DNA of 63,603 bases from Dimorphilus gyrociliatus (Eukaryota > Animalia > Annelida): the NCBI GenBank assembly GCA_904063045.1, contig CAJFCJ010000095.1, positions 42,866 through 106,468 of the forward strand, in the 5' to 3' direction. The notes beneath the pieces are model-generated. The model made no database searches. It worked only from the letters and a program-made list of their open reading frames with translations, and had not been told where the DNA came from. The position numbers and the translations under genes were made by a program. How positions within the stretch are numbered: the stretch's first letter is position 1; the number at the start of each line of letters is the position of its first letter. This document shows, in pieces, positions 1 to 63,603 of this stretch.

Positions 1-239
1 CATAAGAAGAATTTCCAAATGTTATCCTTCTCAAATTGTGGTTTTAATCACTGTATTCAACACATTTAGTAAATGTTTTAGATAATTCACCATTTTTGAA
101 ACATCTTGATATATCTTCTAATGGATTTGTAGAAAATGATTCCAAAATCTTTGATCAATTAGCCAAAAGCTGTAAAGAATTAATGGCTCTCAATATTGCA
201 AATTGCGGTTTTCAAAATGATACTGTCAAAGATCTATAA
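1..239 (+). pseudogene. 3' fragment of a ribonuclease-inhibitor-type LRR gene, frameshifted near nt 66
   Basis: Manual translation: HKKNFQMLSFSNCGFNHCIQHI, then after a 1-nt shift VNVLDNSPFLKHLDISSNGFVENDSKIFDQLAKSCKELMALNIANCGFQNDTVKDL*. The LxxLxLxxN/C pattern resembles the NLR repeats at 52-56 kb. Confidence 0.7.
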
Positions 240-752
240 ATTTATTATTTACTTTCAGGGAAAATTTTTAAATTCTTTCCCAATGGTTATAAGAAAACAG
301 TTACAATTTTTAACTTTTAATCATAATTCTAACCTCAGACCGAACCCTAACCCTGAACCTTAAAGTTTGTTGTTTTTTTGACTTTTTTCTATCCTATCTC
401 TTCAGTCCAGCACTGGAATTGTAAGAAAGTGTAGCTTCTACTTCCTACTGTAAAATTATTGTTCTCATTTCTGCTTATACTATGCTGTTATATTCAACTT
501 ATGCATGTACTCACTAAAAGCCTACAGAGGAAAATATAATAACATTTGGCCACAAACACAGACCTTGCTTGATCATACTTAAGGTTTTGGCAAGCTATGA
601 TTAATGACTTTCTCAAGTGTTGAATCTTGTTTCTGAGGATTAAAATGAACTTGATGGCTGGATAGGTGTAAAGTGGTAATTGGATTTTCGAGACAAGCCT
701 TCAAGTATATATATCCTTACTGTTTCACTCCAACTGTTTTACCTCAATCTGG

Positions 753-1108
753 AGACTGTTATATTTCAACTTTGTAATCTTTTGACCAAGCGAACCTAAG
801 CTTTGGTAAATGTATAAAAGGAAATACATTTCCCCAGTTTAGCAGTTCAGTTTTCTAACCGTCAGCTAGTTGTTTAAACCAGCTTGTTTAGAACTAGAAG
901 CTCATTTTACTCAATACATATTCTTTGCACGAAATACTCCTGTTTTGTTGTTTCATTTCTACCAAAATTACATTTGTAAGACTATTTGCGGACGAACTTA
1001 AGAGGTTCTATTTGTTTGAGTACTTTGGCAGATTGGTAAATGATTGGAAAGGATGATTACAGTTGTGACGAACCAGAAATTCCTACAATTACAATACAAA
1101 GAAGTACA
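753..1108 (+). mobile_element. Partial or solo LTR related to the env-bearing gypsy element
   Basis: 844-1108 is the diverged reverse complement of about 29246-29511 and ends in AGTACA. 753-880 also matches the reverse complement of about 13670-13801. Confidence 0.85.
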
Positions 1109-2230
1109 AAATTTGAAAAAATTTCTCTCAAATTATTACAAGGAACAAATAGATTAAATCAATTCTTCAACAAATATAAAAAAGAGCAGACAATGCTTTT
1201 TAATTTTGTAAAATATGTTTTTTTGGAAAAGAAATTGGTTTAGAAACAACATTTTCTATTTCATTTTTAATTTTTTTATTTTTCTTCATTTTTTTCTATA
1301 CATATTTGTGAACATCAACTTTTGCAGTATTTCAACCTTTTTTTTTAATAAATATTAGTTTGCAATTTTAAACAATCATCTCATATCTCTTATTTTTTTT
1401 CTATAAAGCTTGTAAACATCTTCTGACAATGATTTTATTTCAAATTTCATCAAATTCAACCAAGTAATTGCTGACTGATATATTCTTATGACATTATATT
1501 TAAACTCTGCAACAAACCTTAAAATATTCATCACAAAAAAACTAAATTTCTTATTTTAATTATCATAGAGCTTTCAAATTTTTTCACATAAACTAATATT
1601 GATATGCTGACTCCAAATCTTTTTCAGAAGTCAATTATCTAATAGTTTTTGAGCTATGTTCCACTAATGTAAGCCAATATTGGCAAAAGGACAAGGCAGT
1701 ACACTATGAATATCATGATGCGACAAATAAAACAAACCTTACAGAAAACTTCACAAGGTTTATGTTCATTTAATATAGTCTCATTCTGTCAATAATTGTA
1801 CTTCAAATTTCATCAACATCAGTCCAGTTGTTGCTGAGATATGATTTTCTTTGAATGTTATATTTTAACACTGTTAGATGCTAATATACATAATAAAATA
1901 TTCCTCAGAAAAAACTAACCTACCACTGTGTTTGTATATAGGCTATATAATATTTGGTATCCAAACATAACAATATATATATGTAAATATATAATATGTA
2001 AATATTGTCACATATTACTCCATTAGGCCTAATTGGAGAAAAGCAATATCTATTTATATTTTAACAAAAGCAAAATGAAAAAATCTAATATCTGTACCTC
2101 AACCCTCAACTTAGCACCTAGGATGACAACTTGTTTTTTGATTAAACCTCCTAATATTTTCTATTGGGTTATTGATATTTTTACAGGTTACAATATTCAT
2201 TTTTCTCATTTCTTTCACAACAGTTGAAGG

Positions 2231-2735
2231 ATGAATTTGAAATATTATTTGCTTTTGGCTGGTTTCTGCCTAAGTAATTTTTTTTTGTGATCCTTATAAT
2301 GAAGGTACAAATTTAGAAATTATCATTAATGCTGGAAGTGTGGGTGAAATTTGTTTGTAAGAAAAAAAAATTCAACATTATTTTCTTTATAATAATATCA
2401 TTTTACAAACAAATTTTTTATCTATTTCTTAAAGTATTGAACTAACTAATCCTGATATTGCTGCTGTTGGAGACAATCCAGTATCACTTGCTGCGAATGA
2501 AGAGAAAACAGCAACTATATCTTTAATATCTGATGATGTAGCGGAAGGCTCAGAAGAAGTTGTAAAGAAATCTTTGAATTCAGTGATGGGAATTTATCTT
2601 GATATTTTTATTAATGATATTCATAGCTACAAGACACCTAGCAGACTTTTAGGCGATGCTCTAAGTAGATCATATGAATTTTTCAAATCAACTCAAAGTT
2701 CAGAGAGAACTGCACTGAAAGTCAATAAGAAATGA
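2231..2735 (+). CDS. Possible small spliced secreted protein or gene fragment with Calx-beta-like and VWA-like segments
   Basis: ATG at 2231 starts MNLKYYLLLAGFCL (signal-like). GT-AG splicing leads to ELTNPDIAAVGDNPVSLAANEEKTATISLISDDVAEGSEEVV (Calx-beta-like) and LGDALSRSYEFFKSTQSSERTALKV (VWA-helix-like). The exon structure is tentative. Confidence 0.35.
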
Positions 2736-2829
2736 TTTTAATTCGACTCTTTCCAGTGCTAGCATAAATAGAAATTAGAAAAATGTATTTAATGCACTGT
2801 GACCTTGACCTTGCAATGAAGGTGATACT

Positions 2830-4420
2830 ATGTGTATATACTGATCCCACTTTATTCACTCTTCCATAATGCTAAATATGATGAAAACCTCTAGAAAATG
2901 TCAAAGCATTGTAATCCATTGCTGTATTTCTCTGTAGATTGAATGAGTGAAATTCAAATTCCTAAAATGATAAAAACAGATAATTGAGTAGAATGTTTTG
3001 AAAAGAGAAATATAGACAGCATACTATATTTTCTTTGAATATAGTTGGATTAATTGAACACCATTTTTTAGTTCTACTGGCTGGAGCAATGATTCTTAAA
3101 TTTCCCATATTACAATCTATTAATTCCATTTACATAAAACTTGTCTCTCTGGTAGAACCAATGGTTGACAAGAGAATTTAAAATATGGATTGTCAGAAAT
3201 GATATTATAACTTTTTTCATTACAAAGTTAAATTTTAAAGTCCACCACTATATTATAAACCAGTAATAAAGCTCTTTAATAACTGTTCATAATTATATGT
3301 CATTTATCAATTTCTAACTTACAGAATAATAGGCCTATAATGGTCCATATATGTAAATTTACAACTGGATGGCGCTACCCAAAAATTAGAACTTGTAACT
3401 CTCATTTTTCCTATATCTTCTTTTATTCAAGTTAGGCCAATGACTCTGTTTATAATATTGAATAAAGTAGTCCGCATAAATTTTGATACACCCTAAATTT
3501 TAATAGGCCAAATTTAAAAAAACGGTCAAAAATGTTTTTTCCCTCAATAATAGTTTTATTTTGTCTAAATTTCTATAGATAAAGAGTAATATTTATGTAA
3601 TACTGAAAAAATTGAGAAAATGATGATATTTGGGAATATTATTAGCAAAATATTTTTTTGTAATTTTCATCAATTATAAATAGGCCTATGCCTCTTATTA
3701 CATTTGATACCCTACAAGTTTCTATTATAAATGTTGGAATGAATTAGCATTGTACACTGTGGAAAGTTGACTGGTTTACCTGACCAACAATTAACACCTG
3801 AACAAATGTATTTTATAGAAAGACAGCAAAATTTTTGGATTGTTCGTATAGATTTTAGATATATTAATCATATCCATAAAAGCTTTTACAATTTCATGAT
3901 GAGAGACAATTGTATCATGACAAATGAATGTGTTTAATCCAATTAAATAGCTAAAACTTCCACCTTCTATTGAATGAATAAAACAACCTTTTATAATGAA
4001 TGTTTGTAATTGCCTTATTAGATTAAGGTGTAATCTTGAATTGACAATTGAATGAAAATGTGGAAATTTCAATACAATCACGAAAGTTTAGCATTGAAAT
4101 TTTACATAATAAGCCATCATTTCCATCAGGACATTCATCAATTCCATTGCATATTTGATAAATATTCAAAAAAGGTATTTTACTTGAAAATTTTCTAAAA
4201 GTAATCATGAATAGATTGATATGAACTGGTGTATTTTTTTTTTACCACAATCAACTTCACCATCACCCTGTTGACATTGGTTAAATCCATCACAAACTAA
4301 ATCAAGAGAAATGCAATAAGCTTCTCTATAACAAAGATAATGGCCATAAGGACAAGATATTTTTGAGCAATGTTGAAACAATAATCCATTTGATAAATAT
4401 CCTTCAACAAGCTTTACACA
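2830..4420 (-). pseudogene. LDLa-LRR-GPCR (GRL101/relaxin-receptor-like) pseudogene
   Basis: LDLa modules CPYGHYLCYREAYCISLDLVCDGFNQCQQGDGEVDC and QICNGIDECPDGND; LRR-like LQTFIIKGCFIHSIEGGSFSYL; 7TM-like remnants near 2850-3230 (NHWFYQRDKFY, LSVFIILGI*ISL, YSNGLQCF) with many in-frame stops. Confidence 0.65.
3362..3375 (+). promoter_or_regulatory. CTCF-like motif
   Basis: CAACTGGATGGCGC matches 12/14 positions of CCASYAGRKGGCRS and keeps its CpG in CpG-poor DNA. Confidence 0.35.
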
Positions 4421-4512
4421 TTGCCAAGTTGGAAAGAAACTCTTTAGTTTAGGTCTTGGGGTTAGGGTTAGGGTTAATAATAATCTATTCATGATTACTT
4501 TGAGAAAATTTT
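4186..4512. repeat. 31-bp inverted repeat pair (about 4187-4217 and 4482-4512) flanking an LDLa exon
   Basis: AAAATTTTCTAAAAGTAATCATGAATAGATT versus the reverse complement AAAATTTTCTCAAAGTAATCATGAATAGATT (1 mismatch). TTAGGG units lie next to the right arm. Confidence 0.8.
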
Positions 4513-4519
4513 GGGTAGA

Positions 4520-5233
4520 AACCCATTTATTTAACTTTTGAAAAGTAGTGGAAAATGTTTCAAATGTATATTTCGGAAAATGTTTACCTTTTTTAATTAT
4601 TACAGGTAAGAATTTTTCCAGGAATGGGATTACTCTTTAAATAATCATTGGCTTTTTGTATCATATGGGTATAACTGATATATTTTTGGAGAGATAAGAT
4701 AACGTCATCATTCAACATTTTGTTTAGGTTGAACATATAGCCTAGATATTTTAAAAGAAATATTGCATAATTCAAATGATATACAAAAACAAACTGATAA
4801 AATACCTTAAACATTTCAAAACCAAGGTGCTATAATGGACATAATTAACTCCATTTCTGCAACCTCCATATATGTCTATAAAATTTTGTGTCCTTTGAGT
4901 TTTTGTACATATTCCTGTTTTTGAAATATCTCTTACACTACTTCCAAATGTTTCGCATCCTTTCACAACGAAATCAGGATTTTCATTTAACCATTTATTA
5001 GCTTCAATCATCATTTTGCTAATTTTAGAATAGTAAAAAGGGAAATTAATAATTATAGATAAAAAATATTGACAAGAATATAGCAAACCTAAATGGTTGA
5101 AACCTAGCCTTTTTGAAATGACCTTTTTTGTGCAGGACGGTACAATATCAACATATGAAAATTCATTATTCTTGTTATCATTATTATCAGCAGCAACTAA
5201 TTCTCTAAATGATGCAAATCTATACACTACCAT
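4520..5233 (-). CDS. Uncharacterised spliced invertebrate-type protein (possibly degenerate) with a repeated AN-W/Y-L-x-x-NP domain
   Basis: Repeated segments MMIEANKWLNENPDFVVKGCET, MIQKANDYLKSNPIPGKILTC and FETFSTTFQKLNKWVSTQ are separated by intron-like AT-rich stretches. Confidence 0.5.
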
Positions 5234-5299
5234 CCTGTTTTCTCTGTATGACAGTTATATTCTATCTTGTAAAAGAATGAATGTTTTAATATATTGATT

Positions 5300-5319
5300 T
5301 ATATATATATATATATATA
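5300..5319. repeat. (TA)n microsatellite
   Basis: Direct reading. Confidence 0.95.
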
Positions 5320-6379
5320 GGTCACTGGTTGCTCCCTCTAGTTCCCATATGTAAAAAAAAAGAAGAGAGAATGATTCAGATATTCCCTTATTAGTTTTCT
5401 ATTTTTTTAATGGTATATTGCTATTTGAAATATACAGAATTATTGGTGTCATAATAGTTTTTCTAGGCCTAATTTGCAAAATGGAATTTCAGTTATGTCT
5501 GTCCTATTTAAATATTATTTCCTACTTTCTGTAGTGAAAAGTGAAAAATGATAAAATGTGAAACAAAGAGAAATGAATCGAAAATGTTTTCAGGAGATTT
5601 AATAAAATCTGTTGGGTGACACTACTATCAAATAAAGCTAATAAGAAATTTTTGGCTACCAGTTTCGTATATATACACTTTCATTCTCTTCCTTTCTGCT
5701 GAATGTTTTGTGTTTTAATAACTAAACGTTTAAATTGCAATCAAAGATTATTTAAAAGAGCGAAAGGAATTTAGAATAAGATACTAGATGACTGTTGTAC
5801 CCTTTTTCCATCCAATTTTAAAACATATAAAACCAAGTCTAAAACTGAAACAAGATGTTTAGTAAATGCATTTCAGAAGCAAAAATGGACAAAATATTTT
5901 CTGTTCAAAGGTAACATTTTCCAATTGTTTGAACATGCAGTAAACCCATCCCGAAAATGGAAAATCTTCATTTGGAAATAATGAATTGTATCAAAATATT
6001 TATATCAATAGATAAATATAACTTGACTGATTGTGACAATAGAATTAAAGATAAATTTTACAATCAATAAGATTGATGCCTATCTATTTGTACTTTTATG
6101 GTAATGTAAATTGTAGGAGTTTACTAGCTCATCTTAAAGATCAATTTAGTTCTTACTAAATGAAACTCTCCTAAATGAAAACATCCATAAAGTGAAAGAA
6201 AACATCCATAAGCTGGTCACATATTTGATTGAGCAACTTCTGGTAACTCCTTCAGAGTATATTCAATTCAATTTACAATTAGAAACAGTACGATATTCTT
6301 TTTCTTCATCCTGACTAAATCATCTTCATACATTTTTCTTTTACATATAATGTAAACGACAGAAATATTGGAACACCTC

Positions 6380-6510
6380 AAATTTTGATAGTCCATGTCA
6401 TAAAGTCATCAAGTCCACTTAGTGAGAATCTAGCCTCATCTGTAAAAAAAAAAACTTTCGCTAATTTCGATTTTCACTAATCATTTTGAGACAATATTCT
6501 TTCTCCATTT
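6380..6510 (-). mobile_element. Tc1-like transposase remnant, same family as 47513-47956
   Basis: EYCLKMISENRN*RKFFFTDEARFSLSGLDDFMTWT aligns with EYCLKTIAENLDWSRVIFTDKARFSLSGPDDFRTWT. Confidence 0.75.
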
Positions 6511-7090
6511 TCAATCTGTAGAGGTGAGATCTGTTCTTTGCTGATATACTTTAATTAATATAATCAATAAGTAGAAAACTTAACTTAGAAAAGCAAATAA
6601 GTTGTTTGAGGTATCTACCTGAATACCAAAACAAATGTAAACATAGTAGTTAAATATTTATTTTGTATGGCCAAATAAGGAAAAAACTTATGAAAAAATA
6701 TTTACAGTGTCCAGTTTTTCCTGTCATTTACTATATACATTATCAGATTTGTTCCTATTCAATTTTGACTAATCCAATGCAGTAGAGTAATAATTTTTAT
6801 GGACTAGCTCAGTTAAAACATTGATGACAGCATACTTATAACACTCAGTACATATACATTAATTTATTGATTGCCAACTATGAGATAATCACCAGAATGC
6901 CAGTATGTTACAAATAAAATGTTAATTTTTGTCTGTTTTCTTGTATATTTTGATATATAAATGTTAATTGGTTCATTAGAAGAGACTTCAATGCAATGAC
7001 TTTTCTAAATGTTTCTTTTCCCTCTTCTATTTACGTGCAGTGTGCAAATTATAACCATAAATATAACCATGATAAAACCATAAGGTAGCC

Positions 7091-7924
7091 ATGAACAGGT
7101 ATGATATGAATAATTTTTGGGAGCAAGAAAAAAGACATTGGCCACAAAGAGAAAAGAGTTCAACAAAGAGAAAGTTAGTTGGTATATTTTATTTGGCAGC
7201 AGTACTCTTGGGAATAGGTGGACCTAGAGCAGCAATATGCATTATTGCTGTAGCTGGAGCAATTGTAGTATCAACATTTCTGAGAGGACATTATAAAATA
7301 AATGATAGGATTTATATGATTGTGAAATTAATGGCAACAACAGTGGTGTCAATATCCTTAATACTAGGACCTGTAACTATGCCAAAAGTAATAATTGCAG
7401 TAGTTGTATTTATGTTATCCCTAACTATGACAAACTCCAATATTGAGAGAGCTGAAATATTTTCAGGAACAGTAGTTGGATCAGAGATAGCTGCAGTACT
7501 TTTATTTATTCCTGCAAGACATGTTGCAGTAGTTGTTGCAATAGTGGCAGAAGTACTGGCAAAAACCTTATTTCAACAATTCCTGGATCAATACAGAGCT
7601 GTATCTATAGTATCATTAATTGCAGATGCAGCAGAATTATTACCAATATCAACCGAAATATCAGTGGTAGCCACAGGATTGGCAATAATGGCAGCTCTAT
7701 TGGCAGTAAAATCTTCTTCCGAAGAAGGAATATTTGATAATGATGAAACTTTATATCTGGCAATTATCTCAGCAACAGCAGCAACAGCAACAGTGATTTC
7801 AACAGTTGCAGCTGTGTCAACACCACCATCGCAAACGATGATAACAGTAATAATGATGGCAATAATAGGGATCCCTTCAACATTATTACTATTAGGAACT
7901 TTACTTAGTTTAGTAGGACATTAA
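7091..7924 (+). CDS. Intronless, highly hydrophobic multi-pass membrane protein of unknown family (277 aa)
   Basis: ORF track. Many Ala/Val/Ile/Thr-rich hydrophobic segments. Similar sequence continues in frame after the TAA to 8017. Confidence 0.5.
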   Translation: MNRYDMNNFWEQEKRHWPQREKSSTKRKLVGIFYLAAVLLGIGGPRAAICIIAVAGAIVVSTFLRGHYKINDRIYMIVKLMATTVVSISLILGPVTMPKVIIAVVVFMLSLTMTNSNIERAEIFSGTVVGSEIAAVLLFIPARHVAVVVAIVAEVLAKTLFQQFLDQYRAVSIVSLIADAAELLPISTEISVVATGLAIMAALLAVKSSSEEGIFDNDETLYLAIISATAATATVISTVAAVSTPPSQTMITVIMMAIIGIPSTLLLLGTLLSLVGH

Positions 7925-8399
7925 GGAAAGCCAAGACTGCTTATGGTAACAGGAACAGCAGTAGCATCAGCATTAACTATAGAATTTGCAAAAGAACAAA
8001 ATGACCTTGATCAATAAAAAATGTTATATTTTCTACAACTCTGAAGAGTATAAATTGCATGACAATTTGTGCAAAAAAATTAGACTTTTTTTAAAAATTA
8101 TATCTATAATAATAAATTTCCTGTCAACATTAATTCCTTTACATATAAAACTGATATTCTTGGAATTTTGAATATTCAAATCTGGTAAACAAAAATTTTG
8201 AAAATGATTAAATTGTTGATTTTTTAAAGAATATTGCCAATTTTGAATAATATCTGTTTCATTAATAGACAATTTTTTATCAATAATAACAATTGGACTG
8301 ATAAGATTTATCTTAAATTGATCATCAGGCTCCAATTTCAATTGGAAAAATGATAATTTTGATTGTAAAGGAATGCAAGCATAGATAAATTCATGAAAG

Positions 8400-10080
8400 A
8401 AATTATATACAGCACAAAATTGATGATGAGTAGTATTAAGAATAGTAATCTTTCTACCATCTGAAATATGAATTCTAATAGAAAAAAATCAAAAGAAAAA
8501 AAAGAAAAAAAAAAACAACAAACCTTGATCATTTATTTTTAAATTATTAATGACAAATTCATCTAAATTCCTAACAAAAATTTTATCAACATGTATGAAA
8601 TAATTGCAATAAATTGAAAAGTATGATAATGACATTGCACTTGGTTTTCCATAACCAAATTTTATTTGACCAAGAGAGAATTCTAACCAAAAATAGTTCC
8701 ATTTGTGACAATCAATCAATGATTGTGAAATGTTAAACCATTGTGTAAAATTTTGAGCATTAAATATCTTTATAAATGATTTCTCATCAGAAATAGCATT
8801 ATAATCTAATGATAGATCGAAATATGTTTCATTAATATTTAGAAAACGGAACGCTAAGGAGGAACAATCTTTTTGTTGATTTTTTTGTTGACCTTTGACC
8901 TGGAAGGTAATTGTTGTGAAATTCTTCCATAAATATTTTGGTAGGTGATATTCAGTAAAAAAGTGATACTGAACACTATAAATTTTCTGATTGTCTTCTA
9001 ATCATGGAAAGATAGATGGAGGGAATAGAGTAAAATATATACTTGACATTTAAAAGAAGATATTGACCTTTAGCAAAAACATCTATTATCAATAGAGCAT
9101 TCTTGTCATCAGAAACTCCATGCACAATTATCAATTGAATCCAATATTCAATATTAGAATCTCCAGAATACTTGAAACATTTCCTCTCACGAGACTCTGG
9201 AAGTTCAATCCGTTGAGCATGATTAGAACTCCAAACAGCTATTAATGACCTTGTATAAGTATTTGATGGAATGCTATGGAAATGACAAACAAGTTGTTAA
9301 GTTTATTTTTGTAACGTACGCAATTATTGAAAAAGTACTCATTGGCTATACAAAGTAGATGTGGTTTGGCAGGAAAAGTGAATGTTACATTTAAAAATTG
9401 TCTTTGACATGTATAGTGCAGTGCTTCTAGGGAACAGTCCATGTGCCACTTGGTATTGTGAGCACTATCAATTACTGTTGAACAGCTAGTGCCAAATGAT
9501 GTAATGCATGTTGCTCCTAATTCACTATTAGCTATATTTATAAAATGTAAATCTTCATTGGTTGCCTCGTCTGTAAAAAAAAAAGGGAAAGGCAATTGAT
9601 CTGATGAGAAAAAGAACCGTTATATAACAACCAATCTATTACCATCATACACGTATATAAGTATTGATTGAAATCCGGTGTTATGTGATGATGAAGTTGT
9701 ACCGGAAGTTTTAAATTTAACTTTAGAAATGCCAATTCCATCTCCAGGTTTTAAAAGAAAACAAGTTTCGTACAAGTTCAAACGAACGTTAATCTCATCT
9801 AAACTTCTTAATGTCAGGTTTAATGATGTAAGTATTATAGATGGTGTAAAGGGTCTTTGATTTATGCAAATATCAATAATATCGTGTTGTTTCTGAAAGG
9901 TAATTTCAATCCAATGATCATTGCAACCTGAATGTGGGCATGCTACTGCCCATTGAGCCAAATCTTGCCAGACAGGATCAAATACATTTTCACACTTAAA
10001 GTTGTTGCTAAACTCATGTGATGAATGACAACTAGCCCCAAAAGATGTGTTGTCACCTGTTATAACTTTTCCATCTGTTC
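8400..10080 (-). pseudogene. Degenerate multidomain lectin-like gene: galactose-binding/F5-8-type domains plus a Methyltransf_FA-like domain
   Basis: GASCHSSHEFSNNFKCENVFD...WAVAC..CNDHWIEITFQKQHDIIDICINQR; GATCITSFGTSCSTVIDS; SLIDCHKWNYFWLEFSLGQIKFGYGKP. In-frame stops occur around 9000-9245. Confidence 0.55.
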
Positions 10081-11289
10081 AGAATGAAACAATTATTAAC
10101 TAAAGAAAAAACAAACTCAGTTAATATCACTTGATTTTAATCCAATTACAAATTTCAATACGTAAAATATGAAATAATACGGAATCATTATCTTGAACAT
10201 TCAAAAAAGGAATCGAGAAAAAAACTGACATGTCTCTTTTGTATTCATAGTTTGTTTTATAATTTAGGATATTTCAGCTTCTTGTTCTGGTTGAATACTT
10301 GAATACTTGTTTAGCTTTAACCAATTGATTATCATTAATTTTTAATTTGAGTGTTCAATGCAAAAAAACACTATTTTATTTATACAAAGTAGATCAATAA
10401 TTGTATATCATTTCTGTTCAGATCAAATTAACTAGATGAGTCTACTAAACAATCAATTTTTGAAATATTTTTGAAATATTTTAAAACTAATATAAATTAA
10501 TATTTAAAAAGCCAACTGTATATTTTAGAGACAAGCAGTACAATACATATGTTCTTGTGAATAATTTCTATCATATTCTGTCATTAATTAAATAGGAAAG
10601 AATAGTTTACATAATCTATGATTTTTGAATTAAAATTTCATTATCAATTACATTTTCTCATCCTACAAGAAATTGATATAGACAGTCAATAAAAATTTTA
10701 CATGCTCACAATACAAAGAGATGGAATACATTATGTAATAATTTTTCATATTTCCCAGTGCATTGTTTAAATTTAACATTTCAGAAATGAAAATTTATAG
10801 GTGAAAATGTCAATTTTAAATTACTTATATAATAAAAAAGTCACATTTATTTATAATTTCTTGAACTTTCCCAAATGACTCAACTGGTAAAGAAAATTTT
10901 TTGTTTTGTTATTGGTCAGCTGCATTTAGCAGTCAAGTTGCAAATAGCAATATTTCTCTTTAATTTAATAAAATGGGTCACCACGAAAACGTAACGTATA
11001 CATAAGGCCCCCATAAAAGACGAACAACATAGCCAACATCTTTATATATTCTAGAATGGGATCAATGGGGCTGTTTTTTCTGTTGTATTCTTCTAGAATT
11101 ATTAATTGAGAGACTTTTGATTTTCTCAGTAGAGAAGCAAAATCTATATTTCATATATCTATTGTCCTGACCAGTAATAGCAATTACATAGATACTCCTA
11201 AGCCAATTGTAAAAGCATACAAAAATATAACATTCAATAGTTGATTGACACTTGAACAACTTAACTGTAAGCTTCTAAAGCAAATATAA

Positions 11290-11790
11290 CATTTTGGAGC
11301 ATTGGAAATGCTTCACTCTCTTACTGTCTCCTCAACTGCAGAATTGTAAAAGCTTACAATATTTTACCTATAAAAAAACATTGAAGTGCTCTGTAACAGT
11401 TTCCCAAACGGATAATCCTTTCTTCCCGGGCAAAGTGCATCATATTCACGAGAGAAAGAATAACTTGGAAATAGAAATAAGAATAAAATTTAAATTAAAA
11501 GGTGTTCAATCTGATAAAATTACATCAGGAATATGTTTAGCTGAAAATGTCCTCAGTAAAGTTTCCAAATCAAATTCTGATATTCTATCCATTGATAGTT
11601 GTTGTAGCCTTGTTAATACAACAAGACAGCAATGAAATCCTAGTGGAATAGATGGCTTACACTTCACTCTTGACAAAGCTTTCATTCCAGATGATTTTTC
11701 TCATAAATGATATTTACAGAGAAAATGAAAGAATAATTATCTTCTTCATACAAAGTCAAGGAAAATGTTTTTTCTCCTATGTATTTTATT
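11290..11790 (+). mobile_element. Phantom/MULE transposase remnant
   Basis: HIHERKNNLEIEIRIKFKLKGVQSDK...DILSIDSCCSLVNTTRQQ*NPSG...FTLDKAFIPDDF parallels the MULE copies at 24.6-25.9 kb and 26.4-28.2 kb. Confidence 0.7.
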
Positions 11791-12153
11791 ACTAGATCTT
11801 GTAATAAAATCACCTCTTTACTAGGCCTGATTCTATTTATTCTTTATTTTAATCTCTTTAAAATGCTAATGACTTGCGAACTTAGAAATTCTATGTGAAT
11901 AAGCCGTTCACTGTCCCAAAACACACATGCTATCAGTTTGTCTGCAGACTTACCAATCCAAACTTTTTTTGGTTGTGGAGAAAACTTTGTATGATACTCT
12001 AAAGAAGCTGTTTTACTCAATGGTTTATGATAGAATGCCTATGTTTTCAAAAAAAGCTTTTAGTTGCATGTGAATATCATAGGCCTACAATGTACCGTTT
12101 TAAAATTACAGGGAAATGAGTAAAACTTTTCCAGGGTGATTCTAATACATGTA

Positions 12154-12760
12154 TTATATTAAAGAGAAATAATCTTTAGTGAATAATTGAGTTTTGTAAA
12201 AATAGTTGGTTTCATTGTAAAATATTGTATTTATTGTAAAATTATCATCCAAATTATGACCAAAGACATCAACTTTGCATACAATCAGAGCTTCTTTGTT
12301 GGTATTTGAGATTTTAATTGTTGATAAATAACGACCAACTGTTGATTTTGGACATCTTATTGTTGTATACAGTGGCAACTGTCCATCGTAATAGCCGCAG
12401 TTTAATGATGATTGTGATGTAGGAATCTCATTGTCAGTGGAAACAGTTACACCAAGATTCTTTAATCTTTCACTAAACAGTGAACCTCTTCCAATTATTG
12501 TTACTGCAAAAATAACACTCATTTTCTCTAGATCAAACTTCCACCATGGTTCAGTTTCATCTCCTGAATGGATGCAATAGAGACCATTATTTTGAAATAA
12601 TGAACAAACTTCACCATCAATAGCATTTGAAGCTTTTGCAAAACTGTTCTATTTACAACTCACTGATGCTGTCTTATTTTTAGCAATATTATTCAAATTC
12701 CACATTTCCACCTGACATAAAGTTAGTACACCACTTTCATTTCTATAAATTATGATTGAC
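12154..12760 (-). pseudogene. F-type lectin (fucolectin/FTP) domain exon with a premature stop
   Basis: NIAKNKTASVSCK*NSFAKASNAIDG...CIHSGDETEPWWKFDLEKMSVIFAVTIIGRG...CPKSTVGRYL...LIVCKVDVFG. It is preceded by LTLCQVEMW, the end of a previous FTP repeat. Confidence 0.75.
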
Positions 12761-12839
12761 GTTGAGTGAATGGGGTTTTCCGCGATAGTGTATTTTTACC
12801 GATCTAGAACTTAACACACCACCAGCAATTGTTGAGAAT

Positions 12840-13035
12840 TGTTGATATTTACTAAAATCTGGAATTTGGAGACTAGATTTTGGATTGAGAAATGGTTAGG
12901 CAGAAGAAAACAGCAACTGATTTGTACTTAGCAGGGTCTCCTCTAAGGGTTAGGACTAATGGAGAAGGTTAGGTACAGCCAAGGGTTGGGTTAGGGTTGA
13001 ACTACTGGTTCTGAAACAAGCAATTTTTAAATCCC
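12840..13035 (-). mobile_element. Degenerate copy of the telomere-repeat MITE family
   Basis: The reverse complement contains ACCCTAACCC...CCTAACCCTTAGAGGAGACCC...CCTAACCATTTC...AAAATCTA, colinear with the MITEs at 60878 and 61424. No TSD recovered. Confidence 0.65.
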
Positions 13036-13669
13036 AAGCTGACAGTTTAAAAAGTGAACTACCAACTGTTCTATTTGCGTGCTTTATATACATTTCCAAC
13101 GGTTTATTAATTAAAACTTTAGGGTTTACATTGCAATACACTTGTGGAACAATTGATTCTATTTGGACCAGTATTTTGGTGTATTTTTAAATGAGCCATA
13201 CCGACAACTATGGTAGGGACCGGAATGAAATTCATACAATATAAAGTCAACAAAGTACAGATACTGTTATCAGATTGAAAATATCATACTTTGGAACCTT
13301 TAAACAAATATTTTCAATACTGTTATTCAATATTGTATGGTGAAGAATTTCTTCTTAGTACAAATTTCTCATCTTCACAGACATGCTGCCTTAACAATTA
13401 TAATACAAAATATATTCAATTAATCATTGAATTGAAACATTGAAAATTCGAAGTATTAATGTAGTGTATTGGATGTTTATTACAGTCATCAAGCACTTTG
13501 AAGAACAAAAACTTTAAGGCAGGAGTTTTTCAGAATTTTCGTATACAGGATAATCTGGGTTTAAAGCTATATAAAACCTTTTTCAAGTCTGATTGTATAA
13601 ACTGTATATTAGATAGAGAATGAAACAGTAGCTCCATCTGTTGAAATAGAATAATTTGAAAGAACAAAT

Positions 13670-13801
13670 ATCAAGTTTAAACAACCAGTTAACGGTTAAA
13701 GAACTGAACTGACAAGCTGGGGAAATGTATTTCCTTTTATACATTTACCAAAGCTTCGGTTCAAGTGGTCAAAAGATTATAAAGTTGAAATGTAACAGTC
13801 T
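13670..13801 (-). mobile_element. LTR fragment
   Basis: Reverse complement of about 753-880 (GGGGAAATGTATTTCCTTTTATACATTTACCAAAGCTT core); also overlaps the gypsy LTR segment near 29470-29511. Confidence 0.75.
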
Positions 13802-14039
13802 TAACATATAACAAAGACATGAAAAACTACTGCATCACTTATGGCTAACATGTGGTACTGCAAAAACAAGCCTACCTCTTCCGCAACTGTTTTTGAATAA
13901 GATGTAACAAGTTTGACATGCATTTTTTCTATATTGTTTGTTCCATTGTAAATTCAAAGAATCTGTTTCCAATGAAATAAAGGTCTTTTTAAAGTTCTAG
14001 AATCTAATTTTACTAAATAAAACTCTTTCTATAGTTCCC

Positions 14040-14230
14040 CCATTATGTTTGTCCAGATGATGTGGGCCATTTAATGAAAATCTTGATTCATCTGAGAATA
14101 TAACTTTCTGACATTCAATTTGGCTCTGGACAAATCCCCCTAAAACATCTTATCTTGTGCGTTTTGTTCTTGTTCACAGAGGCCACACTTTTGGGATATC
14201 TTAATACCTTGCTCCCTGCCCTTTAAAGAT
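14040..14230 (-). mobile_element. Tc1-like transposase remnant
   Basis: KVIFSDESRFSLNGP first-Asp motif of the DDE domain. Confidence 0.7.
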
Positions 14231-14700
14231 CCTTGGAATGGTTTTTTCAAAAATTTCTAGGCTTAGATTTTCTTCATTCTTTTATTCATTTAGTTTTGAT
14301 AATCTTGATTTCCAGTTTTGCCATACACAGTCAACAAAACAATCAAAATTACAAAAAGAAAAAGACAAACTTAACTTTTTTTGAAGAAATAATTAAGCAG
14401 ACACCTGAAAAGTCACAGTGCTGAAATATTGTTTATCCTGGAAAGGAAGAATTTATAATGATCAAATATGAAACTGATTGATATTCTTAGTTCCTTTATA
14501 GAATTTATCCTCTTGTTTTTCAGTTTTATTCCTAAGTGTCTATTCTAAAGTATATATCCTGCCAAAGCCTTTAATACTCTATGGTAATGCATTGAAAACT
14601 TGCTTGTCAAAAGAGATAAAAATTTAAAGGAGCTGAAAAGTTTTTATGAAGAAAACTGGCAAAACACCTTTTATGTTAATCATTCTAAAAGCATTTCTAA

Positions 14701-17700
14701 TCAGTCACAAAATTTAAGCCAAATTTGTCGTAGACTATTTGAAGAAGAATACAATGCATCACAGATAATTCTAAATCCATTTCCAAAACCTCTATTGTTT
14801 GTTAAATTAATATATTCCAATGTTGAGCAGTATTTAAATGTTTCTGCTAGACATTTACCTTGTCCATAATTTAAATTACATCCTTTCAAGTTAATATTTT
14901 TTAAACTATTTACAGAAGATTTGAGCCCATCACATATCTTTTTAAATTCATTTCCCATACACTTATTTTCTGATAAATCAATTTGTTCTAATTTGGAGCA
15001 TTGTTTAAAAGTTTCACCAAGATATTTAGCTTGTTCACTGGATAAATTACAGTTATCAATATTAATTTGTTTCAAGTAGTTTGAAGAAGTTTTTAATCCA
15101 ATACAAATAAACTTAAATCCATTATCCATTTTTTTGTTGTGAGATAAAGTTAGTTTTTCTAATATTGAGCACTGTTTTAATGTTTCTCCAAGACATTTAG
15201 CTTGATTATTGTTTAAATCACATCTGCATAGGTTTATTTCTTTTAATGAATTTGAAGAAGATTTTAGTCCATCACATATCATTTTAAATCCACTTTTCAT
15301 AAATGTATTGTTAGATAGATCAATGTATTGTAAAGATGAGCATAGATTAAATGTTTTCCCTAGACACTTAGATTGATCATCAGTCAAGTCACACAACCCA
15401 AGACAAATTTGTTTTAAACTTGTCGATGAAGATTTCAGACCATCACATATCATTCTAAACCCATTTCCCATTCTTCTATTAAGGAATAAATTAATATTCT
15501 CTAAGGATGAGCATAGTTTAAATGTTTCTCCCAGATAAATAGCTTGAACTTTATTCAAATCACACCATTCAAGTGTAATTGTTTTTAAAGTATTCGAAGA
15601 ATATTTAAGTTCATCACAAATTAATCTAAATCCATTTTCCATATTCCTATTGTTAGATAAGTTGATATTTTCCAGTGATGAGCACCATTTAAATATTTCT
15701 CCTAGATATTTTGCTTGCTCATCATTCAAATGACAAGATTTAAGCTCTATCTGCTTTAAAGAGTTTGAAGAAGATTTGAGTCCATCACACAGTACTTTAA
15801 ATCCATGTCCCATTCTTTTATTGCAGGACAAGTCAATGTGTTTCAATGATGAGCACATTTTTAATGCTTCTCCTAAATGCTTTAATTGCTCATCATTCAA
15901 ATCACACAGCTTAAGTTTGACATATTTTAAATTGTTTGAAGAAGCATATAATCCATCACATAGTATTCTAAATCCATTTCCCATTTCTTTATTCATATGT
16001 AGATTAATGCTTTCCAAAGATGAGCACAATTTAAGTGTTTCTCCTAGATATTTAGCTTGTTCATCATTTAAATCACAAAATTTCAGCCATATCTGCCTTA
16101 AAGAGTTTGAAGAAGATTTGAGTCCATCATACATTAATTTAAATCCATTTTCCTTACTTTTGCTGTTTGATAGATCAATATATTCTAATGAAGAACAATG
16201 TTTAAATGTTTCTCCTAAACATGCATTTTGTTCATCATTTAAATTACACCATTGTAAATAAATTTGTTTTAAATTCTTGGAAGAAGATTTTAATCCTTCA
16301 CACACCATTTTAAATCCATTTCCCATATCTTTATTGTTGGATAAATTAACTTTTTCTAGCATGGAACAATGTTGAAATGTTTCTGCTAGACATTTTGCTT
16401 GTTGGTCATTTAGTTCACACCCATCTAGGCTTATATCTTTTAAACTATTTAAAGAATATTTGAGTCCATAACATATAATTTTAAATCCATTTTTCATTCT
16501 TCTATTTTCAGATAAAGAAATATGTTGTAATGATAAGCAGTATTTAAATGCTTCTCCCAGATTAATGGATTGGTCAGAATTTAAATTACAGCAAGAAAGG
16601 TCAATATGTTTTAGACTTTTTGAAGAATTTTTGAGTCCATCAGTTATCAATTTAAACCCATAACCCATTCTTCTATTTTTAGCTAGACCAATGTATTCTA
16701 ATGAAGAGCAGTGTTGAAGTGTTGTTCCTAAATATATAGATTCTTCATCATTTAAATCACAACAGTTGAAATTTATTTGTTTTAAATTGTTTGCAGAATA
16801 TTTGAGTCCATCACATACTATTTTAAATCCATTTCCCATATTTCTATTAAGAGATATATTGATGTTTTGTAACATTGAGCAATATTTTAATGCTTCACCT
16901 AGATATTCAGCTTGCTCCTGTTTCAAATCACAAGCATTAACATTAATTTGTTTTAAGGAGTTTGAAGAAGACTTGAGTCCATCACATATCATTTTAAAAC
17001 CAATTCCCATATTTACATTGCAGGTTAAATCAATATTTTCTATTGAAGAACATTGCATTAAACTTTTTCCTAAATTGTTTGCCTCTTCAACCTTTAGGTT
17101 GCAATGATGAATGTGAATATTTGTTAAATTGTCTTTAAATGAGTTTATTAACATAAAGTCACTGATTTTTGAATTTAAAAAATTTGATAATGTTAAACTT
17201 TTTATATTGGTACATTTTGAAAGTAGTTCAGGAGTTTGTCTATGTTCTTTTTCAAATTCTGAATATTCAGCAATATCAAAAAATTCCAGTGTTTGGCTTA
17301 CTATTTCAAAAATATCCTCCACAATTTTTTTAAAATTTTTAACCTTTTTAATATTAACAATTTCAACTGGAAAATGCATTATTTTTATAAATTTGTTTTT
17401 TAATGCCAATTTAACAGATGACAAAATGTTTTTATCTACTTTTGTTAGAGCTTCATTATCAATTATTGGTTTGTCAGCAAAACTATTTAAAAAAATACTA
17501 ATCTTTTCACCATTAAATACTTTAATTTTAATAAAATTTGAAATTGAAGTCATCTGACAATTTAATTTAGTATTTGCTTGATTTGTTATAGAGCTACAAC
17601 ATAAATAGTTATAACAATTTTTAAAAAGTTGATCATTTGGATTTATTATTGAACTATTGATTACAACAACTTTTCCAAATGTTGGTAATTCCCTTTTATA

Positions 17701-19887
17701 TTCTAAAATCTTAAAAAAAGGATCCATTTTGTCTCCACAAAGCGTTTTGTTTTCTAGTTTTATCCTAGCCAGAGATTTTTGTTGTTTAATAAAGTTTAAT
17801 GATGATTCTGTGAAAAAAATATCAGAGTTATAAGAAACATCTGTTAAACTTGTGAATGGTCCTCTTCCAAATGTTACTTCTATTATCCAAATATTGTTTT
17901 GTCTATTATTTGAAATGACCAATTTTTCAATATTTCCTCTTGCCAACTTGCTTTTTATCAGAGAATGTTCTCTTTGTATGATTACTTTGTTATTGTGAAT
18001 ATTTAAGCATTGAACATTGGTTGATGATATTAGTAGTAATAAATATTTATAGATTGTATCATATGAAAAGTAAAAACCATCATTCTCTATTGTAATATCT
18101 GCTATCAATGCAGAATATAGGGAAAGTTGCTCCAATAGAAAGGCAATATTTATTTGAGTATTGAAGATATAGATTTCTCTTAAATGATTTCCTCTTTTCT
18201 CAATCAATATGTTTGTTATAGTGTTATTTAAGTGTTCATTTTTTAGAATGATTTTATCTGATATTTCAAAATCTTTAGATAAATAATTTTGAATATTTTC
18301 ACTACAATCAAACATTTTTTGAGCAATTTCAGAAGAAAGTAGAATATTTTGGAAAATTTCTTGTGAATATTGTTGAACAAATTCCAGAGTATTATATATT
18401 TTTATATTGTTAAATTCCATTAAAAGTTCATCTAAACTTTTCTCCTCTTTTAAACCAGTTATCTTCATCAAAATTTTGTGTTTTGGTTTTCTTTCAAACT
18501 GTTTTATTAAATATTTAGCTGAAAAATATTCTTGGAAAGATACATGATAGAGTTGCAACTCTTTTTTGTTCATTTCAGCAGGAGCAATATCAATTATACC
18601 CTTTAAACAATTTTCAACAACTTTTTCATGATTTGTATAAGAATCTAGTATGATTTTACTTTGTGAAAGGTTAATAAAACATAATCTATATATTTCTTCC
18701 ATATCACATTCATCTTCATTTATAGTCTCCAAATTTTTTTCTTTTACTACGCTAACAAAATCTTCGTATATCTGAAATAGAGTTTTATGAAATATATCAC
18801 CTTTTTCCTTCCAAATATAGAAGAGAAGCATTGCTAAAAGTGGTACTTGACATAAATTTTGTATGTTTGAATATCTGTTGACAATATTTTCAATAAATTC
18901 TAAAGCTTTTCTTTGATTGTTTTTTAGAAAACATTTTGTAAAGAATTCTTGAATTTGATGACTATTCCATCCTGTTAATTCAAATGCACTATCACATGTA
19001 CTTATGATTTGTTCCCCTTTCCATTTTCTAGTCCAAATAGCAGTTGGAATATCACAATTCGCTTTGTTGATGATATCAGTGAATTTGTGTGCTGGAAAAT
19101 GAAACTCATCAGCTCCATCTAGTAATAATATAATGTCTTTCTTATTTTCTTTAAATAATAATTCAATGATATGTTCATTGATATATTCAATATTTTGAAA
19201 ATTTTGTCTATAAATCTCCTGGTAAATTGTTGTATCTTTTTCAGCTTTTCTCAAAACAATGAATAAGAACAATTTTTCATTATCAGTATTCCATCTTCTA
19301 TTTGCCCACATATGAATTAAATTTTTCATATGGACACTTTTTCCAATTCCAGGTTCTCCTTGAATTAAAATCTTATTAAAATCTTTATAAAATATATCAA
19401 AGAAATTATTATAATCAATTTCAGAATTGATAAGCTTCAAGTCGATGATATCTGTTTGAATTATTTTTGATATTTTGATTGATGTTACAATATCAGTAAG
19501 TTTAACTTCTTTAGCTTCGCCAAATGGCAAAAGTTTAATTGTAGAGAAATCTTTTCTTCTTTCTTTTTTAGTATCACAGATTAGCCTTTTCCATACATAT
19601 TCTGGATTACTTAAATGGTTAGCCAATTCTCTACAAAAATCATCCATTTGGCCAAGAATATGAATAATATCTATTAACTTGACATTACTCAGATGGCTGA
19701 TAAGCTGTTTGATGGCTAAGTTATGCTCTTTTCTATATTGATAAATCAGTATATCTCTTAAATCATTTTTAATTATCCCTTTGGCAACCAAATGCATACA
19801 AATATGCTTAAATGTAAATGGTTCATTTAGTATTAGCTGTAGTTTTTCAATAAAAAAATTAAAACAAAGTCGATGCATTGAATCCAT
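14701..19887 (-). CDS. NLR-like protein (NLR1): death-fold-like N-terminus, NACHT NTPase, about 29 RI-type LRRs (1728 aa, intronless)
   Basis: Walker A GEPGIGKS; Walker B IILLLDGADE; FYHVSFQEY-like winged-helix motif LYHVSFQEYFSA; about 14 tandem 57-aa (28+29) LRR dyads. The ORF ends abruptly inside a repeat (WLKFCD*). Confidence 0.92.
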   Translation of the reverse strand: MDSMHRLCFNFFIEKLQLILNEPFTFKHICMHLVAKGIIKNDLRDILIYQYRKEHNLAIKQLISHLSNVKLIDIIHILGQMDDFCRELANHLSNPEYVWKRLICDTKKERRKDFSTIKLLPFGEAKEVKLTDIVTSIKISKIIQTDIIDLKLINSEIDYNNFFDIFYKDFNKILIQGEPGIGKSVHMKNLIHMWANRRWNTDNEKLFLFIVLRKAEKDTTIYQEIYRQNFQNIEYINEHIIELLFKENKKDIILLLDGADEFHFPAHKFTDIINKANCDIPTAIWTRKWKGEQIISTCDSAFELTGWNSHQIQEFFTKCFLKNNQRKALEFIENIVNRYSNIQNLCQVPLLAMLLFYIWKEKGDIFHKTLFQIYEDFVSVVKEKNLETINEDECDMEEIYRLCFINLSQSKIILDSYTNHEKVVENCLKGIIDIAPAEMNKKELQLYHVSFQEYFSAKYLIKQFERKPKHKILMKITGLKEEKSLDELLMEFNNIKIYNTLEFVQQYSQEIFQNILLSSEIAQKMFDCSENIQNYLSKDFEISDKIILKNEHLNNTITNILIEKRGNHLREIYIFNTQINIAFLLEQLSLYSALIADITIENDGFYFSYDTIYKYLLLLISSTNVQCLNIHNNKVIIQREHSLIKSKLARGNIEKLVISNNRQNNIWIIEVTFGRGPFTSLTDVSYNSDIFFTESSLNFIKQQKSLARIKLENKTLCGDKMDPFFKILEYKRELPTFGKVVVINSSIINPNDQLFKNCYNYLCCSSITNQANTKLNCQMTSISNFIKIKVFNGEKISIFLNSFADKPIIDNEALTKVDKNILSSVKLALKNKFIKIMHFPVEIVNIKKVKNFKKIVEDIFEIVSQTLEFFDIAEYSEFEKEHRQTPELLSKCTNIKSLTLSNFLNSKISDFMLINSFKDNLTNIHIHHCNLKVEEANNLGKSLMQCSSIENIDLTCNVNMGIGFKMICDGLKSSSNSLKQINVNACDLKQEQAEYLGEALKYCSMLQNINISLNRNMGNGFKIVCDGLKYSANNLKQINFNCCDLNDEESIYLGTTLQHCSSLEYIGLAKNRRMGYGFKLITDGLKNSSKSLKHIDLSCCNLNSDQSINLGEAFKYCLSLQHISLSENRRMKNGFKIICYGLKYSLNSLKDISLDGCELNDQQAKCLAETFQHCSMLEKVNLSNNKDMGNGFKMVCEGLKSSSKNLKQIYLQWCNLNDEQNACLGETFKHCSSLEYIDLSNSKSKENGFKLMYDGLKSSSNSLRQIWLKFCDLNDEQAKYLGETLKLCSSLESINLHMNKEMGNGFRILCDGLYASSNNLKYVKLKLCDLNDEQLKHLGEALKMCSSLKHIDLSCNKRMGHGFKVLCDGLKSSSNSLKQIELKSCHLNDEQAKYLGEIFKWCSSLENINLSNNRNMENGFRLICDELKYSSNTLKTITLEWCDLNKVQAIYLGETFKLCSSLENINLFLNRRMGNGFRMICDGLKSSSTSLKQICLGLCDLTDDQSKCLGKTFNLCSSLQYIDLSNNTFMKSGFKMICDGLKSSSNSLKEINLCRCDLNNNQAKCLGETLKQCSILEKLTLSHNKKMDNGFKFICIGLKTSSNYLKQINIDNCNLSSEQAKYLGETFKQCSKLEQIDLSENKCMGNEFKKICDGLKSSVNSLKNINLKGCNLNYGQGKCLAETFKYCSTLEYINLTNNRGFGNGFRIICDALYSSSNSLRQIWLKFCD

Positions 19888-20423
19888 TTTAAGCTTTTTT
19901 ATTTAAGAGAATATCATATCTCTGATAATAAAAATTCCATAAATTGTAAAAGAATGATAATAATCCAATATTTTGCTGAAAGAGAAAGAAAATGGAAAAT
20001 GTTTAATTCCAAGTCATTCTTTAGATAATACAATATCAATTTAATTCTTCTAAACTATATTTTATTTTATTAATTTTTACTAAAAAATAAAATTCAAATT
20101 CTTAAATTAAATCAACATTAAAAAAAATAAAGATTCCTTGACAATGATAGAAAATTTGATTTTCCTATTTTCTAATTTAATACTTTTTAATAATAAAGAA
20201 ATAAAGTCTTTTTTGTTTTGCAAGACAACTTACATTATTCTCCTTGTGTTTCTTCTATAGAAAATGCAATCAGATCAAAAACAGTCAGAGATTTTTTTAT
20301 TGCATTGTTAAAAAAAATTCTTGATAGATAGTCAAGTATACTTTTTGTCAGTGTTGTCATATTAATGTTAAGTATCTTTCAAATGGCAATGATGTGATTA
20401 AAATCAACAATTTAAAAAAAAAT

Positions 20424-20630
20424 TGTACAACTTTTGTTCTATTTTACATGCTTGAACTGTATTATTTTATGCAACTTATACATGTACATCTTAAAACCTA
20501 CGCAAGAAAATGCAATAACATATGTCTGATTAGTCAGCTTGAAGGCTTATCTTTAATTATCAGTTAAGGTTTGGCCAAGTTATAATTTAATTAACTTCCC
20601 TAAGGTGTGGCCAAGTTATAATTCAATTAA
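20424..20630 (+). mobile_element. 5' (U3) fragment of the second LTR family
   Basis: Starts TGTACAAC and is colinear with the reverse complement of about 54775-54989, including the duplicated GGCCAAGTTATAATT unit. Confidence 0.9.
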
Positions 20631-20904
20631 TCTTTATCCTTTATCAGTGATCTTATTAATATTAATATTATAAAAAAAACAGTTAAATGAATTCCATGAT
20701 TGACATTTGAAATTTTAAAAATAAAGATAAATGTAGATCATATTGTGGATGATATTTTAATACAATATTGACAAAGTAGATTTCTCTTTTTACTTGATTA
20801 AATAGAAATGATGTTATCTAAAAGTTCTACACGTTTTCTGTAATTTTAAAACGGCCTAAGTAATACTATTGATACTTTCCAAATCTATTACTTAATCTGT
20901 AAAC

Positions 20905-21315
20905 TTTCATTTGGTTCTGTCAAGATATTACAAAATTATTTCAGTGCAAACAACTGCAGGTCATGTCTACATGTTCAGATCAGCAAAAAATTATTGCATT
21001 TTTGTCCATGAGAAGGCCTCTTCAAAGAATATTTACACAAGGTTAAAAAGCTATTTTGGGGATGAAACTCTGAGTGAATCTTCAGTAAGAAGATGGGCTA
21101 TTAAAATAAAAAAAGGAAGAAAAAATCCTGAAGACTTGCCAAGATCTAGTCGTCCAAAGACAGCTCTTACAGATCAAAATAAAGAATCAGTTGATAGGCT
21201 TATCAGGGAAGATTGAACCACATCTCAGAGAGCAATTGCCAAAAAATTAGATATTGGTCAACAGGCTGTTGGGAAAATGATTAAGGAGCTGGGGTACAGA
21301 AAAATTTGTGCTAAT
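20905..21315 (+). mobile_element. Mariner-type transposase remnant (N-terminal HTH)
   Basis: KNIYTRLKSYFGDETLSESSVRRWAIKIKKGRKNPEDLPRSSRP...ELGYRKICA. A related copy lies at 59330-59720. Confidence 0.8.
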
Positions 21316-21329
21316 CATCCTCCTTATAT

Positions 21330-22134
21330 TTCATCTCAATTTTCGCCCAAAATAAGAGTCCTTCAATAACTTCATCCTTACATTTTAACAGAGTTTCTGA
21401 ACTAGAAAATATGGTAGAAATTTTACTTGGTTTACTTATAAGATTGTTGTTATTGATTAAATATATATATAGGACTACTTACGAAACAAATGAATGTAGG
21501 AACGAAAATTTATTTGTTATATTCTTTGCTCATAAAAGTGAATTTTTGTCCTTTTTCTTCGGTTGAAACTCTTTGCGTAAACTTTTAAGCCATTTTGAAA
21601 TATGAACTTCCGATACATCTTTCTACAGGAAGAAAGGTAATTATAGAACATTTGACTGATTATCCTTACAAACCTCAATATATTCAATAAATAAACTATT
21701 AGAAAGAAATGCTTCGACAGCACTAAAATTTCCTGAACAGGTAGCCTGAATCTCAAATATATTCGTTAACTTATTCATTAGCTCCTCGTTTACTGGTTTT
21801 GCTTCTTCGTATGATAAATTTTGACTATTGAAATTAGAATATCTTACTTACTATAATTAAATGACAAATAAAGCTAAATAACTATTTACTCCATAACTGT
21901 GTCCAAAAATTGACAAGTAATTGTGATAGCCTCTGATCCTGGGGTATCGCACATATATCCTTTCTTGTAGCATATCTCTTTGTGGAGAATACCTATAAAT
22001 TCAATAATCTCTGCTGCTGTACATTCACACTGATTTTCTAAAGTTCTGAGCTGCTCTGAGAATTTTTTTTTACTATCTTCATTAATCTCAGCCAATGGAG
22101 AATATTCTTTTATTAAATTAATTGCACTTTGCAT
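21330..22134 (-). pseudogene. Degenerate spliced gene of unknown family
   Basis: ORF 21886-22134 plus downstream exon-like frames (KDVSEVHISKWLKSLRKEF, ETLLKCKDEVIEGLLFWAK) containing stops. Confidence 0.35.
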
Positions 22135-22500
22135 TTTTATGTTTTCTATTAGAAAACTCGCTTTAAAACTCTCTCTCTACACTTAACTATTCAACAGAAA
22201 TCACGTTATGGTAGTGTGAATTAACATTAAAGTCTGCATTTTTCATATATATATATATATATAAACCCTAGCGGGGAAAATTAAGTTTAGCATTTGTCAA
22301 TGGTAACTTAACAATTTGTCAATAGAGTTAGCAAATCGTTGTAGAGCAGACAGTAAATTTTAGCTTATAGGCAAATTTTATCAAAATTTCTGTAGTTGCA
22401 TAATTTTTTTCGGTCTAGATTCTCAGGGTTAGAATGTGATTTGTATGACCTGGGAATGTGAATGACAAAAGAAAGTGAATAACCTATAGTGCACTGACTT

Positions 22501-22520
22501 CTCTCTCTCTCTCTCTCTCT
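22501..22520. repeat. (CT)n microsatellite
   Basis: Direct reading. Confidence 0.95.
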
Positions 22521-22849
22521 TACATTACAATGTAAAAGGGTAACGAGGTCGCCAAGTACAGTATTTCTTCTCAACTCTTGTTATAGATTGTTTTCCCTAA
22601 TATTTTATTGTTGTATCCCCTGTTAAGGTGTAGTTCCCATATTTCCCTCAAGGGTTTAGGCTAGGGTGAAGGATTCTTTATGAATTTGAACTACATAGAC
22701 AATACAGACATTTTAATTTCACATGTCAATTGACTAGTCTCCAGAATTTTATCCTTTGAATTTTCATTCCATTCAATAGTATCTTTATCTCCAAAAAACA
22801 ATATCATTTAAAGATACTGTAATCATATCTGAGTAGGCCAAAAATCTTT

Positions 22850-23644
22850 ATAATCACTTTGCGCAAATGCAGCAATATATATGTAATCTTGTGAAGTTGA
22901 CAATTCTATTTCAATACCAAAGGATGTTGGAAGATTTACTCAGAATTTTTAAAAATTATAATATAGCTTTTGTAATGATAAGCCTAACATTTTGCATTTC
23001 TAATAGTTTTTCAATAGAGGGTCTACAATTTTGTATAGATAGTGTTGAGCTAGAACTAGTTCAATTGTTGACATTATTGAATCCTTTTTTGAGATTTTAG
23101 ATCAAAGTTTTCAAGTATCATTACTTAACATATTTGTGTGTTTTTTCCAATGTGAGGAAGTTTTTAATCCATGACATATATTTTTCAATGCACCAAATGT
23201 ATTTTTTATTGATATCATTGAAAATGATTTCAGATTTTTGTAATATTGTAAACATCTGCCAATTTGAAGATAAGTCTCCTTTTTAAGTTTACATTTTTTA
23301 AATTGCAGTATTTGAATATTTGAATATAGAGACAAATTTAACATGTTTTCAAAATTTGATAAATATAAGGAATTTATTGGATGATTTTTCAAAAAATCAA
23401 AATTTTGAATATTAATAAACTTGTTTTGATCTAGAGAGATGTTTGTCAATTGTAGAATTTCATTTGAAAAAAAGCTGACATCATTTCTGCAAAGTGGTTT
23501 ATCATCAGAACAGAACAACTTGAAGATTTTCTCACTTAAAGATGCTGGTAAAATAATAGAGTGTTTCTTATAAATTTTACTCATCAAATACAAATTGTCT
23601 CTTAGGCTATCCAATGGAATTTCTTTCAAAGATTTTATTGACAT
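22850..23644 (-). pseudogene. LRR gene with a ZYG11/ZER1-like N-terminus and NLR1-type LRRs, frameshifted near 23145
   Basis: MSIKSLKEIPLDSL...LPASLSEKIF, then LRRs ending ICHGLKTSS (NLR1 has ICDGLKSSS). Stops occur downstream. Confidence 0.6.
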
Positions 23645-24008
23645 TTTTCAGAAGGATTTTTTAATGCTGTTGATAATAAATATTCTCACTATAAATATCA
23701 TACCAAGCCAGCTGAGAGAATGAGGTGTTTGTTACAATTTATTATACACTACATTTTAGGCCTACATTTTTAATTACACCACTCAAAACCTTAGTTAAAG
23801 TCATAAAAAGAATTTATAGTCATTATAGATAACAGTTGATGAATATAATAATTTTTTAGCCCATTCAGCAATGTAATCACAATAAATTTCTTCATGATAA
23901 TCTTTTTAAGTAATCATAAATCATATATAAATCTAATTTTTGAACATTTTAATGTTATTTATCAACTTTTCCTCTGTATTGTAGATATAGTTTCTATTAC
24001 TTCCTGTT

Positions 24009-24360
24009 CTAATTATCAACATTTTCATGACTCTTTTTAGATAATGTTTTAATCAAATTTTCCAATTGAATAATTTGTCCACTACATAAATTACTGCTTG
24101 AGAAATTCAAACTTTTTAAGCTCTTTGCTGACCACATAGATATACAGTTTTTAAATTTGAACAAGTTTTTAGCAATGTTATCCAGTTTAATATTTCTATA
24201 TAGTTTAAAAAATTTCATGACAAATAAATATTCTTTAAAGTACTTGATGATTTTTGTAATCTATTACAAATAAAGTACAAATCTAATCTCATATTTTGAC
24301 TTCATCTTAAGCTAAATGTCTCTATTCCAAAACTATTCATAAGCAATTTTACCAAATACT
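24009..24360 (-). pseudogene. Further LRR gene remnant
   Basis: SAKSLKSLNFSSSNLCSGQIIQLENLI LRR-like pattern. Confidence 0.45.
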
Positions 24361-24649
24361 TAAATATCAATGGCTTGATAGGGTTTCTGTCAGGATTCTG
24401 TTTATTCATGTACCCTCTCCTCCCTGATTCATCTTGTTTATTTCTCTTTTAATATCTGTCTTGGTCTTTTTTGAAACTTTTTCCAGCCTCTCACAATTGC
24501 TAACCTTCTTATAGGTTGGTTTTGCAATGTATTGGACTGCTGATTTCTTTTGGGTTCAGACACCTCTTTGTAGGTTCTGCCCTCTGCAACCTTCTCTTTC
24601 ACAATTTTATGGATTCCTATCGAATGCGTGTTCTTTTTTTGTAGAGTAA

Positions 24650-25870
24650 CTAAATACATTGTCTGAAATGAGTAGTGTCAAACTTTTTTTTAATATAAAA
24701 GTTATGACCAAAAACAGGGATGACATCAGTTTTTAGAAATGGTAATGCCAGTAGTTTCTTCATTATCAGATACACCTCTTCTTTCTTCTTATAGAGAGAA
24801 CTATATCCTAAGTCTTGTATTTTCTTAACAGACAGAAGTGCTTTCCAAATTGACTTTTCAAAGTCAGTTATGAATTTTCTTGGCAAATGACCATTTGTTA
24901 TTGCTTTCACTTCATGTTTTCCAAACAACATTAGTGTGTTAATATTAAATTTATAGTTTGTAACCAGTTGCTCTACTCACCTTGAACAAAAGCTTATATG
25001 CTTTCATTTATTTTGAGCTCATAAATGCAAAGAGCAAAGGAACTTGTTTCAATTCACAGTTCTTTTTTACAAATCCATGAATGGTAAATAGCTGATAAAA
25101 TGTATCACATGTAACACATTTAAAGGTTCCATCCTTAAACCACATCTTTTCATGAGATAGTAATTTGACTTGACTTTGTGTAGAGAAAATAATCATTCTT
25201 TCATTTTCTCTGCAAATATCATTCATCAGGAAATCTTGTATAAAAGTTTCATCAAGAGTGAAGTATAAGCCATCTGGTTCATTAGGATTAAATTGTTGTC
25301 TTGTTCTATTGATAAGTCTACAACAGCTATCAATAGATGGAATAGCAAAATTTGATTTTTGAACTTGACTGAGAACATTTTCCTGACATCATTTTATCAT
25401 TTTGACCACTTTCTTTTAATTTATGTCTAAGTCTTATTTCCATTTCCAGGTTATTATTTCTTTCATGATTATGATCCATTTTGCCAAGGACAAAAGATTT
25501 ATCTCTTTGGGAAATTCTTGCACAATGCTTCATGGATTTTTTTCTGACACTACATGCCCATTTAAGTGTATTTGCAGCTTTTTTCTTTTACAGTATAACT
25601 GTATCCTTCATGCAAAAGGAGATGTTTTCCTTTTTGACTCATTCCTTCCAATAGAGTGAATGCACGGTTAATTTCATCTTTTTCTAGAATATTTGAGTTG
25701 TCAAAAGAGTTTTCCACTAAATTATCATGAGAGACATTTATTGAATGGTTTCCATCATTTCTATGATCAGGTAGTTCTTGTTCATTCTCTACAATTTCAT
25801 TTTTTCCATTTTTTTGCAGCAAAAGAGTTGTCTTCAACAAAGGTAGGTCTGGAACAGGTAATTCTATTTA
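24650..25870 (-). mobile_element. Degenerate Phantom/MULE transposase (FLYWCH plus MULE DDE)
   Basis: SQKGKHLLLHEGYSY (FLYWCH), WFKDGTFK, VPLLFAFM, TDFEKSIWKA, LLALPFL, spread across several frames. Confidence 0.85.
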
Positions 25871-26442
25871 ATGAGACAAAGCAATTCTTTTTGGAGATAT
25901 CAGTGCAGGTGAAACATAAATATGCATCAGACACTTCAAATATATAGAAATAAATAGGAATGATAAAATAATAAATGTGAATTTTACTCGAAATGCATTT
26001 TTTCATGAAAATTAAATTGATGAGAGCAGAGTGAGCATTTCCTTGTGAATCTTCTTTGAAATATTCTATATTTACACATTTGACAGTAAGGAGTCATCAC
26101 GTGATGAAAAATTAGAAAGTTGACATCACACAATGGCCAAATAAAGGCAATGTAAACAACTGACTTATTTTAAATAAATATCTTGAGAATATGAAAGTTT
26201 TTGATGAAATAGCTATACAAAAATTACCTTGTTTTCAATTAAAAAGAATGATTACAGTAACAAAAATAATAATTGTAGAATTACAAGGTATCAAAAACAA
26301 ATAATAAAAATAAAATATAACCAAAGTTGTACAATGTTAATATTTAATTAACAGTTCAATATAACATTATTTAGTACATTAATTTTGACCAGCAGAAAAT
26401 TAATTTGTCTAGGTCTCAGATAAATAATGGTGTGAAGTTTTT

Positions 26443-28194
26443 GGGATCAACAGAAAACGGACCCAACAGAAAATGTCCACAAATGAACAATATGGAGGAG
26501 TCCTTTGAAAGTATACCAGAGGTGAACTATGACAGCAATGGTAAATTCAGAATATTCCCTACAGGAAGTCAAAAAGGCAAAGAATTACTTGTATCTAATG
26601 GTCACTCATTTGTTGTCAAAAGAAAAGACAAGACTTCCATAATTTGGAGATGTGGAGTTAGAAGCAAGAAAATGAAATGTCCTGCCAGTGTCATTCAAAG
26701 AAATAATAACTTCTCTTTGGGGTCTAAATATCATATTCACCCCCCCAAAAAAAATTTAGAACAAATTATTGAAATGAAAGTGACAGCAAAACAAAAAGGA
26801 AAGACTGACACCAATGTTAGTGGAAAACGAATAGCTGAAAATGTTCTGCTTCCTTTTGCAAATATGGGAAATATTGTGAAAGTTGAAAATTGCAAAGAAA
26901 TGATAAATTACCATAGAAGAAAAAATCGTCCCAATGAACCTATTGGAAGAAACTTTCTTATTAATAATTGCTTCATTCCTGATGATTTCTTAAAGAAAGA
27001 TGTCCTTGAAAATAATGAAAGAGTGATTTTTTTCTCCACTTCAAAACAACTTAGCTTACTTGCAGTGTCAAAAGTCTGGTACTTAGATGGAACTTTCAAG
27101 ATTGTTAAGGACCCATTTACACAGTTATTTTCATTTCACTCATTCCTCAAAAAAGAAGGTGAATTAAAACAGGTTCCTCTTCTATATGCATTCATGTCAT
27201 CAAAAAAGAAAAAAGCATATAATCTGTTATTCAAGGTAGTTCAACTTGAAATTTTCTCTGAAATGCATTTAATATTCATTTCACTGTTTTTCAGTGCATT
27301 AATCAACTGCTACAATATAAGGAACCAAAAAAGATAGTTATGGATTTTGAGAAAGCTGTTTGGAAAGCTGTCAGGATGCTTATTCCATTGGAATCAAGCA
27401 GTTTATAGGAAAATTCAGGTATTATTCAACCTAAAACTCAAACTGGAGTCATTTTTAATTTTGTTTTTTTAGGAGCTTGGTTATTTATCAGACTTCAACA
27501 AAAAAAATGGACAATGGTTTGAAATGAGACAGCTAATGGCTTTGCCATTCCTTCCATCTCACATTATTCCAATAGAGTTTATTAAAATTAAGGATTACCT
27601 TAAATCAATTGATAAACTTGCTGATTTTATTGATTATTTTGAAAGAACTTGGATTTTGAATGATGTTTGGTCACCAAAATGTTGGTCTATCTATCAATGT
27701 GCAATCAGAACAAATAATGATGTTGAGGGATTTCACAATAGGTTGAATGGAAATGTTGGAGTGAATGTTTCATTTTATTCTGTGATAGATGAATTGAAAA
27801 GGGAAGCAGACCTTATAGCAGCATATCAAAGAATGTTATCAGAAAAGAAGATATTAAGATACCAAAGAAAGCTTTATAAGAACCTGCAAAATAAAATATT
27901 TTCAATTTGGGAAAGATTTGAAAAGCATGAGATTACTTCATCAGAAGTTCTAGTAAAGTGTTCTGAACTTTATTTAGTAGCTCAATAAATAAATCAATTG
28001 TTGTTAAATTGCATGATCTTTTAAGTTGTAGTCTCATAATGTATTCAACTCTTCAAATAAACACACTTTCAAAATTTAATTCATTTCTTGTTTTATATAT
28101 TTTAGGTTGAAGAATCCTGTGGCCGTTTTCTGTCTCAGTTGGGGCCATTTTCTGTTGGGTCCGTTTTCTGTTGGGGCCGTTTTCTGTCGTATTC
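26443..28194 (+). mobile_element. Phantom-type MULE DNA transposon with a 9-bp TSD and tandem subterminal repeats
   Basis: TSD GAAGTTTTT at 26434-26442 and 28195-28203. Termini GGGATCAACAGAAAACGG and (reverse complement) GAATACGACAGAAAACGG. Repeated ACAGAAAA(C/T)GG units at both ends. Confidence 0.93.
26483..27988 (+). pseudogene. Spliced Phantom transposase (FLYWCH plus MULE) with two introns and an internal deletion/frameshift
   Basis: GKELLVSNGHSF..WRC..KCPA..HIH; WYLDGTFK; exon 2 VMDFEKAVWKAVR is joined out of frame to GCLFHWNQAV; exon 3 LMALPFLP...RTNNDVEGFHNRLN. Confidence 0.85.
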
Positions 28195-28869
28195 GAAGTT
28201 TTTAGGAGAAGCTTTGGTAAAGATATTTAACTAAAGTGTTTTCACCTGAGGAGAATTGTTTGTCATATTTGAAAAGATTAGCCAACATCACAGAAAGACA
28301 GCAGAAAAGGTCTATTACATAGAATGACCCCCTTTGTAATCTCCAAAAACAAACTATTTTTATTGAAATTGTTGGAAAATAAACAAAAAAAACTGAACAT
28401 GTTTTTTTGATCATAGCAAAAAGTCTCCTTCATTTTCTTCCTTATGCATTGGATATTCTGATCATAGGACATAGAAAGTACTGTGTTTTTTCTTGAACTT
28501 TGAAAGCACAATATGACATCTATACATATCATTTCACTTTTAATAATCAATCTATGCCCAACAATACAGATTATAAGTATATCTAAATAAAGGGTAAACT
28601 ACAACTGAATGTTGTAAACCCTCAGTACCTTTTATTACATATAAAGTAGTAACAGTACAAGTTTTTTCTATGAAGTGATAAGAAAATGCCGAACAATTTG
28701 TTGACTGACAGTAGGAAATACAAGAGAAGAAAGTTTTTCTTTTCTCAGTCTTTACAAATAATAAGCCAACATTATTAAAAATTAGCTTAGATTCTTTAAC
28801 AATAGTTAACCCAGCTTGATTGTCTTCATTGCCTTGATAAAAAAAAAAGTAAAAAATTTAACGTGTCTG

Positions 28870-29243
28870 AAAAAAATAATTTTTTTTTTTTTACTTTGTT
28901 TCCTTCCAAATACTTTAAGTTCACAAAAACTTAAAAAATGATTGAAATCTGATTTCTTTTTAATAATCAACAATTGATTTCCAACAGTTGATGTTTTACA
29001 ATTAATTTCCAAAAGTTGTTTATTTGATGTTTGGATGTTGTTGCTTTTGATACTTTCACAAAATATTTTATGATTGATATTTAATGTTGAAACATAAAAG
29101 AGAATATTGTCTAAAGAGCTTTCAACATCAATAATTGGTTGAAAGATAATTTGTTCCACAATATATTTATTATCAAATCTAATTGTTAAAAATATATCTT
29201 CTATTGATGTTATTTTTGAACAAGAAGAATATTTTGGAACAGT
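28870..29243 (-). pseudogene. F-type-lectin-like domain exon cut by the gypsy 3' LTR
   Basis: The open frame TVPKYSSCSKITSIEDIFLTIRFDNKYIVEQIIFQP...INCKTSTVGNQLLI...LSFCELKVFG runs up to the LTR boundary. A GT donor follows VFG. Confidence 0.6.
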
Positions 29244-29245
29244 TT

Positions 29246-30184
29246 TGTACTTTGTTGTATTGTAATTGTAGGAATTTCTGGTTCGTCACAACTGTAATCG
29301 TCCTTTCCAATCATTTACCAACTTGCCAAAGTACTGGTCCAAATAGAACCTTTAAAGTTCGTCCACAAATAGTCTAACAAAGGCAATTTCGGTAGAAATT
29401 GATTAACAAAACACCAGTATTTCGTCCAAAGAATATGTATTGAGTAAAATGAGCTTCTAGTTCTAAACAAGCTAGTTTAAACAACTAGCTGACGGTTAGA
29501 AAACTGAACTATCAACTGTTAATTTCGTAGGGTTTATATACTCTTTTAAGGGTTGATAGTTCACAAATTTCAATGTTCACAAAAACAAAAGTAACATTTG
29601 AAGACAAAGAAAAGTTCTAAATATGGTCATGTTTTTATTGTTTTCCTCTTCTAAATAATAGTTGAATTTCGAAGGTTGGAGAGTTGCATAAGATGTAACA
29701 ATTTTAGTAGGACAAGTCCAACAATCAAGAAAACATGTAGATTGTATATTTGACCGTTTTTATATTCTACCTTAATAATGATATTCAATTGATGGAGTTA
29801 GTAAATTTAGCATCAGCATATAAGGAGGAAGTATATCTGATTAATGCATGTTAAAAAGAACAGTATTGTGTATACAATACTGTTGAATAGTGAATATAAT
29901 CTAACCTTAGAATTTAAGCATAATTGATAATTAATTGAACTAGTTTTAGTTCGAAATCATAAATTTATGGATTAATAAATTGTAATATTAATGCTAGGTT
30001 GCAAATAGCAAATATTCTTTATATAATTCAATAGGTTTTATTACTGCATAATGTGTATGCACTGCCCTATGCGAAACTAGGTCACTACTGCTTATCTTTA
30101 TCAGTGCTATCTGCATAGTACAATACTGGTTCAATACTACTTCTCTATTGTAGAATATAGCTGACGAATGTATGTGTACAAACA
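29246..30184 (-). repeat. 3' LTR (about 940 bp, TGT...ACA)
   Basis: On the minus strand it begins TGTTTGTACA right after the polypurine tract and ends AGTACA. Only about 170 bp can be compared with the 5' LTR. Confidence 0.8.
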
Positions 30185-30197
30185 TCCCACTCCTTTA
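30185..30197 (-). promoter_or_regulatory. Polypurine tract overlapping the env stop codon
   Basis: Minus strand TAAAGGAGTGGGA directly before the LTR TGT. Confidence 0.85.
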
Positions 30198-32819
30198 AGA
30201 CCTTGCTTCCACGAAAGGTCTAGGACTTGTGACAATTATGTTATCACCACTTTTTCTGAACATAGGATAATTTTGCAGTTCTATTTCTTCTGATTCAGCT
30301 GTTGGAGCTGAAGGTAATCTTTTTGTTTTTGTCAGTAGTTTAGACAGTCTGGTAAATTGAACTCTTTTCAGTTTTTTCTTCCAAATAAAGTAGATGAAGA
30401 ATCCAATTCCAATCAAGAGTATAATTGGCAGAAGTGTGTCTATTAGTATTTTGAAAGGTTTTCTTATCCATGAAGAAAATAGATGTTGTGTTGGTGACAA
30501 GGCTGCATCAATTCCTAAATCATTTGCAAAGTTAATATGCTCTCTATGCTTAGTCAAAGTATCCTGTATGTATTCCAAAACTTGTTGTATCTGATAATGT
30601 TTCTTGCCCACATCTTCTTTTATACCTAGTTGTAATAATTCTGTGAGTCTGACAACTTCTAGTTTTGGTTCTTCAATTTGACTGTTGATTTTCATTCTGA
30701 TTGATTGTGCTGCTGCTGTTTGGAACCTGCATCCTTTCCTTGTATAATAGATAAATGTCTTCTTGCCAGAATGTATGGCATATTGATTTTGTTCTGCATC
30801 CAAAGGATTTTTCTTGATCTTGAAGAGATGCTGAGTTTGGTCACATGTACCATATCTTATGTCTTCTTTTGTGATGTGGTAAGCATGATGAAGTATTGGA
30901 TCAATTGAGAATAGGAGATCTTTATATTTGATCAGAAATTCTTTTGAACATAATCCATTTTTTGTTATAATTGTTGTGTCACAAACTACTTGAACAGTTT
31001 TTAATTCTGTACATGTATTGAGGGTTGTTAGATCTCCTAACCATGTACTATGGGTTCCATGTTTAGATCCAAGTATTGTTGGTAGTTGAGGTGATAGTGG
31101 TGTAAGTAGGGCTATCATCTTGTTTCTCATGATAAATTCTTTGCATAAAAGTTGTGAAACTTGTTTAAAAACTGTTTGTAAATTTTGAAAATTTTTGTCA
31201 ATATTGTTTAGTAGTGCAGCTGTTCTTATAGCATCTTTTATATTTATTTGGTGGGATTCTGGAATCTCTATGTTTTCTAATTGTTTCCTCTTCCATTTGT
31301 GATTTATTGGTTTTCTTTGTAAAAGTGTATATTTGCCATTTTCTGTATGAATTTGAAATTGTGTATCTTTTGGGCTTTGATACCAAATGTTCATGTTTGG
31401 GAGTGGGTTGAAAGTAACTGGTTTTTTGTCCAATTCAAAATCTTGTGATCTGACTAGTCTGGCAGGTTTTAGCTTTGTTGTTTTCAGCATTTTTAGTATG
31501 TATTTGTTGTGAATATCCCAGATGTCTGGAGAAATAATTTCTTTGACAAACCAAGTCCTCACTAATGGTGTTGCATGATTTTTTATCAGCATATGGTAGG
31601 TTTTGTCACCATCTCTATACCAATCATTATATGTTAAAATATCTTGTATTTCTGTGACATTGGCCTTTCTTAGTGATGATTTCTTTCCAATATATTTCTC
31701 CAATCTATTAACTTCTTTATTTGAAATGATCTTGTATTTTGTATCCTCTATTATTTTATTGTCAGCATAATTAGAATTTGTAAGATCAGTTCTAAGTAAG
31801 TCATATTCTTTCTGGGGTACCAATACTCTGGTACCAGGACCACCATATCCTTTGATATATCTGTCTTGGTAAGGTAAATCCATTATTGCATAGTTGGGGC
31901 AGGAAAAATATCCTCCAAGTTTTACACATTCCACATTATGGGAAACTATTTTCCATGGTGAAACATGGCCTAGAAGACTTTGGCCTTTTTCTGGATTAAA
32001 TATAATGATTGAATCCAAAGTTCTACAAAATTTTTGTTTAATAGAACAGTCTTCTAAATATTCCAAATTTGTGGTTATTTTATCTTGACTTGGATTCCAA
32101 TAAGCCTTGCCAATTTGAAGGATTGTTGTAAATTCTTCCACCACTGTGGTTCTTGGCCATTTGTAATTTGGTCCTTTGTTTTCATTATACATAAGAAGTT
32201 TGCCTTTTTCAATTAGGTTTTGTCCATTTAAGGTTTTGTGTGTGTATAGCATTGTTCTGCATTGTTTTTCACTTAAGGCAAGTGTTTGTTTTTCAATTCT
32301 GTGTTTCTTTGCTCCAAAAAAGTAATGAGTGTAGAAATTGATTCTTCTTTTCACTAAACACTTGACAGCTTGAATTGCCAAATTGTCAGCTTTAATTTCA
32401 TATATGTTAGCTACAATTTTGATCATTTGTTTAGTTTCAAAGGTACATACTGGTTCATCTGCTAAATCAAATGATTGGTGTACTTGTTGTCCTTGACAAA
32501 ACTGTACTGATGGTAGCATTCTTACAGTTATGTTTGCTTTTGTTATGGATACATTTGCTTGGACCAAGTTTAAACAGCATATTGCTAACAGTGTATAAAT
32601 TATTGATCCTCTGATAGGAAGCATTCCACCATTTGTTTGGTGTTTCCTTACTGTCACTGTGTTAACTGTTATAGGTTGTTTGTTAGCTAGTCTTAGTCTA
32701 CTAGCATGATAGAATTTTCTTTTATCTGCCAATATTTGTAATTCATACAAACATTTTGTAGTATCTGTAGCAGTTACAAGATATGGTCCACTCCATTTGC
32801 TTGTATTTATTCTGTTCAT
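30195..32819 (-). CDS. env: Integrase C-terminus (GPY) fused in frame to an envelope glycoprotein, probably a class III fusogen
   Basis: 874-aa open frame. Internal signal peptide MLPIRGSIIYTLLAICCLNLVQA (Met at 32624); sequons NVS, NIT, NVT; Cys-rich ectodomain; TM ILIDTLLPIILLIGIGFFIYFIW; basic tail with YPMF. Confidence 0.88.
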   Translation of the reverse strand: MNRINTSKWSGPYLVTATDTTKCLYELQILADKRKFYHASRLRLANKQPITVNTVTVRKHQTNGGMLPIRGSIIYTLLAICCLNLVQANVSITKANITVRMLPSVQFCQGQQVHQSFDLADEPVCTFETKQMIKIVANIYEIKADNLAIQAVKCLVKRRINFYTHYFFGAKKHRIEKQTLALSEKQCRTMLYTHKTLNGQNLIEKGKLLMYNENKGPNYKWPRTTVVEEFTTILQIGKAYWNPSQDKITTNLEYLEDCSIKQKFCRTLDSIIIFNPEKGQSLLGHVSPWKIVSHNVECVKLGGYFSCPNYAIMDLPYQDRYIKGYGGPGTRVLVPQKEYDLLRTDLTNSNYADNKIIEDTKYKIISNKEVNRLEKYIGKKSSLRKANVTEIQDILTYNDWYRDGDKTYHMLIKNHATPLVRTWFVKEIISPDIWDIHNKYILKMLKTTKLKPARLVRSQDFELDKKPVTFNPLPNMNIWYQSPKDTQFQIHTENGKYTLLQRKPINHKWKRKQLENIEIPESHQINIKDAIRTAALLNNIDKNFQNLQTVFKQVSQLLCKEFIMRNKMIALLTPLSPQLPTILGSKHGTHSTWLGDLTTLNTCTELKTVQVVCDTTIITKNGLCSKEFLIKYKDLLFSIDPILHHAYHITKEDIRYGTCDQTQHLFKIKKNPLDAEQNQYAIHSGKKTFIYYTRKGCRFQTAAAQSIRMKINSQIEEPKLEVVRLTELLQLGIKEDVGKKHYQIQQVLEYIQDTLTKHREHINFANDLGIDAALSPTQHLFSSWIRKPFKILIDTLLPIILLIGIGFFIYFIWKKKLKRVQFTRLSKLLTKTKRLPSAPTAESEEIELQNYPMFRKSGDNIIVTSPRPFVEARS

Positions 32820-35800
32820 TCCTTGACCAATGTTTTCATTTCTTATGTGTACCCAATCACCAATTTGTAAGTTGGAGGTTTTCTTGTAATAGCTCTATTA
32901 ACTCTATCTCTATATTCCTTCTTTTTTAGAACAGATTTGCAAAGTGCTGTTGCTCTAATTTCTTCAAGTTCATGTTTTCTATCAAATAAGAATTTTGTTG
33001 TTGGTTCTAATCTTGGAACTTCCATTAACAGGTCTAAAACATTTCTATTCTTCAATCCAAATAATATTTCATGTGGGTTTTGCCAGTGCTTCCAACTGGA
33101 ATTTGATTTAAACATGTCTGAATTAATGGTAACTGTCTTGTCCAATCTGTTAATTGTTCCATAACTACATGTTTATGTAGTGCTCTACGAATTTCCAAAT
33201 TCTTTCTTTCTACCATTCCATTACTTTGGCTATGGAATGCTGTTGTTTTAATTTTTCGTATTCCCATTGATGTCACCATTTCTGTAAAGATTTCCCCAAG
33301 AAAATTCCTTCCTTGATCTGTGAGAATTTCTTCTGGGATACCAATATTGGGAAATAGTTGAAAAACAAATGTTTAGAAATTTCCTCAGCTGTTTGAGTTT
33401 TTAGGGGAATATGGTTGGTAAATCTGGACATGTGGTCTATAATGACAAGTATATACTTGTAAGAATCATGTCCATCAGAGGTCCCATTATGTCCATAGCT
33501 ATTCTTTGCATTGGTAAAGTTGGGTGAGGTGTTTCAACCAACAGATGTTTGTTGCCTGGTGCTCTTAATTGCTCACAAAATTCACAACTCTTTATGTGAT
33601 CTTTAATTGTTTTCTTTAGCTTTGGGTGCCAGAAAGCTTGCTCCAAAGTGTGAATTGTTATGTCTACACCATAGTGCTCAAATAGTTGATGTTGATGAAT
33701 TTGTCCAAGTAAGTTGGTTAGAGTTGATAGTGGAATTACAAGTAGTGGTTGACAGCCATTTAGATACCATACAAGGTCTTCTTTTACAAACATAGATTCA
33801 ATAAAGTTTCCATATTCATTCAAAGACCCATTATCAATGTTTTCTCCTTCCAATTTGTCTACAACTTTCATTAGTGGAGTATCTAATACTTGTTCTCTAT
33901 AGAACTTTATTTCAACTGATGTGGCTTTTAGTTTCATAATCTGGGCTTGGATTTCAGTTATGTCTTCATCATAATCATTGTCTAGATTGTCATCTAAACA
34001 ATCATCTAATTCTTCTAAGTCCTCTGTATCAATATAAAAGCATTTAAGCATATCCTTTCTTTCTGCTAATTGGGGAACTGTATTGCCATTTTGTTTTTCT
34101 TCATTTAATCTTTCCTTAAGTAAATTACGAAAATCAATTACTTCATCAGTTTCACCAATTCTTGATATCCAGTCTGCTCTATTAGTTCTTCCTGGTATGT
34201 ATATTATTTCAAAATCCATATCCATAAGTGCCATCACCCATTTAACAGTACTTGTATTCAGTTTGTTTTGTACAAATGTTTGTACCAAATTTTGGTGATC
34301 AGTGTAGAGAAAAAATTTCTTATACTGTAGATAATGGGAGAATTTTTGTACTGCCCAATATACTGCAAAAGCCTCTTTTTGATAAGCTGCATATCTTAGT
34401 TGTGTATTGATTAGGAGCTTGGAAGCAAAAGAAATTGGTTTTCTTATTTTCTTTCCATCTTCTTCCCATTCTTGTTCTAGAACTGCACCAACTGCATAAT
34501 TAGAAGCATCTGTTGTTAAATAGAATGATTTAGTAAAGTCTGGCAGTTGAAGGATTGGGGCTCTGTCATTGCATTCCTTAGTGTTTCATAAGCTTCCTCC
34601 TTTTTTTGTCCATTTCAGTTTTTCTGTCTTTTGGTGTACTTTTAATAATTCTCTCAAAGGTTTTGTGATTTTTGCAAAATCTTTAACAAATCTTCTATAA
34701 TAACCACAAAATGCCACAAAACTCAACAGAGTATTTGCAAACATAGGTAATTTGGCATCTTTTATTTTTTGAATCTTTTCAGGATCAGTTTCAATACCAT
34801 TCTGTGTAATTCTATGACCAAGGAATTGAACTGATTCTTGTAAGAATGCACATTTGCTCAGTTTAATTCTGAAGTCTTTTTCCTTGATTCTTTCCATAAG
34901 TTTCTGTAGAGCTACAAAGTGTTCTTCCAATGTTTTGGTAAAAACTATAATATCATCCATATAATTAATGCAGAAGTTTTCCAATCCATTAATAACAAAA
35001 TTTGCCATGATATAGCTGAAGTGTGAAGGTGCATTTGCCAAACCAAATGGCATGCGGTTGAATTCAAATAAACCAAATGGTGTAATAAAAGCAGTTTTCT
35101 CCTTATCTTCTTCTTTAATTGGAATATGATGAAATGCACTTGTTAAATCCAATATAGAAAAATATTTGTGGCCTCCTCCAAGCTTATCAAATAAATCTTC
35201 CTGATGTGGGATTGGATAACAATTCTTTTTTGATTGCTTGTTAAGTTTTCTGTAATCCACACACATTCTTAATGTTCCTTCTTTCTTTTTCACAAAAACA
35301 ATGGGTGAAGCCCATTGGCTTTTGCTTGCTCTAATTAGACCATTTTCCAATAATCCATTTAATTGATCCCTGCATTCCTGCTGTTTGTTGGGTGGCAATC
35401 TGTATGGTCTTTGTTTGAAAGGCTTTATATCTTCCAATAATTCAATTGCCATTGGTGGAACATCTGGTGAACCAATGTCATTCTGATTTGTAGCAATAAT
35501 ATCTTCATAATTCTTTATCATTTCTTTTAATTCTTCTCTGTTCTTGTCAAGATTATTTTTGGACACATGTAAATAATTGTCAATTTCTAGTGTATTTGAA
35601 TTAATATTGTGTACATTTTGATTAGACAAATGTTCAAATTCAATACTTTCCAACTGTAATTCTTCTATTTCAGGAGTAACTGGATTTTTCTTTTGTTCTT
35701 TTTGCACTTTGATAGTTATTCCATCTTCTAATTCTATGTATTGTGGTTTCATTTCCATTTCCATAGCCAAGTCTTCAGTTTCTTCTTCAGAGGAATTTAT

Positions 35801-36900
35801 GAGAATAACTGAGTCATTGTCAGACTTAGGTATATTTCCAGTCTCTTCATCAGATGAGTCTATAACCATTATGGAATCATTGTCAGACTCAATTGTGTTA
35901 CTGGTCTCTTCTTCAGATGAGTCTATAACAATCATTGAATCATTATCAGGCTCAGTTATGTTATCAAGCTCTTCCTCAGATGAGTCTATAACAATCATTG
36001 AACCATGATCAGAATCAGTTGAATCACTAATTTCATCTTCAGATGAGCTTGTACCATTGATTATATCCAAATCTGAGTCTGGGCTGTGATCTGATTCAAT
36101 ACTTGTTTCTGTATCATAATTTTCAGAAGTACTGGAACTTTCATCGTGCCATAATTGCTATTTGAATCAAAACCATTGAATCCCTCATAAACTATGCTTG
36201 AACCATGAGTGTTGCTTGTATCATAGCCAGTATCTGGATCAGTAACTTCCATTTCTGAGTCCACACTATCTGAAACTTCAGATGGAGTATCAAAAACTTC
36301 AGATGGAGTGTCAGAATCTTCAAAATACTGTCCCATCATTCCAACAGTTACTTTTTTTACACTGCCTTGTTTTCCAAATTTTGTTTGGTGATTTTCGTTA
36401 TATTGCAAAAACTTTCTAACTGGTTGTCCTTTTCTGATAAAGAATGGAAGAGAAACTTGTTTTGTTGCAAAATCAATAAGAGCTCCAGCATTTTCTAAGA
36501 AATCACAACCAAGTATTATAGCCATATCTAGTTTTTCCATAATAAAGAATTCTTGTTCCATAATTCTTCCATTAAATTGAATATTCAGTTTTGTTTTTCC
36601 TTTTGTCTTTAAAGCATTTCCCTCTGCTGAAGTGATGATTGGTAAGCCAGTAGTTTCTTTCTTGATGAATTTAGAATCCATTAACCTGATTTCTTTTTCT
36701 GTAATAAATGACAAAAGTGCTCCTGAATCACATAAAGCAATAACCTCTCTTCCATTATGATTTTTCATTCGAAATTGGAAATCTTTTCTGCCTTTTACCA
36801 AAGAAGTACACTTAAAATGTGCGATTTTCTCTTCTTTGAGATTAAATATTGCCATTCTTCCTTTAGAAATTTCAGTTTCATTAGGTTCATCAGTCCAACA
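32820..36900 (-). pseudogene. pol: pol (protease, acidic repeat insert, RT, RNase H, integrase) broken by single-base frameshifts in this assembly
   Basis: LCDSGALLSF; PIVFVKKKEGTLRMCVDYRKLN; YMDDII; FYLTTDASNYAVGAVL; HQ..H.G...CEFC; RIAMDIMGP, TDQGRNF, SNGMVER. Frame slips near 32870, 33075, 33345, 33475, 34590 and 36145. Confidence 0.9.
35777..36070 (-). repeat. 63-bp (21-aa) tandem repeat, four good copies plus one degenerate, inside pol between protease and RT
   Basis: SMIVIDSSEEELDNITEPDND / SMIVIDSSEEETSNTIESDND / SIMVIDSSDEETGNIPKSDND / SVILINSSEEETE. Confidence 0.95.
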
Positions 36901-37896
36901 TGTATTAGTCTGTTAAAGCTGCCTTTTTCATTATTTCCTGCATTTCCATTTCTTTGTTGTTGAAATCTATTTTGAGAAAAAGGTTTAAATGTATGTTCAT
37001 TTTGATTTGAGTTACTCTGATTGTTGTCAAATCTCCTTTTGTACTGTTTGAATTCATTTTCGCTTTCTTTTCTTGCATTATCAAAAAATATTTCTGCTCT
37101 TTTTGCCAATTTAATATACTGATTAACTGAGTTAATCTTTCCATCTTTTTCCACATGATTAACAATTTTTCCTTTAAGACCATTCCTGAATACAGTTAAC
37201 AGTTGAAGTTCTCTAACTCTTTCAGTAACACAAGCCATTTCAGTAGTATTGAATGGTAGGAATTTTTCCACAAGTTCTTTACTTCTTCTAACAAAACTTT
37301 GGACAGTTTCATCATTGAACTGTCTCAATCTATCAATTTCTTTTTTGTAAGCCATAGGATCTGGATTAAATTCTTCATCCAATGCATCCCAAATTTCATT
37401 TTCATTTGCCATGGAGGGTAAACTTTCAATAACATCTCTGGCTCTTCCAGTAGTGATTTTCTCAGCATTCGAACTCTTTCTCTTCTGTATCCCAAAGGTT
37501 TAATTCACAAGCTGTTTGAAAGTTCCTCTTAAAGGCCCAAGTATCTTTGCTACCAAATAGGGTCTCAGCAAAGTAGTATTAGGTTTCTCATTAGCATCAA
37601 TTAGAAGACTTGCAATTGTCTTTTCCAAAGCATTATCTTGAATGCCATCATAACTGAATTTTGGTTGAGTAGGATCAGGATTAAACCATACCTTCAGGAA
37701 TTGTAGCTGCCCCAGTCATCAAATGGTACTTTAAAAAGCTATTACCATCAACTTTGGCTCCACTACTTTTAATTCTCAACATTAATTCATTAATTTTTGA
37801 AAGATACTCATCTACTTCCTTGCTCTGGCTTTGTCATCTTCATAAACCAAAATAACATTCATTGAAGTAGCATTGTGGGCTGTCGACTGCGCCATA
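36900..37896 (-). pseudogene. gag: gag (retrotransposon capsid), frameshifted near the contig end
   Basis: MAQSTAHNATSMNVILVYEDDKARA...; ITTGRARDVIESLPSMANENEIWDALDEEF...LRQFNDETVQSFVRR. Confidence 0.75.
37880..37894 (-). promoter_or_regulatory. Primer-binding site, probably for tRNA-Ser
   Basis: TGGCGCAGTCGACAG lies 4 nt after the LTR end. TGGCGCAGTCG is the known tRNA-Ser-type PBS of 17.6/297-like gypsy elements. Confidence 0.8.
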
Positions 37897-37898
37897 TT

Positions 37899-38068
37899 TG
37901 TACTTGTTGTATTGTAATGTAGGAATTTCTGGTTCGTCACAACAATGAATCGTCCTTTCCAATCATTTACAACTTGCCAAAGTACTGTCCAAATAGAACC
38001 TTTAAAGTTCGTCCCAAAATAGTCCTAACAAAGGCAAATTTCGGTAGAAATTGATTAACAAAAACACC
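37899..38068 (-). repeat. 5' LTR, visible U5 end only
   Basis: Matches 29246-29416 with several small indels, as expected at a contig end. Confidence 0.9.
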
Positions 38069-39036
38069 NNNNNNNNNNNNNNNNNNNNNNNNNNNNNNNN
38101 NNNNNNNNNNNNNNNNNNNNNNNNNNNNNNNNNNNNNNNNNNNNNNNNNNNNNNNNNNNNNNNNNNNNNNNNNNNNNNNNNNNNNNNNNNNNNNNNNNNN
38201 NNNNNNNNNNNNNNNNNNNNNNNNNNNNNNNNNNNNNNNNNNNNNNNNNNNNNNNNNNNNNNNNNNNNNNNNNNNNNNNNNNNNNNNNNNNNNNNNNNNN
38301 NNNNNNNNNNNNNNNNNNNNNNNNNNNNNNNNNNNNNNNNNNNNNNNNNNNNNNNNNNNNNNNNNNNNNNNNNNNNNNNNNNNNNNNNNNNNNNNNNNNN
38401 NNNNNNNNNNNNNNNNNNNNNNNNNNNNNNNNNNNNNNNNNNNNNNNNNNNNNNNNNNNNNNNNNNNNNNNNNNNNNNNNNNNNNNNNNNNNNNNNNNNN
38501 NNNNNNNNNNNNNNNNNNNNNNNNNNNNNNNNNNNNNNNNNNNNNNNNNNNNNNNNNNNNNNNNNNNNNNNNNNNNNNNNNNNNNNNNNNNNNNNNNNNN
38601 NNNNNNNNNNNNNNNNNNNNNNNNNNNNNNNNNNNNNNNNNNNNNNNNNNNNNNNNNNNNNNNNNNNNNNNNNNNNNNNNNNNNNNNNNNNNNNNNNNNN
38701 NNNNNNNNNNNNNNNNNNNNNNNNNNNNNNNNNNNNNNNNNNNNNNNNNNNNNNNNNNNNNNNNNNNNNNNNNNNNNNNNNNNNNNNNNNNNNNNNNNNN
38801 NNNNNNNNNNNNNNNNNNNNNNNNNNNNNNNNNNNNNNNNNNNNNNNNNNNNNNNNNNNNNNNNNNNNNNNNNNNNNNNNNNNNNNNNNNNNNNNNNNNN
38901 NNNNNNNNNNNNNNNNNNNNNNNNNNNNNNNNNNNNNNNNNNNNNNNNNNNNNNNNNNNNNNNNNNNNNNNNNNNNNNNNNNNNNNNNNNNNNNNNNNNN
39001 NNNNNNNNNNNNNNNNNNNNNNNNNNNNNNNNNNNG
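38069..39036. other. Assembly gap (968 N)
   Basis: N run. Confidence 1.
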
Positions 39037-40401
39037 AGGTTGGTCAACATGGTCGGATTGGAGTTCTTGCGAACCATCCTGCGGAGATGGTCTTCGAATT
39101 CGTACAAGAAATTGCGATAGTCCACCTCCAATGAACGGAGGTGACGATTGTCCCGGAAGTTCGGTTGACGTTGATATATGTTTAAATCCTCCTTGTAACG
39201 TGGCAAATTCTCAATCGTCTATGGTAAGTATAGTAAGAAATACGAGAATTCCAGAGGGAAGAGTAAAATGGCAAGTAATTTCAACAGAACAAGGAAATTT
39301 TTTTAACACAACAACAAATTCATTGAATGTTGAACAACAAGGATTTTTCTTTACATCAATATCAATTTCAACAAGAAATTCACACTCAGCTAATCTAATA
39401 ATGAAAGATTTTGGTGTTGACATTGCCCTTTCAAGGTTAACTGTACAAACTTCTATATCAGCTACATCGGATATATCAGCTAGATCTGGATTATTTTCAC
39501 TTACGCCTCTATTTAATCCATACATTTACAATGATTTTCTTACTCCAATAGCAAGTTCAACTTCCGGTCAACATATGTCGTGGACTACGTTTCGTTATGA
39601 GACAAACAATGGTTTTTTTGTTGGTAGAGTTACATCATCAAACGGGACTACTGGTTTATTACCGTTTGAAAGAGTTGTAACGTTAAGAGGAGTTGTGCCA
39701 ACAGCCGATAAAAGACAGTTAAGAATTTCGACCAGCGGTCTATACTATATAAACATTGGTATAGGCTTCAATGCTAAAGAAAAGGCGTGGTTAACGCTGG
39801 ACATTAACAATCGTAACAACAAATCCGAATTATCTATTATAAGAAATCATAGAGCCCTTAACGCCTTTGATCAAGCGTCCAGAGGATTTATTATCCAATT
39901 AAACGCTGGCGATAATATTGGTTTAAAACTATTGGAAGGTGAATCGAGGTCAACAAACTATTTGGAAACTTATTTAACAGGTTTCCAATTGGATACATCC
40001 CAAAATAGGCCTATATTTTTTGCCTATAAAACAAAAAGCGTTAATAACGTAGTTAGAAGGAGAATATTATTTGAAGATATATCAATTGACACAACTTCAT
40101 CATGGAGTGCGAATGATCGTTCGTACAAAGTACCAAAAACTGGACTCTACTATGCCGACGTCTCTATTGGATTATATCCACAACGTTTTGGAATTGTCTA
40201 TATAACTGTTAATTTTAATATAAGATTAATATTATGGCGTCAAGTAACAATTCATACGTCATACGATACAGTCAGTAGAGGCGGTTAATACAACTGCAAC
40301 AAGGACAATCTGTTGCAGTTGAATTATTGCAATCTATCTACAGTGAAAATAATATTAAATTAACTTCGTTCGCTTTGTTCTATGTTTCTGAGTTGGAATA
40401 A
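39037..40401 (+). CDS. 3' part of a TSP1 plus triple C1q-domain protein; 1-nt frameshift near 40285
   Basis: WSTWSDWSSCEPSCGDGLRIRTRNC (TSP1). Three C1q-like domains with GFFF, GLYYINI and GLYYADV cores. The third domain is completed in another frame: LIQLQQGQSVAVEL...TSFALFYVSELE*. Confidence 0.85.
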
Positions 40402-41665
40402 AATTTTTTTTTTCATATTTTGGAAATTTCAATGCACAAACACACATACATTTATTATTACATAATCTTGTAATAAGTAGTATTAATAACGCCATCTATC
40501 GGATATAATATATGTACTAAAAACATGTATGGTATTGGTTATTTTCAAAAAGTATTCCAACTATATTCGTTCGGTGTCCATTCTAGACTCCAAAATGTAT
40601 GTAAAATAACTAAAAGATCTTATTTTTATATTTTTGAGAAAAAATTCCTATATATTGAAAATTATAGGAAAAAGTTACTCTGCTACTATACCTGTTGGTG
40701 CTGGTGATAAAGTATTTAAATACTTCTGTAGCGAAGATGGATGGGGAATTGGAATGTTTTTGTAATAAATCTGTACAGTTGATAAATATTTCTACGAAAT
40801 CAAGAAAATTTTCCAATGTGAAGAATTTGAATTTCCTAAAGTTTATTATAGTTACAAAAAATCAATATTATCGAATATTCATGCTATTAATTGATCATTA
40901 GCATAATAGATGTTTGTTGGAGATATCTACAGTTTTACCTTAATGATTAATCCCAAGTTAGTGGTATATTAAATAAATTCATTAAATTGTCCTTGACCTT
41001 TACTTAATACTTACAAAATTCTTGAAACGATGATTCCGGAAATGAAAGAAAAGTATCAAAACAGCAATGGAATTTTCAAAGTTATCTGTGAATCATACTG
41101 CTTAGATTGACATAGAAATCTTATATTTAAGTATCTAATTCAAACATGCAAAATATTTCTGTGATTCTTTTGGAGGTGTTGTGAAATATTTTAAAATATT
41201 TTTTTCATGCCTTTCTATGTTTTCAATAAACCATTTAAAAGACAACTTTCAACACATGCCAATGACTAAACTTTATAAATCACTCCTGCACTTAAAATAC
41301 AATATGCTAAGAGAGAGAGAGAGGCATGGAGAGAGGGGGATGTAATTCTAAAATATAGGCTTATTTTTTTTAATTAATTTCTTTAGTTGTCTAAGCTTTA
41401 AAATTATCGTTTTTCTTAATGAATGATGTTCTATTATGCACTAGGCTTAAAGTATAATGCATATTCATTTTGTAAGGTAAATTTCCTCTCCCCAAGTAAC
41501 TAACTCTATATTAACATTGAACTAGGAACAATTTGGCAACCTGCCTATACACAGTTACATAGTAAATCTTTCTCATGACATTCAAATGTGCTTTACATAA
41601 AGTAATTCCGTCAATACGTCATTTTGCAACATTTTAAAAAGATAATATAACATTCATCTAGAATA

Positions 41666-41680
41666 AAACTAGGTGGCGCT
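41666..41680 (+). promoter_or_regulatory. CTCF-like motif upstream of the methyltransferase gene
   Basis: AAACTAGGTGGCGCT matches 12/14 positions of CCASYAGRKGGCRS. Confidence 0.5.
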
Positions 41681-41765
41681 CTGAATCTTTTATAAAAAAA
41701 AAACTTTTTTGTATAAAAGTTCAACCTTAAATCTTTAAATTAGGACAAAATTTTGAATCACTAAA

Positions 41766-42476
41766 ATGACATCATTTAGAGAAGATTATAACAATGAAGA
41801 ATGGCCTGAAAATTTTATAAACAATTGGAGACAACCTGATATAGAGAATTTCGCAAATTTATTTCAACTTCATAGATTTATAAAGAGTTTGACAAAAAGT
41901 GGTAAATATTTGGAAATTGGGAGTGGTCCTTCACCTATTGGAATTTTTTCAGCGAGTATCAAATTCGATGACATTACATTATCCGACTTCTCTGATGTTA
42001 ATATCGACTGCTTGAAAAAATGGAAAACTGTAGATGACCTAGACAACATAAGAACTTTGGTTCAGTATGTTTCAGCTTTAGAAGGTCGTGATATTAACGA
42101 AATGAATGAAAATGCATTGAAAAGTGTTAAGAAAATTTCACAGTCGGATTTGCTCAATCATCAAATAATACCAAATGACGATAGTAAGTATGATGTAATC
42201 TCCATGAATTTCGTGTTGCTGTCTGCTTGTAAAACAGAGGAAGATTTGATGAAGTCGTTAAAAAATGTATACAATAAATTGAATCCAGGTGGCGTATTAT
42301 ACGATTACGGAGCTGTAAAACAGCAAAATTATCAAGTAGGGGAAAAAACATTTGCTCATTATTGCATTGATTCAGACAAACTTGTAAATATTGTAGAAGA
42401 AGTTGGCTTCAAAGTATCATCGTACGGAAAGTTTGTCATGAGTGTTCCAACATATTTTTTTATAGCCAGTTGCTGA
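41766..42476 (+). CDS. NNMT/PNMT/TEMT-family SAM-dependent methyltransferase (236 aa, intronless)
   Basis: LEIGSGPS motif I; LSDFSDVNIDCLKKW; YDVISMNFVL; LNPGGVL; C-terminal FFIA. Confidence 0.9.
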   Translation: MTSFREDYNNEEWPENFINNWRQPDIENFANLFQLHRFIKSLTKSGKYLEIGSGPSPIGIFSASIKFDDITLSDFSDVNIDCLKKWKTVDDLDNIRTLVQYVSALEGRDINEMNENALKSVKKISQSDLLNHQIIPNDDSKYDVISMNFVLLSACKTEEDLMKSLKNVYNKLNPGGVLYDYGAVKQQNYQVGEKTFAHYCIDSDKLVNIVEEVGFKVSSYGKFVMSVPTYFFIASC

Positions 42477-43038
42477 ATAAAATTCCAAATAATCAATATT
42501 AATTTAACATAGATATTGGAAGAAGAAAAGTGTTCCTGAGTTTATCATGTGGGAAAAGTTTCTCCTGCTCCCATTTAACATTCTTTGTTTATTAGTCAAT
42601 AACTGCCAGATATTAATTAATCATAAATTCTCTAAACTTATTAAATATACATTCAAAGCATTCTTTAATATACTGCCAGATGATTTTATCCAAAAACAGT
42701 TAAATTTAATTGAATCTACAAACTTCAACTATTTCAAGAGTATGACCTACTTTCTTTTGCCATTGAAATCTCCTTGCTTTAATCAAAAATATTTAAAGAT
42801 ATGTAAATTTTCTGCTTTCATTGTACAAAGTTAATCATTGAACAGCATAGAATTTTTGATAATTGAATATTCAAAGTATATCCTACAATACTTCTATATT
42901 TATCCAAACTCTAGTTGAGGTCAATGACATTAAAGTAGAATTTTACAAGACTTTTTTTGAAAGCTGAACTCTGAAAATGTGGGTAAAAAATTTGAAAGCC
43001 AAAACATTCTATTGAGATTCTTTACCTTAGAAAATTGA

Positions 43039-43977
43039 TTAAATATTTCTGGATGTCACTCTATTTTGTTTAAAGAGATTATAGATGGAGTGTTTAATTG
43101 AAGAATTTCCAATTATTGCTATTATAGGGTTAATTACAGATTGAAGTACAATTATAATATTTGCACTGTTTACAATTTTTATTGTCGTTGCAGTTGGATA
43201 GTAGAAATATATAACAAATGTTAAAGAATATAACATCCAAAGAGAAGCCATTAGGACTAATTGTATTAAAGTTGCTTTAGAGGATTTGGAGATATTTTTA
43301 GTCCTATTTGTTTGTTTTTGTATATCATTTGCATGTTTTTTAGCCAATTTCAAAAGTTTTGAATGTAGAACTAAAGCTCCAAATATATTTGGAAGGAAAA
43401 TAGTTTGATATATAAAAAAATATTCATTTTTATAAACCATATAACCTTGACAAATTGCATATTTTCTATAGCCAAACATTGGAATATAACATGGAAAAAG
43501 ACAAAAGATAAATGAGAATAGAATAATAAGAAAAATAGTAAAAAATGATCTGCAATTAGTGAAATATCTATCATAATGTAAAGGATATTTAATCATAATA
43601 AATCTATAAATAAAACAAAATAATAAATAAATTTGGGATTGAACATAAAAAATTACTTTTAACAAATATGTTAAAATACATAAAACTGGTTGTATACTTT
43701 CCAGATCAACTGATACCCTTATAATTGATTCAGCAATATTCCAGATTAAAATACAAATATCTGCAATGGTTATTGCTGGAATAAATATTACAATTGATTT
43801 AATGATCTGTCTATTTTTTAAAATAATCAATAGTATAAGAGTATTGAGTAATATTCCCAAAGAGAAGAGACTAAAATACAATGTTAATAGTAGTATATAT
43901 TCTATTTCTCCAAATTCAACTATACCAGTTATGTTTGTTCTATTCATTTTCAAATTTAAATTTTCTATTTTCTTCAA
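43039..43977 (-). CDS. Orphan rhodopsin-like GPCR (312 aa, intronless)
   Basis: Seven hydrophobic segments; GILLN (TM1), ADI (TM2), YRFIMIKYPLHY (DRY variant), NPII (TM7). Confidence 0.85.
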   Translation of the reverse strand: MKKIENLNLKMNRTNITGIVEFGEIEYILLLTLYFSLFSLGILLNTLILLIILKNRQIIKSIVIFIPAITIADICILIWNIAESIIRVSVDLESIQPVLCILTYLLKVIFYVQSQIYLLFCFIYRFIMIKYPLHYDRYFTNCRSFFTIFLIILFSFIFCLFPCYIPMFGYRKYAICQGYMVYKNEYFFIYQTIFLPNIFGALVLHSKLLKLAKKHANDIQKQTNRTKNISKSSKATLIQLVLMASLWMLYSLTFVIYFYYPTATTIKIVNSANIIIVLQSVINPIIAIIGNSSIKHSIYNLFKQNRVTSRNI

Positions 43978-44268
43978 CTGAAAGAGAGAGGAAGATATAA
44001 ACTATCATTAATGATATATACTCAGAAATGCTATTCATTATAAATAATGCTTTTAGCCAAAGAAAACATTCTCCCATTTGCTGTATTAATAAAACAAAGA
44101 AATACATTTATGAAAATTATTCAGGTCACGTGATATTTTTTTTGATAGATAAATATGATTATTATTATCAGCAGTGTTATAAAAAAAGAGGTCAAATTAT
44201 TTGTTGAAAACAATGAGATATATAAATAAAATATATAATTAAAAAACGATTGTCAATCCATTTTGGAG

Positions 44269-45854
44269 ATGGAAAAGAAAGTTTTTAATGATGCTGTTCA
44301 TGGTCACATGGGTTTGTATATTTTTTTATTGTTTAATATATAAATCTATCGAAGATAATATACAAAAATTTAGAATTCCATCCTCTACTTATCAAAGTCA
44401 TTGACACGCCTCAATTTCAACGTTTGCGTTATATTAAACAACTCGGACCTTGTCATTTTGTTTATCCATCTGCTACTCATACCAGTTTCGAACATAGTTT
44501 AGGAACATGCTATTTAGCAACTAAACTGCTTAGAGCGCTTAAAACAACTGACGTTAAATGGTTCGATGAAAAAGATATACTTCTAGTGTCTTTGGGAGGT
44601 CTTTGCAGAAATTTGGCAAATGCACCTCTACTTGCTGATTTTCGAGAGAAATTTAGACGTGACTTCAATATGGATGAAAAGGAATTAGCAGTAAAAATAT
44701 TTGATCAAATCATACAAGAAAATAATTTACAACAAGAATTCGAAAAAGAACAATTTCAAGAGAAGGATAGAGAATTTCTTAGAGATTTGATTTTAGGTAA
44801 AAAAACTGGAGAATTTACTGATGTGAAATTTAGAAATAGAAAGTAAAGTTAATTAGTATGTCAAGAATTTGAAAAATTTGAACACAAAATTGTCATTACA
44901 GATTCCTCTATGAAATTATATGGAATAAGGAAAGTGGAGTAGATGTTGATAGGTTTGATTACATTGCAAGGGATTCTTATCATCTTGGAATTAGATCATC
45001 ATTTGATCATTCTCGTTTTATTCAATTCGCAAAAGTTTCCGAAGATAAAGATGATAAAAATTTTAAAATATCTTTAAGAGAAAAAGTATAATATTTTTAT
45101 TCTTAAGTAAAATATTCTTAGTTTTACCAGTTTTTCTTTATTAAGGAGGCAAAGTGCATTTATGAATTATTCCATACAAGATTACAGCTACATGAGAGAG
45201 CTTATCAGCATAAAACTTGCAAAGCTATAGCGTTAATGTGAGTGTAATGAATACAATTTTCAATGAATAATACCCCAATCCCTCTTCTTTAGGATGTATG
45301 ACGCTTTAATCATGGCAACGGATAATTTTCAATTGAAAATAAAGAATGAAGAAGGAGAAATTGAAGAAGTAAAACTTGGTGAAATATGCCAAAATGTTGA
45401 CGCTTTTAATCAATTTACTGATGAGATATTTTCAAGAATACTTTATTCTACTGACGACAATTTGAAAGATGCCCAACAACTTTTAAGGAGAATCCATCAA
45501 AGGAAACTTTACAGGTGTATTGTTGAAGTAAGCGATGATGATAAAATGAAAGAAGTAGATGAAATCTTAACTTTTCATTTAGAAGATAAAAAAGAATTAC
45601 TTACAAAATACAAAACCATATTCAATTTTGCTCCAGATATGAAAAATATGAATCCAGTTGAAAAATTCCTTTTCTATAAAAAATCTGAACCAGACAAACC
45701 TTTTAAACTTAAAAAAGAAAGAGTTAGTAAATTTTTACCTGAGAATTTTCAAGAAATTAGACTAAGAGTCTATTATAAAGGAGTTGATAAAGAGGAATGT
45801 CGTGAAATAAGGGAAAAGTTTAAAGAGCTTTTGGGAAGCGAGTATATTCAATAA
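44269..45854 (+). CDS. SAMHD1: SAMHD1-like protein without a SAM domain and with a degenerate HD site; five exons, join(44269..44311,44374..44842,44902..45085,45146..45237,45293..45854), 449 aa
   Basis: KVFNDAVHGHM, IDTPQFQRLRYIKQLG, FEHSLG, DVDRFDYIARD, HTRLQLHERAYQHK. All four introns are GT-AG and the joined length of 1350 nt is in frame. Confidence 0.93.
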
Positions 45855-45979
45855 AAAAAGAAACTATTTGGAAAATTTAACATTACTGATTTGACCTTTT
45901 TTATGTATTAAAATTCTTCAAAATGCTGATTTTAATGCAAAAATTAACAAGTTGTAAGACTAATAAATTGATCTTTTAA

Positions 45980-45993
45980 ACACTAGATGGCGT
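45980..45993 (+). promoter_or_regulatory. CTCF-like motif downstream of the SAMHD1-like gene
   Basis: ACACTAGATGGCGT matches 12/14 positions of CCASYAGRKGGCRS. Confidence 0.5.
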
Positions 45994-46089
45994 TTGAAAT
46001 ACAATTTAGATAAAATTTTATGAAAAGAAACCATACATTTTCTGAGAGTATATCTATATATCCATTGGCATTCATTCTAGTTGGAACTT

Positions 46090-46400
46090 TTCAGGGTCCT
46101 CTCTCTCCACTATATATTATAAATCCAAATTTTACTGTTTTACTGGTATATTTTGGATCGTTTCTTTTACCAACTGGCCTTCTAACATATTCCTTTTGAC
46201 AGGAATGCAGTTCAATCTTGCTTCCATTGCTGAAGATAACTTTTCTCCATCTATTTAGATTTTTAGAAATTTCTACATTTGTTATACTTACTTAATAAGA
46301 TTTACATGATTGTATTTTAGAAGAATTAGCTTATCTTTAATTGATGATGGAAAATTTTTAGACAAAATCAAGAGGGGTTGAGAAAAAAACGTCCTATGCA
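46090..46400 (-). mobile_element. Tc1-like transposase remnant
   Basis: RWRKVIFSNGSKIEL...YVRRPVGKRNDPKYTSKTVKFG. Confidence 0.7.
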
Positions 46401-46565
46401 TGGCTAAAGATATACTAGGCATAATTATTGATACTTTTAATCAGAAATATCTTTCTCTTTGCTGTTTACTTCATTTATAAAATAAAATATTAATATTAAC
46501 ATATTATTGTTAATAACATGGTTAAAGACAATTGAAGTCTTAATGAAGTTAACAATACTTGTAAT

Positions 46566-46895
46566 ATGGAGGAAAATTTATTGCATGAAAATGAAACTGA
46601 AAATAATGAGAATACTGAAGGCTCAGACAAATTTCATATTATTTTTGTGGAAGTCAAAAAGGGAAAGATATACTTTGTTTGTATTCTAGTAACTTTTCTA
46701 CTCATTTTTCCTCTTTCTGGCAAACAGACCAAAACTCTGAAAAAATTCTCTTCCATTTTGTATAGGTTACATCCGTTACAATTTTCTGATATCACATCAA
46801 ATGCAGATGATTATCTAAAAAAGAATTCTCTGCTATCAATAAATGTATTTTCCAAAATATTCATAATACCTGAAGGATATTATATCCATTTTTAA
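46566..46895 (+). pseudogene. Possible fragment of the same unknown family as 4520-5233
   Basis: FSDITSNADDYLKKNS resembles MIQKANDYLKSNP. Confidence 0.3.
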
Positions 46896-47512
46896 AATGG
46901 CTGCCATTTCAATTTTTATCTCTAGTAGTGTAATCAGCACAGTGAAATACTGGTTTAATATTACTTATCTATTGTAGATTAGAGCTGATGATTGTATGTG
47001 TACAGTACTTGATGTTTATTTGTTGTATCCATGGTCTTAATGAAATAAGTGAACAAGTAAATTGTATTCTGTTGAAAAAATATGATAGAAGTAAGTGTTT
47101 TTTTTTTAATTTATATAATTACAGTAAATTATACAGTACTGGCGAAAAGTCTTTGTCACACCATAAAGCATAGATTTTGTTTTGGTTATTATTTTCATAC
47201 TTACAGAAAAGAGAGCAAATTTATGATTTATGTTAAGTAAAAGTCTTCTAATCATTCTGGGTAGAGAAAGTAATTTTTTCTCAGGGTTAGCTAAGAAATA
47301 AGATGGTTTTAATGAGAGTGGTCTATGTATTTTATTTGATTAGTACTCTGTTATATCTAAACAATTTTCAACATACTGTTCTGTATATGGTTTAATTAAA
47401 ATATATGCCTAGGCAATTGCAAAAAACAGATTTCAAAAGTAGGTCAGAGTTTTTGTTCTGACAAGTCAATTTTATCTACAGTCCTGATAAAAAGTCTAGG
47501 CCAGGGTTGTTC

Positions 47513-47956
47513 TCACATAAGTGTTTTTGTTTTCTTATTATCCATTTTTGATGATTTTTTTCTTATTTGGCCATGAGACATTATTACTTGGATGATGGTT
47601 ACCATCACTCCAGCTCCTACCATATTTTTAGTGACTCTAAAGTTTTTTTCACCATCTTTTGTCCATGTCCTGAAATCATCAGGCCCACTCAGAGAGAATC
47701 TGGCCTTGTCTGTGAAAATCACTCTTGACCAGTCCAGATTTTCAGCAATTGTTTTGAGGCAGTATTCTTTTCTTCTTGCTGAATCCTTAGGTGTGAGATC
47801 AACTCTCTGTCTAATCCTTTTATAATTATAATTTTGCCTCTTCAGCTCTCTCTGAATGGTCTTGAGATTCACATCAACCCTTGCAGTTGCCCTAATTTTT
47901 CCTAATTCCTCATATTTCTTAACAACCAGATTCCTAACCTCTTTATCCCATGCCAT
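47513..47956 (-). mobile_element. Tc1-like transposase, internally deleted and truncated
   Basis: KTIQRELK, DWSRVIFTDKARFSLSGPD, GAGVMV. CAGT-type TIR-like starts lie nearby, but no matching pair was confirmed. Confidence 0.8.
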
Positions 47957-50900
47957 AATTAAGTAAATAGAATTTAAAGTTAACTACAGTTATTAAAATA
48001 GATCAAAAGTGATTACTTAACTTTGAAAATTAGTTTGGACAAAAAAAATTTCTGTTTAGGATGTCAATTTGAATCCAAAACCGGAAACAAAATGGATGTG
48101 CTGTTAATAACATTTCATGGCCAAATAAAGAAAAAACTAATTAAAATTAGCAAAAATTTTTTCCTATTAGCATTCACAAATATGATAATTTTGTCATTTT
48201 TTTGAATATTACATAAATATAACCCTTTATCAATATAAATTGCCTAAAAAAACATGTTTTTGGGGTGATTTAAAATTGACCTATCAAAATTTACAGTTTC
48301 TTAGTCCACCACTATACATTGGTAATCTCTCAAAGATATTGCAGATTAATATTTATTGTAGCATTAGATAATTGCTATTGTTAGTTGAATAGGTAGATTG
48401 AGTAGTATAGAGTTAAAAACTGGAGAGAGATGGAATTAAAACCCTGAAAGTTTATCTACTCTTTCAGATGATTTTTTACTGTAATGTTCCTCTTTAGCAT
48501 CCAATCATCATATTACTGATCAAAAATAACTATTAAATAGGCCATTGTCTTGTTTATCCCCTACAAGATGTAATAAATTTGCATTTTTCAGTCTGTAGAA
48601 AATGAACTACTGAACTATCACTATAAAAAAATATTAAAATGTTTAGAAGGTGATACAAAATTTCAAACTTACCTAGTGCAGGAAAAAGTGATTGAAGAGA
48701 ATTTTTTAACTGAGCAATTTGACTTTGAAAATGTTTTCAAGAAATATATTCAATATGTACCAACAGCTTTATTCCTTCAAATCTTACTTAAAATAAACAC
48801 AGTTAAATGTTCAAGACTTGCAGAAACAATTAGCAATACTTGGACTAATTTAATAAAAGAGAGAAAAAAGCAAGTGTCCAAGGATTTTGAAACAATTCCA
48901 AAATTTCCATTCTTAAAAGAAAATCCTTCTCATATTAATTTTAGTAAGATTTTTACACCTATCCAACTTGTATCCTCTAAACACTTGATAGTTGATGAAA
49001 ACTTTGGTAATGTTCAATCCTTTCAAAAGATTTTAATCAATGAGCAAAATAAAAGAATTCTAGTTAGAGGAGACGCTGGTATGGGTAAAACTTATCATGC
49101 AATGAAAATTTTACATTCATGGTTCATGATGACGCATTTTTGGACAATTATCTCCTTTTATATATTAAACTAGGAGATGTTCAAAGTAATTCCAGTGAAC
49201 AATCTTTGGCTGATGTTCTGTTTACAAGTAATTTTAAGACAGACTCCTGTGTAACCAAAGAACTCTTTCAATACTTTTTTGAAGGGAGAGAATGCAAAGA
49301 AAAGATGATTCTACTTTGGATGGGGCAGATGAACTTAAATATGAAGATTCAATATTTAATCTCATAGTACAAAAGTGTAATTTTACAACCTATCCCATAA
49401 TTGTTTGGGCAAGAAATTGGAAGATCAAAGAGGTTAGCGACACTTATGATTTTGTATTTGATATTAATGGATTCAATGAAAGCCAATTGAAAATGTATTT
49501 TCAAAAATTTTTCAATGAAGAGTACCAACCGTTTGTAAAGCCCATAAATGATTCTCTTGATCAAAAAAAGGCAGAAAAGTCTGAAATACTATTCCAAACT
49601 CTAAAAACAGAAAACTTAAAAGTCTTTAAGATTTGTAATAATCCATTAATGGCATGTTTAGTAGCTGGTATATGGGAGGAAAGGGAAACTGACATTATAT
49701 CTAATAAATATTCCATCTTTGATCAAACAATACAGATTCTTCTCTCCAAAGCTGGAATTGTTTCAGAAAGTAATGTTTATTTTGAAATATTGGACTACTG
49801 TTCAAAACTTGCCTTTGAAAATTTACTTAACAATAAAAAAATATCAATAAATGAAATTTTACAGAAGTCAGATTTCATTGGTGGATTATTGATTCCAGTT
49901 AAGAAAAGATCAGTTGTGACCCATTTGCAAGAGTTTACATTTATACACTTCTTCTTTCAAGAATATCTCACTGCAAGATACATTCTTAATCTATACAAAG
50001 AAGGCACTAATAATGAAATGAATATTCAATCATTAAAATCCTATTTTGATAAGTTTAAAAATCTGTTTCTATTGAAGAATGTTTTCAGCTTCATTCAAGA
50101 AATAAACAGTAAAGTATTTTCTCAAATGATTGAAGAGAATGAAAATATTCTCACGGTATTGGAAACTGATCAAAGAATTATTGAAGTAATTAATACAAGG
50201 GATAAAAACTCAATTGAATTGGAGGAAATTTCATTATCATCGACTATAATTGATATTCTATTTGATTGTTATCAAAAAAATGTTAAAGTCATTAATCTTA
50301 AGTTTGTCAAGATGAATTTACCACATTTTATAGAAAGTTGTGTTAACCAATTAGAAGATAAATTAGAAATTTTGAAACTCTATGGAGGTGTTGAAGAATT
50401 AATAAAAATTGAAATACTTGAAAACTTAATGAGAAAAATGAAAAAGTTGAAAGTTTTAAATATAACTAATATTTCATTCAATGGTTGTTTGAAACTGTCA
50501 TCTTTTATACATTCAACATGTCTGGAAGATTTAACATTGGAAAATTGTAATTTACATAATTGTTCAGATACATTTTTCAATATTAAATTTAATTGTCTTT
50601 ATTGTTTCAATGTTTCTGAAAATTTATTTACAGGTAAGGCTATTTTTTAAAGAAATATTTCTGTTTTTTTAAACAATAATTACTTTTGTAGATAATCGCT
50701 TGGATGGTATATTTATAAATAACAGAAATATTATCTCATTAAATCTCTCAAAATGTTTTGATTCATCAAAACAATCAAAAATTATATTAAATCATCTTAA
50801 AAACCTCAATGACTTGTCATCTCTCAACTTTTCAGATAATATAATTCCAGTTGATAAAGGTTATATGATATTTGCAAATCAATATAGACAAATGACAGCT

Positions 50901-52993
50901 TTGCAAATTAACAATTGCAATACAGAGCTTGATTCAGAAGTGATAAAAAATTTTTTGGAGCTAAATAAACAAATAGAAGTTCTTGAGTTGAAAGGAAATG
51001 TTGTGAAGGAAAGCTATGAAAATTCCTTTCTTACTGTTCTTTTATCATTGCAAAATATGACACATCTAAAATTGCCAAGAATAGTCCATAAGAAAAACAT
51101 TTGGAGAGATCAAAAATTATCAGAAAATAAAAAAAACTTAATAAATCTAAAATCTTTGGATATGGGAGAAAATTGTATTCAATGTGTGTGTATAGCTAAC
51201 TTTTTTGAACAAGTTTCACAAAGTTCAAAATATTTATACTCTCTATGTTTAAGAAAGTCTAGAATTTCTTCACAAGTTGTTAACATTCTGTCAAACTCTT
51301 ATAATAAATGGGATGAAAGACAAGTAGAGTCCAAGACTGAAAATCTCCAGATTGTAAATCTCTGCTGGAAATTTCAATCGTGTGAATTTGAATTGAACTC
51401 AAATGACATTGATAAACTGTTCAATGGCATGTTTTACTTCAAACAATTAGATATATCCAATATAAATGCAGCATTAGTTATTAAAAATCTGTTTAAATCA
51501 AAATCTCTTGAAAGAATTGAAAGTTTAATATTAAGAAATTGTCATATAACACCAAAAGAGCTAGCTGAACTTGGTAAACATATTCATACATTTACATCTT
51601 TAAAAAAATTGGACATATCATATAACAAAATTGATTCACCATCCCTTTTATCTTTTTTCAAACAATTTAATTTTGAAAATCAAAAATTAATTAGACAACT
51701 CTATATACACAATTGTAATTTTCATTTGAAAGATGTCATTCAAATTTGTCAAGCTATTAATAATTTTGACAACTTGGATATTTTAAATTCATTGTTCAAT
51801 CCTCAATGTATTACTAAAATCAATTTTAAGGAATTGGAAAAATGCTTAATTCAGAAGCATTCAATCTGTTTTTCATTGGAAAAATACTAGATGATTTTTC
51901 AGATATGTTAGAAAGTAAAATCTTAAAAATTTCCAACAAATTCTTCTTTACTTTGGAAAATATTCTGTATATAATCAAAGAAAGCCAATCAATTGTTATT
52001 GACACATTGCAAACATATTCTGAGCTAAATAATGAGCAAACAAATTTTGAATTAAATACTTTTAATAATGAGCAAAGATCACTTCTAAGAGATGCTTTTA
52101 AGAATAATAGCTCTTTTCAAACACTACAAAAATTCAGAATTGATGCTAAAAATATTTCAGAGAAATTTTTTGAAGATTTACTTAACACTATCAAAGAGAA
52201 ATGCTATCGTCTAACTGAGATCACCATAATAAATTGCACATTTCATCAGAAAATTCCAAATATTGTTGTTCAAATGACAAAACAACAGCCCAATCTTGAA
52301 AGCATGGTCTTTTCTAATGTTCAGTTTGGTACTCAATTAAGCAAAGAGCTATTTCAGCATATAATAGATAGAAAAATACAGTTATCCTGCATATGTTTAT
52401 CTAAATGTGGATTACATTCAGATATTTTTAACATTATTGGTAAGGCAATCAGCATACTACCTGAAATTACTAAATTATATTTTGAAGATAACTCTCTTGG
52501 ATCAATAGTTGGAAAAGAAATCTTTAAAATAATTAAAAAACATTGCAAAAAATTGACAATTATAGGGTTTTGTAACTGTGATATTGAATCACAAGTTGAA
52601 ACTCTTGTTGGAGAAGCAATTGGAATGCAACCAGAGCTTTTTCATCTTGACCTCTCAAACAATTTGCTTGGCACAGAAATTGGAAAAAGTTTATTTGAAA
52701 ATCTTAACACAAATTGCACAAAATTGAAAACAATAGTTCTAATGAACTGTGGATTTGGATCAAAATTGATTCTGTTATTGGGGAAGCAATAGGTAAACAA
52801 ACTCAACTAACAGAACTTTTTCTGCAAGATAATAAAATTGGAACTATAGTTGGAAAGCATATATTTGAAAATATTGAGAAAAATTGCACAAATTTGTCAG
52901 TAATAAATCTAAGCAGCTGTGGAATTGAATCACAAATTGGTTCTGTTATTGGAGAAGCAATTGGAAAGCAAAAAGGCCTTACTGCAATCAGTC

Positions 52994-53046
52994 TGTTGCA
53001 TAAAATAATAGAGTTCAAGCATGTAAAATATAACCAAAGTTGTACA
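52994..53046 (-). mobile_element. 53-bp terminal fragment of the second LTR family inside the LRR array
   Basis: Identical to 54937-54989 and ends exactly at the LTR terminus TGTACA. Confidence 0.9.
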
Positions 53047-54354
53047 ATGCATTGACCTATCTAACTGTGGATTGGGATCAGATATTGGTAATGTTGTTGG
53101 TGCAGCAATTGGAAAGCAAAAAGGCCTTACTGTGTTACAACTCTCAAATAATCCTCTGGGAACTGAAGTAGGAAAAAATATATTTGAAAATATTAAAGGA
53201 ACTTGCACAAAATTAGCATGCATTGACCTATCTAACTGTGGGTTGGGATCAGATATTGGTAATACTGCTGGTAAAGCAATTGGAAAGCTAAGTGACCTTA
53301 CTGTGTTACAACTCTCAAATAATCCTCTGGGAACTGAAGTAGGAAAAAATATATTTGAAAATATTAAAGGAACTTGCACAAAATTAATCCAGATTGCTTT
53401 TGACAACTGTGGATTTGGGTCTGAAATTGGCTCAATTGTTGGTGAAGCAATAGGTAAACAAACTCAACTATCACTCCTGTATTTGCAACATAATGAAATT
53501 GGAACTATAGTCGGAAAGTATATTTTTGAAAATATTAAATTTAACTGCACAAAATTGAGCAAAATTGCTTTTGACAACTGTGGATTTGATTCTGCAATTG
53601 GTCCAATAGTTGGGGAAGCAATAGGTAAACAAACTCAACTAACAGAACTTTTTCTGCAAGATAATAAATTTGGAACTATAGTTGGAAAGCATATTTTTGA
53701 AAATATTAAATTTAACTGTACACATTTGTCAACAATTTGTCTGAATAATTGTGGATTACAATCAGAAATTGGTCCAATAGTTGGTGAAGTAATTGGTAAG
53801 CAAACAGAGCTTACTGGAATATCTTTGACAAAAAATCCAATTGGAACAGAAGTTGGCATTGGAATCTTTGAAAACATTAAAAGAAATTGCACAAAATTAT
53901 CAAGTATTTGCTTAAATAACTGTGGAATAGAATCACAAATTGGCCTGGTAATTGGTGAAGCAATAGGCAAGCAAAAACATCTCACTGCACTGGATCTGTC
54001 AAACAATCCACTTGGAACAGAAGTGGGAAAAAATTTAATTGAAAATCTTAAAGCAAATTGCACAAGATTATCAGAAATATATCTAAACAACTGTGGATTT
54101 GATTCAAATATTGGACCCGCTATTGGTGAAGCAATAGGCAAGCAAAAACAATTAAGTGTCCTTGACATTGGAAACAATGCAGTGGGATCTGTAGTTGGAA
54201 GAAATATATTTGAAAACATTAAAGATAATTGTAAGCAATTAATTAAAATAAATCTAATAAAATGTGATCTTGAATCAAATATTGGTGAAGCTATTGTTGA
54301 AGCAATTGGAAAGCAAAAACAGCTCTCTCAACTGAATCTTTCAGACAATCCACT

Positions 54355-54989
54355 TGTACTGCTCTTGCTGGCAAAATCTATGCGTTTGCAAGTTATAACA
54401 ATACTGGTTCTACTCGAACCTTTAAACAAATGTTTAAATTAAAACGGTTTATTCGCAATAATAATACTTAAGCAAGTAACGATAGGAGAGTTCGATAGCA
54501 GAGTAGATAGTTTGTAAAAGCAGGTTGCCAAATTACCAAACTGTCTTCTAATGTTGAGGAGTAGATGGATGGTTCCAGTGGAGGTTGTTTCCAGATGACT
54601 TTCCCAGGTCCTTGGGTCCAGATGGAAGCTGCATGCCAAATGAGAATAATGAGGATTTATATACTTTGAGGTTTGTCTCTGACATCCAATCATCACTTTA
54701 CAGTTGCCGAAATGTGTAGTTCATATTTATCTTTAGTAACAGGATGTTACAAGGTTCAACATTTAGGAAGGTTAATTGAATTATAACTTGGCCACACCCT
54801 AGGCAAGTTAATTAAATTATAACTTGGCCAAACCTTTATTGGTAATTAAAGATGAACCTTCAAGCTGACTAATCAGACTTATGTTTGGCCAATGTTATAG
54901 CATTTTCTTGAGTAGGTTTTAAGATGTACATGTATATGTTGCATAAAATAATAGAGTTCAAGCATGTAAAATATAACCAAAGTTGTACA
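54355..54989 (-). mobile_element. Complete 635-bp 3' LTR of a second retroelement family
   Basis: TGTA...TACA termini; preceded by PPT AAGAAGGGGGAAGT (54990-55003); internal TATATAAA and AATAAA; inserted after the LRR codons for DNPL. Confidence 0.9.
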
Positions 54990-55020
54990 ACTTCCCCCTT
55001 CTTTGTGAAGATGAGTCCCT

Positions 55021-55423
55021 TCATCTTGATTTAATGAGAATTACAGGTGGTTGTTCTTCTTCATTAGTTTGATGTTGACTAAAGCTACAACTTTGTTTCA
55101 TTAGTTTTGGGTTTTCAGGAGAGTTATCTGTGCTCTCACTTGGGGTAGCAATTTCTTCTCTTTGTTTTCTTCTTCCAATAATATAGTTGAAAATGATGAT
55201 ACATACCATTGACACTACAATACTCAAACAAATATTTCGTATGATAACATAAAGTGTTTTCCCAGGTTTATAGTACCAACTATGGAAAAACTTTTTAATT
55301 CCAGATAAATTGGGTACAATGCCATTTTTCTCTGCAACAGTGACCATGTTATCATACCTTGCCTGCTTCTGTTCCAGTGAACTGATAACTTGCTTAATTT
55401 TTGAGTGCTGGTATGCAATATTG
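55021..55423 (-). pseudogene. env: C-terminal remnant of a second env gene
   Basis: HSKIKQVISSLEQ...AEKNGIVPNLSGIKKFFHSWYYKPGKTL plus a TM segment aligns with HYQIQQVLEYIQD...ANDLGIDAALSPTQHLFSSWIRKPFKIL plus TM of the first env. PPT and LTR follow. Confidence 0.85.
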
Positions 55424-58139
55424 GAAAACAAAAAGGACTTAAATGGTTGAATCTTGAAGGTAATAAATTGGGATCAGAAGTTGGAAAGAGTATCTTTGAA
55501 AATATTAAGTTGAATTGCTCAGATTTAAGTGCAATCAGTCTTGCTTCTTGTGAACTAGAATCAAACATTGGTTGCGTTATTGGAGATGCAATTGGACGAC
55601 AAACCAACCTTACCACATTGCATCTGTATAATAATTCACTTGGAACAGAAGTAGGCAGACATTTTTTTGAAAATATTAAGTTGAATTGCAATGGGTTAAC
55701 TACAATTAATCTGGCTTCTTGTGCATTTGAATCAAACATTGGCTGTGTCATTGGAGATGCAATTGGAAAACAAAAAGGACTTAAATGGTTGAATCTTGAA
55801 GGTAATAAATTGGGATCAGAAGTTGGAAAGAGTATCTTTGAAAATATTAAGTTGAATTGCTCAGATTTAAGTACAATCAATCTTGCTTCTTGTGAACTAG
55901 AATCAAACATTGGCTGTGTCATTGGAGATGCAATTGGAAAACAAACTGGACTCCAATGGTTGAAGCTTGAAAATAATAAAATTGGTTCAGAAGTTGGAAA
56001 GAGTATATTTGAAAATATTAAGTTGAATTGTAGGTATTTAATAACAATTAGTTTTGCTTCTTGTGAACTAGAATCAAACATTGGTTGTGTTATTGGAGAT
56101 GCAATTGGAAAACAGAGAGAACTTACTTATTTGGACATTTCACATAATAATTGGGATCAGAAGTTGGAAGATATATCTTTGAAAATATTAAGAAAATTGC
56201 ACTAAATTATCCATATTAAAACTAGAAAACTGTAACTTTAAATCAGATATTGGTTCTGTTGTTGGTGAGGCAATTGGTAAACAAATAAGTCTAACTGCAT
56301 TAAGTCTTCAAGATAATCCTCTTGAAACCAAAGTTGGAAAAAGTATCTTTGAGAATATTAAGATAAACTGCAGGAATTTGTCAAAAATTTTATTAAGGAA
56401 ATGTAACTTTGATTCAAGCATTAGTTTTCTTGCGCTGGAAGCAAGTCAAAAACAGAATATGAATGTAGTTTTATCTCTGGATGACAGCTTAATGAAAAGT
56501 ATAAATGAAAAGCATACCACTGAAGGCGTATCATCAAAGAAATTGCATTCTAAAGATAGTTTGAAGAAAAAGAATCGAACAAAAATATGCCTACTGTTGT
56601 GATTTTTAAAGATTATATGTACCTCTACAATTTTAGCAGTTGATTATTCAGTTCTTAAAGTATCAGTTTGTGTGTTCAAACTTGCTTGTTTAGAAGTAGA
56701 AACTAATTTTTTTCAATAAATTTTTTTATGCAAAATACTTGTAATTTTGTTAAAATTTCTGGATGGACTTGAAGGGATCTATTTGTTTGAACACTTTGGC
56801 AAATTGGTGAATGAGAGTGGTTTAGCTACATTTAAAAGAATAGGGGTGAAATCATACCCGTTTTAGTGAAACCGTACCCATGAAATTGTAGATATACTGT
56901 ATATACATATATTACTAAGAAAATGATAATAGACTAAGACATAACTTTGAAAGATAAAAATATGAAACTTTGTATAAAATTGTTAGCTTTTTTCATTTTT
57001 AATATATTTTTATAAATATATATTAATTGTTGATTATTATATTCTCACTATATTATCATTAGCTCCCAAAATAGAGCAATTTTTTTACCATTCAAATATC
57101 TTTTTCCACTCCTTCAGACTTTTTTTCCCATACTCAATCAAGAATGTAAAAGAAGAGAGAGAGAGATAAAGAGAATCTAAATATTGTATTTGCTTTTACT
57201 GGTTAGATATAAAACATTGCGAAAAATGATTAATAAGCAAAGAAAATAAATTTTTTACACAAAATGTTTAAAATTGCAACTGTCATTCAAATATATCTTC
57301 TTTTGGAAAGACTTAGTCATTTTAGAAGACATTTTCCTTGGTACTTTTTCTCTTATTTGAGGACGATTTTTCCAATTCGAAACTGTTTTTTCTGTGGAAA
57401 TTTTCTCCAATTTGTTGATGTTTTCTCCTGATATTATATTTTGTTTGTAAAACTAGATTCTTCTCTTGGAAATTGTAATGTTTCTGCAACTAATCCAAGA
57501 CAAATTTTCCATTTTAAAATGTCTGTATTATTTATTTTTTATAGTTTTCTGTATAAATTCTGATATCTTCATGATATGTAAAGAGAAAATGTATATATAT
57601 AGACTTGCCTAGACCACGTCGACATTGAAAAAAAAATCCCATAATTCAAAATTTTTCTTTCACTATATTACTTAATATATTCTAAAAATAGAAAAATCAC
57701 TGTGTCAATTACTAAATATTTGTAAACACGATTACGTAATCCGTTCAAATGATTGACAAAGAATTTTACAAAATGGAGGTCTAGTTAGAAGTAGAAAAAA
57801 ACTAGTTAAACAAACACTGACATATAAGAAGTCCTGTATTACATACAGTCGCGATATCAAGTAATTATAACAAGAGTAAAAATGTCTAAAAATCCAAATA
57901 TCTTGATTTACAAATGGAGTTTATGGTTAGGAATATTTTTGTCTGTAAGAGAGATGACTTATGAAACATCAGGCAAAATTTTTTAAATTATCTATATTTT
58001 AATCATCAGTTTTTCACTCTTTTTTTACAATACTATCAATTTAGACCACTATTAAGTAATTATAACACTGTCACTATGACCTTATAATTATAAGTAGTGT
58101 CATTGAAAAAAAATTTGGTCTCCAAATATTGTTCAAGCA

Positions 58140-58260
58140 ATTTAAAACAATAGATGACCTGCATAGGTCTGGTAGACCACATAAAATTGCCAGGAGGATG
58201 GAACTGCAACTCACAAGAACATGCAGATCAACCCAAAATGGACAGCTAGAGGCATTCTAG
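58140..58260 (+). mobile_element. Tc1-like HTH remnant
   Basis: IDDLHRSGRPHKI motif. Confidence 0.5.
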
Positions 58261-59329
58261 AAAATTCTACAGTTCCAATTCAGATATCAGAATATCTAAC
58301 CTAACCCTAACACTAATCCATAATCAGCAAACTGTAACATTCTATATTTGATGGAGATTGTAATACCTGTTACAATGTAAGCAAATTACCAATAAATGTT
58401 AGATTTCCATTGCCAACTTCCAACAATAATCTTTGTTGGACAAAATGTTTGGAAGAAAAAGTCTTTTGGTCTGCACACCACTAGATTACTAGATTAATGC
58501 TAAATTTAAAGGGAATTATTTATGCGATCTAACTTGAGCAAATGTTACTTGTTGCTCATATAAATGTTGGTGTAAGAATCATTGTCAAGCATTTTATGAT
58601 TTCCTGCAGGATCAAGAAGAAACATAACTGTTTGTGATGTTACTTCAAACTTTTAGACACTTAGTACAGTAGTCTTCAATCTGTGGGGTTCTCATAATTT
58701 TGGAAAATGGAAACTAAAGCAAAATATACATATTTCACATTTTAGAGAGATATCCCAAAGGCAACATCTACTTTAACACTTCTACTATATAGTAAGTATT
58801 ATTTATATAATCTCTATAAAATAGTTCATATGTGTACGGATATCATATTTTCAAATATATTTTATTAATATATTTCTTATATTTGTAATGATTCAGCAAA
58901 ATTGAAAGTATTGATCTATTACCCTTTTAACAGAAGAATTAGTTAAGCAACTCATTTTTCATGTAAACAGATTTTTTAATGAGCTATTTACAGTTTCCAT
59001 ACTTCACACATCTTTCCTTATGTATTGACATTGTTTCTCATCTTAGTAGTCAGAGGAGAAGTAAGAAATTTCTCTTTCATAGTAGTTAGAGGGTTGAATT
59101 AAAAATCTAGGGCTTCCCAAATGTCGTTTTTAAATACTGGTATTCTGCTGAAAGTTTGATATAAACCTTTGGACAAATATTAATTTTTTCGTCACAGTTA
59201 TCTCTAGAAACTAAAAGGGATGGATCTGGTGTGTTGCTCATACTGCTCTATTTTTATCAATATAGGAGTAGGTATTTTCTCCTCAAATTTGCCTGGAACT
59301 TTCATTGTGCAAACTTTCATTCACTTCTG

Positions 59330-59720
59330 TTAAGCCAGTACAAAATTATCTTGGAGTAAGCAACTGCAAGTCATGGCTATATGTTCTGATCAACAGTTGC
59401 TTTTTTAGTCCATGAGAAGGCCTCTTCAAAGAATATTCACAAACAGTTAAAATGAAACTCTGAGTGAAGGTTCAGTAAGAAGGTGGGTTATTATGATAAA
59501 AAAGGAAGAAAAATCTTAAAGATTTGCCAAGATGTGGTCATTGAACCACTTAAAGGTACATGGCAGAAAAAGAAGCATTTTTGGAAAAAATTGTTACTGG
59601 AGATGACCCAGAATCAAAAAGGTCTTCTTTGACATATAAATACAACTCATCACCACCTGAAAGAAAAGCTAAAAATGACCAAATACATCAGGGAATTTCT
59701 GAGTAAAAAACCATTCTCCT
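59330..59720 (+). mobile_element. Mariner remnant, same family as 20905-21315
   Basis: Shares GTCCATGAGAAGGCCTCTTCAAAGAATATT; FWKKIVTGD motif. Confidence 0.75.
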
Positions 59721-59959
59721 TTTATTGGAACAGCCCATCCAAATGGCAGACATGTATAAACAATAGGGGGACTACTAAAAAATAAAATAATTAATTGTTC
59801 CAGAGTAGACTATAGGCTATAATATTATAAAAATATTTTTAAAATTAGTTCACTATTATAGTTAAAAATACAAAATCTCTACATAATAATGTGCAATCGC
59901 ACCTAATATTTAACATATTCTCCAATCAAAATTTTACTTTTTCAAAATATATTTACATT

Positions 59960-60200
59960 TAAATGCAATTTATTTCAATTTTCTGTCAACCCCATTCATT
60001 AGGTCTTCGCCCATTTTCAATTCATTTTTCATGACCAAATAGAAAGAAACGTTTTCTTGAATAATTTTGTTAAGACTGTTCTGGTAATCTTCCAGATCAT
60101 TATTTGTTCTGATACTTTTATCAAAAACAGACCAAGTCTCTGGAGGCCACAATGAACTTTTTTATCCATGTATTAGAAATATATTCCAACAAATCAATGA
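59960..60200 (-). mobile_element. Phantom/MULE transposase C-terminal remnant
   Basis: WPPETWSVFDKSIRTNNDLE resembles WSPKCWSIYQCAIRTNNDVE of the 26.4-kb element. Confidence 0.75.
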
Positions 60201-60279
60201 GTTTATTTTCTTTTTCGAGTTCATTCTGAATGTTATTGAATTGATTATCAATCATGCTATATGACAGTTATAGCAAATT

Positions 60280-61320
60280 ATGGAGAAAACGTCCACTGAT
60301 TCGAGAAAATGTCCATTGGAGAAAACATCTTCTATGCGAAGAAAGCAATTCTAGGATCCTGTATATTTTCCATGGAAAGTGAACATTGTGAAAATTTTAC
60401 TCCTTGAGAATTTTTTTCACTGTCCTGACAAATATCTATTTATATGTTTTAACAGATCAATCAATTTATTGCAACATTTGTTGTGACATATTAATGAAGA
60501 AATACGTAGTTACACTGCAAAGACTAACTTATAGTGCAGCTCTTAATGTAGAAAGAAATCAAAAAGCAAATTTCCATACAGCAAATAATACAAATGAGCA
60601 TAGAATTGTTATGGAAAATCAATGTGGAAATACCTGTGAAACTGATAGTATTGGCTGTATCATAGAATCAATGGTGATATAGTTGAAGATCTCATTGGTC
60701 AACAAACTAATTTGATGGAAGTGTCATTCGTATCTTCTCCAAAACTTGATTGTGAGAAGGAGAATTATTCATTTAAAAGCTTAAAAGTAATGAAAAATGC
60801 TTGTAATAAAGATATTATTTGTTCAGTAAAATGTTTAGCTGAAAATGTTCTGGTAAAACATTGCAGTTCTAGTGAAGGGATACGACAAAAAACGTCTCCA
60901 AATGCACAGTTTAACCCTAACCCTAACCTAGCCCTTGTCTCTCCTTAGCCTCTTTAATTACCCTTAACCCTTAGATGGAGCCCCCCTAACTATAAATAAA
61001 AAGCTACTTTACTCCTCTTAACCATCTTTCAATCCGAAATGTTGCTTTCAAAAATCTCATTTAGGGACGTTTTCTGTCGGCCCCCTAGTGAAGATATTCC
61101 ATCTCTAGATAATTGTATAAGACTAGCAAACTTGCCATATGATCTAAATATTGAATGTCCTTAGAAATTAGTGAACCTGTATTTTTCAAAACATTGCCTG
61201 AAACCAGGGAAATAAACATTCAGTGAAAATAGCATCAAGCCATATATTTTGTAAAGTTTTCCAAAAAGCCTTTTCATAGTCTAAGACTATTTCCCTGGGA
61301 GAGTCTTTTACTGTCTTAAA
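60280..61320 (+). mobile_element. Phantom remnant interrupted by a MITE
   Basis: GAGAAAA(C/T)GTCCA subterminal repeats at about 60281-60330. The reading frame VKCLAENVLVKHCSS|SEDIPSLDNCIRLAN is split by the 60878 MITE. Confidence 0.6.
60878..61084 (+). mobile_element. 207-bp MULE-type MITE with internal CCCTAA repeats
   Basis: 9-bp TSD CTAGTGAAG (60869-60877 and 61085-61093). Ends GGATACGACAAAAAACG and (reverse complement) GGGGCCGACAGAAAACG. Confidence 0.92.
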
Positions 61321-61423
61321 CAGTTAATATAATTTCTTATCAATAAATATATATACAGTATATGAGAATGAATTCTACAAGAATAGAGTACATTTGAACA
61401 AATGGTCATTGGCAATTTTAGGA

Positions 61424-61630
61424 GGATGTGGTAGAAAACGGCCATAAATCTATGGTTTTACCCTAACCCTAAACCAGGCCTTGTTTTTGCCTAACCTTTT
61501 TGAATACCCCTAACCCTTAGATGGGACCCTCCTAAGAACATATCAACAGTTATCTTATTCCTCCTAACCATTTCCCAGGCTGAAATCTAACTTTCAAATA
61601 TTTCATTTATGGCCGTTTTCGACCGGTCCC
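61424..61630 (+). mobile_element. 207-bp MULE-type MITE with internal CCCTAA repeats
   Basis: 9-bp TSD ATTTTAGGA (61415-61423 and 61631-61639). Inverted GAAAACGGCCATAAAT ends. Confidence 0.92.
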
Positions 61631-62750
61631 ATTTTAGGAGTACCATCCAGGTCCAAATACTCCCCTTGGACAATAACTCTAATTGATGATTTCTTGCAAA
61701 AATTATGATCCTCTCATTATTCATATTTCTATCGTTTTTCAGAGAGTTTAATTCATCTGTAAACTCTTCAGTACTCTTTTTAATGTGAAATGTTTAGTTT
61801 TTTAAGTTTTTATTGTTCTTATTAGTCTTTGTATTCAAGAAAATTATTGATTATTTAATTAAAAAATTAACCGAAACATAAACATAAAAAGTTTGCATAT
61901 GATGGAATTTTTGAATGATTTTCTAAAAGTACCAAATTCTAAAAGTATAAGCGGGACAACATTAAGAAAATCTCAGTTATTTACATAAAAAAAACGGATA
62001 CTCTTTCTTTATCTTTGCTTGATTATCTTTGGAAATCACCTGCTTTTCTCGTAAGCAGCAATCTGATATGAAAATACGGTTGCCAGGTTTTAAACATTTC
62101 TGTAAAAAAACATTTCATATTAGAAGAATTAAGCAAAAAAACATTTGAGACTAACATAGAAAGCCTTCAACAATGTCAATTTATCTTCAATATCGCCATT
62201 TGAATCTTTACAATAGACAACATTGAAAAAGCACTCTGGAAATATGTAATTGATAAAATCACTATTCAGGTCTGAGTCAAATGATTACGTTTGAAAGCAC
62301 TTGCTGAAGTTCAGTATCAGGTAGATACATAAAACGCCAATTGGTCAAAACTAAAGCAAAGAAACGATTTTCTTCTTTTAGATATACAACATCACAATGT
62401 TTGATGTCAACATTTTGCAAAGATTGTTCCTTTTTAGTTTTCACAATTTTTTAAAATTCTGAGATAAATCTACTTTATAAAATTTAAAAATAATATTTAA
62501 CAGTCATGTTAAAACTTAAATATTGAAAAATTTTTGATATTGAAATATAAAATCTTCATAACAATAGCGTTAAAACTTGTTTACTGTTATTATCTTTGAT
62601 ATAGACATATGTTCTAAATATAGTTTCCCTCTTCTAGACATTTTCACATCAAAAATGGCTGTTAAATATTACGTATAAAGGTTTTAAAGTAGATTCATCT
62701 TAAAAACTGTCAGTAAAATAAAGTAATAATTAAGCTAAATGTGTAATTTA

Positions 62751-62939
62751 GGGATGTTGTTGAAAATGCCCAGTTTTGAGGCTTTACCTTCACCATAACA
62801 AAACCCTTGACCCTGTTTAAGGCACTTCATTACTTCTAACCCTTAGTTTGGACCCACTTATTTACAAATGAATTGCTTAAATACTTTTCCTAACCCATTC
62901 CCGACCTAAAATCTCACTCCAAAATAACTCATCAGTCTC
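62751..62939 (+). mobile_element. Degenerate MITE of the same family
   Basis: 9-bp TSD TGTAATTTA (62742-62750 and 62940-62948). Internal TAACCCTTAG..GGACCC and CCTAACCCATTCCC blocks. Confidence 0.8.
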
Positions 62940-63224
62940 TGTAATTTAGTGATTGAGAGCCCATTTTCCAAATGGAGCTAGTAACTGGATGAAAAGTAGG
63001 TCATTGTGTTGTTCAAATGATATAAGACAATCGTATCAAAGATATATGGATTTTTTGTATTAAAGAGAAAAAAAGTCAGACGTAATAAAAACCTTATACT
63101 TTTAAAAAATTGTGCATTCTACTGTTTTTTCCTTAATAAAAAAACAAATATAGACAGTGTGGAGCTTTTGTTGATTTTCAGATAAGCTTTTAAAGTTTTT
63201 TTCTCTCTCCTCTTCTTTCTGATA

Positions 63225-63529
63225 TTAGATATGTATATCATAGTATTCAGCACAAATTCCTTCGTATCCAGCACAACGACCAGAATTGGTATGTTTGCAA
63301 GCTCTGCACTTACTTCTACTGATACTTCGCTAAAAAGAAAAGTACAATAAAGTTTATGGAATAAATTTTCTATATTGAATACCTTCTGCAATAATTCTTT
63401 CAGTAGAAGAGTTTCCATCAATCCCTCATCTCTGCTGTCCAATAACTCCATTAATTCACTTTGCAATGGGGCAGAAATTGCCAAATGTGCCAGCATAACA
63501 ACAAGACAAATGCTCAGAAGATATTTCAT
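63225..63529 (-). CDS. Two-exon secreted prepropeptide (83 aa) with a 33-aa, 4-Cys mature peptide; complement(join(63225..63329,63383..63529))
   Basis: Signal MKYLLSICLVVMLAHLAISA; acidic propeptide; KR site formed across a 53-bp GT-AG intron; mature peptide SISRSKCRACKHTNSGRCAGYEGICAEYYDIHI*. Confidence 0.85.
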
Positions 63530-63603
63530 GATTTGAAAGTAGCTTGTAACAGGATTTGAAAGGTGTGAAAGTTGAAAATGATCTAGTTTTTTTATTGATA
63601 TAT

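What the first reader, a model, noticed from the sequence alone, without database searches (positions are those of the whole stretch)
44269..45854. Intact SAMHD1 paralog with a dismantled catalytic site but preserved allosteric sites (pseudo-dNTPase)
The five-exon gene is in frame, yet LCHDLGHGPFSHMFD is replaced by LCRNLANAPLLADFR, HNRFEH by HTSFEH, and WTHE by NMDE (seen). In human numbering this gives R164S, H206R, D207N, H210N, H215A, D218R and H233D, removing metal ligands and catalytic residues (established). Several are multi-base codon changes, so sequencing error is unlikely. GTP/dNTP allosteric and tetramer residues are kept: K116, N119, D137, Q142, R145, R333, R352/K354, H376/K377, R451. 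It could be a nucleotide sensor, a dominant-negative or hetero-tetramer regulator of active SAMHD1, or a nucleic-acid-binding antiretroelement factor (inference). It sits between env-bearing retroelements and an NLR.
Basis: partly seen in the sequence, partly recalled or inferred. Interest (0 to 1): 0.85.

Follow-up and report, generated by a model that had tools for sequence, protein, structure and literature searches.

The report
Catalytically dead SAMHD1 duplicate, annelid worm
A miniature marine worm keeps an intact extra copy of the dNTP-degrading immune enzyme SAMHD1 in which the metal-binding catalytic centre has been dismantled while the nucleotide-sensing pockets and the fold are preserved, so it is a natural 'dead enzyme' that most likely binds or regulates rather than degrades.

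Summary
Window 44269-45854 (+) is a five-exon, 449-aa gene. It is identical to database protein DgyrCDS14884 of the annelid Dimorphilus gyrociliatus, so the window is not human. Every exon matches the SAMHD1 catalytic core. The predicted fold superposes on SAMHD1 crystal structures (TM 0.87-0.90).

In human numbering, R164, H206, D207, H210, H215 and D218 are replaced by S, R, N, N, A and R, and no His stands near H233. H167 and D311 remain. Pfam's HD model no longer matches.

All seven allosteric-site-1 residues and eight of nine site-2 residues are kept. The same genome holds two tandem paralogues with an intact HD motif. The closer one shares all four intron positions and phases.

The losses are concentrated. 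13 of 26 family-invariant columns are changed in the catalytic segment, against 2 of 44 elsewhere. Outside that segment the gene evolves about as fast as its active paralogue. Synonymous sites are saturated, yet the frame is open. This argues for a selectively maintained pseudoenzyme, not a decaying gene.

Expression and the actual role are not established. A mixed-oligomer regulator and an autonomous nucleotide or nucleic-acid binder both remain possible. Similar dead SAMHD1-like paralogues occur in fishes, snails and a jellyfish, and I found no paper describing them.

The parts
44269..45854 (+). Whole gene, start codon to stop. It has five exons and encodes 449 aa (DgyrCDS14884 / P0001). It is SAMHD1-like, has no SAM domain, and begins at the equivalent of human residue 113.
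44269..44311 (+). Exon 1 (residues 1-14 plus one base, phase 1). Carries the allosteric-site-1 residues K4, V5 and N7, equivalent to human K116, V117 and N119.
44374..44842 (+). Exon 2 (residues 15-171). Holds the guanine pocket of allosteric site 1 and the whole degenerate catalytic segment.
44403..44429 (+). D25, Q30 and R33, equivalent to human D137, Q142 and R145. This is the guanine-recognition pocket of allosteric site 1, and it is kept.
   Evidence: residue roles from PMC7854603
44484..44495 (+). S52 stands in place of R164, which contacts the alpha-phosphate. H55 is equivalent to H167, the first HD-motif metal ligand, and is kept.
   Evidence: roles from PMC7311409
44601..44645 (+). 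Degenerate HD loop. R93-N94 replace H206-D207, N97 replaces H210, A102 replaces H215 and R105 replaces D218. The family-invariant G209, G211 and S214 are also changed.
44652..44690 (+). Segment aligned to the human H233 region. H233 is the ligand of the second metal. This segment contains no histidine.
44902..45085 (+). Exon 3 (residues 172-232). D185 and D187 are equivalent to D309 and D311 and are kept. K312 is R. Y315 and D319 are kept. The allosteric-site-2 residues D330, R333, R352 and K354 are kept.
45146..45237 (+). Exon 4 (residues 233-263). N358 is C. R366, H370, Y374, Q375, H376 and K377 are kept.
45293..45854 (+). Exon 5 (residues 263-449 and the stop), forming the C-terminal lobe. 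R333 is equivalent to R451 and K393 to K523; both are kept. K455 is R, as in the active paralogue.

Best explanation
What is shown. The gene is a lineage-specific DNA-level duplicate of the worm's own SAMHD1-type dNTP triphosphohydrolase. It has lost the chemistry of the enzyme: half of the Fe-binding HD quartet, the ligand of the second metal, the general acid and its relay partner, and two alpha-phosphate contacts. It keeps the fold, the deoxynucleoside-contacting part of the substrate pocket and both allosteric nucleotide pockets.

What is inferred, with good support. It is held by purifying selection as a protein, so it is a pseudoenzyme and not a dying gene.

What is inferred, and is my committed mechanism. 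It still binds GTP/dGTP in site 1 and a dNTP in site 2. It still assembles into SAMHD1-like dimers and tetramers, because those pockets are built at subunit interfaces. Within the assembly it contributes allosteric pockets but no hydrolysis. The most likely partners are the two HD-intact paralogues (DgyrCDS6560 and its tandem neighbour). The dead subunit would then tune, probably damp or re-threshold, dNTP hydrolysis, as dead paralogues of other oligomeric enzymes do.

My confidence that it is a maintained, catalytically dead paralogue is about 0.9. My confidence in the mixed-oligomer mode specifically is about 0.4. The figure given below is for the statement as a whole.
For: - Homology of all four searchable exons to SAMHD1: E = 1e-29, 3e-16, 2e-4 and 1.6e-18.
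- AF2 model: pLDDT 92.4, pTM 0.92. It matches SAMHD1 cores at TMq 0.87-0.90.
- Catalytic set: 2 of 9 residues kept. Deoxynucleoside/substrate-pocket set: 8 of 9. Allosteric set: 15 of 17, the same as the active paralogue and within the range of 280 catalytically intact relatives (median 16).
- Published mutants H206R/D207N, H215A, D218A and H233A are inactive or greatly slowed; H215A, D218A and H233A still tetramerise with GTP plus dNTP (PMC7311409). The window's protein combines natural equivalents of all of them.
- Pfam HD: 46.9 and 38.6 bits for the two paralogues, and no hit for this gene.
- The gene and its paralogue are reciprocal best hits at 51-55% identity. The three Dimorphilus genes form a clade in 100/100 and 85/100 bootstraps.
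- All four introns share position and phase with the paralogue.
- Family-invariant columns changed: 13/26 in ref 160-240 versus 2/44 elsewhere, Fisher p = 1.4e-5.
- Outside that segment, lineage-specific changes number 30-45 against 21-34 for the active paralogue, mostly not significant.
- pS = 0.73 (saturated) against pN = 0.28.
- After only 0.1 neutral substitutions per site, an open frame would survive with p of about 5e-4.
- Dead paralogues acting through hetero-tetramers have precedent, for example trypanosomatid deoxyhypusine synthase (PMC3663545).
Against: - No expression evidence. I found no transcript-derived protein fragment of this gene. The held supplement of the genome paper did not let me look the gene up.
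- No orthologue from another dinophilid is available. Selection on this branch alone cannot be measured, and pairwise dS is saturated.
- Identity to the active paralogue is only 51-55%. Retention of a hetero-interface is therefore not assured and was not modelled.
- The genes lie on different scaffolds, so co-regulation is not implied.
- Retention of allosteric and pocket residues could partly reflect structural roles of the same helices.
- The AF2 model leans on an alignment of active relatives.
- The overall relative-rate test shows this gene is faster than its paralogue (47-60 against 25-38 unique changes).
Confidence: 0.5

Rival explanations
1. It is an autonomous, non-catalytic binder. 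The dead protein works on its own as a homo-oligomer. It would sense or sequester GTP/dNTPs, or bind single-stranded nucleic acids through the site-1 guanine pocket and H376. In that case it could act against retroelements or viruses without dNTP hydrolysis.
For: - D137, Q142, R145, R451 and H376 are all kept. These residues hold G-containing oligonucleotides in human SAMHD1 (PMC7854603).
- Eight of the 9 substrate-pocket residues that contact the sugar/base are kept although the chemistry is gone. This hints that ligand binding in the pocket still matters.
- The gene sits in a stretch with two NACHT genes, a TSP1-C1q gene and several transposable elements.
- Several unrelated animals have dead SAMHD1-like paralogues that also keep allosteric residues.
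Against: - Position next to immune-type genes and transposons is not a functional link.
- R164, H210 and K312, which hold the triphosphate, are changed, so dNTP binding in the old active site may be weak.
- No binding data exist.
- The kept residues may be structural.
Confidence: 0.25
2. It is a non-functional gene on its way out. The copy would be unexpressed or useless, and its frame would still be open by luck or because the loss is recent.
For: - No transcript or peptide evidence was found.
- It lies on a small, transposon-rich scaffold of 184,822 bp.
- It evolves faster overall than its paralogue.
Against: - The 449-codon frame is open and all four splice sites are canonical, in a 29% G+C genome where 225 single-base changes would create a stop.
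- Four catalytic-segment codons differ by three bases from the paralogue, so the loss is old. Even so, 42 of 44 invariant columns outside the segment are intact.
- The rate outside the segment equals that of the active paralogue.
- pN is far below the saturated pS.
Confidence: 0.08
3. It is a neo-functionalised enzyme. The remodelled pocket (H167 and D311 kept; new R, N, N, A, R and acidic residues nearby) would perform a different reaction or bind a different metal or substrate.
For: - Two metal ligands survive, along with D309, Y315, D319, R366, H370 and Y374.
- The replacements in the pocket are not random-looking small residues. They include two new arginines.
Against: - Seven residues needed for the known mechanism are gone.
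- No known HD-family profile matches.
- The laboratory H206R/D207N pair, identical to the natural one, leaves the HD metal site empty (PMC7311409).
- Nothing in the data points to a new chemistry.
Confidence: 0.07
4. It is an artefact of sequencing, assembly or annotation.
For: None found. The only point is that the scaffold is small.
Against: - Multi-base codon differences occur at the critical sites.
- Identity to the nearest paralogue is 51-55%, so it is not a haplotig.
- My own reading of the exons reproduces the deposited 449-aa protein exactly.
Confidence: 0.01

Closest known systems
Vertebrate SAMHD1 (human 7ujn, 4bzb, 6tx0; mouse 6brk; pig 5yhw)
   Same: Same fold (TMq 0.87-0.90, 35-38% identity). 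Both allosteric pockets match. The deoxynucleoside-contacting pocket residues match. The C-terminal lobe matches.
   Different: It has no SAM domain and no C-terminal regulatory tail; it spans about human residues 113-579. H206, D207, H210, H215, D218, H233 and R164 are all replaced, so the canonical Fe-Mg mechanism cannot run. Pfam HD does not match.
Laboratory catalytically dead SAMHD1 mutants (H206R/D207N 'RN', H215A, D218A, H233A, H210A)
   Same: The natural protein carries the very same R-N pair and the same H215A. For this reason the RN constructs of mouse and pig rank above wild type in the PDB search. The published single mutants H215A, D218A and H233A keep nucleotide-driven tetramerisation (PMC7311409).
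   Different: Here the changes are natural and combined, seven at once. They are accompanied by loss of the invariant G209, G211 and S214 in the loop. Whether assembly survives the combination is not known.
Dimorphilus gyrociliatus DgyrCDS6560 (P0153) and its tandem neighbour (L001 7620-9598)
   Same: These are the closest relatives, at 51-55% identity. The length is similar (452 aa), neither has a SAM domain, and all four introns sit at the same positions and phases.
   Different: Both have the complete HD quartet and all auxiliary catalytic residues, and both match Pfam HD. They sit in tandem on a 4.6-Mb scaffold, while the dead copy is on a 185-kb scaffold.
Dead paralogues that regulate an oligomeric active enzyme (trypanosomatid deoxyhypusine synthase, PMC3663545; from my own knowledge also the AdoMetDC prozyme and DNMT3L)
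   Same: A duplicate of a homo-oligomeric enzyme that has lost catalytic residues but keeps the fold and the interfaces.
   Different: For those cases hetero-oligomers are demonstrated. Here it is inference only.
Degenerate HD-family domains (HDOD; 'YN-GYP' type HD-GYP proteins), recalled from my own knowledge and not tested here
   Same: HD-superfamily domains that have lost the metal ligands and serve in binding or signalling.
   Different: They belong to different branches of the superfamily, are bacterial, and have no SAMHD1-type allosteric sites. No profile of these families matched.
Other natural HD-degenerate SAMHD1-like proteins seen here (cyprinid fishes P0054/P0124/P0127/P0144, snails P0109/P0017/P0092, jellyfish P0049, unnamed ENA metagenome-assembly cluster P0112)
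   Same: The catalytic set is reduced to 2-6 of 9 residues, while 12-16 of 17 allosteric residues are kept in most of them.
   Different: They are independent events. Each is nearest to proteins of its own group, not to the worm gene. Their substitutions differ, for example Y-N in cyprinids. Some may be faulty gene models. None is characterised as far as I could find.

Membership tests
SAMHD1-type dNTP triphosphohydrolase | Sequence homology across the catalytic core | tested here: met
   For each searchable exon the top hits are SAMHD1 chains or, for exon 4, the related HD-domain protein 9mr6. The full-length protein P0001 gives 650 SAMHD1-family hits at 35-51% identity.
SAMHD1-type dNTP triphosphohydrolase | SAMHD1 fold | tested here: met
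   The AF2 model has pLDDT 92.4. Foldseek matches SAMHD1 cores at TMq 0.87-0.90 and E about 1e-32. This is a prediction, not a solved structure.
SAMHD1-type dNTP triphosphohydrolase | HD metal-binding quartet H167, H206, D207, D311 | tested here: not met
   Only H167 and D311 are present. Residue 206 is R and 207 is N. In the 301-sequence sample these columns are H in 289-300 sequences and D in 288-290.
SAMHD1-type dNTP triphosphohydrolase | Auxiliary catalytic residues R164, H210, H215, D218, H233 | tested here: not met
   They are S, N, A, R and no His; 0 of 5 are kept. Roles are from PMC7311409.
SAMHD1-type dNTP triphosphohydrolase | Match to the Pfam HD domain model PF01966 | tested here: not met
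   There is no hit at E <= 1. The paralogues score 46.9 and 38.6 bits against a cut-off of 22.
SAMHD1-type dNTP triphosphohydrolase | Allosteric site 1 (K116, V117, N119, D137, Q142, R145, R451) | tested here: met
   7 of 7 are identical. Roles are from PMC7854603.
SAMHD1-type dNTP triphosphohydrolase | Allosteric site 2 (V156, D330, R333, R352, K354, N358, H376, K377, K523) | tested here: met
   8 of 9 are identical, with N358 changed to C.
SAMHD1-type dNTP triphosphohydrolase | N-terminal SAM domain | tested here: not met
   The protein starts at the equivalent of residue 113. An in-frame stop lies 33 nt upstream of the ATG. Both active paralogues, and many fish and invertebrate SAMHD1-like proteins, also lack the SAM domain, so this feature does not separate dead copies from live ones.
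SAMHD1-type dNTP triphosphohydrolase | dNTP hydrolysis and nucleotide-driven tetramerisation | not testable with these tools
   There is only inference from residues and from published mutants.
Pseudoenzyme (dead paralogue of an active enzyme) | A catalytically competent-looking paralogue in the same genome | tested here: met
   DgyrCDS6560 and its tandem neighbour have all catalytic residues.
Pseudoenzyme (dead paralogue of an active enzyme) | Maintained by selection despite loss of catalysis | tested here: met
   The evidence is indirect:
- Losses are confined to the catalytic segment (p = 1.4e-5).
- The rate elsewhere equals that of the active paralogue.
- pN is 0.28 against a saturated pS of 0.73.
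- The open frame is improbable under drift.

No branch-specific dN/dS is possible without an orthologue.
Pseudoenzyme (dead paralogue of an active enzyme) | Expressed as RNA and protein | tested here: inconclusive
   No transcript-derived fragment turned up in the protein collections. The supplement look-up was uninformative.
Processed pseudogene / retrocopy | Intronless copy of the parent mRNA | tested here: not met
   There are four introns at the same positions and phases as in the paralogue.

The most novel reading that the evidence does not exclude
Dead SAMHD1 paralogues would form a recurrent, so far undescribed class of animal proteins. Duplicates would repeatedly discard the HD chemistry but keep the GTP/dNTP pockets. 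They would then serve as nucleotide- or nucleic-acid-gated, hydrolysis-independent immune or regulatory factors. The worm gene would be a clean natural separation-of-function example, sitting in an immune-gene and transposon island. This would bear directly on the long dispute over dNTPase-independent activities of SAMHD1.
Probability: 0.25. Interest if true: 0.75.

Novelty: new variant of a known kind. Interest (0 to 1): 0.55.

Why it matters
Whether SAMHD1 does anything important apart from hydrolysing dNTPs is still argued. Candidate roles are nucleic-acid binding, repair and restriction, and the argument rests mostly on engineered dead mutants. Here evolution has made and kept such a mutant. 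It has the same H206R/D207N pair and H215A that structural biologists use, plus four more losses, on a protein whose allosteric pockets are untouched. Active sister genes sit in the same small genome. If the gene is expressed, it is a natural test case for the non-catalytic functions of the fold and for regulation of dNTP pools by mixed oligomers. Comparable dead copies in fishes, snails and a jellyfish suggest a general evolutionary route rather than a one-off.

Tried and rejected
Searches that led nowhere
- Orthologues or transcript fragments of the dead gene. An unrestricted-length phmmer search with exon 2, the full protein and exon 2 in the short-length range found nothing closer than the 51-55% paralogue. 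Branch-specific dN/dS was therefore impossible.
- Pairwise Nei-Gojobori counts. I took them exon by exon and summed the counts. Synonymous sites are saturated (pS 0.73), so only a bound is available.
- Expression look-up in the genome paper's supplements. The gene identifiers there (DgyrG...) could not be matched to DgyrCDS14884, and the file was cut when stored.
- Protein id for the tandem neighbour. It did not surface among the best 120 hits, so I used contiguous references within single exons instead.
- One script call returned no answer and was repeated.

Readings rejected
- Retrocopy: the introns are shared with the paralogue.
- Haplotig or assembly duplicate: identity is only 55%.
- Sequencing error: the codon changes involve several bases.
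- A second copy in the window: none was found.

Context
- The 873-aa ORF in the env position has no Pfam hit and no PDB sequence match.
- No LTR pair was found between 28.5 and 39 kb.
- I did not pursue the retroelement further.

Left out
- I sent no self-joined spliced protein to any search tool. Searches were done exon by exon, by reference. The full-length protein was used only as the database record P0001.
Full report
**Origin of the window**

The window has 27-33% G+C. The gene's introns are about 60 nt long. A phmmer search of 1.84 billion representative proteins with exon 2 returned a 449-aa protein that is 100% identical (P0001). The sources name it DgyrCDS14884 of the annelid Dimorphilus gyrociliatus (CAD5126856.1). 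It lies on scaffold CAJFCJ010000095.1, which is 184,822 bp long. The window corresponds to about positions 42,866-106,468 of that scaffold.

The window is not human, and no contig that I take for human was fetched. Some human SAMHD1 protein records came back among the homologues and sat in the family alignment. I took residue numbers from an orang-utan protein of 626 aa (P0246). I cross-checked them against the full-length human PDB chain 7ujn_A as printed by the tool.

**Gene model**

Reading the sequence gives five exons on the + strand: 44269-44311, 44374-44842, 44902-45085, 45146-45237 and 45293-45854. The four GT..AG introns are 62, 59, 60 and 55 nt long, in phases 1, 2, 0 and 2. The CDS is 1350 nt. 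The exon translations map without mismatch onto P0001. An in-frame stop lies 33 nt upstream of the ATG.

I sent no self-joined protein to any search tool. Where the full-length protein was needed, I used the database record P0001.

In one script I joined eight codons on either side of each candidate intron of the paralogue. This was only to locate its splice sites, and nothing was kept.

**What it is related to**

The top PDB sequence hits of each searchable exon are SAMHD1 chains, with E-values of 1e-29, 3e-16 and 1.6e-18 for exons 2, 3 and 5. For exon 4 the related HD-domain protein 9mr6 comes first and SAMHD1 follows at 2e-4. The full protein finds 650 SAMHD1-family proteins at 35-51% identity.

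An AlphaFold2 model built on a 90-sequence alignment has mean pLDDT 92.4 and pTM 0.92. It superposes on SAMHD1 catalytic-core structures with TM 0.87-0.90. The protein spans roughly human residues 113-579. It has no SAM domain and no C-terminal tail.

**The active site**

In the 301-sequence alignment the catalytic set reads as follows.

| Human residue | State in this protein |
|---|---|
| R164 | S |
| H167 | H (kept) |
| H206 | R |
| D207 | N |
| H210 | N |
| H215 | A |
| D218 | R |
| H233 | absent |
| D311 | D (kept) |

The family-invariant G209, G211 and S214 of the loop are also replaced, and K312 is R.

The published mechanism assigns these roles (PMC7311409):
- H167, H206, D207 and D311 bind Fe.
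- D207 and H233 bind the second metal.
- R164, H210 and H215 hold the alpha-phosphate.
- H215 is the general acid, relayed by D218.

In the same paper H233A lowers kcat about 300-fold. H215A, D218A and H233A still tetramerise. The H206R/D207N double mutant is inactive with an empty HD metal site.

The worm protein naturally combines the R-N pair, H215A and the other losses. Fittingly, the RN constructs of mouse and pig SAMHD1 outrank the wild type in the PDB search. Pfam's HD model does not match at E <= 1, and no NCBIfam dGTPase model matches. Loss of the canonical dNTPase chemistry is therefore a strong inference from established knowledge, though it was not measured.

**What is kept**

- Allosteric site 1: K116, V117, N119, D137, Q142, R145 and R451, 7 of 7.
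- Allosteric site 2: V156, D330, R333, R352, K354, H376, K377 and K523 are kept, and N358 is C, so 8 of 9.
- K455 is R, as in the active paralogue.
- Substrate-pocket residues that contact the sugar and base: Q149, L150, Y315, D319, R366, H370, Y374 and Q375 are kept.
- Residue roles: D137, Q142, R145 and R451 form the guanine pocket. H376 contacts bound oligonucleotides. R352, K354, K377 and K523 hold the site-2 triphosphate (PMC7854603).

**Paralogues**

The best hit of P0001 is DgyrCDS6560 (P0153). It is 452 aa long, 51% identical by BLASTP and 55% over aligned columns, and the two are reciprocal best hits among single-domain proteins. It lies on a 4.6-Mb scaffold in tandem with another HD gene of 467 aa.

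Both have every catalytic residue and both match Pfam HD. The three worm genes form a clade in 100/100 (N-terminal region) and 85/100 (C-terminal region) neighbour-joining bootstraps.

The C-terminal region pairs the dead gene with DgyrCDS6560 (92/100). The N-terminal region does not (28/100). That is expected if the N-terminal region of the dead gene has accelerated, or if the tandem pair has exchanged sequence.

All four introns of the dead gene and of DgyrCDS6560 share position and phase. The copy therefore arose by DNA duplication, not by retroposition. No further copy is in the window.

**Is it maintained?**

No orthologue exists in the collections, so I used four indirect tests.

1. Location of the losses. 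Of 70 columns that are at least 95% conserved in the family, the dead gene departs at 15. Thirteen of these lie among the 26 such columns of ref 160-240, and 2 among the 44 elsewhere (Fisher p = 1.4e-5). The active paralogue departs at 3.
2. Relative-rate counts with ten outgroups. The dead gene has 47-60 unique changes against 25-38 for the paralogue (p between 0.0004 and 0.12). Without ref 160-240 the counts are 30-45 against 21-34, mostly not significant.
3. Substitution levels. Synonymous sites between the two genes are saturated (pS 0.73), while pN is 0.28.
4. Survival of the open frame. In this A+T-rich gene 225 of 4014 single-base changes create a stop. After 0.1 neutral substitutions per site, an open frame would survive with probability of about 5e-4.

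Four catalytic-segment codons differ at all three bases from the paralogue, so the catalytic loss is not recent. Together these results say that constraint was lifted from, or selection acted on, the catalytic centre only. The rest of the protein has stayed under constraint like that on the active enzyme.

**How it most likely works**

Three things are shown: dead chemistry, intact allosteric pockets and fold, and active sisters in the genome. From these I infer that the protein still binds GTP/dGTP and dNTPs at the interface pockets and oligomerises.

My preferred mode is a non-catalytic subunit in mixed oligomers with the active paralogues, tuning dNTP hydrolysis. There is precedent in dead paralogues of other oligomeric enzymes (PMC3663545).

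The main rival is an autonomous nucleotide or single-stranded nucleic-acid binder that uses the guanine pocket and H376. Less likely are a non-functional gene, a new chemistry, or an artefact.

Expression is the largest gap. I found no transcript evidence either way.

**Comparison with what is known**

The fold and the allosteric architecture are those of SAMHD1. The defining HD quartet and the catalytic residues were tested and are not met. I therefore file the gene as a SAMHD1-family pseudoenzyme, not as a dNTPase.

Full-text searches for SAMHD1 with 'pseudoenzyme', 'paralog', 'catalytically inactive', 'gene duplication' and 'teleost' found no description of natural dead SAMHD1 paralogues. 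The genome paper does not mention SAMHD1.

In my own sample, other natural SAMHD1-like proteins have 2-6 of the 9 catalytic residues and mostly 12-16 of the 17 allosteric residues. Each is nearest to proteins of its own group, so the losses are independent. Some of these may be faulty gene models.

**Surroundings**

- Upstream: a 1727-aa NACHT ORF (14701-19887, -).
- A FLYWCH/MULE transposase ORF (26405-27337, +).
- An LTR-retroelement region (30195-37412, -). It has gag, aspartic-protease, reverse-transcriptase and integrase hits spread over four ORFs. An uninterrupted 873-aa ORF sits in the env position. That ORF has no Pfam or PDB sequence match.
- A TSP1-C1q ORF (38051-40288, +).
- An NNMT-type methyltransferase gene (41766-42476, +).
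- A rhodopsin-type 7TM ORF (43039-43977, -) that the assembly's gene calls omit.
- Downstream: a Tc3-type transposase fragment (47513-47956, -).
- A large gene with a weak NACHT P-loop hit at its start and LRRs further on (about 48676-55854+, +).

The genome paper describes Dingle, a Ty3/gypsy family with an env similar to herpesvirus glycoprotein B (PMC7854359). I did not test whether this copy belongs to it. I found no LTR pair.

At the very start, in my private reasoning, I recalled a stretch of human SAMHD1 from memory. All residue mapping rests on tool output.

**Verdict**

This is a new variant of a known kind. Interest is moderate to good, pending expression data.

Noticed in passing
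L001 7620-9598 and 10001-11636 (CAJFCJ010000007.1): The two HD-intact SAMHD1-like genes of the worm lie in tandem, about 400 bp apart. A CARD-domain gene lies a few kb upstream. The upstream copy appears to lack the first intron that the other two genes share.
   Followed up: partly
proteins P0054, P0124, P0127, P0144, P0109, P0017, P0092, P0049, P0112: These are natural SAMHD1-like proteins with degenerate HD motifs. Most keep the allosteric residues. The losses look independent.
   Followed up: partly
window 43039-43977 (-): An open 311-aa rhodopsin-family 7TM ORF (Pfam 7tm_1, E = 1.5e-12). It lies head to head with the SAMHD1-like gene, about 290 bp from its ATG. It is absent from the assembly's called genes.
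   Followed up: partly
window 30195-37412 (-): An LTR-retroelement region. The gag, protease, RT and integrase hits lie in four separate ORFs. An uninterrupted 873-aa ORF in the env position has no Pfam or PDB sequence match. It is possibly a Dingle element (PMC7854359). No LTR pair was found nearby, and a 63-nt unit is repeated inside the RT-side ORF region. Breaks were not analysed.
   Followed up: partly
window 14701-19887 (-) and about 48676-55854 (+): Two NACHT-type genes flank the region. One is a single 1727-aa ORF. The other is a large gene with a weak NACHT P-loop hit at its start and LRRs at 53072-54442.
   Followed up: partly
window 38051-40288 (+): A single 745-aa ORF that combines a thrombospondin type-1 repeat with a C1q domain.
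   Followed up: no
window 26405-27337 (+) and 47513-47956 (-): DNA-transposon remains: a FLYWCH/MULE transposase ORF and a Tc3-type HTH fragment.
   Followed up: no
PDB entry 9mr6_A: A recently solved 483-aa 'HD domain-containing protein' is the best PDB match of exon 4 and a good match of the other exons. Its organism and function were not looked up.
   Followed up: no
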